Origin: a virus
Strand: one strand, 5' to 3'
IMG/VR virus record: IMGVR_UViG_3300045988_092126
Length of the DNA stretch: 64,000 nucleotides
In this document: positions 1-64,000 of the stretch, in pieces
How positions within the stretch are numbered: the first letter of the stretch is position 1
Layout of the letters: every line of letters begins with the position of its first letter
Made by a program: the position numbers and the translations under genes
Notes under the pieces: model-generated
Database searches by the model: none
What the model saw: the letters and a program-made list of their open reading frames with translations, nothing else
What the model was told of the DNA's origin: nothing

Positions 1-192
1 AATGATAATGTTTGAGGTAAAAATAGATGATTAATGGTTGCCTACAAACAAACCTGTGATTTAATTTTTTCCCAAAAAACAAAAAAAAGAGTTCCTCATG
101 GCAGGGATAGTGATTGCAACATGACAAGCCATAAGCCTTAATGGTTTCTCTGCCATAAATAACAAGGCGATATCAGAAAGGCAGGTATAAAC

Positions 193-570
193 ATGAGAAT
201 AGGGTATGCTAGAAACTCAAAAATTTGGTTTTCACTTTCGGATAAGGAAAAGATTCTCTCACATGAGAATGTAGATATACTTGTCCGCGACTTAGAAGAT
301 GAAGAAAATTTTAAAGCTCTTTGTTGCAAAATGAAAAAGGGAGATTTGCTTATTGTCTGTGGAGTGGATGATATTGGAAGTACCAGGAATGAAATCGAAG
401 ATACATGGAGACAGATTCGCGACCTCGAAGTAGAGATTCACGTAATTACAGCTCCAGCGCTGCTTCAAAAAGAGAATATGACTCTTGATGAATTACTGAT
501 AAGAGACGTTACGCTTAGCGTGCTGGCTTTCCAAGTTGAGATTGCCAATCAGAAACTTAAAGAATTATAA
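193..570 (+). CDS. Resolvase-like (serine recombinase catalytic domain) protein, apparently degenerate, no DNA-binding domain
   Basis: 125 aa ORF. MRIGYARNS...GDLLIVCGVDDIGS follows the resolvase pattern GYxRVS...GDxLVVxxLDRLGR, but the DRLGR arginines are substituted and no C-terminal HTH follows. Confidence 0.55.
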   Translation: MRIGYARNSKIWFSLSDKEKILSHENVDILVRDLEDEENFKALCCKMKKGDLLIVCGVDDIGSTRNEIEDTWRQIRDLEVEIHVITAPALLQKENMTLDELLIRDVTLSVLAFQVEIANQKLKEL

Positions 571-604
571 AGGTTCATATTTGATATGCAAGAAAGGCGA
601 AAAA

Positions 605-817
605 ATGAAACAGATCGTAAATAATGATGGATACCTGAGATCAGCGTTAATGGACGTAGCTAACCAGCTTTTAAATATTTGCAATGAAACAGGAACCACG
701 AATATTCAATTACTAACATCTTCTTGGGATGATAATAAAGGCATTACGCTTTTGGCAAAAGCAGGAGACAAACCGATTCTTTCAGTAAAGATGGACACTG
801 CCTATGAAAAAGAATAA
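605..817 (+). CDS. Hypothetical protein
   Basis: Internal ATG (MKQIVNNDG...) of track ORF 536..817. The upstream part overlaps the previous gene. Confidence 0.45.
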   Translation: MKQIVNNDGYLRSALMDVANQLLNICNETGTTNIQLLTSSWDDNKGITLLAKAGDKPILSVKMDTAYEKE

Positions 818-953
818 CTCTCAGGGCGAATCAATCAGAATCCGGCTCACATATCAGTTAGAGCAAAAGCTCATTACCGAGAAGAACAGAACCGGCAAGA
901 GCGTGTCGCAAATTACCAGAGAAGCATTGGAACAATACTTCCGAAAGAGGTAG
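804..953 (+). CDS. Ribbon-helix-helix (CopG/Arc-like) small DNA-binding protein
   Basis: 49 aa, below the ORF-track cutoff, read by eye: MKKNNSQGESIRIRLTYQLEQKLITEKNRTGKSVSQITREALEQYFRKR. A beta strand followed by two helices is typical of RHH proteins. The ATG overlaps the end of the upstream ORF. Confidence 0.55.
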   Translation: MKKNNSQGESIRIRLTYQLEQKLITEKNRTGKSVSQITREALEQYFRKR

Positions 954-1003
954 TTAATATCTCAACCTCAAAAATTTTCCAAAAAATAAAAAAGGGGTTC
1001 AAT

Positions 1004-1324
1004 ATGACAGAAGAATACAGTGAGCGTTTCGACCAGCTTCGGAAGAACCGAGTTGAAACCAGCTTTTATAAATATGGTCCAGCGAAGAAAAACTTTCAGA
1101 CCGGAAACGTACAGGCACTTCCTACAATGGAACGGTGCATTGAAAAATATAATTCCACTGGGAATACAGAATACCTTGTGGACGCGGCAAACTACCTAAT
1201 GTTCGAATTCATGTACCCGCAACATCCTAAAGCACACTTTAAAGCTACAGACAGCAAGGATAGTGCCGGGATAGTCGGAATCAGTGTAAAAGAAATGGAG
1301 GACTTGAAGAATGAACAGTATTGA
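1004..1324 (+). CDS. Hypothetical protein
   Basis: 106 aa ORF in an operon-like + strand series. No motif recognised. Confidence 0.65.
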   Translation: MTEEYSERFDQLRKNRVETSFYKYGPAKKNFQTGNVQALPTMERCIEKYNSTGNTEYLVDAANYLMFEFMYPQHPKAHFKATDSKDSAGIVGISVKEMEDLKNEQY

Positions 1325-1691
1325 CCCAGTATATTATGCATATGTAATGGATGAAACAGCGATTTTCACAAGAGAAAAACCAGACCCTGGAAAAATTCAA
1401 GGATACGTGATATTTAAAGCAAATAAAGTCAAAGTTCTTTTGGGGAACGCGACAGCGTGTGAAGATCTGAATGGAGATGTGAAGATTGACCTTTCAAAAC
1501 AGAAACTAACCGACGCAGTAGCCATTTTAAGGCACGAACTTCTTACACATGGAGAAGTTTACAATGGCTTCAAAGCAAGCCTTAAAACAGCAATTGAGAA
1601 GTATTGTACCTGCGGTTTACCATTCGAACCAGAAGAAGAAACTGCCGGTAAGATTCTTGATTTCATGATCGGAGAGGAACAAAGAGAATGA
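1311..1691 (+). CDS. Hypothetical protein
   Basis: 126 aa ORF overlapping the previous stop by 14 nt. Confidence 0.65.
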   Translation: MNSIDPVYYAYVMDETAIFTREKPDPGKIQGYVIFKANKVKVLLGNATACEDLNGDVKIDLSKQKLTDAVAILRHELLTHGEVYNGFKASLKTAIEKYCTCGLPFEPEEETAGKILDFMIGEEQRE

Positions 1692-1864
1692 TTTTAGCAA
1701 AATTCGTAGCAGCCATGTTAGATATTGCATTTTTCACATTGGTCTTGGCATTCCTTATATCACAGGACGAAGTCGAAAAGAAAAGCAATCCAATAGCTTC
1801 AGCAATATTTATATTAATGGAAATATGTTTCGCAGCTAATGCAGTTGTGATTTTTAGATTATAA
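1688..1864 (+). CDS. Small membrane protein (58 aa)
   Basis: Read by eye. ATGA start/stop overlap with the upstream gene. MILAKFVAAMLDIAFFTLVLAFLIS...ICFAANAVVIFRL has two hydrophobic segments. Confidence 0.45.
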   Translation: MILAKFVAAMLDIAFFTLVLAFLISQDEVEKKSNPIASAIFILMEICFAANAVVIFRL

Positions 1865-1874
1865 GGAGAACCCA

Positions 1875-2012
1875 ATGTGGTTAGCATTCACAATACAAAT
1901 TCCCCTGTTCACTATACTGATTGAACGGGTGAAAATACAAGAAAATCAGAAACCTGCCGTTCTCAGGTTAGGGAAAGCCTTTGAATCTGACAGGTCGAGG
2001 CATCCAGAGTAG
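1875..2012 (+). CDS. Small ORF (45 aa), hypothetical
   Basis: AAGGAGA RBS 6 nt upstream of the ATG. MWLAFTIQIPLFTILIERV... Confidence 0.3.
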   Translation: MWLAFTIQIPLFTILIERVKIQENQKPAVLRLGKAFESDRSRHPE

Positions 2013-2169
2013 CTTAGGTCTGCGTTGGTGAAACTCAATGGAATATAATATAATTTTTTCCCACCCATTGCAAAGTAACTGGCGCGGACTTAACAATATT
2101 AATAGCTATGATGCTTTCTAAAACCACCAGAATATATCACATTTCCGGGAACGCCAACCCGGAAAGTAA

Positions 2170-2241
2170 TGGGCTATCGCCAAGCGGTAAGGCTCAGCAC
2201 TTTGACTGCTGAATTCGTGGGTTCGAATCCCACTAGCCTAG
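2170..2241 (+). tRNA. tRNA-Gln (anticodon TTG)
   Basis: TGGGCTATCGCCAAGCGGTAAGGCTCAGCACTTTGACTGCTGAATTCGTGGGTTCGAATCCCACTAGCCTAG. It has a U1-A72 pair, a 3 bp D stem and a CTTTGAC anticodon loop, close to the classical bacterial tRNA-Gln pattern. No CCA is encoded. Confidence 0.85.
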
Positions 2242-2279
2242 TTAGCTATATCATTGGCATGATATAGTTCCTCTGAAAT

Positions 2280-2333
2280 ACCATCTATCCCATCAGGGGA
2301 TGAATAAAGGGGCTTCAAACGTCCCGGATGGTT
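2280..2333 (+). ncRNA. Truncated tRNA-like mini-element (acceptor stem + one hairpin + T-arm)
   Basis: ACCATCT/GGATGGT form a 7 bp acceptor-like stem. There is a T-arm-like GGGGC-TTCAAAC-GTCCC and an internal hairpin ATCCC-ATCA-GGGGAT. No D arm is present. Confidence 0.25.
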
Positions 2334-2355
2334 TCCACATTTTGTGGAGCAGCGG

Positions 2356-2415
2356 ACCCTTTGTTGCGACTGTGAGGGTAAGAATCGCAACAGTGGAGAT
2401 AGTCAGAATCTCCAC
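2356..2415 (+). other. Possible H-type pseudoknot followed by an 8 bp hairpin in the tRNA spacer
   Basis: Interleaved stems ACCCT(2356-60)/AGGGT(2375-79) and GTTGCGA(2363-69)/TCGCAAC(2385-91). These are followed by GTGGAGAT-agtcaga-ATCTCCAC. Confidence 0.3.
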
Positions 2416-2418
2416 TCA

Positions 2419-2492
2419 GGAAGTTTAGCTCAATTGGTCAGAGCATTCGGCTCATAACCGAAAGGTTCCGGGTTCGAGTCCAGGAACTTCCA
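2419..2492 (+). tRNA. tRNA-Met or tRNA-Ile2 (anticodon CAT), elongator type
   Basis: Acceptor GGAAGTT/AACTTCC, D arm GCTC-AATTGGTCA-GAGC, anticodon loop CTCATAA, T loop TTCGAGT with one G-A mismatch in the T stem. The G1-C72 pair means it is not initiator-like. Confidence 0.8.
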
Positions 2493-2814
2493 TTACTTCT
2501 ATTAATGCCGCCCGAGCCGTTATCCGGGTGGAAAAACTTATCAGAATTATGACGTTGGCGACTATGATGACCACGATACGGCGTGCAGATCACGTAGAAC
2601 CATTTCCATTTTCTGATAGCGTTCCAGAGTTTTAAAGATTGCGCACGAATCTTGGAGTTTTAAGGAATGTAAAAAGGAAATCCGGCGTTCTTCCCGTATT
2701 TCTAAAAAAAACAAATATCCGAAACAACTCCGTGAATCCAGACGCGGTTATTAAATTGGATAGTGGAAAGCATAACACGATAAACCTATTGCTAACCGGC
2801 GAATTGCCGGTTCT

Positions 2815-2897
2815 GGGAGAATATTCCGTAGAGGTAGCGGTGCAGACTGTAAATCTGTTGCCTTCGGGCTCGGGTGGTTCGACTCCATCTTCTCCCA
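2815..2897 (+). tRNA. tRNA-Tyr (anticodon GTA), long variable arm
   Basis: Acceptor GGGAGAA/TTCTCCC, anticodon arm GCAGA-CTGTAAA-TCTGT, variable arm GCC-TTCG-GGC, T arm GGTGG-TTCGACT-CCATC. The D stem is weak (about 3 bp). Confidence 0.75.
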
Positions 2898-2899
2898 TT

Positions 2900-2971
2900 C
2901 GCAGGATAGAGAAGTGGAATCTCACAAGGCTCATAACCTTGAGATCGGCGGTTCAAATCCGCCTCCTGCAA
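2900..2971 (+). tRNA. Initiator-like tRNA-Met (anticodon CAT) with C1-A72 mismatch
   Basis: C1 opposite A72, then 6 perfect acceptor pairs. D stem GAGA/TCTC gives A11-T24. Anticodon loop is CTCATAA with two G-C pairs closing the stem. T arm is GGCGG-TTCAAAT-CCGCC. Confidence 0.7.
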
Positions 2972-2974
2972 TTC

Positions 2975-3045
2975 GTGGAATGTACGCTAGTGGCAAACTG
3001 ACAGAGTCGCGCTCTGGTCTCCGGTTCGATTCCGGACGTTCCACT
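2975..3045 (+). pseudogene. Degenerate tRNA-like element (no canonical D arm or anticodon loop)
   Basis: Good acceptor (GTGGAAT/GTTCCAC) and T arm (TCCGG-TTCGATT-CCGGA). There is one extra nt before the 3' acceptor strand, the D stem is unpaired, and the middle folds as CAGAG-TCGCG-CTCTG, or as a 4 bp stem with loop GTCGCGC. Confidence 0.4.
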
Positions 3046-3104
3046 TTAATCCGCTTAGAATTATGCTATTTGTACACAGGCGGTCTATGGCTCAGGTGGA
3101 TTAT

Positions 3105-3176
3105 TGAAGTATAGCTCAGTGGTAGAGCAGTGGTCTCCAAAATCACGTGCCGAGGGTTCGATTCCTTCTGCTTCAG
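3105..3176 (+). tRNA. tRNA-Trp (anticodon CCA)
   Basis: Clean cloverleaf: TGAAGTA/TGCTTCA, GCTC-AGTGGTA-GAGC, GTGGT-CTCCAAA-ATCAC, GAGGG-TTCGATT-CCTTC, discriminator G. Confidence 0.85.
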
Positions 3177-3208
3177 TTCCGATGAATTGCAATCATTGGA
3201 ATTTTTTT
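3177..3208 (+). terminator. Intrinsic terminator closing the tRNA cluster
   Basis: TTCCGATGA-attgcaa-TCATTGGAA (9 bp, one G-U) followed by TTTTTTT. Confidence 0.7.
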
Positions 3209-3307
3209 CTCTTACTTCGTTCGGTTCCAGTGTTTCTCGTTGGGAGATTTATGCCGTTCAAGTCGGCACACTGGACTTTTTTAAATTTAAAAGCAGGAGG
3301 ATGAACG

Positions 3308-3715
3308 TTGAAAGAAAAAACCGGAATATTATATATAGCTGTAAACCATGAGGATTCCGAGTGGTTTTTGCATACATTAAAAAGTAGATTATTTGGTTCT
3401 ACAAATGCGATATTAAACCGCAATGTTATGACATTAGAAACAAATAATTACATTGTCGAAACAATCACTTTATTTAATCACACATGGGATAGCCGATCAT
3501 ATCCGGCAGAAGCGTTTTTACTTAGTAGTAAGCCTTTTGAAACACAAATACCAAGAATCAAAATCCTGTCAAATGAATTTTCAAGAATAGAAACCAAATT
3601 AGCTATTAATGCAAAAGAAATCGACATGGAACAGCTTGTACATGCGCTAAATCATGATATTGTTCCGTATACGGAAAATCGTAGCATATGGGAGAAAAAT
3701 TTAAAATGCAAATAG
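3308..3715 (+). CDS. Hypothetical protein (TTG start)
   Basis: 135 aa ORF. AGGAGG lies 7 nt upstream of the TTG. Confidence 0.6.
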   Translation: MKEKTGILYIAVNHEDSEWFLHTLKSRLFGSTNAILNRNVMTLETNNYIVETITLFNHTWDSRSYPAEAFLLSSKPFETQIPRIKILSNEFSRIETKLAINAKEIDMEQLVHALNHDIVPYTENRSIWEKNLKCK

Positions 3716-3867
3716 CAGGCAAAGAAATTAAAGATGAATGTTCTAAATGCGGAAACATCCTTGGATGCGAATTGTTCCGTCAAGGACATGGAATAAAGCA
3801 AGAACGTGAAAATATAGCAAAGATGATCGAGTGTCAGATGAAGCATAGGGAGGAAAGAGAGAAATGA
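3706..3867 (+). CDS. Small Cys-containing protein (53 aa)
   Basis: Read by eye: MQIAGKEIKDECSKCGNILGCELF... Its stop overlaps the next start (ATGA). Confidence 0.45.
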   Translation: MQIAGKEIKDECSKCGNILGCELFRQGHGIKQERENIAKMIECQMKHREEREK

Positions 3868-4571
3868 ACGAACTGAAAGTATTGAACGAGCAGGAAGTAT
3901 TGGGAAAACAGTTTTGCGTTTACGGAACAGCAGAAGAACCGTTGTTTGTGGCCAATGATGTAGCTGATTGGATTGAACATAGCAACGTAACGGAAATGCT
4001 TAGGGGCATTGACGATGATGAAAAGCTGGTCTCAACAATTCTTAGGGCAGGTCAGAACAGGCAAATGAATATGCTTACCGAGAATGGACTTTATGAAGTC
4101 CTGATGCAGTCAAGAAAGCCAATCGCAAAACAGTTTAAGAAAGAAGTTAAAGAGATTCTGAAGACTATCCGTAAGCATGGCATATATGCCACGGACAATG
4201 TCATTGATAATATTCTGAATAATCCAGATTTCGGCATCGAACTTCTGACCAAACTGAAAGAAGAACGTGCTGCGAGAGTGAAAGCCGAGAGAAAGAATGC
4301 TATTTTGATGCACGTAAATAAGACATATACTATTACTGAGATTGCAAAAGAACTGGGACTGAAATCAGCAATACAGCTAAATCGGATTCTGGCAGAGAAA
4401 AAGATACAGTATCAGGTAAATGGTACATGGGTGATGTTTTCGCAGTATAGCAATTGTGGGTACGAAGAAATCAAACAGGAAGTTCTGGATTCTGGAAGAG
4501 TAATCTATCACAGGCGAATCACACAGATGGGACGAGAGTTTATTCTTGAGTTGTTCGAGAAGACAGCTTGA
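3864..4571 (+). CDS. Phage antirepressor, Bro-N-like N-terminus + KilAC-like C-terminus
   Basis: The N-terminal part (...EEPLFVANDVADWIEHSN...GLYEVLMQSRKPIAKQFKKEV) matches the Bro-N pattern. The C-terminal part (ITEIAKELGLKSAIQLNRILAEKKIQY...) matches the KilAC pattern. Confidence 0.75.
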   Translation: MNELKVLNEQEVLGKQFCVYGTAEEPLFVANDVADWIEHSNVTEMLRGIDDDEKLVSTILRAGQNRQMNMLTENGLYEVLMQSRKPIAKQFKKEVKEILKTIRKHGIYATDNVIDNILNNPDFGIELLTKLKEERAARVKAERKNAILMHVNKTYTITEIAKELGLKSAIQLNRILAEKKIQYQVNGTWVMFSQYSNCGYEEIKQEVLDSGRVIYHRRITQMGREFILELFEKTA

Positions 4572-4590
4572 TTGATAAAGGAGGATTGCC

Positions 4591-4800
4591 ATGATTAAGA
4601 TTTTGAAACCTGGTACATTAAAAGAAGCAACTTGTAACAAATGCGGTGCAGTATTGAGCTATGACGAGTCCGAAGATGTGAAAGATGAAAATATAGAGAA
4701 TCATTTTGCTACAAATATGCCATCTGGATTCGGGTACAAGAGAAAATACATCATTTGCCCGCAGTGTAAGAATAAAATCATTTTAAGTTCGACCAGATAG
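4591..4800 (+). CDS. Zinc-ribbon mini-protein
   Basis: 69 aa with CNKCG...CPQCK (two CxxC pairs). Confidence 0.6.
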   Translation: MIKILKPGTLKEATCNKCGAVLSYDESEDVKDENIENHFATNMPSGFGYKRKYIICPQCKNKIILSSTR

Positions 4801-4814
4801 GGACATATTCGCTT

Positions 4815-5039
4815 ATGAGAATCAATTATTCAGGTACCGATATTGGATTTTTTGATACTGTATATAATCTTGAGGGAGAATGCCATCGAATGAACATCCC
4901 GACCAGATTTTATCCAGACAAGCATGTGCTTCTGGCAGGAAACACTGTTTTATTTCATAAAAATCCAGAATGTTCGGATTACATCGGAGATAACTACGAA
5001 ACAATTTTCACCTTAGTAAGAAAGGATAACGGGAAATGA
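4815..5039 (+). CDS. Hypothetical protein
   Basis: 74 aa ORF in the same operon. Confidence 0.5.
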   Translation: MRINYSGTDIGFFDTVYNLEGECHRMNIPTRFYPDKHVLLAGNTVLFHKNPECSDYIGDNYETIFTLVRKDNGK

Positions 5040-5269
5040 GTATTAAAACAGCACTTGAATCAGAGGGAGTAGACTTCTCTGAATATATGAATATACCAGA
5101 GCCATGGGATGGCTCAGCACAAATTAAAATGGAAAATGGTACAAAGTGGGTGATTTGCCCGTTTTGCGGAAAGAAAGCCTTAAAGATTTTCCCAACCACA
5201 AAGATTTATCGGATGCCGTATAAATGTAAGGGAAGCAACTGTAAGAAAGAATTTGTGGTGAATGTATGA
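5036..5269 (+). CDS. Zinc-ribbon protein (cysteine-rich KTR/Com-like pattern)
   Basis: WVICPFCGKKALKIFPTTKIYRMPYKCKGSNCKKEF. Confidence 0.5.
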   Translation: MSIKTALESEGVDFSEYMNIPEPWDGSAQIKMENGTKWVICPFCGKKALKIFPTTKIYRMPYKCKGSNCKKEFVVNV

Positions 5270-5448
5270 ATAAAAAAAGAATCAAATGCTTTCTAACAGG
5301 CGGATGCAAGTTCAAAAGTTCAGATACAGAATCAAAATGTGACGATAAAGAAAAGACTTGCACTATTACGGAAACTTGCTACAAATGCGGGAAAAAGTAT
5401 ACAGCCATATTTACTTATAAGCAGTTAGGGATTCCGGATTGGAGATGA
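5266..5448 (+). CDS. Cys-rich mini-protein
   Basis: 60 aa, includes CYKCGKK. Confidence 0.45.
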   Translation: MNKKRIKCFLTGGCKFKSSDTESKCDDKEKTCTITETCYKCGKKYTAIFTYKQLGIPDWR

Positions 5449-5452
5449 TTGA

Positions 5453-5656
5453 ATGAAACTACCAGAATGCGACCACGATTTTGAAGAATGCGAGATATTT
5501 AATCCGTATAATTATAATTTAAAGGAATTCAAATTACGCGATTCCAATCAACGTTTCCACCCGTATTATTGCAAAAAGTGTGGAATACTTATCTTAAAAA
5601 GAGCAACTAATAACGCACGAGGAATAGACAAATTTTTATGGGAGGATGAATTATGA
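5453..5656 (+). CDS. Zinc-ribbon mini-protein
   Basis: 67 aa with CDHDFEEC...CKKCG. Confidence 0.5.
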   Translation: MKLPECDHDFEECEIFNPYNYNLKEFKLRDSNQRFHPYYCKKCGILILKRATNNARGIDKFLWEDEL

Positions 5657-6201
5657 AAAACACATGGAAAGTATTATTAATTTTGTTTGCAGGAATTTTA
5701 GCAATTGCAATATTCGGAATCTTTGGAGTGCAGAGTTTTCAGAATCATGCGATAGCATTGGAAGAGCAGGTGGAATCAGCATCTTCGGATATCAAGATAC
5801 AGGAGAAGCGTAGAGTTGATCTGGTATATAATCTTGCAGATTGTGTGAAGCAATACGATAAGCATGAAAGCGAAACATTAAAAGCTATTGTTTCCGGAAG
5901 GACTTCTGGTTCGAATGATATTGAGAATGTTACTACTGCAATTTCAGCTGTGAGTGAAGCGTACCCAGAGTTGAAATCTTCTGATAACTATAAGCAACTT
6001 ATGACAGAACTTTCCTTGACAGAGAATCTTATTGCAGAATACAGGGAGAATTACAATAAATCAGTCAAAGCATATCGAAAATATGTGAAAGCATTTCCGC
6101 AGAGATCATTCTTGAATATGCTCGGATATGATAAAAAAGAATTTGAATTGCTTGATTTCGACACACCAGAATCGGCACCGCAGAATCTGTTTGAGGAATA
6201 G
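5653..6201 (+). CDS. lemA: LemA family membrane protein
   Basis: N-terminal TM segment followed by ...LEEQVESASSDIKIQEKRRVDLVYNLADCVKQY..HESETLKAIV..R, which is the LemA pattern. Confidence 0.75.
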   Translation: MKNTWKVLLILFAGILAIAIFGIFGVQSFQNHAIALEEQVESASSDIKIQEKRRVDLVYNLADCVKQYDKHESETLKAIVSGRTSGSNDIENVTTAISAVSEAYPELKSSDNYKQLMTELSLTENLIAEYRENYNKSVKAYRKYVKAFPQRSFLNMLGYDKKEFELLDFDTPESAPQNLFEE

Positions 6202-6205
6202 AGAT

Positions 6206-6952
6206 ATGAAGACGAAAAGAGGTTGGGATTTTGGAAATTTTGAGGTTACTAAGAGAGAAATTATTGCTAGCATTTCAATCATTGCAGTAATGCTTCTTAT
6301 AGGAACATTGATTTCTTCCAAAATATCTGACTGGCAGATAAATCAAAATGATAAATACAATAAAGCTGTAAAAATTCAATCCACAGATTTGTTTCAGTAT
6401 GGAATGGAGACTAACGTCGGTAATGCTTTTGTGTATGGCAAATTAAAGGCTGTAGATACAGTTACTTACCCAGAAATTAATGGCAAATACATGTATGTTA
6501 AGAAGGTTAAAGAAAAATATACCATGCACACCAGAAGAGTAGCACATAAATCTGGAAAAAGTACTTATTACACCACTGAAACTTATTGGACTTGGGATTA
6601 TGCAGGAAAAGAAAGCAAGACAGCTAAGAAAATAAATTTCTGCGGAATTGATTTTAAAAGCAATAAAATCGTTCTTCCAGATGACGAGTACATTGATACA
6701 GTAAAAGAGTCCAGTTATATCAGATACAAGTACTACGGAGTTGGAACGAAGTACAAAGGAACAATTTTTACGTCACTAAAAGACAAAACAATCAGTGATA
6801 AGACTAAATTTTACAACAACCAAAATATCGAAGAAACAGTAAAACTCTTAGAAACCGGAGTATGGTTAATTTTATTTCGTGTTTTATGGGCTATCTTGAC
6901 AGGAACGGTTGTTTTTGGATTTTATTACTTAGATAATGATTGGTTAGAATAA
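6206..6952 (+). CDS. Membrane protein, putative LemA partner
   Basis: Internal ATG (MKTKRGW...) of ORF 6128..6952. It has an N-terminal TM and a C-terminal double TM. No family recognised. Confidence 0.6.
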   Translation: MKTKRGWDFGNFEVTKREIIASISIIAVMLLIGTLISSKISDWQINQNDKYNKAVKIQSTDLFQYGMETNVGNAFVYGKLKAVDTVTYPEINGKYMYVKKVKEKYTMHTRRVAHKSGKSTYYTTETYWTWDYAGKESKTAKKINFCGIDFKSNKIVLPDDEYIDTVKESSYIRYKYYGVGTKYKGTIFTSLKDKTISDKTKFYNNQNIEETVKLLETGVWLILFRVLWAILTGTVVFGFYYLDNDWLE

Positions 6953-6971
6953 GCAGTCAAAGAGCCACATG

Positions 6972-7018
6972 AGAGCCAGACTAAATCCTAAAAAGAAAGG
7001 AGATCTGGCTCTATTTTT
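6972..7018 (+). promoter_or_regulatory. 9 bp hairpin with a T-run abutting the terL start; the only SD-like sequence lies in the loop
   Basis: AGAGCCAGA(6972-80)...aaaggag...TCTGGCTCT(7004-12) ATTTTT ATG(7019). Confidence 0.45.
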
Positions 7019-8755
7019 ATGCAAAAATTCACAGAAGGTTCGCTTGAATGGTATCGGGCAATTTTAAATCAAATCATTAATGGTGATATGACGGTCTATC
7101 AAAACCAGAAAGATTGCCTTGATCTGCTGTTAAATATGAATATTGATCTTCCTTTCAAGGATAATCCAGATGCGCAACAGATGGGAATAAAGGTAAGCCA
7201 GTATGCACACAATATCGCAGAAAGGCAAGCTGCTATTACTGGAAGTGGAGATTTTGACGATATTTACTGGAAATATTTACTGTTGGAAGCACAGAACTAT
7301 CAAGTTGACAGTGGATTGCTTTACCTTGAAAAGAACCGAATTCCAAAAGAACGATTTTATGAACCACGAAGAAATGTGTTTTTGCAGCATAATATTATAA
7401 GTTCGTTGCAAGACCTGATGGACGATAAGCTTGATATATTTGCATTGAGCGTACCTCCTGGCTGTGGCAAATCGACTCTTGAAGATTTCTTTCTTTCGCT
7501 TGTTGGCGGATGGTTCCCCAATGATTTTAATTTATCATCTGCACATAGTAGTATTCTTACCCGTTCCCTATATGACGGAGTTTTGGAAATAATCAATGAT
7601 CCAGTTGAGTATACATGGCATGAAATATTTCCGAATGCGGAAATACAAGGAACGAATGCAAAAGAAACAACTGTTAACCTTGAAAGAAACGGACGTTTTA
7701 AAACATGGACGTTCCGATCAATTGACGGCTCTCTGACTGGTGCTACTCGTTGTAATAGATTTCTTACCGCCGATGACCTTGTATCTGGTATTGAGGAAGC
7801 GTTGAACAAAAACCGATTAGATACCCTGTGGACAAAAGTAGTAAATGACTTGCGTTCTCGTAGGCTAGAGGGTTGCAAAGAGTTTTATATAGCTACAAGA
7901 TGGTCAGTACATGATCCTATTGGAAAGCTACAGCAGTTATACGCTGGGAACCCTAGAGCAAGGTTTATAGCAGTACCGGCACTTGACGAGAATGGCAAAA
8001 GCAATTTTTTATTCACAGTAAATGGGTTCTCTGAGAAGTATTTCAACGATGCTAAAGAGTCCATGGACGAAATCTCTTATAACTGTCTTTACCAGCAACA
8101 ACCGGTAGAACGTGAAGGATTGCTACTTCCACCAGATAAGCTAAAAAGATTTTTCTTCGACAGAGAAGACGTGCCCGATGGATGCACGGACGAATACACA
8201 ATTATACCAGACAGAGAAGCAGATGCGATATGGGCAGTATGCGATACAAAAGACAAAGGAACCGACTTTGAATCATTACCGATTGCATATCAATATGGCG
8301 ATAAATTCTTTATTGTAGACGCCGTATTCGATGATACCACAGATTACGATATTTTGGACAGAAAGACCGCAGACATACTGACTAAACACAACCCACATAT
8401 GATTCGCTTTGAATCAAATAACGTCGGAAATCGTGTCGCTCATGACGTCCAAAAACTCATTGATGGGAAATGCCGAGCAGAAATAGAAACCAGACCTACT
8501 CAGGCAAACAAAGAGACGAAAATCCTTGTCAATTCAAATTATATTGTGAATCATTTTTATTTTTTACATCCAAGCCAGTATAAACCGAAGTCTGATTATG
8601 GGCTATTTATGGGGAATGTAACCACATATACCACAAGGGCAAAAGTAGCACATGATGATGGTCCTGACAGCTTGGCTATGATGTCGGAATACGTTCAAAA
8701 TCCGTTGGGCGGTAAAGCTAAAGCGATGCACAATCCATTTTGGGGAAGGAGATAA
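7019..8755 (+). CDS. terL: Terminase large subunit
   Basis: 578 aa. Walker A motif PPGCGKST and a C-terminal nuclease-type region. It sits just upstream of the portal gene. Confidence 0.85.
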   Translation: MQKFTEGSLEWYRAILNQIINGDMTVYQNQKDCLDLLLNMNIDLPFKDNPDAQQMGIKVSQYAHNIAERQAAITGSGDFDDIYWKYLLLEAQNYQVDSGLLYLEKNRIPKERFYEPRRNVFLQHNIISSLQDLMDDKLDIFALSVPPGCGKSTLEDFFLSLVGGWFPNDFNLSSAHSSILTRSLYDGVLEIINDPVEYTWHEIFPNAEIQGTNAKETTVNLERNGRFKTWTFRSIDGSLTGATRCNRFLTADDLVSGIEEALNKNRLDTLWTKVVNDLRSRRLEGCKEFYIATRWSVHDPIGKLQQLYAGNPRARFIAVPALDENGKSNFLFTVNGFSEKYFNDAKESMDEISYNCLYQQQPVEREGLLLPPDKLKRFFFDREDVPDGCTDEYTIIPDREADAIWAVCDTKDKGTDFESLPIAYQYGDKFFIVDAVFDDTTDYDILDRKTADILTKHNPHMIRFESNNVGNRVAHDVQKLIDGKCRAEIETRPTQANKETKILVNSNYIVNHFYFLHPSQYKPKSDYGLFMGNVTTYTTRAKVAHDDGPDSLAMMSEYVQNPLGGKAKAMHNPFWGRR

Positions 8756-8756
8756 T

Positions 8757-9179
8757 ATGGACACAAGAGAATATTTGAATCAAATCCAAAGATATGATAA
8801 AATCAGAAGAAACAAGCTCGAAGAGCTTGAATATCTTGAGTCTCTTGCACAAGGGATAAAATCTTTTTCATATGATTCTGAAAGAGTCCAGACATCCGGA
8901 CCATGCGACAAAATTGGAGAAACAGTAGCTAAAATCGTAGATTTAAAAAATGATATTATCGAAACTACAAATAAGTGTCTGGAAGTTCGCATTGAAGTTA
9001 CTAAAACAATTGATTCCGTGACTAACTCTGTTTTTTATGATATTCTTTTTAAAAGATATGCAGAAGGAAAGTCACTTGATGTAATCGCCGATGAAGTAGG
9101 TTATTCATATCAGAGGACTAAAGAACTTCATTTGTCCGCAATAGCAGCGGTGAAAAAAATAAAAGGGTTCGAATCTTAA
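8757..9179 (+). CDS. ArpU/RinA/DUF1492-like late transcriptional regulator (sigma-70 region 4-like HTH)
   Basis: 140 aa. The C-terminus reads FYDILFKRYAEGKSLDVIADEVGYSYQRTKELHLSAIAAVKKI. Confidence 0.6.
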   Translation: MDTREYLNQIQRYDKIRRNKLEELEYLESLAQGIKSFSYDSERVQTSGPCDKIGETVAKIVDLKNDIIETTNKCLEVRIEVTKTIDSVTNSVFYDILFKRYAEGKSLDVIADEVGYSYQRTKELHLSAIAAVKKIKGFES

Positions 9180-9182
9180 CTC

Positions 9183-9259
9183 CATACTGAAACATACTTA
9201 AAAACGTTGTATAATATAAAATGTAATAATGTAGCACTGGGGAAACTCAGTGCTTTTTT
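9183..9259 (+). promoter_or_regulatory. Repeated late element, copy 1: CATACT-N4-CATACT box, extended -10, hairpin + T-run
   Basis: CATACTGAAACATACT (9183-98), 11 nt gap, TG-n-TATAAT (9208-15), AGCACTG/CAGTGCT hairpin (9233-54), TTTTTT, CATGCA. A near-identical arrangement occurs at 24727-24800. Confidence 0.6.
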
Positions 9260-9285
9260 CATGCAGAAAAATAGGAGGATAGGCA

Positions 9286-10755
9286 GTGGGGAGAAACAAA
9301 ATAAACTTTGTTGACCTATGCCAAGGAGAGTTTGGCAGAAAGATTGCCTATACTGGCGTAGACCAGATTACTCCCCAGAATGTGGCACAGGTTCTTTCTG
9401 ATACAATTGGAATCCACAACAGGAACAGAACCTTGATAGATTATCTATACAGATATTACAAAGGCGACCAGCCGATTCTATATCGTGAGAAACTTGTTCG
9501 GCCTGAGGTTAATAACAAAGTTGTCGAAAATCATGCTCTTGAAACAGTAAAATTCAAGGCCGGACAGATATATGGAGAACCTATTCAGTATGTCTGCAAA
9601 AAGAAAAAAGCGAGTGAAAAAATAAATGAACAAGTTGACCGGCTCAATGATTATCTGGATGAAGCCAACGCAGATGCCAGAAACATTCAGCTGGGGATAT
9701 ACCAGAGTGCAGTAGGAACTGCATATAAAGCAATCCTGAGAGAGGATGAATGGACAAAGGATGGAGACTTACCGCCTTTTAGAATATTTATCCCATCACC
9801 GCAGGATGTATATATTGTTTATTCAAGCGTTACTGGCAAACCAGTGCTTTCCGTCCAGATTTTAAAAGACGAGAACAATCAGCAGTATTACCAGTGTTAT
9901 TCTTCCAGACAGTATTTCAAAATTCAAAATGGAGCGGTAACAGAATCTGGAATCAATGGTTTTGGTGGTATTCCTATCATTGAATATCCGAATAATCACG
10001 ACAGACTTTCCGACATTGAAATTGCGATTACAATGTACGACGCAATCAACAAATATCAATCTGACAGACTGAATGGGGTTGAACAGTTCGTGCAAGCCCT
10101 GATGAAATTTAAAAACTGTGAGATTGATGAAGCAGAGTTCGTAAAGATGGTTAAACTAGGTGCGGTATCGGTAAAAGATGTTGGAAACGGAACACAATCA
10201 GACGTTGATTTAATGACCGCCGAACTAAACCAGTCAGAGAGCCAGGTTGCAAAAGACGACATTTACAATAATATGCTGATTGTCGAAGCAATGCCAAACC
10301 GACAAAGCAATACCGGTGGAGATACAGGCAATGCAGTATATCTAAGGAATGGTTGGGATTTCGCTGAACGCGATGCAAAGCTAGTAGAAGCATTCACAAA
10401 AGAATCCGAAAAGGCATCTGCCAGAATCATTTTGAATATCATTCGAAAAACATCAATGGATGTAAATATTTCAACCAGAGATTTCGATGTAAAAATCACC
10501 AGAAACCCGACTGATAATATGCTTGTTAAAGCGCAAGCACTTGATTATCTGTTTAAAAATAAAATTCATCCGCTTATTGCGTTGATTACTTGCGGATTAT
10601 TTAGTGATCCGCAAAAAGTATACGAAATGAGTTTGCCATATCTTGGGACCATTTATCCTGAATTAGCAGACCCAAACTCAGAGCTTCAAAAAGCACAAGA
10701 ACTGTTAGGGAATTTTAATCCAATTTCTCTGAATAAGGATGTGGTCAAAGAATGA
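9286..10755 (+). CDS. Portal protein (SPP1 gp6-like), GTG start
   Basis: 489 aa, positioned after terL. Contains ...YLYRYYKGDQPILYR...VVENHALETVKFKAGQIYGEPIQY. Confidence 0.8.
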   Translation: MGRNKINFVDLCQGEFGRKIAYTGVDQITPQNVAQVLSDTIGIHNRNRTLIDYLYRYYKGDQPILYREKLVRPEVNNKVVENHALETVKFKAGQIYGEPIQYVCKKKKASEKINEQVDRLNDYLDEANADARNIQLGIYQSAVGTAYKAILREDEWTKDGDLPPFRIFIPSPQDVYIVYSSVTGKPVLSVQILKDENNQQYYQCYSSRQYFKIQNGAVTESGINGFGGIPIIEYPNNHDRLSDIEIAITMYDAINKYQSDRLNGVEQFVQALMKFKNCEIDEAEFVKMVKLGAVSVKDVGNGTQSDVDLMTAELNQSESQVAKDDIYNNMLIVEAMPNRQSNTGGDTGNAVYLRNGWDFAERDAKLVEAFTKESEKASARIILNIIRKTSMDVNISTRDFDVKITRNPTDNMLVKAQALDYLFKNKIHPLIALITCGLFSDPQKVYEMSLPYLGTIYPELADPNSELQKAQELLGNFNPISLNKDVVKE

Positions 10756-11411
10756 GTAAGACAGCTTCTTATGACGAATTAAACGTCAGAGAACTCGGCA
10801 ACCGCAGGAGCGAACCGTATAAAGAATATTTCAGCAAAATGTCGATATCAGATAAAGAAAAACAAGAAAGGATAGCTTTTTCCGAAAAAATGGAAGAAGT
10901 TGTCCTTTATATTTTGGCACTGATAGAAACAACAATAGAAAGCGGAGAAACGAAACGAGAATACATCCAGACTCAATTTTATGACAAATATCTGGATGTA
11001 ATTGCTTCGTATATGCTTATAGATACATATATCAAGCAATATGCCACTGATATAACAAAGCAAATTATTGATATAACATTCGAAAGGCTTTCTTCTGAAG
11101 ATAAAAGCATTACTGATGATTATTACCTGTCAAATGACCGGGCAATGTTTATTTCAGAGTGCGAAGCTAATTCGATGCTGAACTACAGACAGTATTCGAA
11201 AGCTGTGAAATCAGGAAAGACCAAAAAGAAATGGATTGACGTAGGAGACAAAAGAGAACGAAAAACACACCTCGAAGTCGGAGGAACCACGCTTCCGATT
11301 GGCGAACCGTTCTCAGTTGGAGATAGCTTGCTACAATTTCCAAAAGATACCTCATTAGGAGCTTCGGCAGACGAGATTGTGAATTGCCGGTGCTCAATTC
11401 AATACAGTTAA
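10752..11411 (+). CDS. Head morphogenesis / minor capsid protein (SPP1 gp7, MuF-like)
   Basis: C-terminal ...RERKTHLEVGGTTLPIGEPF...NCRCS. Its position after the portal gene fits. Confidence 0.7.
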   Translation: MSKTASYDELNVRELGNRRSEPYKEYFSKMSISDKEKQERIAFSEKMEEVVLYILALIETTIESGETKREYIQTQFYDKYLDVIASYMLIDTYIKQYATDITKQIIDITFERLSSEDKSITDDYYLSNDRAMFISECEANSMLNYRQYSKAVKSGKTKKKWIDVGDKRERKTHLEVGGTTLPIGEPFSVGDSLLQFPKDTSLGASADEIVNCRCSIQYS

Positions 11412-11414
11412 TTT

Positions 11415-11441
11415 AGAGACGAGTAAAATCGTCTCTTTTTT
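11415..11441 (+). terminator. Intrinsic terminator
   Basis: AGAGACGA-gtaaaa-TCGTCTCT followed by TTTTT. Confidence 0.7.
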
Positions 11442-11535
11442 ATTAAAAAAATATGCACCCCGATAGCGTAATCATGGGAGACACCTTGAGCTGAGCGAAC
11501 AGCGTAAAAAAGCGTATTGGTGACAGGAGATTTCA

Positions 11536-12162
11536 ATGACAAGAGAAGATGTTAAAAGGATTTTTCCAGATGCAACCGATGACCAGATTACTTCTTTTCT
11601 GAATCAGTCAAATTCTGATGTGGCTAAAGAGAAAGCAAAAGCCCAGAAAGCAAAAGAACAGGCTGATAAAGCAGAAGCACTGGAAAAAGAACTGGAAGAA
11701 TTAAAAAAACAGAACATGACTGAAGCTGAGAAAGCAGAACTGGAACGTCAGAAAGAAAAAGCTGCAAACGAAAAAAGAATTTCTGACCTTGAATCTGCAC
11801 TTGCAACTTCCCAGAAAGAAGCTCTGACAGGCAAAATTACTTCTATTTTTGCTAATGCAGGAATGAAAGGAGATGCCTATGCAGGAGCAATCAAAGCGTT
11901 TTCCAACATGAACGCAGAGGATGCTCTCAAAGAAGCCCAGACATTTGTCGATGGAATTTCCGTAGAAAATAAAAACGCTCTTGATACCGCAAAAGCAGCT
12001 TGGGAGAAAGAAGCACTTGAAAATACACCTAATCCCGGTGGCGGTAAATCTGGTGGAGAACCAGAAAAGAAAAGCGAAGCATCTGAATACGCAAAAGCGT
12101 ACTCAGCAAAAATGTGTCCAGAAAATAAACCGGCAGACGATAATGCCCCAGTAAATATTTAA
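11536..12162 (+). CDS. Scaffolding protein
   Basis: 208 aa, highly charged, K/E/A-rich coiled coil, located upstream of the capsid gene. Confidence 0.7.
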   Translation: MTREDVKRIFPDATDDQITSFLNQSNSDVAKEKAKAQKAKEQADKAEALEKELEELKKQNMTEAEKAELERQKEKAANEKRISDLESALATSQKEALTGKITSIFANAGMKGDAYAGAIKAFSNMNAEDALKEAQTFVDGISVENKNALDTAKAAWEKEALENTPNPGGGKSGGEPEKKSEASEYAKAYSAKMCPENKPADDNAPVNI

Positions 12163-12180
12163 GAAAAGGAGATTTAGATT

Positions 12181-12525
12181 ATGGCTTTTATGAAAACAGA
12201 GCAATACGAATCCACACCTAATATCCTCGAATCTGAGGTAGGACTGGTACTTAAAACCTATACAGCAGAACAGACAAATGCTGAAACCGTTGGAACTAAG
12301 AAGATTATCAAAGCAGGTTCTGTATATCCGACAAACGCAACTGGTGCTAAAGGCATCGTGTTTGAAGATGTTGATATGACAGACGATGCTAAGAGACCGA
12401 TTTCCGTTATTGTTGCAGGACGTGTTCTTGAAAAAAGACTTCCGGTAACAGTAGAAACCACTGCAAAAACAGAGCTTGAAAAAGCAGGTATCGTTTTTGT
12501 GACTACTACAGACCCAGAATTTTAA
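12181..12525 (+). CDS. Small head protein (decoration or head-fibre candidate)
   Basis: 114 aa, located between the scaffold and capsid genes. Confidence 0.45.
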   Translation: MAFMKTEQYESTPNILESEVGLVLKTYTAEQTNAETVGTKKIIKAGSVYPTNATGAKGIVFEDVDMTDDAKRPISVIVAGRVLEKRLPVTVETTAKTELEKAGIVFVTTTDPEF

Positions 12526-12538
12526 GGAGGTACAGCAG

Positions 12539-13576
12539 ATGCCATTTAATATTTTAGAATCAATCACACCGGAAGAAAGACTTAACTTTTCTCAGGATTT
12601 CAGCGTAAAAAGGCCGGGCATTCTTGACACCATCTTCCCGGATGTCAAAACACAGTTTCTGAAAGCTGAATACTACAGACTTATGGCTGGACAGAGACTT
12701 CCAGAGGTAGCATTCGTTCATGCACTTGATACTGAAGCAGAAATCGGAACAAGACCGGGCTTCGAAAAAGTCCTGACTGAAAAGCTCTTTATTAAGAGAA
12801 AAATCAATCAGTCTGAGAGATTACAGCAGGCAATTGAAAATGGTGTGCCGGATGATGAGAATTTAAAGAAATTTGTATTTGATGATGCAGCTAATCTGTT
12901 TGAAGGAGTTGTTGCTAGAGCAAATGTCATGAAAGGCCAATTTCTTAGCACAGGTGTTGTAAAAATTAAAGAAAACAATGTGGATATGAGCATTGATTAT
13001 GGCGTTCCGTCCGATGCAAAAGTAGAAATGACAGACTGGTCTAAACCAGATGCAGATATCATGGGTGATATCCAGAAGATGGTCGCTATTGCAGAAGATA
13101 ATGGATTTGTGGTAAACAAAGCCCTTACCTCTCTCAAAATGATTAACTATATGAGAAATAACACTGCAATGCAGACCGCAGTTTTAGGAGCAGCTAACAA
13201 ACGTCTTCTGACCAAACAGGAACTCGCTAATCTGCTTATGCAGGAATACGGAATCACAATTGATCGCTGCGACGAGAAATTCAAATTCAGAAAAGCGGAT
13301 GGTTCTCTCAAAACAGGAAGATACTTCAAAGAAGATGTATTCACACTGTATGAAGCAGAGCCAAACGGTTCATTTGGTACTGGACTCTGGGGCGTAACAC
13401 GAGAGGAACTTGAATACAGACAGTTTATACAAGAAGAGAACCGTTCTTTCGTAACACTGTCTATGTGGGCCACTCCAGACCCTGTGGCAGTATGGACAAA
13501 AGCATCCGGTATGTTTGTTCCAGTAGCAGCAAAAGCTAATGGCGGTATCGTAATCGGTACCAAAGCGGGGGAATAA
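12539..13576 (+). CDS. Major capsid protein
   Basis: 345 aa. Position and size fit, and the sequence has a major capsid protein E-like character. Confidence 0.8.
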   Translation: MPFNILESITPEERLNFSQDFSVKRPGILDTIFPDVKTQFLKAEYYRLMAGQRLPEVAFVHALDTEAEIGTRPGFEKVLTEKLFIKRKINQSERLQQAIENGVPDDENLKKFVFDDAANLFEGVVARANVMKGQFLSTGVVKIKENNVDMSIDYGVPSDAKVEMTDWSKPDADIMGDIQKMVAIAEDNGFVVNKALTSLKMINYMRNNTAMQTAVLGAANKRLLTKQELANLLMQEYGITIDRCDEKFKFRKADGSLKTGRYFKEDVFTLYEAEPNGSFGTGLWGVTREELEYRQFIQEENRSFVTLSMWATPDPVAVWTKASGMFVPVAAKANGGIVIGTKAGE

Positions 13577-13659
13577 ACGGGCATAGTCTCGACAAGAACA
13601 GCCAGTCACCATCTGTAGCAAGTGTTAAACACAAGTATACAGAAAGCGAGCTGTCAAGC

Positions 13660-13764
13660 ATGACAGTGGTTCAGTTGAAACAGCTCGCAAGTGACAATGG
13701 CTATGCCCTGACATCGACAAACAAGGCTGGTATTATCTCAGAAATTTTATCTCAGCAAGGGTAG
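13660..13764 (+). CDS. HeH/Rho-N-like (SAP-type) peptide, either a 34 aa ORF or the end of a -1 frameshift extension of the capsid protein
   Basis: MTVVQLKQLASDNGYALTSTNKAGIISEILSQQG. There is no SD upstream. The same frame is open back to 13540, overlapping the capsid 3' end. Confidence 0.4.
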   Translation: MTVVQLKQLASDNGYALTSTNKAGIISEILSQQG

Positions 13765-13774
13765 GTGATCTTAA

Positions 13775-14101
13775 ATGGACGAACGGCTTGTAAATGATCT
13801 GAAAGAGTATCTATCCGATGATGCGGAAACTGACGGTATGATTTCTTTGTCTGTGAAGCGTGCAATTCGTTCGTTCAAAAAGAAACGCAACTATCCGTCT
13901 GGATATACAGATGAAAAAATCAATACCGATATGGAATACTGTTATGATTGCATATTTGATCTGGCTCTCTATTTCCTTGTGAAACAGGGGGCCGAGTTCC
14001 AAGAATCGCACTCTGAAAATTCAGTAAGTCGAAAATGGGAATCCGAAACGGAAATATATATCAATCATGGCGTTTTTCCGTTTGCAGGAAGTTTAATTTA
14101 A
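13775..14101 (+). CDS. Head-tail connector (gp6-like DNA packaging protein)
   Basis: 108 aa. The character of LKEYL..DD...D..I...V.RAI and its position after the capsid gene fit. Confidence 0.6.
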   Translation: MDERLVNDLKEYLSDDAETDGMISLSVKRAIRSFKKKRNYPSGYTDEKINTDMEYCYDCIFDLALYFLVKQGAEFQESHSENSVSRKWESETEIYINHGVFPFAGSLI

Positions 14102-14213
14102 TAAGATGGTTGGGTCACGTGGCACAGTATTTTTGTCCTCCCGGAGTGCCGCTGGGTTGCTTATATTCAGTAGGGAAAAGCAAATGTTAAGGGAGTGAAG
14201 AAAGGAACTGGCG

Positions 14214-14525
14214 ATGGGATGTGAACATGAATGTTTTAATGAACACCGCATAGAAGAATTAGAGAATAGTCTTCGACAGATGCAAGAGAGACAATCCGAC
14301 CGCCATAAAGAGTTTTATGAGCGTATCGGGGAACTGGAAAGAAAGACAGCATTAAGTGAGAATGACTTGAACCATATCAAGTCAACTGTGGATGAGATGA
14401 ATAACAATATAAAGACTCTCATGGCAGTTCCAGGAAAGCGCTATGATACAATTATTGTATGTGTTATTACGGCAATTGTCGGCGCGGTTATCGGATTTAT
14501 GTTAAACGGCATTCTTCCAGTTTGA
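14214..14525 (+). CDS. XhlA-like protein (coiled coil + C-terminal TM)
   Basis: 103 aa. N-terminal coiled coil and C-terminal IIVCVITAIVGAVIGFMLNGIL. The call rests on architecture only. Confidence 0.45.
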   Translation: MGCEHECFNEHRIEELENSLRQMQERQSDRHKEFYERIGELERKTALSENDLNHIKSTVDEMNNNIKTLMAVPGKRYDTIIVCVITAIVGAVIGFMLNGILPV

Positions 14526-14554
14526 TTCCACTTGTAAGGGAGGACGGTGGAAAT

Positions 14555-14809
14555 ATGAATTATACAGACTTTTCAGAAGATGAAAGAAAATTTTACTTAA
14601 AAGAAGCAGGATTCGATTCCAGAGAAGAAAAACTGTTTCGTTTACGGGTTTATGGCGAGAAAACACTATGGGAAGCAGCTGAACTTATGGGGTATAGTCC
14701 AAGAACCATAGACCGAATTAATAAAAGAATAAAGAAGAAAATTTCTAAAGTTGCCCCGATGTACTGTCGGGGCTTTTCTTTGTATTGTGGCGAAAACGTG
14801 GCGAAATAG
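14555..14809 (+). CDS. Small sigma-70 region 4-like HTH protein
   Basis: Internal ATG with a GGAGG RBS. ...EKTLWEAAELMGYSPRTIDRINKRIKKKI. Confidence 0.55.
   Translation: MNYTDFSEDERKFYLKEAGFDSREEKLFRLRVYGEKTLWEAAELMGYSPRTIDRINKRIKKKISKVAPMYCRGFSLYCGENVAK
14753..14781 (+). terminator. Intrinsic terminator lying inside the last 19 codons of the preceding ORF
   Basis: GCCCCGA-tgtactg-TCGGGGC followed by TTTTCTTT. Confidence 0.65.
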
Positions 14810-14964
14810 TGACGTTCAAAAACAGAGTTCCTTCCTATATAATATAATCATAGGAGAAAACACAATGATTATGTTAAGAAACCCTTACGAGGGTATATGG
14901 GAAAAGCATCGTTCTATAGATGATATGGATATGATTCTTGAATCCCGGACAGGAGGAACAGATT

Positions 14965-15462
14965 ATGGCAGGTTATCCGTATTATCCGCAACAACCAATA
15001 ATAAACAATCCATACGGACAGATACAGCCGTATCAGGACAGGCTGGCGCAATTGCAGAATAATTACCAACAGGCAATGCCTTATGGTCAAATACAGATGC
15101 AACAGTTACAGCCGGTTCCACAATCACCTATGCTTCAAGGACAGATGGTGGATGGGATTGATACTGTAAAGGCTAAAGATGTGGATATGTCCGGCAATCC
15201 TGTTTACTATCCAAAAACAGACGGAACTGAAATTTACAGAAAACAGCTTCAATCCGATGGAAGGAGCAGAATTTTTGTTTACCGACTCGTAAATCCAGAT
15301 GAACAGCAATCTAAGCAAGATGAAAAGCAGATTGATATTGAAGCAATGTTTAATCAGCTTCGGAATGATGTTTGTTCGGAGATTTCTGAAATAAAGAATA
15401 TGTTTCCGACGCAGATGTCGGGGACATCGGAACCTAAGCAGAATGGAGGTAGGCAGAGATGA
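14965..15462 (+). CDS. Q/P/Y-rich low-complexity protein with a globular C-terminal domain
   Basis: AGGAGG RBS. MAGYPYYPQQPIINNPYGQIQPYQ...MQQLQPVPQSPMLQGQ, then VDGIDTVKAKDVDMSGNPVYYPKTDGTEIYRK. Confidence 0.65.
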   Translation: MAGYPYYPQQPIINNPYGQIQPYQDRLAQLQNNYQQAMPYGQIQMQQLQPVPQSPMLQGQMVDGIDTVKAKDVDMSGNPVYYPKTDGTEIYRKQLQSDGRSRIFVYRLVNPDEQQSKQDEKQIDIEAMFNQLRNDVCSEISEIKNMFPTQMSGTSEPKQNGGRQR

Positions 15463-15704
15463 CATTCAATCCAAACGCCATGATGAAAAAGCAATTTGAG
15501 AAAATGATCTCTCAGAGGTTCGGAAGTGTTGACAACATGATGAACGATATGAGCAAATTTGCAGGTAACAATCCAACATTGAAAAATGCTTTGGATTTAT
15601 ATAAAAAAGGTGATACAGACCAGTTACATCAAATACAGCAAAATGTATTTAATGAAAAGCACTTATCTCCAGATGGAATTATACAAAAATTCCTTGGATT
15701 ATAA
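15459..15704 (+). CDS. Hypothetical protein
   Basis: 81 aa with an ATGA overlap to the upstream gene. Confidence 0.55.
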   Translation: MTFNPNAMMKKQFEKMISQRFGSVDNMMNDMSKFAGNNPTLKNALDLYKKGDTDQLHQIQQNVFNEKHLSPDGIIQKFLGL

Positions 15705-15800
15705 CACTTCCCCACAATTGGGTGATTAAAAATCGCTACAATTCGGGACGACAGCCGCGGATGTCTCCTATTGTAAATAAAATTTAAGGAGACTAAAAAC

Positions 15801-16610
15801 ATGATGAATGGTTCAAATTATAGTCTTAGCGACATTGCTGCCGCTACAGGCTCTAATAATCGCGCCAATGATATGTGGGGCGGTGATGGCTTTTCACTTA
15901 TCTGGCTCGTCCTGATCTTCGCAATCTTCGGCTGGGGAGGTTTTGGCGGCTGGGGCGGCGGCTTTGGCGGTAACGGTGGAAACGGTGCGAACGGTGCCGG
16001 TTTCCAAGGATGGGCTACCCGTTCAGATATTAATGAGGAATTCGCCCTTAATGATATTCAGAATGGTATCAGAGGTATTCAGCAGGGTATCTGCGACAGC
16101 ACGTATTCTCTTAACAATACCATGCAGAGTGGCTTTAATGGTATGAATGTCGGAATGCTTCAAGGCTTCAACGGCGTTCAGCAGGCAATCAATGCTGATA
16201 CTGTAGCCGGTATGCAGAATACCAACGCATTACAGTCTCAGTTAGCAAACTGTTGCTGTGAAACAAGAGAAGCTATACAGGGTATCAACTACAACCTTGC
16301 TACCAACACTTGTGCTCTCCAGAACACAATGAACAACAACACCAGAGATCTTCTGGAAAACCAGAACAGCAACACAAGAGCAATCCTTGACTTCCTGACT
16401 AACGATAAGATTGCAACATTACAGGCAGAAAATACTGATCTGAAACGTGCTGCGTCTCAGGATCGTCAGTCTGCACTGCTTACAACTGCTATGGCTTCAC
16501 AGACTCAGCAGTTAATCAATGCAATTAATCCGGCGGCTATTCCGGCATATGTTGTTCCGAATCCGAATACCTATTACGGTGGATGCGGATGTAACAGCGG
16601 ATGCTGCTAA
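15801..16610 (+). CDS. TM + Gly/Trp-rich + Asn/Gln-rich protein with a Cys-rich tail
   Basis: FSLIWLVLIFAIFGWGGFGGWGGGFGGNGGNGANGAG..., an internal CCCE motif and a C-terminal YYGGCGCNSGCC. The RBS GGAGAC can pair with an upstream GTCTCC (15763-68). Confidence 0.7.
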   Translation: MMNGSNYSLSDIAAATGSNNRANDMWGGDGFSLIWLVLIFAIFGWGGFGGWGGGFGGNGGNGANGAGFQGWATRSDINEEFALNDIQNGIRGIQQGICDSTYSLNNTMQSGFNGMNVGMLQGFNGVQQAINADTVAGMQNTNALQSQLANCCCETREAIQGINYNLATNTCALQNTMNNNTRDLLENQNSNTRAILDFLTNDKIATLQAENTDLKRAASQDRQSALLTTAMASQTQQLINAINPAAIPAYVVPNPNTYYGGCGCNSGCC

Positions 16611-16640
16611 GTAACTCACCCTTAGAGGTTGACTAATTCT

Positions 16641-16672
16641 AAGAGGTGGGTTGCGGCTCACCTCTTATTTTG
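16641..16672 (+). terminator. Intrinsic terminator
   Basis: AAGAGGTG-ggttgcggct-CACCTCTT followed by ATTTT. Confidence 0.7.
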
Positions 16673-16688
16673 ATTGAGAGGTAAAGAT

Positions 16689-17114
16689 ATGAGTTGTAAA
16701 AATGTTTGTAAGCTCTGCAACCATCTTGTAATCAGCCAAGCCGTTGCGTTTACAGGAGGCAATCTTGTAATCACACTTCCGGCAGGCAGTTACAACAATG
16801 GAGAGAAATATTGTATTGTTGTTGCGCAAAGCATACCGGAAGCCACTACAATTACTGCTCCGGTAATGATTCAGATAGGAACAGGAACAACTTTGTATCC
16901 GCTAGAGAATCGTTGCTGCGCACAGGTTACGGCTTGCGGAATAAGAACCAGAACAAAGTACGCAACCAGAGTAGCTACAAGTGCAACCGGCGGAGTATTC
17001 AAGATGTTAGGAAATCCGGCTTGTAGTCCAAGTAACAATTTAACAGCAATTGATGGTACAGCCCCAACGACAGACACACCTGTTACACAGGCTGCCAGAA
17101 AGGGGGCAATGTAA
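16689..17114 (+). CDS. Cys-containing hypothetical protein
   Basis: MSCKNVCKLCNHLVISQAV...RCCAQVTACG. Internal ATG of ORF 16674..17114 with a GAGAGG RBS. Confidence 0.6.
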   Translation: MSCKNVCKLCNHLVISQAVAFTGGNLVITLPAGSYNNGEKYCIVVAQSIPEATTITAPVMIQIGTGTTLYPLENRCCAQVTACGIRTRTKYATRVATSATGGVFKMLGNPACSPSNNLTAIDGTAPTTDTPVTQAARKGAM

Positions 17115-17740
17115 TGCATAAAGTTGCAATGGAAATGGGAAAATGGGCTATGGAAAAAGCCAAAGCACATGGATTTGACAATCTTAGTTCTCAGGACTGG
17201 GATGATCTGAAAGATTGCTTAGAAGCGGTAAAATGCGCAATCTGTGCAGATAAAGATTACAGAATCGTAGAAGCTATGGACGAATGTGAACAGGAAGAGA
17301 AGTATCTTGGACGCATGGGATATGACAACTATCGTTACGCAAACGGCAGATTTGCACCAAAAGGCAGAGGAAGCCGAATGGGATATATGCCGTATCTCCA
17401 TATGCAGGATGACGACTGGGTAAGTGAATATCCGAGCAATCCAGAGTTTGAACGTAATATGTACCGCATGGGCTATCATCCAGACCGTAGTGATATGAGA
17501 ATGGACGGTATGAACAATAGGCAATCCAGATATGGTGAAACCTACGACAGATACAGCGAGAATCGCAGACATTACCATGATTCCAAAGATGCTGAATCTA
17601 AGAGAAAAATGGACGATTCCATGAAAGAGTATACAGAAGATATCATCCGCAATATGAAAGAAATGTGGGATGATGCAGACGCATCAATCAGACAGCAGAT
17701 GAAAACTGACTTAACACGTTTCATACAGCAGATGAATTGA
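17114..17740 (+). CDS. Charged protein with R-M-G-Y repeats
   Basis: 208 aa with RMGY occurring 3 times and D/E/R/K/Y/M-rich composition. Confidence 0.6.
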   Translation: MHKVAMEMGKWAMEKAKAHGFDNLSSQDWDDLKDCLEAVKCAICADKDYRIVEAMDECEQEEKYLGRMGYDNYRYANGRFAPKGRGSRMGYMPYLHMQDDDWVSEYPSNPEFERNMYRMGYHPDRSDMRMDGMNNRQSRYGETYDRYSENRRHYHDSKDAESKRKMDDSMKEYTEDIIRNMKEMWDDADASIRQQMKTDLTRFIQQMN

Positions 17741-17756
17741 ATATGAAATGAATTTT

Positions 17757-17789
17757 GCCCTTGTTACAGGAATGTAGCAGGGGCTTTTT
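17757..17789 (+). terminator. Intrinsic terminator
   Basis: GCCCTTG...CAGGGGC followed by TTTTT. Confidence 0.6.
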
Positions 17790-17815
17790 AGTTGAGAAAA
17801 GGATGGTGATAAGCC

Positions 17816-18202
17816 ATGCTAAGACAATTTTACATGAACGGCGACCTATGGAGGGTGCAGTTTGTATCTCCGCATGACAGCGTGTTAATTGACCGTACAG
17901 GCAATAGAACACTTGGAGTATCGGATTATTCCACACATATTATTTCAATCGCAAATAACCTGTATGGAGAACTTCTGAACCGTGTATTTATTCATGAGCT
18001 AGGGCATTGCGTGATGTTCAGTTATGGTCTATTGCCAGAACTTCATCGTATGGTCAAGAAACGGTATTGGGTGGATGCAGAGGAATTTGTATGCAATATT
18101 CTGGCAGACTATGGACAGTTTGTTATTGGCACAGCCAGAGATATTTTAGGAAACCAGTTCACATATGTAGCTCCCATTGGGGCAGAAAGGATGATTGCAT
18201 AG
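17816..18202 (+). CDS. Small HExxH zinc metallopeptidase (ImmA/SprT/DUF955-like)
   Basis: The motif FIHELGHCVM in a 128 aa protein. Confidence 0.6.
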   Translation: MLRQFYMNGDLWRVQFVSPHDSVLIDRTGNRTLGVSDYSTHIISIANNLYGELLNRVFIHELGHCVMFSYGLLPELHRMVKKRYWVDAEEFVCNILADYGQFVIGTARDILGNQFTYVAPIGAERMIA

Positions 18203-18445
18203 ATGGCAAAAGCAGAAAACACAATTATTTTTGATGGCATTCAGTACAATCCCGGTGATGAATTGCCGGATTTAGGCAGTTGGGTATGTACAGATGCAAG
18301 AGGTATGGTTCGTGATTACGAGGGACTTTCAAAAGACGTGTCAAAGCTCCCGCATTATGTACAGAGTGGTTCTTCGGCGTTGTGCCTTGATACTTCTGAA
18401 TTATACGAATATCACAAACCTACTGATACATGGTACAAACTGTAA
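18203..18445 (+). CDS. Hypothetical protein
   Basis: 80 aa, immediately upstream of the tail fibre gene. Confidence 0.55.
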   Translation: MAKAENTIIFDGIQYNPGDELPDLGSWVCTDARGMVRDYEGLSKDVSKLPHYVQSGSSALCLDTSELYEYHKPTDTWYKL

Positions 18446-18458
18446 AGGAGAAGCGCAT

Positions 18459-20702
18459 ATGGCATTAACAGCAAAGAAAGTATATGCAATATTAAAACGC
18501 CAGATTTCCGATATGGAAGCAAAATTAAATAGCCCTGTAAGATACAGAGGTACAGTTGCGACTGCTGATTTGCTTCCATTAAATCCAGACATTGGCGATA
18601 TGTACAATATCGAGTCTAAATCTATTTACGGCGAAGCAGGAATGAATGTGGCATGGAACGGCGTAGTATGGGACACTATGGGCGCCCCGATTGATATGTC
18701 ACTTTACATTAAATCAAACGAATTAGCGGATTGGGTAAAACAGCAGAACAAGCCGACATATACAGCTGAAGAAGTTGGAGCGTTGCCGGCTGATACAAAG
18801 ATTCCAAGCAAAACCAGTGAATTGCAGAATGACTCTGGATTCTTGACTAAAATTCCAGACAATTATCTTTTCGAAACAGACAAAACACTGAACGTATCTG
18901 GAAAAGCTGCTGACGCAAAGGCTACCGGAGATAAAATCACAGAATTGTCAGCTGATATATCAAATAAATTGAATAAGAACCAAGGTTCGGAAAACTCTGG
19001 CAAGATTGCCGGAATTAACGAATCTGGCGATATCGTTCCGATGTTTCCAGTAAGCGTAGATTACAACGAAGAAACAAACTGCCTTGAGTTTGGGTCTGAT
19101 CAAAAAATGGAGCTTAATAAAGGTATCAACCTTGATAGCACTCTCACGAAGACTGGATATGCCGCTGATGCAGGCGCAGTTGGAGAAATAACTAATTCAC
19201 TAAAGGAAGATTTGTATGTTAAAACTTACAACATTTTTGATGTTAATTTTTTACCTCGAGCATTCATTCCTCTCACAGGCTCTCACGGCGGTGAACTGTT
19301 TCTTGATAATAATGATAATTATTCGGCAACAAATGAAACTATTAATGTTCTTCCGAATACTCAATACACCTTTTCAAATGGTAGTGAATCTATCCCTTAT
19401 GAGTTACAGTTAAGTGTTATTTTTTATGACAAAGATATGAGGTTCTTAGGTTATGCAAGTAACACCATTAATAATTTTTCAAAATTTTTTAAATTTACAA
19501 CTATTGAAAACACTAATCATCTAAGATTTCAACTTCGTTCCACAGGAAAAGGCTCGGATATTCCTAATATAAAAAAATGGCAGTTAAACGAGGGTAATCT
19601 ATTACCTTATTTGGATAATTATGTGTTAAATTGTTCAACGGATAATATTGGAAATGAATTAACCGATATAAACATTGATAATCCACAGGTCAGAGATTTT
19701 GTTGAAGATGTTGATTACACAAATCAAGAATACACAATAACACAAGTTGGTACATATTCTGCACCATCTGTTTATTATAGAAAAGATTGTGGTTTTCCAA
19801 TGGTTGTTAAATGGAAATTAAATAGAGATATAAAAAATCAAATATTATATATTTCTACAAACAAATTAATTCCTATTGCTGATACAGTTGCTGTGAAATC
19901 ATATGATATTCCTTGTGGAATAAGTGATTTTGCTGTATATAATTTAATCCCAAATGCAACATATTACTATAAAGTTTGTGGTACTGATTTTGACAACAAT
20001 TTAATTGTAATTAAAGAAGGGTGTTTTACCACTATTGGACAAGTGCATATGTTAAAAATTGACGGATTAAAAAATGTTCGTGATTTAGGTGGTTGGCTTA
20101 CGCCAAATGGTAAAATTAAATACGGATTATTATTTAGAGGTTGCGAACTTGATGATACCGGAGTCGGTGTGGAATTAACACATGAAGGTAAAAAAGAACT
20201 TTTTGATAGAATAAGAATAAAAACTGACATTGATTTAAGAACGGATGTTGGTAATACAAAATCGCCTATCGGTACTCTTGTTGATTATAATTGTTATCCT
20301 ATTCAACCATATGATACAGGTTTGAAAGACACTATAACAAAAGGATTAATAAAATCTATTTTTGAAAAAATTGAAGAAAAGTTATCAAAAAGTAATGCGA
20401 TATATTTCCATTGCCAAGGTGGTAGAGATAGAACTGGAACACTTGCTTTTTTGATTCTAGGTGTTTTAGGTGTGAGCGAATCCGATATAGCAAAAGATTA
20501 TGAACTTACAGAATTTGCGTATGCAAGTTATAAGGCTGATAATCCGAATACGTCTAGGAAGTTTGCTCAATATGTATCTATGGTAAGTTATATTAAAACT
20601 TTCAATGGGGCAACATTTAATGATAAGATTATTAGTTATCTTTTGAGCATCGGAATTAGTCAAGCCACTATTAACAATATTAAGTCGTATATGGTTGCTT
20701 AA
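18459..20702 (+). CDS. Tail fibre-like protein with a C-terminal protein-tyrosine-phosphatase-like domain
   Basis: Internal ATG with a GGAG RBS. The N-terminus (YRGTVATADLLP..GDMYNI..AWNGVVWDTMG) and the G-x-AADA-x-x-x-G repeats are typical of fibres. The C-terminus has NVRDLGGW...IDLR...HCQGGRDRTG, a CX5R signature at 20409-20438. Confidence 0.7.
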   Translation: MALTAKKVYAILKRQISDMEAKLNSPVRYRGTVATADLLPLNPDIGDMYNIESKSIYGEAGMNVAWNGVVWDTMGAPIDMSLYIKSNELADWVKQQNKPTYTAEEVGALPADTKIPSKTSELQNDSGFLTKIPDNYLFETDKTLNVSGKAADAKATGDKITELSADISNKLNKNQGSENSGKIAGINESGDIVPMFPVSVDYNEETNCLEFGSDQKMELNKGINLDSTLTKTGYAADAGAVGEITNSLKEDLYVKTYNIFDVNFLPRAFIPLTGSHGGELFLDNNDNYSATNETINVLPNTQYTFSNGSESIPYELQLSVIFYDKDMRFLGYASNTINNFSKFFKFTTIENTNHLRFQLRSTGKGSDIPNIKKWQLNEGNLLPYLDNYVLNCSTDNIGNELTDINIDNPQVRDFVEDVDYTNQEYTITQVGTYSAPSVYYRKDCGFPMVVKWKLNRDIKNQILYISTNKLIPIADTVAVKSYDIPCGISDFAVYNLIPNATYYYKVCGTDFDNNLIVIKEGCFTTIGQVHMLKIDGLKNVRDLGGWLTPNGKIKYGLLFRGCELDDTGVGVELTHEGKKELFDRIRIKTDIDLRTDVGNTKSPIGTLVDYNCYPIQPYDTGLKDTITKGLIKSIFEKIEEKLSKSNAIYFHCQGGRDRTGTLAFLILGVLGVSESDIAKDYELTEFAYASYKADNPNTSRKFAQYVSMVSYIKTFNGATFNDKIISYLLSIGISQATINNIKSYMVA

Positions 20703-20797
20703 CTAAAGAGGGCTTTAGTTAACTATTAAAACCACAGGCACAGCGCATTTAATCATTATAAACAGTTGACAATAAATAACAGATATGGAGGAATCAC

Positions 20798-22000
20798 ATG
20801 AAAACGCAGAAAACAAAAGGATTTTATGACCGTGAAAATGATACGGTACATATTTTTATTCCGCCTGCTCCGACAGAATCGGAGAGAGGTGGAATTACTG
20901 CAAAAGAAAAAACAACGGAATCCCTCGAAGTTACTATTGATTCAGCTACGGGGAAAGCATATGTAGCACTCGACAAAACACTTTCAAAGACAGGCGAGGC
21001 GGCGGATGCAGCAGTTGTAGGCGAAAAACTCACATCAATGGGTGTCGCAATTGAAAATGTAAAGGAAGATAAAGCCGATAAAACATCTCTTGCACAAACC
21101 GACAGAAAGCTTGATGCACTCTGGAAACTCAATCAGGGTATCAGCTATGAATTTCAGACAGATGAAGCAGAAGCATATCAGAAAACGGTTCCGAGTGGTG
21201 CAAAGATGGTAAGCATTAAAAGTATTGGCGGTAAGACGATTGTCTGGAATCAGTTAAATTTGAATAACGAAAATTCTGTTACGAAAAACGGTATTTCTTT
21301 TATAAACAATAAGGACGGTTCGTGGACAATAACTGGAACTTGTAGTACATCTAATGGCGGCAGTGCTGACGTACTAATATACGGATTTGCAGTTAAATAT
21401 GTATCAGGTCATAAATATTTAGTTAAAGCCGATAAATATTCTGATGGAAATTATGGTTTTGCAATTAACGGCAGGTCTTACCCACTAAAAAAAGCAATAA
21501 TTATTAATTACGCTTTTAATCCAGTAATATTTGTAAACGACAAGGCAACCGTGGATAACGTTACGATGCGAATGAATATTTTCGACCTCACCCAAATGTT
21601 CGGCGCAGGTAACGAACCATCCACCCCAGAGGAATTCGAAGCTATGTTTCCAGCAGACTATTATCCGTACAATGCAGGCGAGTTGATGAGCGCACCTGTG
21701 AATGAAGTTGTATATTTAGATACCAAAAATCAAGAAACATCATATCCAATCCCACAAGCCATTCTTGACCTAGAGGGTTATGGAGAGAGTGGGAATTTTG
21801 TTGATTTTGTGGAAAAGAAATACCACAAAGGGGACAGGACGATTGATATATCAGACATTATGGGAGATACATTCCAACAACCTCTTGAAGTTGAAGTAGG
21901 CGGTACACTGACGTTCAAAAACAGCAACGGTAATGATTACAGAATCCCTGTACCAAGCTCAGAGGAATATGTAATATCTTTAGCGGAGGTAGCAAAATGA
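20798..22000 (+). CDS. Tail fibre / receptor-binding protein
   Basis: 400 aa. It shares the LDKTLSKTGEAADAAVVGEKL motif with the preceding gene. Confidence 0.6.
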   Translation: MKTQKTKGFYDRENDTVHIFIPPAPTESERGGITAKEKTTESLEVTIDSATGKAYVALDKTLSKTGEAADAAVVGEKLTSMGVAIENVKEDKADKTSLAQTDRKLDALWKLNQGISYEFQTDEAEAYQKTVPSGAKMVSIKSIGGKTIVWNQLNLNNENSVTKNGISFINNKDGSWTITGTCSTSNGGSADVLIYGFAVKYVSGHKYLVKADKYSDGNYGFAINGRSYPLKKAIIINYAFNPVIFVNDKATVDNVTMRMNIFDLTQMFGAGNEPSTPEEFEAMFPADYYPYNAGELMSAPVNEVVYLDTKNQETSYPIPQAILDLEGYGESGNFVDFVEKKYHKGDRTIDISDIMGDTFQQPLEVEVGGTLTFKNSNGNDYRIPVPSSEEYVISLAEVAK

Positions 22001-22149
22001 CTGAAATGCAGAAGAAAATGATAGAGAAACTTGGTCTGGCTGAATCAGACTTTGAGAAAAAAGAAACGGTGGTAAGCAATGAAGAACGTATCAATGACCT
22101 TGAGATTGCTGTCTGCGAACTGCTTGAAACACTTGGGAATGCTGAATAA
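21997..22149 (+). CDS. Small protein (50 aa) distal to the tail fibres
   Basis: Read by eye, with an ATGA overlap. MTEMQKKMIEKLGLAESDFEKKE...INDLEIAVCELLETLGNAE. Confidence 0.45.
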   Translation: MTEMQKKMIEKLGLAESDFEKKETVVSNEERINDLEIAVCELLETLGNAE

Positions 22150-22165
22150 GAAAAGGAGAAATAAA

Positions 22166-22342
22166 ATGATGGCAAAAGTATATTTTAACAGATTGATCGT
22201 AGGAACTATTACATATGATGCAATTCCTGAGAAATATCAGGATAAAGTAAGAGAATATGGTATTGAGTATGTGAAAAAAGGAAAACTTCCTGTAGAAGAA
22301 TATGAAATGCTGTATAAAGAGGAATATCCAGAGGGTAAGTAA
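22166..22342 (+). CDS. XkdX-like small protein
   Basis: AAGGAGA RBS. ...YVKKGKLPVEEYEMLYKEEYPEG resembles the XkdX pattern VxxGxITxExYxxI. Confidence 0.45.
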   Translation: MMAKVYFNRLIVGTITYDAIPEKYQDKVREYGIEYVKKGKLPVEEYEMLYKEEYPEGK

Positions 22343-22437
22343 TTAACACCAGTTTAAAAAATTGAACAAACAGGAGAAAATCAAAATGGAATTTAATATC
22401 AAGACCAGGCTTGCTCATGCTTGGAGGGCGTTAATTA

Positions 22438-22466
22438 TTGACTATTGGACACCAATAATATATAAT
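22438..22466 (+). promoter_or_regulatory. Sigma-70-type promoter
   Basis: TTGACT, a 17 nt spacer, then TATAAT. Confidence 0.6.
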
Positions 22467-22483
22467 GATTATAAATTCATTAT

Positions 22484-22675
22484 ATGGAGGTGAGTTCGAT
22501 AAAAGTAGAAAGAAATATCATGATTAACAAAGCTGGTGGAAACGCAGGAAAAGAATCTGTCAACTATAAAATATCACTTCCGTCAGAAGCAGTTCGGATG
22601 ATAGGTGTTACCAAAGAAGACAGAAAAGTAATTCTCGAATATGATGAAGAGAAAATAACAATCAAAAAAGCATAA
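22484..22675 (+). CDS. AbrB/SpoVT-like small DNA-binding protein (start uncertain, 22484 or 22520)
   Basis: YKISLPSEAVRMIGVTKEDRKVILEYDEEKITIKK. Confidence 0.45.
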   Translation: MEVSSIKVERNIMINKAGGNAGKESVNYKISLPSEAVRMIGVTKEDRKVILEYDEEKITIKKA

Positions 22676-22681
22676 TAAAAA

Positions 22682-22773
22682 GGAGTTAGGTTCCCGACTA
22701 CCAATCAAAAAAAACCTAACTCCAACACCACAAAGGGTACAGTATTATTATAACATGGTACTCTCCCTTTGTG
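22682..22773. repeat. Two inverted repeats upstream of the recombinase gene (attP or operator candidates)
   Basis: GGAGTTAGGTT(22682-92)/AACCTAACTCC(22713-23) and CACAAAGGG(22729-37)/CCCTTTGTG(22765-73). Confidence 0.5.
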
Positions 22774-22796
22774 AACCCAAAAGGAGGGTATTTTTT

Positions 22797-23792
22797 ATGA
22801 GAGATAAATTCGTGAATGGGTTCATGACAAAACTGTATGGAGAAATTCCGGAAGAGTATCTGGAAACGATCAGAAACAAACTGGCGTTGTATGTAAATGA
22901 TTTTGATATCAGTCAAAGAGAAACAGCAGTTGTAAAGTATACTGGATATTTGCCGGATTTTTACAAAACTTACATTGTAAGTAGAAAAATCGAGGGTTTG
23001 AGTAAAAAGACGCTCGAACTCTACAATCTTTATCTGAATGATTTCTTTTTCACATTCAATAAAAAAGCTGAAGATATTACCTCAAATGACATTCGTGTAT
23101 ATCTGTATAATGCTCAGGAAAGCAGAAGTCTAAGTAATCGAACACTTGATAGCCGCAGAACTGCCATTCATGCATTTTTCGAATGGGCTGCAAACGAGGG
23201 ATATGTGGGCAAAAACCCATGCAGATCAATCAAAAATATCAAATATGAGCGTATAGAAAAACAACCTCTGACAGATATGGAACTGGAAAGAATCAGGCAA
23301 GCTTGCGAAACCGTACGTGAAAAAGCACTGGTTGAATTTCTGTATAGTACCGGAGCCAGGGTTACAGAAGTGTGTGGTGTAAAGAAAACAGATATAGACA
23401 TTTACAAAGGTGAAGTAGTTGTTTTGGGGAAAGGCAACAAGCATAGAACAACATACCTAAACGCTCGTTGTAAATTACTTTTAAAACAATACTTTGCAAT
23501 TAGAGATGATGAATCGGAATATCTTTTTGTAAGTGAAAGGAAACCACATAAGGTACTCAAAAAAGAAGCAATTGAAAGAATTGTACGAATAATCGGTGAA
23601 CGGGCAGAACTGGACAGACCTCTAACACCGCATCTATTTAGGCATACTCTTGCGACTCTTATGCTTCAAAGAGGTACGCCGATTACTGAGGTGCAGAAGA
23701 TTCTTGGACATGTCAACATTAACACGACAATGATCTATGCAAAGGTATCTGATGAAGATGTAAAAGTGTCTCATATGAAATATGCAATATAA
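22797..23792 (+). CDS. int: Tyrosine recombinase / integrase (XerC/D-like)
   Basis: Contains TGARVTEV, GKGNKHR, HLFRHTLAT and GHVNINTTMIYAKV, which supply the R..K..HxxR..H..Y catalytic set. Confidence 0.85.
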   Translation: MRDKFVNGFMTKLYGEIPEEYLETIRNKLALYVNDFDISQRETAVVKYTGYLPDFYKTYIVSRKIEGLSKKTLELYNLYLNDFFFTFNKKAEDITSNDIRVYLYNAQESRSLSNRTLDSRRTAIHAFFEWAANEGYVGKNPCRSIKNIKYERIEKQPLTDMELERIRQACETVREKALVEFLYSTGARVTEVCGVKKTDIDIYKGEVVVLGKGNKHRTTYLNARCKLLLKQYFAIRDDESEYLFVSERKPHKVLKKEAIERIVRIIGERAELDRPLTPHLFRHTLATLMLQRGTPITEVQKILGHVNINTTMIYAKVSDEDVKVSHMKYAI

Positions 23793-23815
23793 GATTTTTG
23801 AAGGGAGAAATCGCT

Positions 23816-24214
23816 ATGAGAGGATTGAAACGCCAAAAACAGGCAGTGTATTGGTCAAGGGTAACTGAAGACCTTGACGGGATAGACACAATCAAAACGT
23901 ACCAAAAGCCAGAATTACATCACCTCTCCGTATCTGCGACTGCCGGAACGCCAGAGGAATTATCCGCCGGGTACGTCCCTGATTACGATAGGTACATCAC
24001 GAATTTTGACCGTAGCTTCAAACCGCAAATTGCAGATGTGTTCTGGATAGACTGCAAACCGGAATTGAACGAATCTGGAGAACTTATCTTAGGCGAAGGC
24101 GGGGAGCCTACAGTTCCGCCAGATTACCGTCTGAAAAAGATTCTCGATACCCAGAAAGGCAATGTGGCACGATACGGTATTAAGTACACAGGAGATGGCT
24201 CAGATGGCGAATAA
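23816..24214 (+). CDS. Neck / head-tail joining candidate
   Basis: 132 aa with an AAGGGAG RBS. The call rests on position only. Confidence 0.4.
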   Translation: MRGLKRQKQAVYWSRVTEDLDGIDTIKTYQKPELHHLSVSATAGTPEELSAGYVPDYDRYITNFDRSFKPQIADVFWIDCKPELNESGELILGEGGEPTVPPDYRLKKILDTQKGNVARYGIKYTGDGSDGE

Positions 24215-24722
24215 GACTATCAAAATGGAACTGTCGCATAAATCTATACAGGACACAATAAAACAGCTCAGGCAGTACCAAAACAGCCTTAAAAGTAAGA
24301 ATGAATTATTTGTTCGTCGACTGTCTGAACTTGGAATCCCTGTCATTGATCAGAATATTTCACTGTCGCAGGGCGATTCCGATAAAAATCACAGCACCTA
24401 CATCAAAATCAATTCGTTCGGCGATTACTCACAAGCAACTTTAGTATGTGAGGGCGCAGGTCTGTTGTTCATAGAGTTTGGTGCCGGAATCCATTACAAT
24501 ACCCCGGCAGGCTCAAGCCCGCACCCGAAAGGGCAGGAACTTGGATATACAATCGGTTCTTACGGTCATGGTAAAGGAAAAAACGATTCTTGGACATACA
24601 CGTCTGAAACTGGCGAATGGGTAAGATCATATGGTACCGAAGCCACTATGCCGGTTTATAAAGCAAGCATGGAAATCATACAGAACATTCGGAAAATCGC
24701 AAAAGAGATATTTTCTACTTAA
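24204..24722 (+). CDS. Neck / tail-component candidate (start uncertain)
   Basis: About 172 aa. The call rests on position only. Confidence 0.4.
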   Translation: MANKTIKMELSHKSIQDTIKQLRQYQNSLKSKNELFVRRLSELGIPVIDQNISLSQGDSDKNHSTYIKINSFGDYSQATLVCEGAGLLFIEFGAGIHYNTPAGSSPHPKGQELGYTIGSYGHGKGKNDSWTYTSETGEWVRSYGTEATMPVYKASMEIIQNIRKIAKEIFST

Positions 24723-24726
24723 ACTT

Positions 24727-24800
24727 CATACTGAAACATACTATTCAAAATGGTATACTATAACATATAAAAGCATCTGCAAACAAGCAGGTGCTTTTTT
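24727..24800 (+). promoter_or_regulatory. Repeated late element, copy 2
   Basis: CATACTGAAACATACT (24727-42), 11 nt gap, TGGTATACT, GCATCTGC/GCAGGTGC hairpin (24773-94), TTTTTT, CATGCA. Confidence 0.6.
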
Positions 24801-24832
24801 CATGCAAAAACATAGAAAAGGAGAATGTAAGC

Positions 24833-25471
24833 ATGTTAGTAGAAACAATGATTATCAGAAAAGTAGAAACGAGCATTGTCACAAGCCTAGATGTCGCGGA
24901 GACTTTTGGAAAAGAACATAAAAGAGTATTGCAGGACATTAGAGAATTAGGATGCAGTGAAGAATTCGGACAGCACAATTTCGTGCCTTCCTCATATACA
25001 AGTATTCAGAATAAAAAGCAACCTATGTACTGTATGACAAGAGATGGGTTCACACTTCTTGTTATGGGATACACTGGCGAAAAAGCCATGAAATTCAAAG
25101 AAGGATATATCCGCCAGTTCAATGCAATGGAAAAAGTTCTTTTAGGGAAAATAAGAGAACGAGACAAAGGCATTGCAGTGAGACAGGCGTTGACCAATGC
25201 ACTTAAAGAATCTCAAGAAAATGAGAGAATACATGGTCATGCGTATTCGACATATACAGATATGGTATATCGTACATTGTTTGGCAAAACTGCAAAACAA
25301 CTTAGAGAAGAAAAGGGAATCTCTACCAAGGACAATCTGAGAGATTTCCTCACTGAAGAAGAATTAAAAGCAGTTCAATCAAAAGAAATGCTTGTTAGCG
25401 GATTGATTGACTGTGGATGGGGATATTCTCAAATAAGAGATTTCCTAAAGGACAGTCTCAAAATATGTTAG
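24833..25471 (+). CDS. Rha-family phage regulatory protein (antirepressor-like)
   Basis: ...VTSLDVAETFGKEHKRVLQDIRELGCSEEFGQHNFVPSSY...MTRDGFTLLVMGYTGEKAMKFKEGYIRQFNAME. Confidence 0.7.
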   Translation: MLVETMIIRKVETSIVTSLDVAETFGKEHKRVLQDIRELGCSEEFGQHNFVPSSYTSIQNKKQPMYCMTRDGFTLLVMGYTGEKAMKFKEGYIRQFNAMEKVLLGKIRERDKGIAVRQALTNALKESQENERIHGHAYSTYTDMVYRTLFGKTAKQLREEKGISTKDNLRDFLTEEELKAVQSKEMLVSGLIDCGWGYSQIRDFLKDSLKIC

Positions 25472-25489
25472 AACAGGCGAGGTGATTCT

Positions 25490-25897
25490 ATGCCAGACAC
25501 GATCAATAACCCAGTATCAGAAGTATTTTCTAGGTGGAGTAAAGATATTCAACCAGCAGTCGGCAAAGGCAATTTTTCCATGGAGAAAAGCCAGACAATA
25601 GCATCTGGCAAAACGAAATACGCCAGATTGTTCATGATGGGGAATCCCACGCAGTCGACAAGTCTTGAAGGTCACGAATGTGCAACAATTCTTTCGTTTC
25701 AAGTGGAAAGTTACGCATCTGGAACGAAGGCTTTATCGACTGCATATGAAATCGACAGCAAGAGCCATCAGGCTATGGTTTCAATGGGATTTCGCCGGAC
25801 ATACGGGCCAGAAGAGGTTGCAAACTCTGAAAAGAGTTTTAAACGAATCATAAGCCGGTACAGCAGAATTTACACCGGGCAATTATTGGAAGCGTAA
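25490..25897 (+). CDS. Tail completion / terminator candidate
   Basis: 135 aa, positioned upstream of the major tail gene. Confidence 0.4.
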   Translation: MPDTINNPVSEVFSRWSKDIQPAVGKGNFSMEKSQTIASGKTKYARLFMMGNPTQSTSLEGHECATILSFQVESYASGTKALSTAYEIDSKSHQAMVSMGFRRTYGPEEVANSEKSFKRIISRYSRIYTGQLLEA

Positions 25898-25912
25898 CAG
25901 CTTCTATTTTTT
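25889..25912 (+). terminator. Weak intrinsic terminator
   Basis: GAAGC-gtaaca-GCTTC followed by TATTTTTT. Confidence 0.45.
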
Positions 25913-25938
25913 ATACCAAAAAGAAAGGAGAGTGTCCT

Positions 25939-26151
25939 ATGAGTAAAGATAAATTACAATGGCTGAAAGCTGCGGGAATCAGAGCTGTTAAGACAATTGC
26001 TCAGACAGCAGTTGCAACAATCGGAACCGCGACAGTCCTTGGAAGCGTTGACTGGAAGATGGTCGTATCCGCGTCCGTTCTTTCCGGCGTTTTATCCTTG
26101 CTTACATCTGTAGCAGGGCTTCCAGAACTGAAAACAAGCGCAGATGAATAG
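25939..26151 (+). CDS. Holin-like two-TM protein (r1t/LL-H-like pattern)
   Basis: WLKAAGIRAVKTIAQTAVATIGTA...VDWKMVVSASVLSGVLSLLTSVAGLP. Confidence 0.5.
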   Translation: MSKDKLQWLKAAGIRAVKTIAQTAVATIGTATVLGSVDWKMVVSASVLSGVLSLLTSVAGLPELKTSADE

Positions 26152-26196
26152 AAAGGACGGTGATCCTTTTATCTCCCGGATGCAGGGTTACGCATC

Positions 26197-26217
26197 AGAG
26201 CCACATGGCTCTTTTTT
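26197..26217 (+). terminator. Intrinsic terminator
   Basis: GAGCC-acat-GGCTC followed by TTTTTT. Confidence 0.5.
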
Positions 26218-26256
26218 ATTGTGATTTTATAGCTGAAAAGCAGAAAGGAGCCGAAT

Positions 26257-26751
26257 ATGGCAGATAAAGGAAATATAGCAGGCGTAAGTACCGTTGGTTC
26301 GCTTACCGGATATGCAGTTGAAACAACAGCAGGTACTAAACCGACAGCTTTTAAACTTCTTCACAGAATCAATGCTTCTGATGAAATTAAAATTGATGTA
26401 GAAACAATCGACGCTTCCGCACTTGAAGATGAAGTTGAAAGAACTATTGCAGGACGTGGTTCTACAGGTGGCACATTCAACGTAACTGTGAACGTAACTG
26501 ATGAAACTATCACTGAATGGGAAACCTTAATCAGCGAATACAAAACAGCAAAAACAGATGGAAAATCTATGTGGTATGAAGAGTACTTCCCGTCTCTTAA
26601 GAAAGCGTTCTTCACAAAAATCGAGCCACCGACAATCATTCCTAAACCGGCAAGAGATCAGAACGGTCTGTTAACCGTCGAAATGTCTCTTACTATCAAT
26701 GAGTACGTCGGACCGGGCGACGCAATAGTTCCAACTGACAGCGGCATTTAA
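26257..26751 (+). CDS. Major tail protein
   Basis: 164 aa, positioned before the chaperone pair and the tape measure gene. Confidence 0.65.
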   Translation: MADKGNIAGVSTVGSLTGYAVETTAGTKPTAFKLLHRINASDEIKIDVETIDASALEDEVERTIAGRGSTGGTFNVTVNVTDETITEWETLISEYKTAKTDGKSMWYEEYFPSLKKAFFTKIEPPTIIPKPARDQNGLLTVEMSLTINEYVGPGDAIVPTDSGI

Positions 26752-26774
26752 ACATATTTGGGAGGACAAATAAT

Positions 26775-27260
26775 ATGTATAAAGTTTTAAAAATCGGCGG
26801 CAAAGACTACAAACTTGAATATGGGATTGAAGCATCACTGTTTGATGATTGCGTGAAATCTGTGATGAATATGTTAGTTTCCGCAAGCGGCGGAACGGAC
26901 AAAAGTCTCAGGGAGATGGTTTCTGGAATGAGTAGCATCCCGAATACTGCACTCAATGCGTTTTATGCCGGATTACTTCAATATCATGGCAATCATCCTG
27001 ATGGTGATGGTACTGTCCCGGATTTAGATACTGCCAAAAAACTTGCAGCGCAGTATATGTCTGAGCATAAAGATGATGAGCAGGGCAACTTCTACGGTAT
27101 CTTTTCTATGTGCATCGAACAAATGGAGGAAGACGGTTTTTTCAAGTTAACAGGTCTGGAAACGTTCATGGACAACTTGAATGCGGCGATGGACTCTGTG
27201 AAAGCGAAGAAAACACCGAAGAAGCCGACAGATCATTTGAAAAAAGCTACAGCGAAATAA
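26775..27260 (+). CDS. Tail assembly chaperone (G-like)
   Basis: 161 aa, acidic, located directly upstream of the tape measure gene. Confidence 0.7.
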   Translation: MYKVLKIGGKDYKLEYGIEASLFDDCVKSVMNMLVSASGGTDKSLREMVSGMSSIPNTALNAFYAGLLQYHGNHPDGDGTVPDLDTAKKLAAQYMSEHKDDEQGNFYGIFSMCIEQMEEDGFFKLTGLETFMDNLNAAMDSVKAKKTPKKPTDHLKKATAK

Positions 27261-27661
27261 TCTGGGATGAATTATATCCAATGGCTGTGCGCATTGGAAT
27301 GTCAAAAAAAGAATTTCTCAGGAGCACTCTTAAGGACTTGAGAATCCGTATAGAACAATACGGAATCTCAAAAAATGAAGAAATTCAGTCGCAGTTAATA
27401 AACATGGACTATCAGGCATGGCTGACCGGATTGTATGTCAAGACGAGTATTTCGTGCGCATTATTTCCGAGAAAGGTTAGTTATCCGAGCAAACCAATTA
27501 CGCAGGAAAAACAAAATAATTGGGTCAAACACAATCCAAATACGCCAAAGAAATCAGAAGCAGAACTAAGACAAGAAGAACGTTACTACGAACTTCTTAT
27601 CAGGCAGGCAAATGCAAATATATCTGAAATAGGCAATAAAGAGGGCAAGCAGGATGAATAG
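27242..27661 (+). CDS. Tail assembly chaperone -1 frameshift extension (GT-like)
   Basis: The -1 frame is open across the end of the 26775 ORF. An A6 run at 27240-45 (TTG AAA AAA GCT) is the likely slippery site. Confidence 0.6.
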   Translation, partial: KSYSEIIWDELYPMAVRIGMSKKEFLRSTLKDLRIRIEQYGISKNEEIQSQLINMDYQAWLTGLYVKTSISCALFPRKVSYPSKPITQEKQNNWVKHNPNTPKKSEAELRQEERYYELLIRQANANISEIGNKEGKQDE

Positions 27662-27688
27662 TAGTCTTGCTTGCCCTTTATTTTTTTG
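27643..27688 (+). terminator. Strong intrinsic terminator immediately upstream of the tape measure gene
   Basis: GGGCAAGCA(27643-51)/TGCTTGCCC(27668-76) followed by TTTATTTTTTT. Confidence 0.7.
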
Positions 27689-27707
27689 AAATAAAGGAGG
27701 TGCTTAT

Positions 27708-30700
27708 ATGCCTGACAACACAATAGATAGCCTTGCGATAGAGGTCAGCAGTAACGTATCAAATGCAAGTAAATCCATTGATGATTTATGCAATAAACTG
27801 AATCGTCTGAGTAGCCGTATGTCTGAGAGTATCAAGCATCTTAGAGACTTTTCAGCTTCCGTAGGTACGGTCAATTCTGCTGTTCAAGCACTTAAATTAG
27901 ACAGGCTTGATTTATCAACGATAAACAGTCAATTGCAACAGTTTGTTCAGTCTATGAGTGCGCTCGGTAGCCTGAACTTGAGAAACAACGGATTAAACTC
28001 ATTCGTAAATGCAATCCGCAGACTGAACGAAACATTAAACTCCACAGGTGATGTGTCTGGAAAGATTCAGAACATGATTTCCGAATTATCTGGTCTTAGC
28101 AGTATTCCAGACGTATCAAACAACGTGAACCGGTTTGTTTCTTCATTGGCAAGATTGGCGAATGCAGGTGGCTCTATTGATGCAGTTACATCAAAACTTC
28201 CAAATCTTGGTGAAGAACTCAGAAAAATCATAGTTTCGTTCTCTGGAATAGGTAATATCTCTCAACCAATTAATACATTTGTTCAGTCAATTTCACAGTT
28301 GGCAAATGCAGGAGATAAAACTGGAAAGACTGCAACTCAGCTTAATGATTTGGCTAATAGCTTAAAATTATTCTTTCAGACAATGAGTACTGCTCCAAGA
28401 ATTAGTAACAGCACAATTCAAATGACACAGGCTATTGCTCAATTGGCAAACTCTGGGGCAAATGCTGGTAGGGCGGCAAGGTTTACTGCGAGTGCTTTTT
28501 CCAGACTGGGACAGGGTGCGGCTGCTTCGACGGGAAAAGTTAGAAGACTCGGTAATGCCGTTGGAAATGTAGGAAGTAAAGCTAAAAAAAGCTTACCTAG
28601 CATTATGTCCTTGGTTGCGAAGTTCTGGACGTTGAAATTTGTTGTTGGAAAATTCGGTAGCGCAATTGAAAGTTCCATGAACTTCCTCGAAGATTATAAC
28701 TACTTTCAAGCGGCGTTCCGTCAGGTAGCAGATAAAGCAGGAAAAACTTGGTCGGAAGCAGGGTATGACTCCGCAGAAGCATACGCAGATTCATTCAGCC
28801 AGAGAGCCAGAGAACTTACATCTAAAATGTCTGGATTTGATGTTTCTGACAATGCGATTCTGACCTCAAATAAAACCGGTAAGTCACTTGGTATGGACCC
28901 GTCCATGCTTTTAAATTATCAAGGCCAGTTTGCACAGTTATCATCATCTATGGGAACGACTTCTGAACAGGCTTTAAAGCTGTCGAATGCGTTAACTATG
29001 ATCGGCGCAGACCTTGCATCTGTTAAAAATCTTGATTTTAAAACAGTTTACGAAAACTTATCCTCTGGATTAGTAGGAATGAGCCGTGCTGTAGATAAAT
29101 ATGGCGCGAATATTCGTGTGGCAAACTTACAGCAATACGCTTCGAATCTCGGACTGCAAACAGCTGTATCAAAGATGGACCAGGCAAGCAAAGCAATGCT
29201 GAGGACAATAGTGATACTGGATTCTACACGGTACGCATGGGCGGATATGGCAAATACGATAAATATGCCAGCCAACCAGTTACGTATACTTCGTGCAAAT
29301 TTAGTATCCTGCGCCAGAGCATTAGGGAACATCTTTATGCCTGTAGTTGCGGCAGTGCTTCCATACATCAATGGTCTCGTAATCGCATTTCAAAGACTTT
29401 TGACATACATTGGTTCACTTCTTGGAGTTGATACCAAAATTGGAAATATGTTCGGTTCTATCGGTAGCGGAAGTGAAAATCTCTCAAACGCACTTGATAC
29501 TATAGACGATTCTAGTCTTTCAGATGTTGATGATACTACAAAAGATACCAGTGACAATCTGAAAAATGCGACTAAAAACGCAAAGAAGCTCAAACAGTTC
29601 CTTGCATCCTATGATGAATTAGAGGTTATGAGCAAAGACGACAGTTCTCTGTCAAACCTTGCAAATTCTAAGATTAAAACGCCTGCTCTTGACACATCTG
29701 CCCTTGACGCAGGAATGCTCAATGATGCGTTGGATAAGCTTCTGAATGAATACCAGAAGAAATGGGATGCCGCCTACAACTCAATGGAAAATAAGGCCAT
29801 GGCGTTCGCGAATAAGGTTACAGACACATTTAAGAAACTTGCAAAAGCCGCAGAGCCTACTACAAAAGCTTTGAAAAATCTCTGGAATAACGGATTGAAA
29901 CAGCTCAGAGACTTCACATGGACAGCATTAAAAGATTTCTGGGAACATTTTCTAAAACCACTTGGGAAATGGACATTAGGAGAAAAAGGATTACCACGAT
30001 TAATCAATGCTTTTAACGATTTTCTTGTAAAAATTAACTGGGATAAAATCAATGCTTCCCTTGTGCAATTATGGGATGTATTAGAGCCATTCGCTGAGAA
30101 TGTCGGAACAGGATTGCTTGATTTCTTTGACGATTTCTTTGACAAGGCGGCAGACGGAGTGAACAAACTCCCTGATCTGATTGACAAGTTTAAAGAGTTT
30201 ATCGCGGGATTCTCACCAAAGCAAGCACAATCTATCGGTTATTTCCTCGGACAGCTTCTGACTGCATTTATGGCGTTCAAAGGACTTACATGGTTCGGGG
30301 GCATTTTCGGTAAAGATGGAGTGATAGGCAAAGGCATTACCATGTTAGCGGCACATCCATACGCTTCGATAGCGGCAGGGCTGGGACTTACCGTCGCCGC
30401 GCTTGATAAGTTTGGAGTGATTGATGTTGATTGGGACGGATTATGGACAAGAATTGGAAATCTCAAAGACGTAATTGTGAATTTCATCAAAAATATTGAT
30501 TGGGATTCATTGGTAAAAACAATCGGTGATGTATGGGATGTATTTCAGCCGTTTGCTGAGGGATTCGCAGACGCATTTATAAATTTCTTTGACATAATGC
30601 TCAATGACATTGGAGCACCACTAATTAATACATTAGTAAAAGTACTGGATGCATTTGCAAAAGTGTTAGGAAAACTTTCTCCTGAGTCAATATCTGCAAT

Positions 30701-32684
30701 AGGAAATGCGCTTGGAATTTTCTTCGCAGTAAAAGGAACTATTAAATTTTCGAAAAATATATGGAGTGTGGTTAGTTCAATTAGTGGACTACGAACGATA
30801 TTCAACGGTCTTGGCTCTGTATTATCTACAGCTAGTGGTGCGTTACAGACATTTTTTGGTTCTGGACTCGGTTCTACACTTGCGGCAGGATTCGCAGACA
30901 GTATGGTTGTCTTAGGCACTGCAATGGCGGGATTCAACCTTGGGAAATGGATAAGCGTTAATCTGTTCGGCGGCGAAGATAAAACCTTCGGGGAATTTTT
31001 GGAAGATAATGTATTCGGTTATCAAAAAGGGGATTTTACCGGAGCTATCAACGAATGGATGAAAGATATATTCGGAGTTGGAAATAAGCTTACAGAGGAC
31101 GACTTAAAAGTATTCCAGGAATATGAAGATGCCATTCTTAGTCTGGTTCACGCAAGCCAGATTTCGGGTGAACAAGCATATCCTTTATTAACATTCCTTT
31201 CTGAATTAAAAGACAATGGATATAGCACAGAACAGGCATTGCATGAACTTGAACTTAAACTCAATAATCTAGGGGTTTCATCAGAAGATTTTGAGAATGC
31301 GATAGCAGGAGTAAATAAACCGGTCAAAGACCTTGGAGACACAGCGGAAGCATCCTCTAATCAGTTTTCAAATATGGCTGACCGGATTAACAATGTTTCA
31401 TTTGAGGATATCTCAGAACAGCTTACGGGATTCCAGACACTTATCCAGACCGTTGACTTTGCGACTCTGGTAACAGATACAGCAAATGCAATTGATGAAA
31501 TGGGCGGCATCTGGGAAAACGGAAAACAGATTCTCGGCGAAAAAGCATTGCAGATTTATCAAGAAATCGCAAAGGGATTAGAGCCAGACGACAACGGTTA
31601 CTATACTTTAGCAAACGGTCAGATGGTGCAGTTCGGGAAAGGTATTTCTGACTATGAAAGCACTCTACAAAGTACAATGGATTCAACTCTGCAAGGAGCA
31701 ATCAACGGTGTTCTGGACAACAACTCCGGGTTTGAATTACTTGCAGAACTTGGAAAAAATCAAATTGTGGCATGTGGTGATGGAATTACTCAGAATGGTG
31801 GTCAGCTTACCAGCAAGCTAAACGAAACCATTACAACCGCAAGTTTAGAAGCAGGAAGTACAGCAAAAACCAGTGGAAAAGAAATAGGTGAAAATTCTGT
31901 AAAGGGAGTTATGCTGGGATACGAAAGTCAAAAAGATGCACTTGGTGTTGCAACTCAAAGCTTGTTTGATGATTATGTCAAGAAGAAAGCGCAAGAGTCT
32001 CTTGAATCTCATTCTCCGTCCAGATGGTTCAAGCAGCTTGCAGAATATTGCGGTCAAGGATTCCAAAACGGATTAGAGCCGGGCTTTTCCTCGTCATTTA
32101 CATGGTTTGGAAGAATCCGAACCAGAATCAGCAGTTCTATTGGAAACTTATATAATATCGGCTGGAACTCTATTATCGGTTTGAATAACGGAATCGTAGG
32201 CGCGGCACAACAGCTTTATGCGAATGTGCAAAAAATCGCTCAAAACATATCAAATACGTTCCGCAGAGTCCTTAAGATTCACAGTCCATCACAGGTAATG
32301 ATGGAACTCGGTGGATTCACCGTTGAGGGATTCCAGCTCGGTATGCAAAATATGCTTCCAAAAGTCGAATCAACCATCAATGACATAAGCGCAGAAGTGC
32401 AAAAGATTAACACGCCATCCGCAGACATTATTACAAAGAGTACATCCTATCAGGAAGTAAAAAGCAGAATGTCTGTTGATACAGATGATTTTGTGGACGA
32501 CATTCGGAAAGAAGTCATGGCAATCAGCAGTAACACGTTTGACAATAACCAGATGATCGGGCAGGCGGTCAAAAACGCTCTGAACGGCATGGCAATCTAT
32601 GCAGACGGACATCTGATTGGATATCTGAAAGAAGAAAATCAGCAGTTCAGAAATCGTAATGGATACGGAATATTTGAAGGGTAG
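27708..32684 (+). CDS. Tape measure protein
   Basis: 1658 aa with helical repeats and hydrophobic central segments, positioned after the chaperones. Confidence 0.85.
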   Translation: MPDNTIDSLAIEVSSNVSNASKSIDDLCNKLNRLSSRMSESIKHLRDFSASVGTVNSAVQALKLDRLDLSTINSQLQQFVQSMSALGSLNLRNNGLNSFVNAIRRLNETLNSTGDVSGKIQNMISELSGLSSIPDVSNNVNRFVSSLARLANAGGSIDAVTSKLPNLGEELRKIIVSFSGIGNISQPINTFVQSISQLANAGDKTGKTATQLNDLANSLKLFFQTMSTAPRISNSTIQMTQAIAQLANSGANAGRAARFTASAFSRLGQGAAASTGKVRRLGNAVGNVGSKAKKSLPSIMSLVAKFWTLKFVVGKFGSAIESSMNFLEDYNYFQAAFRQVADKAGKTWSEAGYDSAEAYADSFSQRARELTSKMSGFDVSDNAILTSNKTGKSLGMDPSMLLNYQGQFAQLSSSMGTTSEQALKLSNALTMIGADLASVKNLDFKTVYENLSSGLVGMSRAVDKYGANIRVANLQQYASNLGLQTAVSKMDQASKAMLRTIVILDSTRYAWADMANTINMPANQLRILRANLVSCARALGNIFMPVVAAVLPYINGLVIAFQRLLTYIGSLLGVDTKIGNMFGSIGSGSENLSNALDTIDDSSLSDVDDTTKDTSDNLKNATKNAKKLKQFLASYDELEVMSKDDSSLSNLANSKIKTPALDTSALDAGMLNDALDKLLNEYQKKWDAAYNSMENKAMAFANKVTDTFKKLAKAAEPTTKALKNLWNNGLKQLRDFTWTALKDFWEHFLKPLGKWTLGEKGLPRLINAFNDFLVKINWDKINASLVQLWDVLEPFAENVGTGLLDFFDDFFDKAADGVNKLPDLIDKFKEFIAGFSPKQAQSIGYFLGQLLTAFMAFKGLTWFGGIFGKDGVIGKGITMLAAHPYASIAAGLGLTVAALDKFGVIDVDWDGLWTRIGNLKDVIVNFIKNIDWDSLVKTIGDVWDVFQPFAEGFADAFINFFDIMLNDIGAPLINTLVKVLDAFAKVLGKLSPESISAIGNALGIFFAVKGTIKFSKNIWSVVSSISGLRTIFNGLGSVLSTASGALQTFFGSGLGSTLAAGFADSMVVLGTAMAGFNLGKWISVNLFGGEDKTFGEFLEDNVFGYQKGDFTGAINEWMKDIFGVGNKLTEDDLKVFQEYEDAILSLVHASQISGEQAYPLLTFLSELKDNGYSTEQALHELELKLNNLGVSSEDFENAIAGVNKPVKDLGDTAEASSNQFSNMADRINNVSFEDISEQLTGFQTLIQTVDFATLVTDTANAIDEMGGIWENGKQILGEKALQIYQEIAKGLEPDDNGYYTLANGQMVQFGKGISDYESTLQSTMDSTLQGAINGVLDNNSGFELLAELGKNQIVACGDGITQNGGQLTSKLNETITTASLEAGSTAKTSGKEIGENSVKGVMLGYESQKDALGVATQSLFDDYVKKKAQESLESHSPSRWFKQLAEYCGQGFQNGLEPGFSSSFTWFGRIRTRISSSIGNLYNIGWNSIIGLNNGIVGAAQQLYANVQKIAQNISNTFRRVLKIHSPSQVMMELGGFTVEGFQLGMQNMLPKVESTINDISAEVQKINTPSADIITKSTSYQEVKSRMSVDTDDFVDDIRKEVMAISSNTFDNNQMIGQAVKNALNGMAIYADGHLIGYLKEENQQFRNRNGYGIFEG

Positions 32685-32692
32685 GTGATAGA

Positions 32693-33118
32693 ATGAGCGA
32701 CTTTATTGCAGGAAGTAGTTTCCAAGGTTATTTTTTAAAGTTCGGGGGAAGCGTTCTCCCGAACAAATTCTTAGCCTACGATGATTATTCCGCAACTCCA
32801 AACCAGAGAACAGAGATAGAAGCATACAGGGACTTGAACAATCTCTTGCATAGGGACACAAGCCCGAATTTTAAGACAAAAATAGACTTCAACACGCGCC
32901 CTATGTGGTTGCCAGATAAAATTAAAATGCAGTCTATTTTTAAATCAGGCTTAGTCAATAAGGCGCAGCGGAAGTACAAGGTCACATACTGGGACGACGA
33001 AGAAAACACCTACAAAACAGGTGTTTTTTATATGCCTGATGTTGAGTATAAACCTATCAGAGTTGTAGGAAATAACATTTTATATAACAAAATCAGAATC
33101 GCACTGATCGAATACTAG
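32693..33118 (+). CDS. Small distal tail component
   Basis: 141 aa, located between the tape measure and tail tip genes. Confidence 0.45.
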   Translation: MSDFIAGSSFQGYFLKFGGSVLPNKFLAYDDYSATPNQRTEIEAYRDLNNLLHRDTSPNFKTKIDFNTRPMWLPDKIKMQSIFKSGLVNKAQRKYKVTYWDDEENTYKTGVFYMPDVEYKPIRVVGNNILYNKIRIALIEY

Positions 33119-33180
33119 CAACCAGAGTGCATGGGTGCCACAGCTCATGTGCTCTTTATTTTATATATGGGAGGACAGAT

Positions 33181-36100
33181 ATGGCAACATACACGTTTGA
33201 ATCATTACTAAATAAAGCGGATGGGATGACTAAAGTCAATGAATATGTTGTGCAGGAAAAGACTTTGGAAATAGAAGGAGCGTCTTGGTATCATTACGCC
33301 GGAAATGCTGTGAATAAACTTTATATAAACGGTAAAGGATATATTGGATTCGGGGCAGATGTGGAACACTTAAAGATGTTCTGGGCTAAAGCGGCGAACA
33401 ACATAAATGACGTATATAGGCAAGAAGGAGTTCTTGACACAGGAGCTAAATTCCTGAAATTGAAGTTAAAAGGAATATATAATCATTATTATGACAAATA
33501 CGCATATGAATACGAAGTTTTTCTATTTGATGACGGGAATATATTTGTATATATAATTAAAAGTGCGAAGAATGAATACAATACGCTATTTGGAGATTGT
33601 GAAGTCACAAATGGAAAGACCACAGATATTGTGTTAGCAGAATACCATAGCGATTTTAAAAAATATCCTATCAGTAGACTTATTAGCAATGCTGGAATAA
33701 AGCCAAAAGTAATCCGCTCGAAATACACACCGATAAAAGAAGCAGGGGTAAGAATTAAGACAAACCCTGCAGCAGTATACGTCCCAAACGCATTAGATTG
33801 GTCGGAATTGTCGGTAGAATCCTATGACTCATCAGGAAACACGAATGCAGTAAGTAATTTTACATTTCCCGATGTTGATGTATCTACAGTTGGAACAAAA
33901 ACTGTAAAATTATCATATAAAACTTATAGCGTGCCTGTTGAAATCACTGTAAAAGAGGATACAGTCTTAGAACTTACAAAGTTCAATCTTCGCGATCATT
34001 ATCTTCTAAATGAAACACTAGAGATATATTCCGTAACGGCAGTATGGGATAGTGGAAAGAATGAAACATTGACTTCTGGATTTGATGTTTCTGGATTTGA
34101 CAGCGCTACTCCCGGCACAAAGGAACTGACGATTTCATATAAAGGAGCAGCCACAACAAAAAGTATATATGTCGCAGCTACCGCTGCGTTAACCATTGAT
34201 GGTGCCAAGACCGAATACTATATAGGTGATGATTTTGAAAGTGCTAACGGCATTATTACATACGATGATGGAGAAGAAGAGAGTGTTTATGAATTAATAT
34301 ATTCTGGATTTGATAACACGATTGCCGGAGAACAGGTTATCACAGCGACTGTAAGAGGATTAAGCACCACATACACAGTACACGTATCCGATACGGTTAC
34401 TGCAAATATTGGGGCAAATGTAGAAACAGATGCCATAGCTTCGCTTAACCTGATTACTGGTCTATTAACGGTTTCGGGAACGGGCGATACAAAAGATATA
34501 GACACCCCAAGTTATTTTGGCGGTGGAATTTTTGACGGAAAAGGAGATCACTCTAGTCAAGTCAAAAAAATCGTAGTCCAAGAAGGTATTACTGGATTAA
34601 TTGGAGCTTGCTTTTATGGCATGTCAAATGTTACAGAAGTGTCACTTCCATCTACATTAAAGACAATAGGGCAAAGCTGCTTTTCCGGTTGCTCACTAAT
34701 TACAACATTATTACTTCCAGAGGGACTGGAAACATTGCAAGATGGATGCTTCTATAACTGTAGCGGATTGACAGAATTAACATTGCCATCGTCATTGAAA
34801 GAAATAACAGGAACCATAATCGACAATAAAAACGCAGTATTAACCATTCTGAGCAGAACTGTTCTGATTGGCGAATACTCGATTTATGTAAAGACAATTC
34901 GCGGATATATTGGTTCAACAGCAGAGACTTATGCAAATAGCAACAATATCCCATTTGAAGCAATTAATAATATTTTAAAGATTGAAATAGTCAACTATCC
35001 ATCAAAAACTTATCATGTCGGAGAAACGATCTCCAAAGCAGATTTAACTGTACAGATGACCCTTGAAGATGGAACTGTACAGGAAACAGATTTATATGAA
35101 TTAAGCTATGATTTCAGTTCGACCGGGACAAAAACTGTAACGGTATTTATAGGAGATAAAAGTGATACGTTCAACGTTGATGTAACAACGTATAAACTTT
35201 CTGAGGTCGTTAATACTTTAACCGGGATGCAACTAATAGAGAATTCCGGACGGGATGAAGGAACAGACATACTGGATGGCGTTAGCTGGTTTAGATTCAA
35301 CAATGTAATCACAGATAAACTCTATGTTAATGGAAACAACTGGATTGGATTTGGGGTATCTTCAGAGCAATTGAAAATTTGTAACCGCGATGGAGCTACG
35401 CATAATATTTACAGGATGGAAACTGAATTAGACGGAGGTATAAAACTTCTTAAAATCCGAGTAGAAGGATATACATATTTTGCAGCCTCTGAAGCGCACG
35501 AAAGTCAGATAAAATATGAATTATTCTTATTTGACAATGGTGATATGTACCTGAACGTAATTCAGTCTCCTATAGATACAAGCATCTATGCCGGAATATC
35601 CAGCTTGACTAGCAATGGCAAGACTACAAATTTGTCCTTGAATGGAGCTACGCCGGAAAGCCCAGTACAGGTGTCATTCATACACCAGGACGAATCTGGA
35701 CTTGATTGGAATATTTCTTATAGGCCATATAGTCTTGCAACACTTGTCGGAATCAAAGTAGCACAGTTGCCCGATAAAACTAGGTATATGGTTAATGAAA
35801 CGTTTAAGTCTTCTGGGCTTATCGTTAATGTTGTCTATGATGATGGTAGCTCAGGAGTAATCAAAAAATATGCCTTGTCATCCCCAGATATGACATCGTA
35901 CGGTAGCAAAAGTATAACGGTGACATTTGAGAGTTTCACGACCACATTCGACATTATGGTTGTAGATGTAACTGGAATTGAAATAACAAGTCTACCAACA
36001 AAAACGCGATATTACGAAGATGACGAATTTTTAGCCAGTGGAATAATTGTGTCTCAGGTATATACGGATGGGATTAAAGAAGAAATTACGGGCTATTCTC

Positions 36101-38193
36101 TTTCGAGCCCAGATATGTCATCTGGTGGAGAGAAGACAATAACAGTAACTTACAATAAGTTTACGACAACATTTACAATCTCGGTAATTGGTATATCTGG
36201 GATAGAAGTCTCCAAAATGCCAACAAAGACAGAATATTACACAGGTGACAGTCTCGATACGTCCGGTCTCGAAGTAATATCCAAATATACAGATGGAGCA
36301 TCGAGGAAGTTGACAGATTATAGCGTATCAAAACTTGATAGTTCTTCTGCTGGCGAGAAAGAAATTTCCGTAACGTATAAAAATCATACATCCACATTCA
36401 AAGTGACTGTGTATGAACTAAAAGGAATCCGAATTTCACATTATCCAAACAAGATTTATTATAAAATCGGAGAAACGTTCGACCCATCAGGGTTAACTGT
36501 TGTGGAAGTAAGGCAGGACGGAACCGAGAAAGAAATTACAGATTATGATATTTCAGGCTTCGATAGTTTCACCGCAGGTTCTAAGACCATCACAGTTTCT
36601 TATAATGTCACAGACAACGGAGCTTCCAAATTTGTTGGTTCTGACAGTTTTCAAATCAAAGTCACAAACGACGGGAAAAACCCATTTGATGATAGTTCAA
36701 GTGGCGGTTCTGGCGGCGGCTCTGGCGAAGTTGAAGAAGAAAAAACTGAACCAATCAATGTTACAGTACACTGGATTAATGGCGAATTTGCTGACCTTAC
36801 AAATGAAAATATCGACCAGAATACGCTTACTTTGCAGGAGTCTATTTGCTCTGAACAGTATTTCATTTTTGGCGGTTGTGTCTGCAATCAGATAACGTTT
36901 CAGGCTCACCACGACCAGTTTAACGGTACCTCGGAAGAGTTTTATCCCTCTGGCAAAATCGAAGTTTACATCGAGAGAAAAGGAACAAAAATTAAAATTT
37001 TCACAGGTGAAATCGACAGTGCAGAGCGAAAAGCAAACTCCCTGACACGTAATTTTATCGCGTATGATTATCTGTATAAATTACGAAATACTGACATTGC
37101 TCGATGGTATAAAAACCAGACGACTGATAAGAAGAAAAAGCTGACTCAAAAGCAATTTAGAGATAAATTATTTGAGTTTTTGGGACTCGAACAAGTTAGT
37201 ACAAAACTGCATTGGGACGACACTTATGTGCCCGATACGAATAACTCAAATGAGATGAACGTAGTGAATATTCTGAAAGATTTATGCTTGCAAAATGACC
37301 GCTTTGGATGGATGAATAGGGATGGTAAATTTGAGTATTTGAAGCTTCGCCAGAACAGCTATAAATACGGGCAGACCACCGGTAATCAGAACATTTATAA
37401 ATACTACAACAATGAGGAAGTGCATCTTGATACATTCAAAAGTTTTACCGCAAAAGAGGGTAGAATTTGGTTCCCGAATGTTATATTTTGTGACCCCGAC
37501 CCGAATAGAGCCTTTGGATTTATACAAGGTGACTACACAGCGCAGGAAGCATATGATAACAATGTTTATTACAACAGAAATAGTTTCTTTGTCGGGAATG
37601 AAGATTGGCTGAATTACGTTTGGGATGCCAACGAATACGGCGGTATTTCAAGAGCTGAGCCGATTATGAAAATTTGCTATGGCGTGTTCGTAAATCAAGA
37701 TTTGCGGAAATATTATCGTGCGCAGGGATATACCGCCGAGGTTCAGGGAAACCCACTGAACATGGTTGGACAGGCAGTCGAACTTTACTATAAAAAGCAG
37801 ATTCAGCACGACGATCAGGAGCCTACAGAACTGCAATGGTACGTCCATTCATACATCATGAGCAGGACGCTCAAAATCGGCGCTACAGACATGATTGACA
37901 CCTATTCTGCCAACAATGCACCGTTTAATAGTAATAGTCAGCAGTTAGGAAAATACACTCCTGAGATATCCGCAACCGTAAACCGCACCCGATCAGAAAT
38001 GCCAGTAGTGAGCTATGGATTCTCAGACGGTACGAGCGATTTTACCCCGGCTGCTGTTTCTACTTCTGGAGGCACTATAAAAAAGACGGCATTACGTTGC
38101 ATGAAGCGCATCAAAAAAGACGATTACGATAACCTTCCCGCAGCAGCTCGTACTAGGGGCGATACTATTTTCATGACATATAAGGAGAACTAA
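33181..38193 (+). CDS. Tail tip / tail-associated (Tal-like) protein with Ig-like and BspA-type LRR insertions
   Basis: Internal ATG with a GGGAGG RBS, giving 1670 aa. There are at least 9 G(T/S/E)Kx(I/V)TV(T/S)Y-type Ig-like modules and an LRR block (LPSTLKTIGQSCFSGCSLITTLLLPEGLETLQDGCFYNCSGLTELTLPSSLKEI). The C-terminal half has siphovirus tail-endopeptidase-like character. Confidence 0.7.
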   Translation: MATYTFESLLNKADGMTKVNEYVVQEKTLEIEGASWYHYAGNAVNKLYINGKGYIGFGADVEHLKMFWAKAANNINDVYRQEGVLDTGAKFLKLKLKGIYNHYYDKYAYEYEVFLFDDGNIFVYIIKSAKNEYNTLFGDCEVTNGKTTDIVLAEYHSDFKKYPISRLISNAGIKPKVIRSKYTPIKEAGVRIKTNPAAVYVPNALDWSELSVESYDSSGNTNAVSNFTFPDVDVSTVGTKTVKLSYKTYSVPVEITVKEDTVLELTKFNLRDHYLLNETLEIYSVTAVWDSGKNETLTSGFDVSGFDSATPGTKELTISYKGAATTKSIYVAATAALTIDGAKTEYYIGDDFESANGIITYDDGEEESVYELIYSGFDNTIAGEQVITATVRGLSTTYTVHVSDTVTANIGANVETDAIASLNLITGLLTVSGTGDTKDIDTPSYFGGGIFDGKGDHSSQVKKIVVQEGITGLIGACFYGMSNVTEVSLPSTLKTIGQSCFSGCSLITTLLLPEGLETLQDGCFYNCSGLTELTLPSSLKEITGTIIDNKNAVLTILSRTVLIGEYSIYVKTIRGYIGSTAETYANSNNIPFEAINNILKIEIVNYPSKTYHVGETISKADLTVQMTLEDGTVQETDLYELSYDFSSTGTKTVTVFIGDKSDTFNVDVTTYKLSEVVNTLTGMQLIENSGRDEGTDILDGVSWFRFNNVITDKLYVNGNNWIGFGVSSEQLKICNRDGATHNIYRMETELDGGIKLLKIRVEGYTYFAASEAHESQIKYELFLFDNGDMYLNVIQSPIDTSIYAGISSLTSNGKTTNLSLNGATPESPVQVSFIHQDESGLDWNISYRPYSLATLVGIKVAQLPDKTRYMVNETFKSSGLIVNVVYDDGSSGVIKKYALSSPDMTSYGSKSITVTFESFTTTFDIMVVDVTGIEITSLPTKTRYYEDDEFLASGIIVSQVYTDGIKEEITGYSLSSPDMSSGGEKTITVTYNKFTTTFTISVIGISGIEVSKMPTKTEYYTGDSLDTSGLEVISKYTDGASRKLTDYSVSKLDSSSAGEKEISVTYKNHTSTFKVTVYELKGIRISHYPNKIYYKIGETFDPSGLTVVEVRQDGTEKEITDYDISGFDSFTAGSKTITVSYNVTDNGASKFVGSDSFQIKVTNDGKNPFDDSSSGGSGGGSGEVEEEKTEPINVTVHWINGEFADLTNENIDQNTLTLQESICSEQYFIFGGCVCNQITFQAHHDQFNGTSEEFYPSGKIEVYIERKGTKIKIFTGEIDSAERKANSLTRNFIAYDYLYKLRNTDIARWYKNQTTDKKKKLTQKQFRDKLFEFLGLEQVSTKLHWDDTYVPDTNNSNEMNVVNILKDLCLQNDRFGWMNRDGKFEYLKLRQNSYKYGQTTGNQNIYKYYNNEEVHLDTFKSFTAKEGRIWFPNVIFCDPDPNRAFGFIQGDYTAQEAYDNNVYYNRNSFFVGNEDWLNYVWDANEYGGISRAEPIMKICYGVFVNQDLRKYYRAQGYTAEVQGNPLNMVGQAVELYYKKQIQHDDQEPTELQWYVHSYIMSRTLKIGATDMIDTYSANNAPFNSNSQQLGKYTPEISATVNRTRSEMPVVSYGFSDGTSDFTPAAVSTSGGTIKKTALRCMKRIKKDDYDNLPAAARTRGDTIFMTYKEN

Positions 38194-38898
38194 ATGGCAA
38201 TAGAGTATAAAGCTTTTTCCGGCGGAAAAGAAATAGATGGTTTCTATTCCGGTGGAAAAGAGATACAGGAAATATGGGGCGGCGACACACTTTTGTGGAG
38301 AAAGAAAGAAGAGGTAGTTGAAGAAGATCAGTGGTGGGGAGAATATGACCTGTACGCCCGATTTAAAAACCCTGCACCGTACAAGAGAGCAGAAGTTTGT
38401 TTCTCGGTACAATCTAAATATGGAGTTCAATATGCTAATTTAGCATATGGATTTTGTGTGCGGGTGGTAAACGGAATATATATGGTTACAGCGGCGGCTG
38501 TGGACAATTCCAAGCTGGAAGGGAGATATTACAATGGTGATACATCAATGGTTCCAACATGGAGACTTACAACAGATACTGGCGATACGGAATTCGCGTA
38601 TTCTGATTCTGCAAATTGGGATGACATCTTAAAAAAATACAGCCTTTATAATACCAATCCGGAAAACGTACCGTTTTACTCATGGGGCGGGGCATTTGAA
38701 GAGAAACCGTTTTGGTTTAAGGATAGTGACAAACAGGCAGGGGTGCTTGATGTAACTCCTCCTAAAATAGCGGGCAGTGATGAACCAGAAGGTAAATATT
38801 ATTATTATCCATCCAGACTTTTCAGCAGCGTGGGTGCTATGAAAAGATGGCTACTTGACATGTATAATAATCCGGATAAATGGTGGACAGACAAATAG
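38194..38898 (+). CDS. Hypothetical tail-distal protein
   Basis: 234 aa, starting directly after the upstream stop. Confidence 0.6.
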   Translation: MAIEYKAFSGGKEIDGFYSGGKEIQEIWGGDTLLWRKKEEVVEEDQWWGEYDLYARFKNPAPYKRAEVCFSVQSKYGVQYANLAYGFCVRVVNGIYMVTAAAVDNSKLEGRYYNGDTSMVPTWRLTTDTGDTEFAYSDSANWDDILKKYSLYNTNPENVPFYSWGGAFEEKPFWFKDSDKQAGVLDVTPPKIAGSDEPEGKYYYYPSRLFSSVGAMKRWLLDMYNNPDKWWTDK

Positions 38899-38922
38899 TT
38901 ATGTATAAGGAGGAGGATAAAT

Positions 38923-38976
38923 ATGATGAATTCGAGTAGAACCATAATAGGCTCTTTTTGCTTATTTCAACATTAA
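38923..38976 (+). CDS. 17-codon mini-ORF behind a near-perfect RBS
   Basis: AAGGAGGAGG, 6 nt spacer, then ATG ATG AAT...: MMNSSRTIIGSFCLFQH. Confidence 0.3.
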   Translation: MMNSSRTIIGSFCLFQH

Positions 38977-39542
38977 TTTCGCCAAATAAGAACCCCAAAA
39001 ACCGCAAATAAGAGCGCATTTTCCATAAAAACCGAAATAAGTCCTTATTTTCCCAAAAACCATCAAAATCCAAGCCCTGACCGTACTAAAATGTAACTAT
39101 ATTAAAAATAAAAAATGAATAATTTGTAAACGTAAATTTTGCTTGTTTTCAGAATAAATCAATTATCTAAGAAAATAATAAAATCCAGAAATAAATATTC
39201 TGTCAATGGGCAATTTTCGTTTACATAATATCTCAATGTAACGTTACAATAACGTTACCAGTAACGCAATGTAACGCAATAGAATAAGAATAAGAAATAG
39301 AATAAGAATATAATTAATATATATACGAGATATATATTAATCGTCAAATAAGCTTTATTTGACCCTGATATTCTTAATTCATTTCAGCCCAAAATGAACC
39401 ATTTTTATTAACGACCTCGTATTTGACTCATATGACGATTTTACTTGTAATTCGATAAAATCCTCGAATGATATATAAAAATTGATTCTAGGAGCAGATA
39501 CGGAGCCTACAAGGTATATTTAACAGAAAGGAGCAACGCGAT
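38977..39542. promoter_or_regulatory. AT-rich non-coding region with iteron-like repeats, palindromes and promoter-like hexamers
   Basis: Three copies of AAAAACC-N-AAATAAG-type repeats (38993-39070). GTAACG occurs 4 times around a TTTACA-N18-TACAAT promoter (39219-39280). There is an AGAATAAGAATA-type tandem, a perfect 11 bp inverted repeat TTAATATATAT/ATATATATTAA (39314-40), and CAAATAA-gct-TTATTTG. Confidence 0.55.
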
Positions 39543-40934
39543 ATGACAAACGAACAGAAAACAGTTCTCAGGAAGATTATTTACGCAGTCGAAACCGGCG
39601 GACAGGTTTACGGACAGCAGGATTATTCGGACTTCACGGAAGCCTACACTAATTCTTCTGAAGAACACGCAATTACAATCGGTGCCGGACAGTGGTACGC
39701 AGGAGAAGCAAAAGAACTGTTATACCGGATTCAGAGAGCAAACCCGAAGCTATTCAAAGACATGGATAATGCAGGTATGGAAAAAGACCTGCTGATGAAG
39801 AGCTGGGATACATACGCCGTAACAGCGGAATCTGCGAAAGGACAGTGCATTGTAAGTATCATCAGCACTGACCTCGGGAAGAAATGCCAGGACGAGTATA
39901 TGGAAGACCAGATACGAACATACACCCCGACTATCGAAAAAGCCTACGGAACCATGCCAGACACCGCAATGATGGAATGCATCAATATTCTACATCAGGG
40001 TGGTTTTGATGCACTGAAGAGGATCTTGTCTAAAACTCCGGAACCATATACCGCAGATAAGATTTACACAACACTGCGTCAGGATCCTGCAGACCCGACA
40101 CCGAACCAGGTTGGTGACTATGAAGGCAGACAGAAAGCGGTAATCAACATGATTCGGAAGTATGCTGTGACTGCGGAAAGAAAGGAAGATACGACAATGA
40201 CAAAAACAGAAAAAGCAATCAAACAAATGGAATCATGGGCACAGGACAGCTCTCATGGGTACGATCAGGATTATCGCTGGGGAGAAAAAGGAGATTTTGA
40301 CTGTTCTTCAGCGGTGATTCAGGCGTGGCAGAACGCCGGAGTTCCGGTCAAAGCAAAAGGAGCCACCTATACTGGTGATATGAGAACTGTATTTCTTTCA
40401 TGCGGGTTCAAAGACGTGACCAGCAAAGTTAATCGTTCAACTGGTTCTGGACTTTTAAGAGGAGATGTGCTACTTAATGAAACACACCATGTCGCAATGT
40501 ACTGTGGAAATGGAAAAGAAGTAGAAGCCAGTATCAACGAAAAAGGTACTGCTCATGGCGGACAGCCGGGAGACCAGACAGGAAAAGAGTTCCTGATTAG
40601 AAGCTACAGAAATTACCCGTGGGATTGCGTTTTGCGATATTCCGAAAGCAGCGCAGCAGACAATGCAGTTGTCAAAAAACAGAACACCAGAGCCTACATT
40701 GCACAGATTAAAAAAGACACAAAATGTTATACAAAATCAAACAAAAATAGCCCATCTAAACTGTTTCCAAAGCTGAAAAAAGGCGCAGTTGTAGAGGTGA
40801 TGAAGTACACAGAAACAGACGATTCCGGGCTGAAATGGTACTTCATTCGCATCCCTTATCCGAATGACGACGGGTTCGTTTTTGAATTTATTCCAAAAGG
40901 AACATTCACCAGAATTACAAAAATGGCCAAATGA
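39543..40934 (+). CDS. Endolysin (N-terminal muramidase-like region + NlpC/P60-type peptidase + SH3-like C-terminus)
   Basis: 463 aa. DFDCSSAVIQAW...HHVAMYCGNG is a Cys/His peptidase pattern. The C-terminal part (...KKGAVVEVMKYTETDDSGLKWYFIRI) is SH3b-like. Confidence 0.7.
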   Translation: MTNEQKTVLRKIIYAVETGGQVYGQQDYSDFTEAYTNSSEEHAITIGAGQWYAGEAKELLYRIQRANPKLFKDMDNAGMEKDLLMKSWDTYAVTAESAKGQCIVSIISTDLGKKCQDEYMEDQIRTYTPTIEKAYGTMPDTAMMECINILHQGGFDALKRILSKTPEPYTADKIYTTLRQDPADPTPNQVGDYEGRQKAVINMIRKYAVTAERKEDTTMTKTEKAIKQMESWAQDSSHGYDQDYRWGEKGDFDCSSAVIQAWQNAGVPVKAKGATYTGDMRTVFLSCGFKDVTSKVNRSTGSGLLRGDVLLNETHHVAMYCGNGKEVEASINEKGTAHGGQPGDQTGKEFLIRSYRNYPWDCVLRYSESSAADNAVVKKQNTRAYIAQIKKDTKCYTKSNKNSPSKLFPKLKKGAVVEVMKYTETDDSGLKWYFIRIPYPNDDGFVFEFIPKGTFTRITKMAK

Positions 40935-41002
40935 CACTTGTAGCATATCGTGTAGAGTGCTATAATAAATACGTTCCATACATTATTCACCTTTAGCATA
41001 CA

Positions 41003-41044
41003 AAAACCGCCAGATCGTTAATCCCCTGTGGGTCTGGCGGTTTT
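41003..41044. terminator. Bidirectional terminator between the convergent endolysin and response regulator genes
   Basis: AAAACCGCCAGA...TCTGGCGGTTTT. Confidence 0.75.
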
Positions 41045-41046
41045 GC

Positions 41047-41748
41047 TTATCTCATTATGTAATTTTCATATTTTTCTTTGATTTCCTTTGCTCCATTTTG
41101 CCTTATTCGAACAATGTCCCCGGAATCCATGACGAAATTATCACCCGCCGACTGAATGTGATCCATGTTTACCAGATAGCTCTGATGGCAGCGCAAGAAT
41201 CGCTTATCAGACAGCTTTTCTTCCAGATCGTTCAGCTTGCAAGCGGTCACGAAACATCGGTTATTTATAGCGAAAATGTGGCAGACTCTCGCCTGACTCT
41301 CGACGTACTCGATTTCATCGTATTTGAGCCGGTTAATCTGTCCGCGGAATTTGAACGTCAATGTTTCATCCTTCATCTGTGACAGAATCTCGTCAATAGC
41401 CCGGTATATTCTGCCGTATTCCTTGCCCTTGACTACATACTGCATAGCGCCGACATCGAATGCCTCTTGTAGATGAGAATCGTCGGCTGTCCAGAATATA
41501 ATCTTTCCATCATATCCAATATCCCGGAGCTGGTTTGCAATTTCCAGACCGTTCTCCTTTTCCAGAACCATATCCAGTACAATTACATCGTACCATTTAC
41601 CCTCTTTCACATCTTCAACAAGCGGATAGCCCGCCGAATATTCGCTAATTTCATACCGGTAATCTCCTTTGCGCCGCAAGAATCCCGATATGTGCTCTTT
41701 GAACAAGTCAACTTCAAGCTGATTATCGTCACATATGGCTATTCTCAT
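41047..41748 (-). CDS. LytR/AgrA-family response regulator (receiver + LytTR domain), no kinase nearby
   Basis: MRIAICDDN...DVIVLDMVL (receiver Asp). The C-terminal part (...IEYVESQARVCHIF...KRFLRCHQSYLVNMDHI) is a LytTR pattern. The AAGGAGGG RBS fixes the start at 41748. Confidence 0.8.
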   Translation of the reverse strand: MRIAICDDNQLEVDLFKEHISGFLRRKGDYRYEISEYSAGYPLVEDVKEGKWYDVIVLDMVLEKENGLEIANQLRDIGYDGKIIFWTADDSHLQEAFDVGAMQYVVKGKEYGRIYRAIDEILSQMKDETLTFKFRGQINRLKYDEIEYVESQARVCHIFAINNRCFVTACKLNDLEEKLSDKRFLRCHQSYLVNMDHIQSAGDNFVMDSGDIVRIRQNGAKEIKEKYENYIMR

Positions 41749-41976
41749 ATGCGCGCCCTCCTTTCGTAGTCTCAATTTTGTCAAAATACGCAATGATTTT
41801 GACAGTACACACATTTTTCTTCCTGTTTGTGGTATTATTGTCCCACAAACAAAGTGTAGCACTTAAAATTGTTAGTGTAAAGCATTAAAGTTTGACAAAA
41901 TTCGCAAAATATGGTTTCTGTGTCCGAAAGGATGTGTGAATAAAGAAACTGCCTGTAAGAACGACAGGCAAAGAGA

Positions 41977-41998
41977 AAGAGGGGCAACCGCCCCTCTT
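41977..41998 (-). terminator. Intrinsic terminator (minus strand) after the secreted-protein gene
   Basis: AAGAGGGGC-aacc-GCCCCTCTT, with a T-rich tail on the minus strand. Confidence 0.65.
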
Positions 41999-42000
41999 GT

Positions 42001-42804
42001 TTATTTCGCTAAATACAAAACTGAAACAGTATCTATTTTTACGCACATTCCATTCTCTAACGGTAGATTACCAATTTCACTGGAATATAAAGAATTAATG
42101 CTTTCTAAGTCAGAACCAAGACTTTCTTTATATTTTTTTGAAGCGACATGGTATTCTTCTGAATGTTCGTAATCATCATTCTTATAATCATCGTAGCTGT
42201 CATATACGCTGATAATTCCTGCTCCGTCGGTTATTGAAAAGGTGTACTTTCCGGCAGGAATATCTTCGCCAATAATATAAACACCTGGATTTAGCCTGCC
42301 GACATCATCAAGAGAATCGCTTGATTTAGAATCAGATTCGCTGCTTTCCTGAATATCTTCCAAAACACCTTTTTTTAATATTTGACCATCGGAAATTCTG
42401 TCTTCATAGATGGCAGTACCCCATGCAGCCCATGAACGAGAATCATTTGTTAAATCGTTAATGGACGTGGCAATAACTCCGTTATATCCGACTTTTAAGG
42501 CATCCTCAATCACATAATCATAATCGTACCAATTCTGACTAGGAAAACTATTGAGTATGTTCGAGACGTTATCGCAAAAAGTGCTGGTATCTCCATTGCC
42601 CTCGTTTTCGTTTTGAACAACCATTAAGTGTAAAACCTTAGAAGTTTCATCCAAGACGCATTCAGAAGCTTCGACGTGCCCGCCATTGCCATTGATCGGA
42701 GCAAATGCGGCGTTTACATCATCTATACTGCCTGCACTCACACTGACAGGAAAGGCGCTCAAAGTAACAGCACAAGTTAAAAGTAAACAAATTATATTTT
42801 TCAT
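42001..42804 (-). CDS. Secreted protein (signal peptide), unknown function
   Basis: MKNIICLLLTCAVTLSAFPVSVSAGS..., an acidic/Ser-rich linker, and C-terminal GVYIIGEDIPAGKYTF. Confidence 0.7.
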   Translation of the reverse strand: MKNIICLLLTCAVTLSAFPVSVSAGSIDDVNAAFAPINGNGGHVEASECVLDETSKVLHLMVVQNENEGNGDTSTFCDNVSNILNSFPSQNWYDYDYVIEDALKVGYNGVIATSINDLTNDSRSWAAWGTAIYEDRISDGQILKKGVLEDIQESSESDSKSSDSLDDVGRLNPGVYIIGEDIPAGKYTFSITDGAGIISVYDSYDDYKNDDYEHSEEYHVASKKYKESLGSDLESINSLYSSEIGNLPLENGMCVKIDTVSVLYLAK

Positions 42805-42817
42805 AGCAACCTCTTTT

Positions 42818-43069
42818 CTAAGAAATAAAACTCATATACTGTGTGGTAATAAAAATCACCTCAATGATTCCTACTATAACACCAAACCATGCCCCTAAAT
42901 GCCTGTATTCTTTTTTCTTTGTACCAATATCAACAAGTCCTACGATTGCCCCTGCCAAAGCTAACGGAAACGACAAGATGATTGGCAACGGAAGAATGAA
43001 CGCTACGCCTGCCAGAATGCAAGAAATCACACTTAGGGTAGAATCCTTTTTCTTTTCTCTATTGCCCAT
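42818..43069 (-). CDS. Small membrane protein (2-3 TM)
   Basis: 83 aa, with a GGAGGG RBS and an extended -10 (TGGTATAAT) upstream on the minus strand. Confidence 0.65.
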   Translation of the reverse strand: MGNREKKKDSTLSVISCILAGVAFILPLPIILSFPLALAGAIVGLVDIGTKKKEYRHLGAWFGVIVGIIEVIFITTQYMSFIS

Positions 43070-43160
43070 ACTATTTCCCTCCCTTGTAAAAGTTTTACAA
43101 TATTATACCACCTCATACAAAGTGTGCATAGTAAAATATCAAAAAAGTAGATTATTTTTG

Positions 43161-43218
43161 CAGAAAAACTCCATGATTTTGCACTTACCAGAAAAACTAC
43201 ACAAATTCGTGCTATAAT
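43161..43218 (+). promoter_or_regulatory. Activator-type promoter: two 10 bp direct repeats upstream of TATAAT, no -35
   Basis: CAGAAAAACT at 43161-70 and 43189-98 (28 bp period, both followed by nCA). TATAAT at 43213-18. Confidence 0.5.
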
Positions 43219-43250
43219 GTGTGATATATTTTTAGAAAGAGTTGGTAATA

Positions 43251-43577
43251 ATGGAGAAGAATAACAAATATAGGATAGTCGTACTCATCCTGATATTATG
43301 CGAAATATTCTGTGCGGTGCATATACCGTCACATGATATGGCAGAGTACCACCGCAGAGATGCGCAGATCACAAAAGAAGATGCGAAACAAATTTGGCCC
43401 GTCCAGATGCAGGAGCTGAGCGAAATCAAGGAAGTTTGCAATGTCGCATGTTATATTCGCGAAAGCACAAGTTTCTTCGAGATTGCGAAGTTTTCCTACG
43501 AAATAGCAAAAGTCCATGTGTATATTTGGCAGTTGCCACGGGGAAATATCGGTGGTATAATGATTAAAACGAACTGA
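43251..43577 (+). CDS. Membrane-anchored hypothetical protein
   Basis: MEKNNKYRIVVLILILCEIFCAV... Confidence 0.55.
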   Translation: MEKNNKYRIVVLILILCEIFCAVHIPSHDMAEYHRRDAQITKEDAKQIWPVQMQELSEIKEVCNVACYIRESTSFFEIAKFSYEIAKVHVYIWQLPRGNIGGIMIKTN

Positions 43578-43647
43578 TGTTCGGTTCTATTTCCCACAAG
43601 CCGGACATATACTGTTATCAGGAGACCACTGATCGGAGGTATGCTTT

Positions 43648-43758
43648 ATGGATTATAAGAAGGAAATTATTGAGATGATACAGAAGATAGATAGCGAAAA
43701 ATTTATGAAATTCTTATACAATATGATTATTTCGTTCAAGAGCCAATGGGGATATTAG
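43648..43758 (+). CDS. Small helical protein (36 aa)
   Basis: GGAGG RBS. MDYKKEIIEMIQKIDSEKFMKFLYNMIISFKSQWGY. Confidence 0.45.
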   Translation: MDYKKEIIEMIQKIDSEKFMKFLYNMIISFKSQWGY

Positions 43759-43789
43759 AAAAAGCAGGGAATTAATCCCTGCCTTTTTT
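43758..43789. terminator. Bidirectional terminator
   Basis: AAAAAGCAGGGA-attaa-TCCCTGCCTTTTTT. Confidence 0.7.
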
Positions 43790-44125
43790 GTGAAGAAATT
43801 CAATCATGTCGAAAACGCTTTTCTTATCAGATTCGCTTAATTCAATTAGCAACTTAACATGTTCAACGACATTTGAATTTGACATCAATTTTGGAATAAA
43901 ATCTGTGTCTGTTTCTAAATTTTCCTCCCATCCCATTAAACAAGCGGGTGTCGTACTAAGTGCTTTTGCTAATACATTCATATATTCGGCAGGAACTTTA
44001 TCAATATCGCCTTTTTCATATCTGAATATAGTAGACCTTGACACTCCCAATTTTTCTGCCAACTCATCAGCGCTCATATTAAGTTGTTTTCTTCTTTCTT
44101 TTATTCGTTCGCCAGTTTCCGACAT
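43772..44125 (-). CDS. XRE-family (cI-like) repressor
   Basis: IKERRKQLNMSADELAEKLGVSRSTIFRYEKG. The gene is divergent from a cro-like gene. Confidence 0.8.
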   Translation of the reverse strand: MSETGERIKERRKQLNMSADELAEKLGVSRSTIFRYEKGDIDKVPAEYMNVLAKALSTTPACLMGWEENLETDTDFIPKLMSNSNVVEHVKLLIELSESDKKSVFDMIEFLHKKGRD

Positions 44126-44284
44126 TTTTCACACCTCCTTTCTGAATACATAATAACACTAATGATGCAAAAATGCAACAAAAATAATTGCAAAAATGCG
44201 ATTTTATATGTTGACACATGCGACACTTTGGTGTAATATATAATCACAAAGTTGCATTAATGCTACTGGAAAGGAGGAACGCGA
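44126..44284. promoter_or_regulatory. Immunity switch: divergent promoters and TGCA-N4-TGC operators
   Basis: TGCAAAAATGCA, TGCAAAAATGCG and TGCATTAATGC. TTGACA(44211-16), 17 nt spacer, TAATAT(44234-39). Confidence 0.65.
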
Positions 44285-44497
44285 ATGGTTGTTAATATAG
44301 CTAGACTTAAAGGAAAAATCGTTGAACGTGGAAACACTCAGGAAGCTGTTGCAAATGCAATTGGAATGGACAGAAGCACATTCTACAGAAAACTAAAAGA
44401 TGGCGGAGAGAAATTTACAATCGGAGAAATCCACGGAATCGTAAATGCAGTTCCTTTAAGCAAGGAGGAAGCTATAGATATTTTTTTTACATCATAG
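44285..44497 (+). CDS. Cro-like HTH protein
   Basis: 70 aa with TQEAVANAIGMDRSTFYRKL. Confidence 0.7.
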   Translation: MVVNIARLKGKIVERGNTQEAVANAIGMDRSTFYRKLKDGGEKFTIGEIHGIVNAVPLSKEEAIDIFFTS

Positions 44498-44539
44498 TCG
44501 CAATAATGCGACTTAAATATATTACACGAAAGGAGATAA

Positions 44540-45256
44540 ATGAACAGCTTACAAATTTTTAACTCAGAAGAGTTCGGAGAAATCCGAACAATAGAAATTG
44601 ACGGGAAACCGTATTTTGTTGGAACAGATGTTGCGAAAGCACTTGGATACAGCAATCCGAGAAAAGCCATTCTTGACCATTGCAAGGGAGTAACGAAACG
44701 TGACACCCCTACATCTAGTGGCGTTCAGTCAATGTCATACATAAATGAGGGAGATTTGTACCGCCTGATTATGAAATCAAAACTTCCGTCAGCGGAGAAA
44801 TTCGAGTCATGGGTTATGGACGAAGTTCTCCCGGCAATCCGCAAGACGGGTTCATACCAGAAACCGATGACCTTGGAAGAACAACTTCAAATCGTCGCAA
44901 AAGGAACGCTCGAAGTAAAGGAAGAAATCCGAAAGGTCAACGAAGATTTACAGGAATTCAAAAAAGATATGCCACTTCTGGCACTGGAATGTCAGAAAAT
45001 CACAAAGGCGAAGAATCAGAAAGTTGTCCCGCTACTGGGCGGCAAGGATTCTCCGGCATACAAGGATAATTCCATCCGTCAGCAGGTTTACAGCGACATT
45101 GATGCGCAGCTTCGAAGAGAATTTGGCGTGAACACTTACAAGGCAATCAAGAGAAACCAGTGCGATCTGGCGGTGAAAATCATCAATGAATATGAATTGC
45201 CAATGTATCTGAAAGACCAGATTGACAGTTCTAATGCGCAGGAAAGTTTCTTATAA
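44540..45256 (+). CDS. Bro-N domain antirepressor
   Basis: LQIFNSEEFGEIRTIEIDGKPYFVGTDVAKALGYSNPRKAI...GDLYRLIMKSKLPSAEKFESWVMDEVLPAIRKTG. Confidence 0.8.
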   Translation: MNSLQIFNSEEFGEIRTIEIDGKPYFVGTDVAKALGYSNPRKAILDHCKGVTKRDTPTSSGVQSMSYINEGDLYRLIMKSKLPSAEKFESWVMDEVLPAIRKTGSYQKPMTLEEQLQIVAKGTLEVKEEIRKVNEDLQEFKKDMPLLALECQKITKAKNQKVVPLLGGKDSPAYKDNSIRQQVYSDIDAQLRREFGVNTYKAIKRNQCDLAVKIINEYELPMYLKDQIDSSNAQESFL

Positions 45257-45273
45257 GAAAGAGAGGTGAAAAA

Positions 45274-45522
45274 GTGACAGAATTAAAAGTTGTCAGAAAT
45301 CTCGAATCAGGAAAACTGATGCGTGGAGATAATGAACTCGGAAACGCAAAGTATTTCTTGCGGAAAGAAAACGGCGAAGAAGTGTATTTGGAAGATATAA
45401 TCGCAAGCCTGGCATTCAGCCTTGGAGAACAGGTGGAAGAAAATATTAAAAAGGGCATAGATGAACCATATCTTGCCTATGCCCTTGATGTTTTGTCTAA
45501 TGCACGCAGATTAGGCATTTGA
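45274..45522 (+). CDS. Hypothetical protein (GTG start)
   Basis: 82 aa with a GAGAGGTGA RBS. Confidence 0.55.
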   Translation: MTELKVVRNLESGKLMRGDNELGNAKYFLRKENGEEVYLEDIIASLAFSLGEQVEENIKKGIDEPYLAYALDVLSNARRLGI

Positions 45523-45539
45523 AACACTGGATGAACATT

Positions 45540-45716
45540 TTATTTCTTTCCCAAATTTAAGAAAAAGTGTTCATCGTGTGTTTCCAGAAGTTCAGAGAAC
45601 TCTTTGCGAATTTGAAAATACTTTTGGCAAATATGACCATCGTCAAAATAAGCATGTTCCAATTCGCGACTTAACTTCAAAATAGCTAAATCATGAGCAA
45701 TTTGTAACTTGTCCAT
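45540..45716 (-). CDS. Lone minus-strand small protein (58 aa)
   Basis: AAAGGAGGTG RBS 5 nt upstream of the ATG on the minus strand. MDKLQIAHDLAILKLSRELEHAYFDDGH... Confidence 0.55.
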   Translation of the reverse strand: MDKLQIAHDLAILKLSRELEHAYFDDGHICQKYFQIRKEFSELLETHDEHFFLNLGKK

Positions 45717-45948
45717 AAAAACACCTCCTTTCATAAGGAGAGTATATCACATAAAAAATCGGAGGGACATAAAAACGGTAAAAGCATTAATCCTGTCAGC
45801 TTTGATCGGCGGTATGTCACCGTACCTGCCGTTCTGGAGATTTGACAGAGCATCACAGCCGGTTGCAGTAGCAATCATAATGTTTATCTTATCATTCGTG
45901 GTTATTTACCCGGATGAAGCAAAGAAAATAGGAGGAAAAGAAAGATGA
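45709..45948 (+). CDS. Small membrane protein, start uncertain
   Basis: The track ORF overlaps the minus-strand gene start. The TM segment is VAVAIIMFILSFVVIY. Confidence 0.3.
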   Translation: MSIKTPPFIRRVYHIKNRRDIKTVKALILSALIGGMSPYLPFWRFDRASQPVAVAIIMFILSFVVIYPDEAKKIGGKER

Positions 45949-46217
45949 TTAATACAAGATTAGGAGAACTTACACTCAAAGGCAGTAAAAAAGAATTAAT
46001 AGCTGACTTAGCTGTTATCGTTCGGGGAATCAAAGAATCTATTATGGAAGGCGAAAAAGAAACAGAGGAATCTGCAAAACAGGAGATTGACGAAGCAGTC
46101 AAAATCGGGTTAATGAATGAAGAAGAATTTCGAACTTTTCAAAAAGAAAAAATCAAAGAAGCTGCATCAGCGTTTATTGATGGTTTGCTTGGAGGGATTT
46201 TCAATGAAGATAAATGA
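45945..46217 (+). CDS. Hypothetical protein
   Basis: 90 aa with an AGGAGG RBS. Confidence 0.6.
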   Translation: MINTRLGELTLKGSKKELIADLAVIVRGIKESIMEGEKETEESAKQEIDEAVKIGLMNEEEFRTFQKEKIKEAASAFIDGLLGGIFNEDK

Positions 46218-46500
46218 TTTTGATAAGACTGTAGATGAACTGTACCAGTTATGCAGACGGGTTCAGAAAGAAACCGGTAGAACGGTAGCATTTCATTTCG
46301 CAAACTACAAGATCGGATGCAGCCTGCACATCAATATATATAAGAAAGAATCATTAAGAGAGTTTGATATGTATAGCATTACAGAGGGCGGTTATCAGCA
46401 GGAAGAAAATGTGAAGAAAGCAACTGACCATTTAAACAAAATTTTGATGGACAACAAATGTCCGTATTGTGAGGAGGATTGTGATGGAGAAAGAAAATAA
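46204..46500 (+). CDS. Hypothetical protein with a C-terminal CxxC..C
   Basis: Internal ATG (MKINDFDKTV...). Confidence 0.55.
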   Translation: MKINDFDKTVDELYQLCRRVQKETGRTVAFHFANYKIGCSLHINIYKKESLREFDMYSITEGGYQQEENVKKATDHLNKILMDNKCPYCEEDCDGERK

Positions 46501-46648
46501 GATGGATTTCAGAGCAGAGACCGTAGCCGAGGAATACGCCGAATTAGTTGGCAGACTAAAGGCATTCAAAGCATACCTCGATTCTAGCGAGAGCGTAATC
46601 ATTGACAAGAAAATTTGTATCGCTATGTTAGGTCTCGACTCAGATTAA
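46484..46648 (+). CDS. Small protein (54 aa)
   Basis: Read by eye, with a GAGGAGG RBS. MEKENKMDFRAETVAEEYAELVGRLKAFKAYL... Confidence 0.45.
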   Translation: MEKENKMDFRAETVAEEYAELVGRLKAFKAYLDSSESVIIDKKICIAMLGLDSD

Positions 46649-46653
46649 AAGTT

Positions 46654-46749
46654 GGCTCCATGGGTACCGGAAATACCACACGGAGCCGCGTATCTAACTT
46701 AATTGGCTAAGTTAAATACAGGACAAGTATAACACACCTTCCTGTATTT
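46654..46749 (+). other. Three consecutive stem-loops, two of them mutually exclusive
   Basis: GGCTCC.../GGAGCC (46654-87). GTATcTAACTTA-attggc-TAAGTTAaATAC (46690-719). AAATACAGGA/TCCTGTATTT (46714-49) shares AAATAC with the second stem. Confidence 0.4.
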
Positions 46750-46779
46750 ATCAAATAAATAATTAGGAGGGCATTTTTT

Positions 46780-46965
46780 ATGTCAAAAACACACATCCAG
46801 AACGCAGAAACATCAACACTTGCAAGCGAGATCATTTCCGACCTTGAGAAAGAAAGAAAGAAACTTAAAGTCGAAAACAAGAATCTCAGAGAAACAGTAG
46901 TAACACTCGGCTTAATGCTGACAAAAATTTTGAAAGAGGGCGATTCGGAAAATGAAAATGCGTAG
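46780..46965 (+). CDS. Small coiled-coil protein
   Basis: 61 aa with an AGGAGGG RBS. Confidence 0.55.
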   Translation: MSKTHIQNAETSTLASEIISDLEKERKKLKVENKNLRETVVTLGLMLTKILKEGDSENENA

Positions 46966-47572
46966 CGAAAACCAGGTTCTTTTGTCCGGAGATATTCCGC
47001 AGGGATTTATCCAGACACATGAAAACCATAATGGCAGGAAGATGTATACCGGAGAAATGCACATTTTCCGAGACAACTGTATTTACGACGTTATTCCTGT
47101 AATTACCACAGAAGAAATGGTGAAAAGAGGAACTGATTTTACCGTTTCCGTGTATGGAGAAATGAGAAGCCGGAAGGACCATAAACTTACAGTAGATTAT
47201 GTCACGGCGTTGGGAATAGATTATCTTGACAGACCGGAAGAAAAGGATGCAAACGAAGTATACCTGATCGGAGATGTGATTAATATTATCCCGCTGAAAG
47301 TAGTAAAAGAAGAGGGAGAAGAAAAAGTAAACTGGATTCTCGCCAGAGTTCTGTTAAGCGTTAAGAGAGCTAAGAGACGTAACGGGCACCAGAAATCAGA
47401 CTGTATTTCATGCCTTGTCTGGGACGAGAACGCTGAGACCGTTAGAAACCTTGAAAAAGGACAGAAGCTAAAGGTATTCGGAAGATTCCAGAGCCGAGAA
47501 AGATGGTGTTCAGAGAAACAGGAGAGAATCACGGAACTGGATGTATCGGTAAAGAGATTGGAGATTTTGTAA
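46952..47572 (+). CDS. Putative OB-fold ssDNA-binding protein
   Basis: NQVLLSGDI...F.DNCIYDVIPVITTEEM...VSVYGEMRS resembles an SSB-like strand pattern. Its context upstream of the recombination genes fits. Confidence 0.4.
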   Translation: MKMRSENQVLLSGDIPQGFIQTHENHNGRKMYTGEMHIFRDNCIYDVIPVITTEEMVKRGTDFTVSVYGEMRSRKDHKLTVDYVTALGIDYLDRPEEKDANEVYLIGDVINIIPLKVVKEEGEEKVNWILARVLLSVKRAKRRNGHQKSDCISCLVWDENAETVRNLEKGQKLKVFGRFQSRERWCSEKQERITELDVSVKRLEIL

Positions 47573-47573
47573 T

Positions 47574-49601
47574 ATGAAAAAAATCGAAGTAAGAGAGATT
47601 AGATTGACCGACTTTAAAGGTCAGTCGGAAAAGAAAATAGAGTTTGGACACAGAACAGTCGTTTCCGGGAAGAACGGATGCGGGAAAACCACACTGGCAG
47701 ATGCGTTTATGTGGGTATTCTGCGACAAGGATTACAGTTTAAAGAGCAACCCGGATATCAGACCTGATGATGGTAGAGAATGTCTACCAAGAGTCGATAT
47801 TGACCTTGTAATTGATGGAAAGTCAGTAAGCGTAGCGAAATTCCAGAAGCGCACAGAAAGTAAAACAAAGGACGGGAAGCCGGGCAAGGTTGCATTATCC
47901 AACAAATACGAAATCAACGGTGTTCCGAAAGCTGAAAGAGATTTTAAAGTTGATTTAAAAGAGCGAGGATTTGACTTTGATAATTTTCTTATGCTGTCGC
48001 ATATGGAAATCTTCACAGACTTAAAAGATGCAGATGCCAGAAAAATTCTGTTTTCCATGTCAGACGGTGCCGGAAAATCAGATTTAGAGATTGCCAAGAC
48101 AGTTTCAGATTGTGCCGAGTTGGTACCGCTTCTGGAAACCTACAAGGCAGACGAAATCAAAGCCATGAACAGCGCGACACTGAAAAAAGCAGAGGAACAG
48201 TTGAAAGCTATTCCAAACCAGATTATCGGCATGGAAAATTCAAAAGTTGATGCTGATGTTGCGGAACTGGAATTGCAGAAGAACGCCTTGCAGGAACAGA
48301 TTTCTGACCTTGAAAAGCAGATTGCACAGGCAGGAAACGAGCGAATCAGAAAGCTCAGAGCGGAACTTTCGGACTTAGGCGTTCGGAAATATTCTTTCGA
48401 GTCAAAAGCATATGAAGAAGTCTCAACGAGAAAAACTGCAATTCAAATTAAAATCAATGAGTTGCAGTCAGAAAGGAATCTGAAAACAGCCGAATTAAAC
48501 AGAAAGACTTCTGCTTTGGAGAGTTTGAGATCGCAGAAGAAAGAGTTGCTCGAAAAATTACAGAACGCTAGAACACAATATCCCAAAATCAAGGATGCAG
48601 AATGGGACAACACAGTTCTGGAAAATATTGAATCTGAGACATTCAAGGATGCAGAGACTATTTGCCCGACTTGCGGTCAGAATCTTCCATCAGAGCAGAT
48701 TGAGCAGTTAAAGAGCAGATTCGAGCAGAAGAAGCAGGAAAGAATCAATCAGCAGTTAAAAGCTAAGGAAGAATGGGAACAGGACAAGAAGCGTAAACTT
48801 GATGAAGTTATTCAGGCTGGTAATAAAGCGTCTGCCGGAATGAAAGAAGCGCATAAGCAGGAAGAAGCTCTCACATCTGAAATTTCTAAACTAACAGATG
48901 AATTAGAGCAGATCAAAACTTCGTTGGATGCAGAAAACAAGAATATGGAAGCTATACCAGAAAAGCCAGACTTCTCAGGGAATGCCGAATATCAGCAGAT
49001 TCTTACATCAATCAAAGAGAAAGAGCAGGAGATTAATTCTCTGGACGATGGCGAAGAAGCAAAGAAGCAGCTTTCAGAACAGTTATCCGGCAAGAAACAG
49101 GAATTGGCAGCAGTTAATCAGAGAATCGGAGAAGCCAACAACAACGTCCGAATTGACGAACAGATCGAGAAGCTTCAGGAAAGCCAGAAACAGTACGCGC
49201 AGAGCAAGGCTGACGCACAGATGATTCTGGACGAACTGAAATCCCTGAGCATGGCGAAGAATACAGCCATTGAAGATGCAGTAAACCAGTATTTTAACGG
49301 AGTTAAAGTGAAGCTGTTTGATACACAGAAGAACGGCGAAGTCGTAGATGCTTGCATCTGGTACGTACAGGACAAGTACGGTAACTGGAAGAAATTAATT
49401 GGAAACGCCAATACAGCCCTTATGATGAAAGGAAAAATTGCCATCATGGACGGCTTACAGAAATTTTACGGCGTGAGTTATCCGATATTCGTAGACTGCG
49501 CAACAGAACTGGACAACAGCAGTCTGGCAAGTATTAAGGCAGACGCGCAGTTGATATTCTTGAAAGTTGCCGAGGGGGATATGACAGTAACGGAAGTTTA
49601 A
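47574..49601 (+). CDS. SMC/SbcC/RecN-like AAA ATPase
   Basis: 675 aa. Walker A motif GKNGCGKTTL, a long central coiled coil containing CPTCGQ, and a C-terminal ABC-type end. Confidence 0.7.
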   Translation: MKKIEVREIRLTDFKGQSEKKIEFGHRTVVSGKNGCGKTTLADAFMWVFCDKDYSLKSNPDIRPDDGRECLPRVDIDLVIDGKSVSVAKFQKRTESKTKDGKPGKVALSNKYEINGVPKAERDFKVDLKERGFDFDNFLMLSHMEIFTDLKDADARKILFSMSDGAGKSDLEIAKTVSDCAELVPLLETYKADEIKAMNSATLKKAEEQLKAIPNQIIGMENSKVDADVAELELQKNALQEQISDLEKQIAQAGNERIRKLRAELSDLGVRKYSFESKAYEEVSTRKTAIQIKINELQSERNLKTAELNRKTSALESLRSQKKELLEKLQNARTQYPKIKDAEWDNTVLENIESETFKDAETICPTCGQNLPSEQIEQLKSRFEQKKQERINQQLKAKEEWEQDKKRKLDEVIQAGNKASAGMKEAHKQEEALTSEISKLTDELEQIKTSLDAENKNMEAIPEKPDFSGNAEYQQILTSIKEKEQEINSLDDGEEAKKQLSEQLSGKKQELAAVNQRIGEANNNVRIDEQIEKLQESQKQYAQSKADAQMILDELKSLSMAKNTAIEDAVNQYFNGVKVKLFDTQKNGEVVDACIWYVQDKYGNWKKLIGNANTALMMKGKIAIMDGLQKFYGVSYPIFVDCATELDNSSLASIKADAQLIFLKVAEGDMTVTEV

Positions 49602-49626
49602 TAATTAATAGAAAAGGAGAATTGTT

Positions 49627-50574
49627 ATGGCAAGCAAAACACAGTTAGCAACAGCAGGAGAACAACAGGCAGCAGTCGTAATCAATAATTCATTCATTGA
49701 TGGTCTGACTAAACAACTTGAAGAAAAATGCAAATATGGTCTTTCTTTTCCAAAAGACTATAATCTCAGCAATGCACTTATGGGAGCATATCTGGTTTTG
49801 AAAGAAACAAAAGATAGAAACAATAAACCAGTTTTGGAATCTTGCACATCTACTAGCATAGCAAACAGTCTTATGAATATGGCAACCCTTGGTTTGTCAG
49901 TTCAGAAAAAACAGGGTTATTTTATCGCTTACGGCGGTCAATGCCAGTTCCAGAGGTCGTATTTCGGAAATATCACAATCGCCAGAAGGTATGGAATGAA
50001 AGATATCCATGCCGAGATCATCTATGATGGTGACAAGTTCAAGTACCACATTGAAGATGGGGATAAAGTTCTTGATATTCACGAGCAGGACTTTATGAAT
50101 ATCGACAATGATAAAATTCTTGGGGCTTATGCAGTCGTTCAGATGGAAGACGGAACGAAGCATCTGGAAGTAATGAATATCAAGCAGATTAAGCAGGCTT
50201 GGAAACAGGGATTCGGATTCAAAGAAGACGGAAATGGAACACATCAGAAATTTACTGACCAGATGGCAAAGAAAACCGTTATCAATCGCGCATTGAAACA
50301 GATCATTAATAGCCACGGAGATATTTTTACGCAGGAAGCCGAAGAATTTACAGAAGAAATCCAAAAACAGGACATCATCGAACATGAAGTTGCTTATGAA
50401 GTCGAGCAGAACGCCAATGCAGAAGAATTTATCCCAGACGAGCCAGTAGCAATCGAAGAACAGCCTAAACAGCCAACGGTCGCAGAAGTCGTAAAGACTT
50501 CCGAGAAAGAACCGGTTCCGGCAGCAGGACAGGAATCAAGTATTCCAGATTTTATGAAGCAGGAGGAAATGTAG
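49627..50574 (+). CDS. recT: RecT-family single-strand annealing protein
   Basis: ...GLSVQKKQGYFIAYGGQCQFQRSYFGNITIARRYG...GAYAVVQMEDG...IKQAWKQ. Confidence 0.75.
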   Translation: MASKTQLATAGEQQAAVVINNSFIDGLTKQLEEKCKYGLSFPKDYNLSNALMGAYLVLKETKDRNNKPVLESCTSTSIANSLMNMATLGLSVQKKQGYFIAYGGQCQFQRSYFGNITIARRYGMKDIHAEIIYDGDKFKYHIEDGDKVLDIHEQDFMNIDNDKILGAYAVVQMEDGTKHLEVMNIKQIKQAWKQGFGFKEDGNGTHQKFTDQMAKKTVINRALKQIINSHGDIFTQEAEEFTEEIQKQDIIEHEVAYEVEQNANAEEFIPDEPVAIEEQPKQPTVAEVVKTSEKEPVPAAGQESSIPDFMKQEEM

Positions 50575-50592
50575 AAGGGAAGCTACATTAAT

Positions 50593-50991
50593 ATGGTAGG
50601 AACATTAGCAGAAGCGTTCAAAAATATGGAGAATGGTCTTTATGACTACACAGAGAATGGAAGATGTGTAGGGTGCGGTGCTTGCTGTTCTATCCTACTC
50701 CCGGTTTCTGGTAAAGAGATAAAAGAAATCAGACGGTACATCAAAAAGAATCATATACAGGAACAGCAACACAATTATCCAGTCAAGAATCTTGGGCTTG
50801 ACCTGACCTGTCCGTTTTTGAATGACTCAAAAAGGAATAATAAATGTGAGATTTATCCGGTCAGACCGGAGATATGCAGAAACTTCATGTGTAATGACCC
50901 ACACGGGGCGAGACAGAATAAGAAGTTATTGCATAAGAAATACGAACCGGTTGACATGAGAGAATTATTCTTCGGAGATGATCGAACATGA
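50593..50991 (+). CDS. YkgJ-type cysteine-cluster protein
   Basis: CVGCGACCS...CPFL...CEIYPVRPEICRNFMC. Confidence 0.6.
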   Translation: MVGTLAEAFKNMENGLYDYTENGRCVGCGACCSILLPVSGKEIKEIRRYIKKNHIQEQQHNYPVKNLGLDLTCPFLNDSKRNNKCEIYPVRPEICRNFMCNDPHGARQNKKLLHKKYEPVDMRELFFGDDRT

Positions 50992-51170
50992 TGTACTTTG
51001 ACTGCATCAATTTTGATCGGTGCGATTCTGGAAAGTTCGGAAAATATATGGCTTGTATCGGGCGGTGTGAAAACTGCCCGTACTATGAGCCAGTAAAAGA
51101 CTATTTCAAGAAACGGGGTGAGAACTATGAGGGTTATATCTCAGGATGGAACAGTCAATCTCCCATATGA
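50988..51170 (+). CDS. Cys-rich mini-protein
   Basis: 60 aa. Confidence 0.45.
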   Translation: MMYFDCINFDRCDSGKFGKYMACIGRCENCPYYEPVKDYFKKRGENYEGYISGWNSQSPI

Positions 51171-51483
51171 AATGACAACATTGATTGTTTTGGAAAATTA
51201 CATACTGGCGGAATTTGCGGGTGGAACGAAGAAAATCCCGTATTTGATGGCAAGTTATTCTACAAAAAAGAATTGCGAAAAAGCTTTGAACATGCTTAAT
51301 AACGCATACACAGGAGCATTCTATGGGCTGAATATAGATATTTCAAGTGAAAGTGTAGAAGAATTAGAAAAAATCGCTGCAACAAAAGGATTTGGAATTA
51401 TCAAAGTTTATCAAGGTAATCAAGAAGTAAAGTTTGAACCTGCAAATATTATATTTAGATTTCCAGAGGATTACGAGGTATAG
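51127..51483 (+). CDS. Hypothetical protein (MRVISQDG family; paralogue of 56588..56875)
   Basis: MRVISQDGTVNLPYEMTT...YSTKKNCEKALNMLNNAY, compared with MLIRSQDKSRLINF...YSTREKALKVLDMIQEAY. Confidence 0.55.
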   Translation: MRVISQDGTVNLPYEMTTLIVLENYILAEFAGGTKKIPYLMASYSTKKNCEKALNMLNNAYTGAFYGLNIDISSESVEELEKIAATKGFGIIKVYQGNQEVKFEPANIIFRFPEDYEV

Positions 51484-51486
51484 AAA

Positions 51487-52107
51487 ATGAGCCATAGCAG
51501 TTTATATGGAATTGATAGGGATTACAAAGGAAAGGTTATTAAAGAGTTCAAAAATTTATGGCTGTTCGCACCTGCTATATGGGATGTTTTGACAGAAAAA
51601 TATATTCCACTACGCAAATTGATAAGCCATGGATTTAAGAGAAATATCATTTTTGATGCTTCTCTTTGGCACGAAATAAGCAATGAAATCAATAATTGCG
51701 ACAATACAGCAGACAGGATTTGCTGGGAAATTTCTGTCGGGCATGTTTTCTTCACAAAAGATAAGAGCTGTGTGGCAAATGCAATAAGAGACTTTATTAA
51801 GCAAAATAATAATTATTGCAGAGACATTGAGGATAATGTCGCGGTGTTGGAAAGGGAGCACATCATTGAAAGATTCGAAGAGATTGCTAGTGAAATAGAA
51901 CTGTTATCGGAAGATACACCGTATTTTGTAATGAAGAACACTTCTGTTGATGACAGCGTAGAAAGATGGTTTGAAAAATACGATGATAAGCAAGATGAAT
52001 ATATAGAAACTGGTCTTAATCAGGTTGATGAATTTGTTACAGAATTTGTAGTGATCGAAGATGGAAAAATCGTGAATTTCATAAATAATTTGGAATTTGA
52101 ATATTGA
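51487..52107 (+). CDS. Hypothetical protein
   Basis: 206 aa. Confidence 0.6.
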   Translation: MSHSSLYGIDRDYKGKVIKEFKNLWLFAPAIWDVLTEKYIPLRKLISHGFKRNIIFDASLWHEISNEINNCDNTADRICWEISVGHVFFTKDKSCVANAIRDFIKQNNNYCRDIEDNVAVLEREHIIERFEEIASEIELLSEDTPYFVMKNTSVDDSVERWFEKYDDKQDEYIETGLNQVDEFVTEFVVIEDGKIVNFINNLEFEY

Positions 52108-52124
52108 AAGTGAGGTGATGAAAA

Positions 52125-52872
52125 ATGTTCATGAGAGTGATAAACACAGGCAGTCAACCGGGAAACTGCTATGCGCTTAAATCCGAATCCGGCGAAATCT
52201 TACTTTTGGATTGCGGATGTAGATACTCGGAAATTCTAAAAGGAATTTCTTATAGGATATCGGACGTTTTGGGGTGTTTAATAAGTCATGAACATGGTTG
52301 ATTAAGGTGACCATAAGAAGTCGTACAAAGAAATATTGAACGCAGGCATTCAAATTTACACTAACGACGAGACAGTTGAGAGTGTAAACACAATCTCTGG
52401 TGAGCTGATGAGTGGCTTACCAGAAAAGAAACCAAAGGACATAGGTTCGTTCCGTGTAACACCGTTTTACGTCCCGCACGACAAGACACCAAACTTCGCG
52501 TACCTGATATCTCATGAAGAATGTGGACGACTGATATATGCGACAGACTTCTCATATTTGCCGTTCACATTCAAGAACATGAGAATAAATCACTTCCTTA
52601 TAGAATGCAATCATCTGGACGAATCACCGGAACAGGATTCGTTTAAGTTTGAGCACTCCGTCCGGGGGCACAGCAGCTTATCTACTGTAAAAGAGATTAT
52701 TCGAGTGAACAAGACCGCTTCGCTCAGAACCATAACGCTGTGTCACCTGTCAGAGGGATGGGGAAATCCGGAAGTGATGCAGAATGAGATACAGGACGTT
52801 GCCGGGGATGATGTTCTGGTGCAGATCGCAAGACCGGGACTGAATGTTGATTTGAATTTATGCCCGTTTTGA
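52125..52872 (+). pseudogene. MBL-fold hydrolase gene split inside the HxHxDH motif by a 10 nt insert
   Basis: 52125-52301 encodes ...LISHEHG followed by TGA. Ten nt later GAC CAT resumes (DHKKSYKEIL...) in the +1 frame and continues to 52872. Confidence 0.7.
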
Positions 52873-52883
52873 AAGGAGAAAAA

Positions 52884-53450
52884 ATGGAAATTGATAAATC
52901 AAAATTAAAGTTGGGAATTTGGTATGAGGATGAAAACGGAAATTTAATTAAGCCAGAAGATGATTTGGCGTGTGAAGCACCAGAAGGAGCGAGAACGTAC
53001 CATTCCTGCTTTCCGTTACAAATAACAGAACACGTTTATGTAGTGCATGGCAAAGCTGAGAAAGAAGCGTGCAAGCACAAACGGAAATATTGGAAAAAGG
53101 ATACAGGTCTGATAAGGGGATTAAAAGGCCATATATGCACTAATTGTGGGTGTAGCCAAACAAGAAAGTGGTGGCAGCCATGGGGAAGAAAATGGGATTA
53201 CGGAACGGATACCACACCACTTATTGACTTTCATACAAGTATTGGAGGTGGAAATCAAGATGTCATAATGGCAATGGTAAACAGCGGAGATTATACATTA
53301 CAGGAAGCACTTGTTGTTTTTTCTACGGCCTGCGAAAGATGTATGAATGTGCTTGCATACAAGTATTTGAACGGAGCAGATGGGTACGAAGAATATTCAG
53401 ATGAGTGGAAAAAATGCAATACTGAATGCGATTTTTGCAAGAATAGTTAA
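52884..53450 (+). CDS. Cys-rich hypothetical protein
   Basis: Internal ATG with an AAAGGAG RBS. Confidence 0.6.
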   Translation: MEIDKSKLKLGIWYEDENGNLIKPEDDLACEAPEGARTYHSCFPLQITEHVYVVHGKAEKEACKHKRKYWKKDTGLIRGLKGHICTNCGCSQTRKWWQPWGRKWDYGTDTTPLIDFHTSIGGGNQDVIMAMVNSGDYTLQEALVVFSTACERCMNVLAYKYLNGADGYEEYSDEWKKCNTECDFCKNS

Positions 53451-53485
53451 ATTGAGATTCACGAACCATACAGGGAGGAAACAAA

Positions 53486-53896
53486 ATGAAACAGTGGACA
53501 GAAGAAGAACTTATTAATGACGGAAACAGATTAAGAAATGCTGAAATCACAAATGTATCATTAAATTTCAAAGATCACGGAGTACTTACCCTTGACCTCA
53601 CTCTTTCTGGCGGTGGATGGGGAGTTGTATTCGGAGGATATGTTTTAGGACATGGTTACCTTGGCTCGGAAAACTTTAAAGGTTCAAAGGCAGGGCTTGA
53701 AGTGATTATGAGAATCATGGACGTTGTTGGCGTAGATGACCTAATAGAAATGAAAGGAAAGCATGTCAGAGTTGCTATGAAAGGACTTGGACATTCAGTG
53801 AAAATTATCGGAAATTTCATTAAAGATGAATGGTTTGATTATGAAAGCTTCTTCGAAGATGAGAAGCCACTTCCAGAACCATATAAGGGAAATTAA
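53486..53896 (+). CDS. Hypothetical protein
   Basis: 136 aa with a GGGAGG RBS. Confidence 0.6.
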   Translation: MKQWTEEELINDGNRLRNAEITNVSLNFKDHGVLTLDLTLSGGGWGVVFGGYVLGHGYLGSENFKGSKAGLEVIMRIMDVVGVDDLIEMKGKHVRVAMKGLGHSVKIIGNFIKDEWFDYESFFEDEKPLPEPYKGN

Positions 53897-53906
53897 AAAG
53901 CACCGA

Positions 53907-54059
53907 CTATTTATCGGCACTTTTTACAAAATCTTGGAGAATGGTAATAACCAGATTATTGAAACTTCTGTTCTCCTGCTTGGCAATCTGCTCAAGTTGT
54001 TCTTTAAGCTGTATCGGGAACGTGATATTAGTTCTGGTCTTATCAGAATTGCTAGCCAT
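53907..54059 (-). CDS. Ribbon-helix-helix (CopG/Arc/MetJ-type) regulator
   Basis: MASNSDKTRTNITFPIQLKEQLEQIAKQENRSFNNLVITILQDFVKSADK. A hairpin + T-run follows the stop on the minus strand. Confidence 0.65.
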   Translation of the reverse strand: MASNSDKTRTNITFPIQLKEQLEQIAKQENRSFNNLVITILQDFVKSADK

Positions 54060-54122
54060 ATGAAATCCCTCCCTTGTTTTTAGAACATTGTAGCATTTTT
54101 GTCTATCGGTGTCAATTAGATG

Positions 54123-54206
54123 CCAAAGTGATACCAAAGTGATACCATTTTATCTTGCAATATAGGTGTTGAAGTGGTATCATAGTGGTATCATAATGGT
54201 ATCAAA
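54123..54206. promoter_or_regulatory. Operator array: 2 + 3 helically phased 11 bp repeats in inverted orientation
   Basis: CCAAAGTGATA twice (54123-44) and GTGGTATCATA, GTGGTATCATA, ATGGTATCAAA (54174-206). They flank a TTGCAA-containing core. Confidence 0.65.
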
Positions 54207-54219
54207 AATACACCAAAGA

Positions 54220-54846
54220 ATGAATCGAGGTGATAAGTTTTTGAATAACAACTATAAAAATTTTGTAAAAGCTAAGGCGATTGAAGCTGAGAATAAAAAA
54301 AGACTGTTGAAAATCAATCCGAGACTTGACAATAAAAGCGGAATCTATTTTCTGACTAGAATTGATGAAAATGGAATCCAGTATTTTTATATCGGACAGG
54401 CAGTTCATATAATTCAGAGGATGTGCTCGCACCTCACAGGTTATCAACATATTGATCTGTCTATAAAAAAACGAGGTTTTTTCAGCATAGATAACCCGTA
54501 TGGATGGATGATTAACTTTATACATTATCCAGCGGATAAGTTGGATGAAATGGAGCAGTTTTGGATTCTGGAATATACCAAAAAGGGGTATCAATGCAGG
54601 TACAACAAAACATCTGGTAGCCAAGGCGAAGGAAAGGAGAAGATAAATGAATTTAAGCCTGCTAAAGGCTATAGGGACGGCATACAGCAAGGCAAGAAAG
54701 CCCTCGCCAGAGAACTGTCGCATATCATAGATACGCACCTGCAAGTTTCTTTGAAGCCAGAGAAACAGAATAACAAAGTATCAATTCGGGCTTTTGAAAA
54801 ATTCCAGAACTTGATTGATGAAAAAACATATGAAAAGGAATCGTGA
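54220..54846 (+). CDS. GIY-YIG nuclease domain protein (start ambiguous: 54166, 54220 or TTG 54241)
   Basis: SGIYFLTRIDENGIQYFYIGQAVHIIQRMCSH...LDEMEQFWILEY. Confidence 0.65.
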   Translation: MNRGDKFLNNNYKNFVKAKAIEAENKKRLLKINPRLDNKSGIYFLTRIDENGIQYFYIGQAVHIIQRMCSHLTGYQHIDLSIKKRGFFSIDNPYGWMINFIHYPADKLDEMEQFWILEYTKKGYQCRYNKTSGSQGEGKEKINEFKPAKGYRDGIQQGKKALARELSHIIDTHLQVSLKPEKQNNKVSIRAFEKFQNLIDEKTYEKES

Positions 54847-55106
54847 ATATGGACGCATTAAGGCATCAAAAACACATGCAATGGATGCAGAACCGTAAGG
54901 ATATTTATTATTTCATCCGTAAATACGCAATGTCTCACAAAGGGACTCCAACAACCAAGAAGATATCTGAGGAACTAGATATCAGTAGGAGTGCAGTTCA
55001 AAGGCATCTAAGGCAGTTCGAGGACGATGGATTGATCGTATTTCACGGAACCAGTTCGCACAGGACATACGAACTGATAGGAGTAAAGAAACATGAAACT
55101 GTATGA
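54843..55106 (+). CDS. Winged-helix DNA-binding protein
   Basis: TTKKISEELDISRSAVQRHLRQFEDDGLIV. Confidence 0.55.
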   Translation: MNMDALRHQKHMQWMQNRKDIYYFIRKYAMSHKGTPTTKKISEELDISRSAVQRHLRQFEDDGLIVFHGTSSHRTYELIGVKKHETV

Positions 55107-55350
55107 CGTATACGACGGTTCAAAGTATATCGGGGAGCTAACGCTTGCTGAAATATCAGAATTGACAGGAAAGACAAGATGTCAGATATCGCAGGCAATC
55201 AGCGGGGCATATGACATTAACGGAAGATATGCGGTCATATATGATGGGCAACAAACAATCGCATACTCAAACAAGAATGACCGCAGGATGTTAATGGAAT
55301 TTGACATTCTGACTCAGAAGATAAGGAGGGCTGTCGGTTGGGAAAGTTAA
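55093..55350 (+). CDS. Small HTH-like protein
   Basis: LTLAEISELTGKTRCQISQAISG. Confidence 0.5.
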   Translation: MKLYDVYDGSKYIGELTLAEISELTGKTRCQISQAISGAYDINGRYAVIYDGQQTIAYSNKNDRRMLMEFDILTQKIRRAVGWES

Positions 55351-55718
55351 AAATCAAGCAGAAAAAGAAAGCATTCATTCCGTATACGAATCAGCAGGCT
55401 CATATATTTGCGCAGTCTATCCAGAACTGCCAGAAAGAGCTTAAGGAAATGGAAAAGAAAGCCTATGAAGATGGTTTTACCGTTGGTGAAGATTGGAGCA
55501 ATACGATCAACACCGTCACAACCATGATGGCCCTGAGACGTTTATATGGCTTTTCTACGAAGCGATTGCTTGATGTGATAAAGACTGCCAATGAGTATGT
55601 TGAAATGGCAAATGAGGGCAAAATGAGCGTTCTGAGCATGATACAAGACATTGAAGAGAACACAGATATAAGATTTGACGAGATGAATAAGAATCTGGTT
55701 AAGAAGATGGGAGTATAA
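55338..55718 (+). CDS. Hypothetical protein (TTG start)
   Basis: AAGGAGGG lies 8 nt upstream of the start. Confidence 0.55.
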   Translation: MGKLKIKQKKKAFIPYTNQQAHIFAQSIQNCQKELKEMEKKAYEDGFTVGEDWSNTINTVTTMMALRRLYGFSTKRLLDVIKTANEYVEMANEGKMSVLSMIQDIEENTDIRFDEMNKNLVKKMGV

Positions 55719-55779
55719 AATCATGGAGGACTGCACAATAGCATGTCAGTTGCTTACATGGGGAAAGTGAGGATGAAAA

Positions 55780-56067
55780 ATGAAATTTAAAAGTAACGCC
55801 AAGTATGACGAAGAACCTAAAACTGGAAGTATTTTTGCCTTGAAATACAATTCTTTAAGAATCGTTATTCACAAATACGTCGGCTGTGGAGATACGCTGT
55901 TTCTCAACTGTAGTACATTGGGTATTTACAACTACGATCTCAGAACAGAGGATTTTGAGGAAGCTGTCAGTAAAGCAAAAGAAATTATCATGCGTGAAGT
56001 TAAGAAAATCAGAGAGGATTCATACATATTCTATTCAGACAACAATATTGAATTTGACAGATATTAG
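55780..56067 (+). CDS. Hypothetical protein
   Basis: 95 aa. Confidence 0.55.
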   Translation: MKFKSNAKYDEEPKTGSIFALKYNSLRIVIHKYVGCGDTLFLNCSTLGIYNYDLRTEDFEEAVSKAKEIIMREVKKIREDSYIFYSDNNIEFDRY

Positions 56068-56076
56068 GAGGACGCA

Positions 56077-56433
56077 ATGACAGAGCAGGAAAAGAAAGAA
56101 CTTCTGGATGAACTTGAAAAACGTATGGATGAAAAATACAAAGGGTGTCTTACCAGAGAAGATGTCGGAACCACACTAAAAGCGCCGAGAGAAAAGTGGT
56201 TCAGAGACGAGAATGGAAATGGAAGATATTCTCTGATGGCAGATGCTTTTGATTCCACCATTATTTCATGGCAGGTCTGGGAAACAATCAGAAAGTTGAC
56301 TTGTGTTATCTGCGGTAAGCAGTATGTTAGACAGCTTGCAAATGTAGAGAATGCGGATGAGATTGCAGAGAAACTTTGCCAGTTTGTTTATGATTTGAAG
56401 ATGGAATTTAAAAAGAAGGAGGACGTAAAATGA
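56077..56433 (+). CDS. Hypothetical protein
   Basis: 118 aa with an AGGAGG RBS. Confidence 0.6.
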   Translation: MTEQEKKELLDELEKRMDEKYKGCLTREDVGTTLKAPREKWFRDENGNGRYSLMADAFDSTIISWQVWETIRKLTCVICGKQYVRQLANVENADEIAEKLCQFVYDLKMEFKKKEDVK

Positions 56434-56594
56434 GCTACTGTGACGGAACCTGTAAGTATCTGAATGTAAGAAAACACAAATGCGAATTGACAGGAGAAAA
56501 ACTCACATACATGAAACAGAGTTGTGGAATCGAGTATTCAGTGCATGAACACATAGGATTCTGTGAGAAAGATAAGGAGGACGCAAAATGTTAA
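56430..56594 (+). CDS. Cys-rich mini-protein (54 aa)
   Basis: Read by eye, with an ATGA overlap. MSYCDGTCKYLNVRKHKCELTGE... Confidence 0.4.
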   Translation: MSYCDGTCKYLNVRKHKCELTGEKLTYMKQSCGIEYSVHEHIGFCEKDKEDAKC

Positions 56595-56875
56595 TCAGAA
56601 GTCAAGATAAAAGCCGATTAATAAATTTTAACAATATACGAGAACTGCGATTCTGGGAATGTGCACAAGGGTTTGATATAACGGATTGCGTGTGCCCAAT
56701 TGGTCATTATTCCACCAGAGAAAAAGCCCTTAAAGTACTGGATATGATTCAGGAAGCTTATAGTGAATATCAAATCATGTTGAACTTCAGCGTAAGTTAT
56801 CTTCACGAATTTAAAGAAAAAACAGATGGATTTGCTATCTTTCAGATGCCAGAGGATAGCGAGGTGGAAGTATGA
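56588..56875 (+). CDS. Hypothetical protein (paralogue of 51127..51483)
   Basis: 95 aa with an AAGGAGG RBS. Confidence 0.6.
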   Translation: MLIRSQDKSRLINFNNIRELRFWECAQGFDITDCVCPIGHYSTREKALKVLDMIQEAYSEYQIMLNFSVSYLHEFKEKTDGFAIFQMPEDSEVEV

Positions 56876-57438
56876 AAAGATATGAAACAACAAAATTTCT
56901 TGGTCAATTGATGGAAAAAAGCTGTTTTTCCGGCCCAGGTAAATACTGGGCTAGAGAAGTAAGCCTTGATTATGGCTACGCAGCAGGAAAGCCAAGAAGA
57001 GTAAATTACATGCAGTTTATTCCGGAAAACCAGTGTTCTATCTCATCAATCGAAAAAGGAATATTTACATGCTATGAAATCAAAAGCTGCAAAGAGGATA
57101 TTTACAGCGGAAATGGATTAAATTTTATTGGCGAAAAAAACTATCTTGTAACAACAATGGAGTGCTACAAAGAGATTTTACCTGATTTAAAAAATGGAAA
57201 ATTTGCCCAACACATACGTGAGAATTTTCCAGAATGTTACGCGGAAATAGGTAACATGGGAGTAATGGTTGCAGTTCCGTATCAGAGAGATGTTGCCGAA
57301 GAATTTGAAAACCCAACACCACTAGATGGAGATGTGGAAAAATGGAGATTATCAGTTATTTTGAAGTGTGGACACAATGGGTCAAGAAAAAGATCCATGA
57401 CAGAACTGTTGTTTCACATGGTAAGAAGCTGGAATTGA
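56872..57438 (+). CDS. Putative PD-(D/E)xK-type nuclease (MmcB-like)
   Basis: ...FTCYEIKSCKEDIYSGNGLNFIGEKNYLV... (E-x-K context). Confidence 0.4.
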   Translation: MKRYETTKFLGQLMEKSCFSGPGKYWAREVSLDYGYAAGKPRRVNYMQFIPENQCSISSIEKGIFTCYEIKSCKEDIYSGNGLNFIGEKNYLVTTMECYKEILPDLKNGKFAQHIRENFPECYAEIGNMGVMVAVPYQRDVAEEFENPTPLDGDVEKWRLSVILKCGHNGSRKRSMTELLFHMVRSWN

Positions 57439-57454
57439 GAAAGGATGGAATAAT

Positions 57455-57781
57455 ATGAGCCATATCAAAGACAGATTATCGGATTATCATGATTTTGTGA
57501 AGAAACTTGCGGATGACCACCAGATGGTTTTAGCAAGCGATGTTATGGATATGATAGAACAGATTAAGGATGATCTGGAACAGGACGAGAAAGAAAATGG
57601 TTGGATTCCTGTCAGTGAGAGATTACCGGAAGACGGAACATATATCACTACTTTAGACGGAGAGCTTGTCGGACAGGAAGAACCATTCACGGGAATGTGC
57701 GGTATCGAAAATGGAAAATGGGATGATGAAGACTGTGTTATTGCCTGGATGCCACTTCCAGAACCATATAAGGAGGACTAA
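57455..57781 (+). CDS. DUF551-like protein
   Basis: WIPVSERLPEDG...WMPLPEPYKE. Confidence 0.6.
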   Translation: MSHIKDRLSDYHDFVKKLADDHQMVLASDVMDMIEQIKDDLEQDEKENGWIPVSERLPEDGTYITTLDGELVGQEEPFTGMCGIENGKWDDEDCVIAWMPLPEPYKED

Positions 57782-57783
57782 AC

Positions 57784-57885
57784 ATGATTACATTCTTATT
57801 AGGATTCACTCTTGGAATCATAGTCGGAGTGGTTGGTATTATATGTATAGCGATCATGTACGACAAGCATCACCCAGACGATTAG
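57784..57885 (+). CDS. 33 aa single-TM peptide
   Basis: MITFLLGFTLGIIVGVVGIICIAIMYDKHHPDD, read by eye. Confidence 0.35.
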   Translation: MITFLLGFTLGIIVGVVGIICIAIMYDKHHPDD

Positions 57886-57898
57886 AAAGGAGAACGGT

Positions 57899-58213
57899 AT
57901 GCTGACAAGGAATAAAAAGCTGAAAGACTACGGTATTCCGGCAGAAGACATAGAAAAACTGAATACGATGCTGAAAGACTTCCCGGCAGAGTACGGATAC
58001 CTGCTTTCTAGTGCCGCCTTGTCAGCTTGCCCGAAAAACACGGTGATAGCGGATATGGTTATTGAGAATATCCTACACCGGAAAAGTTACAGGAAAATCA
58101 GCAAAGAAAGATATATCCCGATGAACCCGAAAGACTTCTACGGATACAGACGCAAGACCGTCGCTGTACTGTATGAGAGGATGAGGCTGTTGGGAATGTG
58201 GGAGGATGAATAA
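57899..58213 (+). CDS. Hypothetical protein
   Basis: 104 aa. Confidence 0.6.
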   Translation: MLTRNKKLKDYGIPAEDIEKLNTMLKDFPAEYGYLLSSAALSACPKNTVIADMVIENILHRKSYRKISKERYIPMNPKDFYGYRRKTVAVLYERMRLLGMWEDE

Positions 58214-58444
58214 ATGCGTTTAATTGATGCAGACAAAATAATTGACTCTCTTGGAAATTCGGATATGGATTTTGCAATAGGTGCGGTTATTGACGAACAG
58301 CCGACAGCTTTTGATGTGGATGAAGTTGTTCAACAGTTGGAAATGTTAATCGAAGATAAATGTTCAGAATCAGGTGACGATTGGTATACAGCCCAATGCT
58401 TGAATGAAGCAGTTGAAATTGTAAAAGGTGGTGGAGTTGAATGA
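58214..58444 (+). CDS. Hypothetical protein
   Basis: 76 aa. Confidence 0.55.
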   Translation: MRLIDADKIIDSLGNSDMDFAIGAVIDEQPTAFDVDEVVQQLEMLIEDKCSESGDDWYTAQCLNEAVEIVKGGGVE

Positions 58445-58869
58445 GAGAAATTCTTTTTAAGGCAAAGCGGATTGATAATGGAGAATGGGTTGAGGGATGT
58501 TACGCGGAATGCAATGGCAAGACATTCATTGGAATTGATATATCCATTGGCATTGATGATATATTTGAGGTTTTTTGTACTCATGTAATTAGGTGGCTTG
58601 AAGTCGATCCAGAAACCCTCTGCCAGTTCACGGGGGAGACTGACAAGAACGGTAAGAGGATCTGGGAGAGCGATGTTGTTTGGCTTGTTTATGATGGTGA
58701 AGAACATATTTATCAGATAGTTTGGGATAACTCTGAATTAGATTTTAAAGCGACCAATGGTGAAGAAAATTACGGATTGAATTTTGAATATTTACTATGT
58801 TGCGATGAAATTGAAGTTATTGGAAACATTTTCGACAATCCAGAATTATTACAGGAGGAACACAAATGA
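58441..58869 (+). CDS. YopX-family protein
   Basis: MREILFKAKRIDNGEWVEG...QFTGETDKNGKRIWESDVV...VIGNIFDNPELL. Confidence 0.7.
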   Translation: MREILFKAKRIDNGEWVEGCYAECNGKTFIGIDISIGIDDIFEVFCTHVIRWLEVDPETLCQFTGETDKNGKRIWESDVVWLVYDGEEHIYQIVWDNSELDFKATNGEENYGLNFEYLLCCDEIEVIGNIFDNPELLQEEHK

Positions 58870-59108
58870 GTAGTGCAAGCGTAAGATTCGGAACAAAAGC
58901 GTATGTATGCGCAAGGTACTTCCTTAGACCGGGAAAGTGCTTCAAATACATCGATCAGTGTGGCGAAGACGCCGCAGAACACGTCTATGAGGTCATGGCA
59001 TTATATCCTTATTGCGTATTGTTAAGAGATACCAGAAACGGAGTCAGAACTTGCCCGGGATATAATACTTTGAGCCTGATGCTGAGAGGAAGTGAAGTGA
59101 GTGATTAA
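58866..59108 (+). CDS. Hypothetical protein
   Basis: 80 aa. Confidence 0.5.
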   Translation: MSSASVRFGTKAYVCARYFLRPGKCFKYIDQCGEDAAEHVYEVMALYPYCVLLRDTRNGVRTCPGYNTLSLMLRGSEVSD

Positions 59109-59252
59109 AGGAAAAGACATTTCGACTATGTTTACAAGAGAAGAAAACAAAAAGAACGGAAGGCTTGGATATTGTCAGGCTACAAGAGAAAAAGACACTA
59201 TCATTAGTCCTTCACAATATGGAGCATTCTTGCAGAAAAGAGGTAAGAGAAG

Positions 59253-59507
59253 ATGGGTAAATCAGTATTAATCATGAGCACACCAAAAGGATGTTTTGCT
59301 TGCCCATTTCATATGGCGGATTTCAATTTTAATTTATGCCTTGCAACAAGAAATGATTCAATCAGAACTATTTCTAAAGTAAGCCATGAAGGATTCAAAA
59401 AACTGGCCGGAAGACCCGAATGGTGTCCACTGAAAGAATTGCCAGAAAAATTGGAAACAAGCACACGTGATAATGAAAGATGCGGTCAAGACGCGGCAAA
59501 TAAGTGA
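59253..59507 (+). CDS. Cys-rich hypothetical protein
   Basis: CFACPFH...CPLKELP. Confidence 0.55.
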   Translation: MGKSVLIMSTPKGCFACPFHMADFNFNLCLATRNDSIRTISKVSHEGFKKLAGRPEWCPLKELPEKLETSTRDNERCGQDAANK

Positions 59508-59524
59508 TAAGGGAGGAAACGCGG

Positions 59525-60061
59525 ATGATTGATTTAACGAATACATGTGTTCTGGTTAGAACAAAAGAAGAAAATGAAATGCTTCTCAAAGAAGCTGAGA
59601 AACAGGGATTTCATTGGTATAGAGAAGACCATTGTGAGCCATTACAAGCACAATATTTTCCAGACATTTTAAAATTTTATGAACATGATATAACTTATGC
59701 GACAAGTGTCAAATCAGACTTTGCTTTCTATGAGGCATCAGAACTCCTCGGGACAAAAGAAATGACAGCAAGAGAATTTGCTGAACGGATTGCAGATGTA
59801 AGCAATTGTTGCGAACGTGAATGTATAGAATGTGTGTTGAATAAAAGAAATAATAAGTGTAACAATGATTTGTGCGATACCCGTAATTGGGGAAATAATA
59901 TAGATAAACTTCTTGAAATTGTGAAAACAGGCATTCAATCCCGGAGTAAAGCAATTGACATTTTTGAAAAATTTATCGAGAATCCAGACCGCGCAGCATT
60001 AAATGATGAATTTGTTGAGTCTTTGAAGCTAGCGGTGGAGAAGCTGAAAGAGGTGGAATGA
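59525..60061 (+). CDS. Hypothetical protein
   Basis: Internal ATG with a GGGAGGAA RBS. Confidence 0.6.
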   Translation: MIDLTNTCVLVRTKEENEMLLKEAEKQGFHWYREDHCEPLQAQYFPDILKFYEHDITYATSVKSDFAFYEASELLGTKEMTAREFAERIADVSNCCERECIECVLNKRNNKCNNDLCDTRNWGNNIDKLLEIVKTGIQSRSKAIDIFEKFIENPDRAALNDEFVESLKLAVEKLKEVE

Positions 60062-60594
60062 TGGAAAAGATAATAATTGACGATATGATAAAAGCCCTTA
60101 AATGCGTTGCCAGCCAGGATACTATAGGTGATTGCTATGCAGGCCACGAAAACTTCATGCATAGGAATGATGAGCATAAACGCATTGTCTGTGGAACTGG
60201 CGAGGATTTAAGAGATTATATAAGCGGGAAGGAAGCGGTTGGATGCCCGTATTATCAAAATACTTATGGATGTTGTTTTGAAAATGGGGAATTATCTTGG
60301 TTGAAAGATGTTGCAGAGCTGTTGGAAGAATTGAAGTCTTACAAAGACCTAGAAGAACAGGGATTACTTGTGAGATTGCCGTGTAAGGTTGGCGATTCTG
60401 TCTTCATCATTGTTGGTAAAGATGTTTCAAAACAGAAAATAATAAAGGTAGAAATTTCTGATAATGGAATTATCTTTAAAACGAATAGGCAGAAAAGAAT
60501 ATTTAGCATTGCCGGGCTTGGAGAAAACGTATTTCTCACCCTTGAAGAAGCTGAGAAGAAGCTGGAGGAGATGCAGAATGCTAAAAATGCCTAA
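60058..60594 (+). CDS. Hypothetical protein
   Basis: 178 aa. Confidence 0.6.
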   Translation: MMEKIIIDDMIKALKCVASQDTIGDCYAGHENFMHRNDEHKRIVCGTGEDLRDYISGKEAVGCPYYQNTYGCCFENGELSWLKDVAELLEELKSYKDLEEQGLLVRLPCKVGDSVFIIVGKDVSKQKIIKVEISDNGIIFKTNRQKRIFSIAGLGENVFLTLEEAEKKLEEMQNAKNA

Positions 60595-60760
60595 GTCAAT
60601 GAAATATAATAAGATTCCCGAAATGTGTGGAACATGTATTTATCGCAAATGGGTTCGTGAGTTTCTGGATTATGTGTGCACGAATCCGGACCCAGAATTA
60701 CATGGAACAGCAGTTGATTTCGATGATTATTGCGGAAAATGGAAGGAAAAACATGCATAG
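60578..60760 (+). CDS. Cys-rich mini-protein
   Basis: MLKMPKSMKYNKIPEMCGTCIY... Confidence 0.45.
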   Translation: MLKMPKSMKYNKIPEMCGTCIYRKWVREFLDYVCTNPDPELHGTAVDFDDYCGKWKEKHA

Positions 60761-60878
60761 ACATCAATGGATTAAATACCATCATCACAGAAGAGGATGG
60801 GTGTACAGATGTAGATTTTGTGGAAAGCTTTGCAGATAGAAGAAAGTGAGTAAAAATATTTGGAATGGGAGGATTAAC

Positions 60879-61184
60879 ATGAAACCAGAAGAAGCAATTA
60901 AAATCTTACAGGAACGTATTGGCTTAACTAAAAAGGTCTGGTCGAATGTACCAGAAATTATTAAGTACCGTGAAGCATTAGAATTAGCAGTTAAAGCGTT
61001 AGAAAATCAGACCCCAATGAAACCAAATAACATGAAAACTATTTTCGATTTTTCTGGCAGATATTATGCAACAAAAGGTAACTGCCCAGTTTGTAATAGT
61101 GAGGGACTTTATAAATCGGATTTTTATTGCAATAAGTGTGGACAGAGATTAGATTGGAGCGGAAAAGATGGCGTACAACATTGA
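60879..61184 (+). CDS. Zinc-ribbon-containing hypothetical protein
   Basis: CPVCNSEG...CNKCGQ, with a GGGAGG RBS. Confidence 0.55.
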   Translation: MKPEEAIKILQERIGLTKKVWSNVPEIIKYREALELAVKALENQTPMKPNNMKTIFDFSGRYYATKGNCPVCNSEGLYKSDFYCNKCGQRLDWSGKDGVQH

Positions 61185-61446
61185 TGAAAGTATTATTGCC
61201 AAAAGCATCAAGCATTACGGAGCGGAAATCCAGGGCACTGTCTGTATGGAAGAATGCGCAGAACTGATACAGGCGATCAGTAAAGCAAAGCGCGGAAAGT
61301 TTGATGAAAACAATATGACAGAAGAAATCGCAGACGTACTGATATGTATTGAGATATTAAAACAAATTTACAATATTCCGGATTACTCAATCAAAAACTG
61401 GATTGAACGAAAGCAGAAAAGAATACTTGACAGAATGGAGAAATAG
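61168..61446 (+). CDS. MazG-like nucleotide pyrophosphohydrolase
   Basis: CMEECAELIQAISK...MTEEIADVLICIEIL (EExxE...ExxD pattern). Confidence 0.65.
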   Translation: MAYNIDESIIAKSIKHYGAEIQGTVCMEECAELIQAISKAKRGKFDENNMTEEIADVLICIEILKQIYNIPDYSIKNWIERKQKRILDRMEK

Positions 61447-61448
61447 AT

Positions 61449-61604
61449 ATGGGAGACAAAATATGCAAAACTTGCATTGAAAACGATAACGGGCTGTGTG
61501 ACCGCAAAGGCATCCTGATAGAGGAAGATGATACCTGTGAAAAGCACACAGAAAATTGGATGGACTCTTTAATGGAGAAATTCATTCGAAAATCAATGTG
61601 GTAA
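61449..61604 (+). CDS. Cys-rich mini-protein (51 aa)
   Basis: MGDKICKTCIENDNGLCDRKG..., read by eye. Confidence 0.4.
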   Translation: MGDKICKTCIENDNGLCDRKGILIEEDDTCEKHTENWMDSLMEKFIRKSMW

Positions 61605-61641
61605 GGGTGGAAACGCCCTTACTAGACGGGAAGGTGGCTAA

Positions 61642-62451
61642 ATGACAAAAGTGAGTTGGATTCGATTAGAAATAGATATGTTCGACAACAAGAAAATCCG
61701 GCATATCAGAAAACTTCCAGAGGGAAACAATATCGTGCTGATCTGGATGATGCTCCTGACAATGGCAGGGCGTTGTAATTCAAACGGAATTATTTTTCTG
61801 ACAGAGAATATTCCATATACAAACAAGATGCTGGCTGACGAGCTGGACTTTGACGAGAGCGTGATCGAACTTGCACTTACAATTCTTGAAAAGTTCGGCA
61901 TGATAACCAGAGACGGAACAATGCTTTCAATTCCCGGATGGGAAGAACACCAGAACATTGATGGACTTGAAAAAATCAGAGAGCAGACAAGAAAACGAGT
62001 TGCTGAGCATAGAAAGCGCCAGAAAGAATTGTCGGAAGAAGAGATTCCAGAACAAATTTCTTGCGAAAAAGATTTAGTCAAGCCCGGTGATGTGCAGAAA
62101 GTAGTCGATGAATGGAATAAGCTTCAGCAGTTCGGTATTCAGCCGATTGCAAGAATGACAGCAAGAAGAACGCAGATGTTGAAAGCAAGAATCCGTGAAT
62201 ACGGCATGGACAAGGTAATGGAAGCGTTGAAAAATGTACAAAACAGTGACTTCCTCATGGGAAAGAAAACTGATTTTATAATAAGCTTTGAATGGTTCGT
62301 GAAACCGAACAACTTCTTAAAAATACTCGAAAATAAATACCATAACAGGGAGGATATGCGAAATGGAACTGGCACAGCTCAAAGAAATGTCGAACCAATC
62401 ATCCCACTTGGAGAATGGAACGGAGAAGAATCAGACACCCCGTTCGCTTGA
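61642..62451 (+). CDS. Phage replisome organizer (DnaD-like N-terminus, conserved phage C-terminus)
   Basis: WIRLEIDMFDNKKIRHIRKLPEGNNIVLIWMMLL... and VVDEWNKLQQFGIQPIARMTARRTQMLKARI. Confidence 0.75.
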   Translation: MTKVSWIRLEIDMFDNKKIRHIRKLPEGNNIVLIWMMLLTMAGRCNSNGIIFLTENIPYTNKMLADELDFDESVIELALTILEKFGMITRDGTMLSIPGWEEHQNIDGLEKIREQTRKRVAEHRKRQKELSEEEIPEQISCEKDLVKPGDVQKVVDEWNKLQQFGIQPIARMTARRTQMLKARIREYGMDKVMEALKNVQNSDFLMGKKTDFIISFEWFVKPNNFLKILENKYHNREDMRNGTGTAQRNVEPIIPLGEWNGEESDTPFA

Positions 62452-63193
62452 ATGCCCTGAATGCGGGGACAGCGGGTGGAGATGGGTAAGAGATGCAAGT
62501 GGTATTCCTTATTGTGAGGAATGCCCTTGCGGAATCAGGAAGAAAACAATCCTTGAAAATCAATTGAAATTTGCAGAGCTTCCAAACGTGTTTAAAGACT
62601 CAAATTTTAACGATTTGAAGTCAAGTGTATATTTGAACGCCGAGAGTCGAAAAGTATTTTCTCAGGCAGCTCAGGCGGTAAATTATTGGTTTAAAAACCT
62701 TCCTGATATGCAGAAGAAAGGAATAGGATTATATCTTTTTTCAAATGCAAAAGGTTCTGGCAAAACCAAAACAGTATGCAGTTTGTCAAATGAGATCATG
62801 AAAAAATACCAGAAGCCTGTCAAATTCACCACGTCTCTCAGAATCCTTGATGAAATCAAGAACACATGGGGAGCCAAAGAGAACGCAGAGGGAAAGTTAA
62901 TAGAGGATTTGTCCAGAACAGAAGTCCTTATCATTGACGACTTCGGTGCCGATTCTGGCAAGGACTGGATTAATGAAAGATTCTATAGCATTATTAATGG
63001 ACGGTATGTCGATAGGAAAATTACTATATTCACAAGTAACTGCCAGATATCAGAATTGAAATACGATGAGAGGATCACAAATAGGATTCTGGAACGGTCG
63101 CTTGAAATTCCATTTCCGGAAGAATCCGTCAGGGAGCACATCGCGGAACATTTGAGAATGAAGATGATTCAAGGAATGGGAGTAGCAAAATGA
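62363..63193 (+). CDS. DnaC/IstB-like helicase loader ATPase with an N-terminal zinc finger
   Basis: CPECGDSGW...CEECPC, GLYLFSNAKGSGKT (Walker A), VLIIDDFG (Walker B). Confidence 0.75.
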   Translation: MELAQLKEMSNQSSHLENGTEKNQTPRSLECPECGDSGWRWVRDASGIPYCEECPCGIRKKTILENQLKFAELPNVFKDSNFNDLKSSVYLNAESRKVFSQAAQAVNYWFKNLPDMQKKGIGLYLFSNAKGSGKTKTVCSLSNEIMKKYQKPVKFTTSLRILDEIKNTWGAKENAEGKLIEDLSRTEVLIIDDFGADSGKDWINERFYSIINGRYVDRKITIFTSNCQISELKYDERITNRILERSLEIPFPEESVREHIAEHLRMKMIQGMGVAK

Positions 63194-63375
63194 GAATAAA
63201 AAGATGGAAAGAAATGTCAGAGAGGGAAGTAGTTGAGCTGAAACGTAATCAATGCATGAAATGCGTATATCTTTCTAAAAGCAGTCCGTCATCTATATCG
63301 AATGCTACCTGTGATTATATTCTTATTGTTGGTCATTCAAGAGGCTGTCCGCCTACGGAATGCGTACAGAAATGA
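63190..63375 (+). CDS. Cys-rich mini-protein
   Basis: 61 aa. Confidence 0.5.
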   Translation: MRIKRWKEMSEREVVELKRNQCMKCVYLSKSSPSSISNATCDYILIVGHSRGCPPTECVQK

Positions 63376-63415
63376 ATTTTAAAGCGTGGTAAGAGAAAAG
63401 GTGGAGAGAGTGAAT

Positions 63416-63598
63416 ATGGATTATGACATCACACCCGAAATGGTAGGAACGTGTGTAAACATCATCATGGATTACTGCAAAGCGACAGATAATAAATGTG
63501 AGAGCTGTGCGCTTCGAGTTACCTGCCAACACAGCTTTAAAATCCCGCCGTTTGCATGGAAGAGGGAAGAACATGAGAACAATAAGCGAAATGTATAA
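63416..63598 (+). CDS. Cys-containing mini-protein
   Basis: Internal ATG (MDYDITPEMVG...). Confidence 0.45.
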   Translation: MDYDITPEMVGTCVNIIMDYCKATDNKCESCALRVTCQHSFKIPPFAWKREEHENNKRNV

Positions 63599-63785
63599 GC
63601 GTTCTGGAGGAACAGCATATCAGCATAAATGCGCTGAATGCCGATTCTATAGGGACGGAAAGAGAGGAAAATGTCTGATGTACGGCGGTGATCGGGATTG
63701 GCATGGAAATTTCATTGCCTGTAAATTCTTTAATCTCGAAGATGATATGCCGGAAGGACAGATGAATATTTTTGATTATGTGTGA
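63573..63785 (+). CDS. Cys-rich mini-protein
   Basis: Internal ATG (MRTISEMYKRSGG...CAECRFY...). Confidence 0.5.
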   Translation: MRTISEMYKRSGGTAYQHKCAECRFYRDGKRGKCLMYGGDRDWHGNFIACKFFNLEDDMPEGQMNIFDYV

Positions 63786-63800
63786 AAGAAAGGAGGAACG

Positions 63801-63848
63801 AGGAACCGCTGGCCAGCGAAAGGATATCCCGGTTCCTCCTTATTTTTT
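63801..63848 (+). terminator. Intrinsic terminator
   Basis: AGGAACCG...CGGTTCCT followed by CCTTATTTTTT. Confidence 0.6.
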
Positions 63849-64000
63849 ATGAATAATGACGACTTGAAATATGCTATAGAGAATGGTATTATCGACTTAT
63901 CTCACATACAAGAAAACATAGAGATGAGCAAAAGAAGGGACATATTGGAACAATATGAAGCTAGTATTTGGGAGGCTTCGGACGGATATTGGAAAATCCG
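63849..64000 (+). CDS. Partial ORF running off the window
   Basis: MNNDDLKYAIENGIIDLSHIQENIEMSKRRDILEQYEASIWEASDGYWKI... There is no SD, so the start is uncertain. Confidence 0.3.
   Translation, partial: MNNDDLKYAIENGIIDLSHIQENIEMSKRRDILEQYEASIWEASDGYWKI

Follow-up and report, generated by a model that had tools for sequence, protein, structure and literature searches.

A gene for a 747-aa fiber protein with a phosphatase cargo (P0001) was found at 18459..20702, stop codon included, in a 64,000-nt stretch of viral DNA, referred to here as the window. All features described below are on the same (+) strand. The protein has an N-terminal anchor, a shaft, and a C-terminal cassette that ends in a Cys-based phosphatase domain. 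Our best explanation, which we regard as an even call, is that P0001 is a modular virion fiber whose Cys phosphatase acts on a phosphorylated glycopolymer of the host surface. A fiber with a tip of this type hints that phages may attach to, or remove, phosphates of the bacterial surface in a manner not yet studied. The initial annotation of this DNA was not aware of any characterization of such a fusion. Our literature search found none either, and the anchor-phosphatase fusion was described nowhere in it, including under tail fiber or receptor-binding protein combined with phosphatase.

The gene, its anchor and its exchangeable cargo

The open frame extends from 18294 to 20702. The start is the ATG at 18459, and a ribosome-binding site, AAGGAG (18445..18450), can be read from the sequence 8 nt 5' of it. 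Gene calls on dozens of public contigs give an identical 747-aa product, which public databases already annotate as a (protein-)tyrosine phosphatase. No signal peptide was found in P0001, and the Pfam search found no fiber family in the protein itself. Its sole PHROG match is a family of unknown function, and an NCBIfam search returned no match for P0001 or for nine of its neighbors. Every motif quoted in the initial annotation is present. YRGTVATADLLP, GDMYNI and AWNGVVWDTMG fall within residues 29-75, GKAADAKATG is residues 148-157, GYAADAGAVG is residues 233-242, NVRDLGGW is residues 539-546, and IDLR is residues 591-594. The loop HCQGGRDRTG is exactly where it had been placed, at nt 20409-20438.

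The anchor (residues 1-88; 18459..18722) is a presumed virion-attachment module that is near-invariant in the phage lineage whatever follows it. Residues 1-83 are invariant or nearly so across 19 proteins with unrelated C-termini, and the anchor is 96-100% identical among proteins of 467-1054 aa with differing cargo. Residues 1-135 are matched by 1,847 protein clusters, from ~75-kb gut phages, and anchor matches occur at 159 IMG/VR loci. Short proteins of Enterocloster phages and of MT835477 are 36-53% identical to it. A profile search of the anchor against solved structures returned only noise (best E 0.49) and thus no solved homologue, and no recognizable homologue of known virion location was detected in the PHROG and solved-structure searches. 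Structure prediction of residues 1-262 gave a mean pLDDT of 36.8 and no usable anchor model, because the available relatives are nearly identical over residues 1-83.

The shaft (residues 89-262; 18723..19244) carries KPTYTAEEVGALP and SELQNDSGFLT motifs and contains two units, each ending in GxAADAxxxG (nt 18900-18929 and 19155-19184). The cargo junction comes directly after ...VGEITNSLKED. In 104 of 105 anchor-bearing proteins it falls about 10 residues after residue 242, and nested breakpoints are seen near residues 88/96, 130 and 250. These 105 proteins form 23 cargo clusters. Cargoes on an anchor of the P0001 type include an SGNH/GDSL esterase, peptidase M14, BNR, pectate-lyase-like and DUF6273 modules, and a calcineurin-like phosphoesterase, the last of these in P0214. 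The anchor-bearing proteins therefore combine a conserved N-terminal attachment module with exchangeable C-terminal modules, as fiber and receptor-binding proteins do. As the best explanation, and one that could go either way, the GxAADAxxVG motifs may double as sites of cargo exchange by recombination. The initial annotation had called the protein a tail fiber and its N-terminal 250 aa typical of a fiber. The first 260 aa do behave as an anchor and shaft with swappable cargo, but a place on the tail specifically is only putative, with the gene situated between the head and tail modules.

The cassette and its phosphatase domain

The cassette begins with a beta-sandwich (jelly-roll, carbohydrate-binding-module-like) at residues ~263-385 (19245..19613), which the AF2 model predicts with a pLDDT of mostly 85-94. 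In BFVD, about 125 of its residues align with tail-fiber proteins of Lactobacillus phages Lb338-1 and SAC12B and Enterococcus phage EFP01 (rmsd 3-4.4 Å), and Foldseek also matches it to the N-terminal sandwiches of GH2 enzymes. This is the most variable part, with 17 non-synonymous versus 3 synonymous differences compared with L006. An FN3-like beta domain follows at residues ~445-527 (...YNLIPNATYYYKV...; 19791..20039), visible in the strands of the model and matched by Foldseek to fibronectin type III pairs. In relatives, this domain and the phosphatase domain always go together. Profile positions ~270-620, which correspond to FN3 plus PTP, are covered by most of the 150 best library matches, and Pfam fn3 was detected in one Bacteroidales relative.

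The last 220 or so residues had been assigned to the CX5R phosphatase fold, and the domain search and structure prediction proposed as checks both bear this out, as does structural comparison. Residues 530-747 (20046..20699) are a Cys-based phosphatase domain of Pfam family PF13350 (Y_phosphatase3), matched over residues 533-705 with 96.7 bits against a cut-off of 22.2 (E 2.7e-27). The motif set and this match are far above chance. The AF2 model of P0001 (pLDDT 85) contains the beta-sandwich, the FN3-like domain and a PTP fold. Its best PDB matches in Foldseek are the C. difficile PTP (8dhi/8dhj) and M. tuberculosis PtpB (1ywf/2oz5), with E ~4e-9. The matches to 8dhj, 8dhi and 1ywf have a probability of 1.00 and a TM (target) of 0.58-0.61, which identifies the PTP alpha/beta fold, and 8dhi was also matched in a separate search. 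Laforin (4rkk; E 1.7e-5), TpbA and Siw14 match structurally as well, and laforin ranks below the PF13350 structures.

In the P-loop HCQGGRDRTG (residues 651-660; 20409..20438), Cys652 is the nucleophile, Arg658 the phosphate clamp and Asp657 the proposed acid/base. The upstream NVRDLGG motif (residues 539-545; 20073..20093) has its N, V, R, D, G and G invariant in the clade, as judged by column counts over 35 sequences. The family P-loop signature, as given for the atypical lipid phosphatases, is HCXXGKDR[TA]G, in which the Lys binds substrate and the Asp serves as acid/base, and the secreted family member Pho16B is active and promiscuous (PMC6409689). In P0001 the Asp is kept and the Lys is replaced by Arg; the same position is Cys in 26 of 35 clade members. 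P0001 was therefore not assigned as an atypical lipid phosphatase of the MptpB type. Substrate preference also cannot be transferred from characterized members, because this substrate-binding residue differs in P0001 and in most of the clade.

Does the pocket turn over its ligand? It could instead serve as a lectin that recognizes a phosphorylated glycan or teichoic acid and hydrolyzes little or none of it, which would make the fiber a pure receptor-binding protein. We consider this unlikely. Fiber tips are usually binding modules, the cassette also has a carbohydrate-binding-type sandwich, and the Lys of the signature is not retained. The alignment likewise reveals no separate general acid outside the P-loop, since columns 609, 619 and 624 are not conserved among the 35 sequences. 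On the other hand, His651, Cys652, Gly654, Gly655, Asp657, Arg658, Thr659, Gly660 and Thr661 are invariant in 35 of 35 divergent relatives (~30% identity). Both residues that define a C-X5-R loop are among them, and a pure binder would have no need of the Cys. This strict retention of the whole catalytic loop weakens the binding-only reading. The phosphatase domain is under purifying selection, with the lowest dN/dS (0.10 and 0.18) of the three cassette domains, and sister cargoes on the same anchor are hydrolases. The active-site loop is thus intact and conserved, and catalysis is predicted.

If the domain is catalytic, it could also work as a depolymerase that cuts phosphodiester-linked teichoic-acid-like or phosphoglycan chains instead of taking phosphates off chain ends or side chains. 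An analogy is provided by other Gram-positive phages, which carry glycerophosphodiesterase domains or the phi29 appendage enzyme. The host of this phage is probably Gram-positive as well, and other phosphoesterase folds are found as fiber cargo: the calcineurin-like module of P0214 sits on the same anchor, and the BFVD matches include a glycerophosphodiester phosphodiesterase and a calcineurin-like protein. However, catalysis by the Cys-based PTP fold proceeds through a phospho-cysteine intermediate, and the characterized enzymes use monoesters or anhydrides. No diesterase is known in PF13350, and the members discussed in PMC6409689 are monoesterases. We therefore hold diester cleavage to be improbable.

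The cassette also occurs outside this phage lineage. A 94% identical copy is present in an unrelated 130-kb contig, among fiber-like genes of 1,000-2,400 aa, and another phage has the cassette 3' of a 2,873-aa protein. With other N-termini, it is found in the tail-fiber clusters of unrelated phages, and fusions to Collagen, Phage_fiber_rpt and Mtd_N domains occur among PTP-domain relatives. Related phosphatases number 2,913 cluster representatives at E <= 1e-30. Most chromosomal relatives start with a signal peptide or lipoprotein signal, or have dockerin, DUF4988 or BACON domains, and the bacterial relatives are mostly exported. One Bacteroidales pair of relatives adjoins melibiase-like and sugar-kinase genes. 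The Enterococcus "phage" record OR846620 was considered as a model system and set aside: it is an unverified record in which a free-standing 250-aa phosphatase, not a fiber, lies among host-like genes.

Genomic setting, phage and host

P0001 lies between the major head protein gene (12539-13576) and the neck and tail genes, with the tape measure at 27708, and is not within a tail or baseplate gene cluster. Due to this position, the fiber could sit on the neck or head. The gene is part of a block of ~9.6 kb (14.2-23.8 kb) that breaks into the run of genes from head to tail. At the end of the block is a tyrosine recombinase (integrase; 22755..23792), given here as context only (PHROG 1, E 1.6e-60; Pfam Phage_integrase on sister contigs). 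Searches of Pfam and PHROG left both the upstream block genes and those of the neck region without an assigned function. An invertible segment or shufflon driven by the adjacent recombinase was rejected, as only short chance inverted repeats were found. In the Enterocloster phages, the anchor gene is located 3' of the tail and lysis genes.

The next gene (20798..22000; 400 aa) has its own GGAGG site and carries a third shaft unit and a second cargo module, with no anchor. Its GEAADAAVVG confirms the statement of the initial annotation that the G-x-AADA-x-x-G motifs are common to both genes. Residues 56-400 of its product are present as direct cargo on the anchor in P0072 (62% identity overall, with the last 135 aa nearly identical), and 25 of the 105 anchor-bearing proteins have this cargo type. 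Residues 5-81 are found within a single anchor-bearing ORF in L096 (75% identity).

This setting leaves room for a protein that is not part of the virion at all, either an accessory enzyme freed at lysis or a lysogenic-conversion product. Such an enzyme could alter neighboring surfaces, matrix, or dietary or host phosphates, for example by destroying receptors so that progeny are spared from binding to debris. The interrupted gene order, the integrase at the end of the block, and the lack of an assigned structural function for the upstream block genes are compatible with this, and free forms of fiber enzymes are known for other phages. Still, we find it quite improbable. P0001 has no signal peptide, and an 83-residue N-terminus that is invariant over hundreds of cargo variants is expected for docking onto a conserved partner on the particle. 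The block order is kept in MT835477, which lacks the integrase at this position, and the cassette is found in tail-fiber clusters of other phages. In addition, a retroelement targets the gene beside the anchor fiber in the sister phage L004, which encodes a reverse transcriptase and has a template/variable repeat pair whose mismatches are adenine-specific. Neither virion proteomics nor imaging of this or a closely related phage was found in the literature, and the PMBT24 paper has none.

The phage itself is best explained as a ~75-kb temperate siphovirus-like phage of the human gut, an assignment in which we have middling confidence. Its lineage is abundant in metagenomes of the human gut, and a Gram-positive anaerobe of the Clostridia or Lachnospiraceae type is the probable host. 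Hints of a Gram-positive host are an r1t-type holin, an NlpC/P60 endolysin-like protein, and a tail protein with Big_3 and BspA-type LRR domains. None of the species-representative genomes carries P0001, and a sample of 401 Lachnospiraceae genomes contained only distant relatives of the anchor, in 5 genomes and with a best identity of 42%.

Proposed action and comparison with known systems

For the virion fiber with a surface phosphatase that we favor, the following course of action is proposed. Anchor residues 1-88 would fix the fiber to the particle. Residues 263-747 would be a mobile cassette, consisting of a sugar-binding-type sandwich, an FN3-like spacer, and a catalytically complete PF13350 phosphatase. 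The sandwich may dock the fiber tip onto a host glycopolymer, such as capsule, a teichoic-acid-like polymer, or another wall polysaccharide. The phosphatase pocket (Cys652, Arg658 and Asp657) would then bind and hydrolyze a phosphomonoester on the docked polymer. P0001 would thus be a receptor-modifying or receptor-destroying enzyme, similar to the expected action of the esterase, sialidase-like and lyase-like sister cargoes. Among the points that count against this explanation, Cys phosphatases are monoesterases, whereas the wall phosphates best known from Gram-positive bacteria are diesters.

The initial annotation had named two possible targets, phosphorylated surface polymers and kinase-controlled capsule synthesis. 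Surface glycopolymers remain the best reading, but a capsule tyrosine kinase is an unlikely target, because these kinases are cytoplasmic while the domain is at an external fiber tip and its bacterial relatives are exported. More generally, action on Tyr or Ser/Thr of a host protein, inside the cell or at its surface, fits the family name, the protein-tyrosine phosphatase label in databases, and the triple specificity reported for PtpB in papers cited in PMC6409689, but we judge it highly improbable, since the domain is at the distal fiber end behind a sugar-binding-type sandwich, the relatives are secreted or are exported as lipoproteins (in some cases in a carbohydrate context), and there is no sign of P0001 ejection into the cell.

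The PF13350 enzymes 8dhi/8dhj, 1ywf/2oz5 and Pho16B share with P0001 the NxRDxGG motif and the HCxxGxDRTG P-loop, including the in-loop Asp. Pho16B is also extracellular, as is proposed for the P0001 phosphatase. Identity to these enzymes is only ~20%, and their signature Lys is Arg in P0001 and Cys in most of its clade. Furthermore, the C. difficile PTP, PtpB and Pho16B are free single-domain proteins of ~240-350 aa, whereas the P0001 domain is the tip of a 747-aa fiber and is always preceded by the FN3-like domain.

The enzymes that phage fibers carry determine which bacteria come within reach of a phage, and interest in them extends to their use against capsules and biofilms. To our knowledge, the well-studied ones are all glycosidases, lyases, esterases or phosphodiesterases. 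The enzymatic receptor-binding proteins of phages (tailspike and fiber depolymerases, SGNH esterases, sialidases, and glycerophosphodiesterase tail proteins of Gram-positive phages) combine a conserved N-terminal anchor with an exchangeable enzymatic C-terminus, as does the P0001 lineage, in which sister proteins on the shared anchor bear cargoes of just these kinds. The P0001 cassette moves between unrelated phages. The known receptor-binding enzymes differ in that a Cys-based PTP fold as catalytic cargo was not found in the literature and in that the P0001 gene is outside the tail-tip cluster. If our explanation is true, a Cys phosphatase on a fiber adds a new chemistry to the phage fiber enzymes and points to phosphate decorations of Gram-positive gut anaerobes as phage receptors or barriers. 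The phage lineage would then also offer a natural near-isogenic series that differs only in fiber cargo. With at least 23 cargoes on one invariant anchor, it is a ready-made system for host-range rewiring by module exchange.

The glucan phosphatases (laforin and plant SEX4/LSF2) pair a carbohydrate-binding beta-sandwich with a Cys phosphatase and strip phosphomonoesters from polysaccharide. The likeness to P0001 is in design logic only, as laforin belongs to the dual-specificity branch and not to PF13350. In Pfam, P0001 scores 17.1 bits against DSPc (cut-off 33.5) and matches no CBM family, so it lacks the DSP plus CBM20/CBM48 combination of glucan phosphatases. Another related group is the exported PF13350 proteins of gut Bacteroidales and Clostridia that are linked to BACON, DUF4988 or dockerin domains. 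We found no characterization of these proteins. It is possible, though we lean slightly against it, that gut phages, as they adsorb, remove phosphate from a glycopolymer of the host surface by means of an active Cys phosphatase at the tip of a virion fiber. Receptor-modifying phage enzymes would then gain a new catalytic class, and the exported PF13350 enzymes of gut bacteria, a large clade, could be assigned a glycan phosphate as substrate. If so, the fiber enzyme would offer the first access to the function of the thousands of related phosphatases that gut and rumen bacteria export. The exported proteins resemble P0001 in the FN3 and PTP core (30-40% identity), where they keep the invariant residues, but they are encoded on chromosomes, start with signal peptides, and lack a fiber anchor.

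A phosphatase domain at the end of a cassette

The 747-aa fibre protein P0001 is encoded on the plus strand at 18459-20702, inside an open frame spanning 18294-20702. Its ATG at 18459 is preceded by a ribosome-binding site, AAGGAG, at 18445-18450 on the same strand. Gene calls on dozens of 72-80-kb public contigs give the same 747-aa product. Every motif quoted in the initial annotation was found in the sequence, and HCQGGRDRTG had been placed correctly at nt 20409-20438 (residues 651-660). The phosphatase-like C-terminus that it proposed was confirmed with Pfam, where residues 533-705 match PF13350 (Y_phosphatase3) with 96.7 bits (cut-off 22.2, E 2.7e-27). The motif is real, and chance is excluded. 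This domain call was already known, as nr, JGI and UniProt carry it as an automatic annotation, tyrosine phosphatase family protein. A 9-bp inverted repeat (TAACTAAAG...CTTTAGTTA) at nt 20700-20722 overlaps the stop codon of the gene and is at best a weak terminator, since no T-run follows it.

A structure model of residues 255-747, built on 35 divergent relatives, has a mean pLDDT of 85. In it, a disordered linker separates a beta-sandwich (residues ~263-385) from an FN3-like beta domain, which has a typical NATYYYKV strand and ends at about residue 527; an alpha/beta domain (residues 530-747) comes last. The top structural matches in the PDB were the protein tyrosine phosphatase (PTP) of C. 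difficile (8dhj/8dhi) and PtpB of M. tuberculosis (1ywf, 2oz5), with E ~4e-9 and TM (target) ~0.6. Fibronectin type III pairs, N-terminal sandwiches of GH2 glycosidases, laforin (4rkk, E 1.7e-5), TpbA, Siw14 and DUSP15 ranked lower. Among predicted viral structures, the best match was a UniProt entry with 97% identity, already named "Tyrosine phosphatase family protein [Siphoviridae sp.]", and two more phage proteins share the FN3 + PTP pair at 22% identity (TM ~0.5-0.6, rmsd 3.7-3.8 A). The sandwich alone resembles tail-fibre proteins of Lactobacillus phages Lb338-1 and SAC12B and Enterococcus phage EFP01 over ~125 residues (rmsd 3-4.4 A).

Conservation was counted over the 35 relatives, which are ~30% identical to P0001. 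N539, V540, R541, D542, G544 and G545 are invariant, as are H651, C652, G654, G655, D657, R658, T659, G660 and T661 in and beside the P-loop, and E674, Y681, E682 and L683 further on. The P-loop signature of the family is HCXXGKDR[TA]G, in which the Asp is the acid/base catalyst and the Lys aids substrate binding (PMC6409689). P0001 keeps the Asp and has Arg in place of the Lys, a position held by Cys in 26 of the 35 relatives. Because the Asp is kept and the signature Lys is replaced, we treat the domain as a predicted complete Cys phosphatase that falls outside the MptpB-type lipid-phosphatase subgroup. When codons were compared with those of two other phages that carry the cassette (residues 263-747), the phosphatase had the lowest dN/dS of the three cassette domains: 0.18 against L006 and 0.10 against L005, a comparison in which dS approaches saturation. 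The sandwich is the most variable domain, with 17 non-synonymous and 3 synonymous differences from L006, which are small numbers.

A constant anchor with exchanged cargo

Residues 1-135 of P0001 matched 1,847 protein clusters and 159 IMG/VR loci, nearly all of them from phage contigs 70-85 kb long. Residues 1-83 stay virtually the same even where everything beyond residue 88, 96, 130 or 250 differs. Behind this anchor, 105 proteins carry 23 unrelated cargo clusters, which include SGNH/GDSL esterases, peptidase M14, a BNR (sialidase-like) domain, a pectate-lyase-like beta-helix, DUF6273 and a calcineurin-like phosphoesterase. The last of these is found in P0214, an 836-aa protein of another phage of the lineage, as a second, unrelated phosphoesterase fold. 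Cargo is exchanged immediately after the second GxAADAxxVG motif (...VGEITNSLKED), so the repeated motif noted in the initial annotation, which is indeed present, marks module junctions. The phosphatase cassette starts at the same kind of junction behind at least four other N-termini. A copy with 94% identity lies in an unrelated 130-kb contig, with fibre-like genes of 1,014-2,419 aa around it, one with a faint Peptidase_S74 match and one with DUF6273. In another phage the cassette comes after a 2,873-aa protein, and fusions to collagen repeats, Phage_fiber_rpt or the Mtd N-terminal domain occur in more distant relatives of the phosphatase domain. This comparative evidence, together with a retroelement next to the anchor fibre of a sister phage (described below), argues strongly for a modular virion fibre.

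The window is a phage genome, in which genes for the large terminase (7019), portal (9286), head-morphogenesis protein (10752) and major head protein (12539) were identified. Five tRNA genes (Gln, Met, Tyr, Met, Trp) lie at 2170-3177. After a tyrosine recombinase (22755-23792), a Rha-type regulator (24791) and an r1t-type holin (25939) come the 1,658-aa tape measure (27708), a tail protein of 1,688 aa (33127-38193) that combines seven Ig-like Big_3 domains with BspA-type leucine-rich repeats and probably serves as the main tail-tip adhesin, and an NlpC/P60 endolysin-like protein (39543). A Gram-positive host is suggested by the lysis and tail proteins, and the only cultured relatives with the N-terminus of P0001 are siphoviruses of Enterocloster bolteae.

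The gene of P0001 lies outside the tail-tip cluster, in a block at 14214-23792 that separates the head genes from those for neck and tail. This block comprises small genes of no assigned function, fibre genes and the tyrosine recombinase, and it breaks the head-to-tail order. The related phage MT835477 keeps the block order and lacks the integrase; in the Enterocloster phages the anchor gene comes after the tail and lysis genes. PHROG and solved-structure profile searches returned no homologue of known virion location for the anchor. For these two reasons, gene position and anchor, "virion fibre" seems preferable to "tail fibre". The earlier tail-fibre call is thus well supported as to the fibre, which may attach at the tail, neck or head.

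Predicted site and mode of action

The FN3 + PTP core is a large family: of 1.84 billion clusters at 50% identity, 12,678 representatives match it with E <= 1e-3, and 2,913 of these reach E <= 1e-30. It is present in 215 species-representative genomes from gut and rumen, belonging to Lachnospiraceae, Oscillospiraceae, other Clostridia, Coriobacteriaceae, Bacteroidales, Kiritimatiellae and Lentisphaerae. An export signal, either a signal peptide or a lipoprotein signal, opens most chromosomal copies: a crude rule detected it in 50 of 92 complete ORFs, and by eye it is plain in many more. Others bear dockerin, DUF4988 or BACON domains. At a Bacteroidales locus (L046:5979-8756), tandem lipoproteins, one with BACON + FN3 + Y_phosphatase3 and one with Y_phosphatase3, adjoin genes for a melibiase-like protein, a PfkB sugar kinase, an aldose epimerase and a DeoR regulator. 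Comparable pairs occur at further Bacteroidales loci (L045, L049, L053, L072, L073). Pho16B, a secreted PF13350 enzyme, is active and promiscuous (PMC6409689). Given the export signals, the carbohydrate-gene context and secreted, active Pho16B, the clade acts outside the cell, probably on carbohydrate-linked phosphate. A free 250-aa PF13350 phosphatase is also found in OR846620.1 (Enterococcus phage Efs 1-1-1, UNVERIFIED_ORG), next to signal-peptidase-like and membrane-protein genes; this stretch looks like host rather than phage DNA.

The best reading, to which we give about an even chance, is that the sandwich would dock the fibre on a host surface glycopolymer, and the phosphatase pocket would then bind and hydrolyse a phosphomonoester on it. 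The outcome would be a receptor-modifying or receptor-destroying step, as is expected of the esterase, sialidase-like and lyase-like cargoes borne by this anchor. Glucan phosphatases such as laforin have a similar design. A pocket that only binds is a weaker candidate, and the invariant nucleophile speaks against it. There is a slim chance of a phosphodiesterase-type depolymerase of teichoic-acid-like chains: other phosphoesterase folds do serve as fibre cargo, but the PTP fold has no known precedent of this kind. A non-virion enzyme set free at lysis is comparably improbable. Action on capsule kinases as a true protein phosphatase, a target raised in the initial annotation, is very unlikely for an external domain linked to a sugar module.

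P0001 with a hydrolysing phosphatase would fit the known class of enzymatic receptor-binding fibres as a variant. Our literature search found no publication on a PTP-fold domain borne by a phage fibre, in line with the earlier remark that the fusion was uncharacterised. The window adds the precise point at which cargo is swapped, an anchor whose 83 residues stay invariant in front of at least 23 cargoes, a cassette that unrelated phages share almost unchanged, and the unusual location of the gene.

Neighbouring genes and a retroelement in a sister phage

The next gene (20798-22000, 400 aa) has its own GGAGG site and encodes a third shaft unit and a different cargo, with no anchor. In 25 of the 105 anchor-bearing proteins (the P0072 type), this cargo is joined directly to the anchor, and at locus L096 the N-terminal 77 residues of the 400-aa product are found within a single anchor-bearing ORF. 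These arrangements suggest that insertion of the phosphatase cassette separated the anchor from an older cargo.

In L004, a sister phage with M14-peptidase cargo on the same anchor, a 102-nt variable repeat (L004:14242-14343) lies at the 3' end of the 587-aa gene that comes after the anchor fibre. An intergenic 102-nt template copy (L004:14441-14542) and then a reverse transcriptase (RVT_1; L004:14738-15913) follow this gene. Within the repeat proper, which runs from alignment column ~13 almost to the stop codon, every mismatch falls on an A of the template. This is the signature of a diversity-generating retroelement; in phages, such elements typically diversify receptor-binding proteins. The reverse transcriptase is absent at the corresponding place in the window.

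Upstream of the fibre gene, a 269-aa protein with a Gly-rich N-terminal part and a Cys-rich C-terminus (15801-16610; PHROG 16490, function unknown) is followed by a Cys-rich 146-aa protein (16674-17114). Both are kept in sister phages and MT835477. Closer to the fibre gene lie a 128-aa protein with a HELGH (HExxH) motif (17816-18202) and, between the two, an 80-aa ORF (18203-18445). The HELGH protein has weak matches to PHROG 1233, a peptidase PHROG and DUF6782, and may be a small metallopeptidase.
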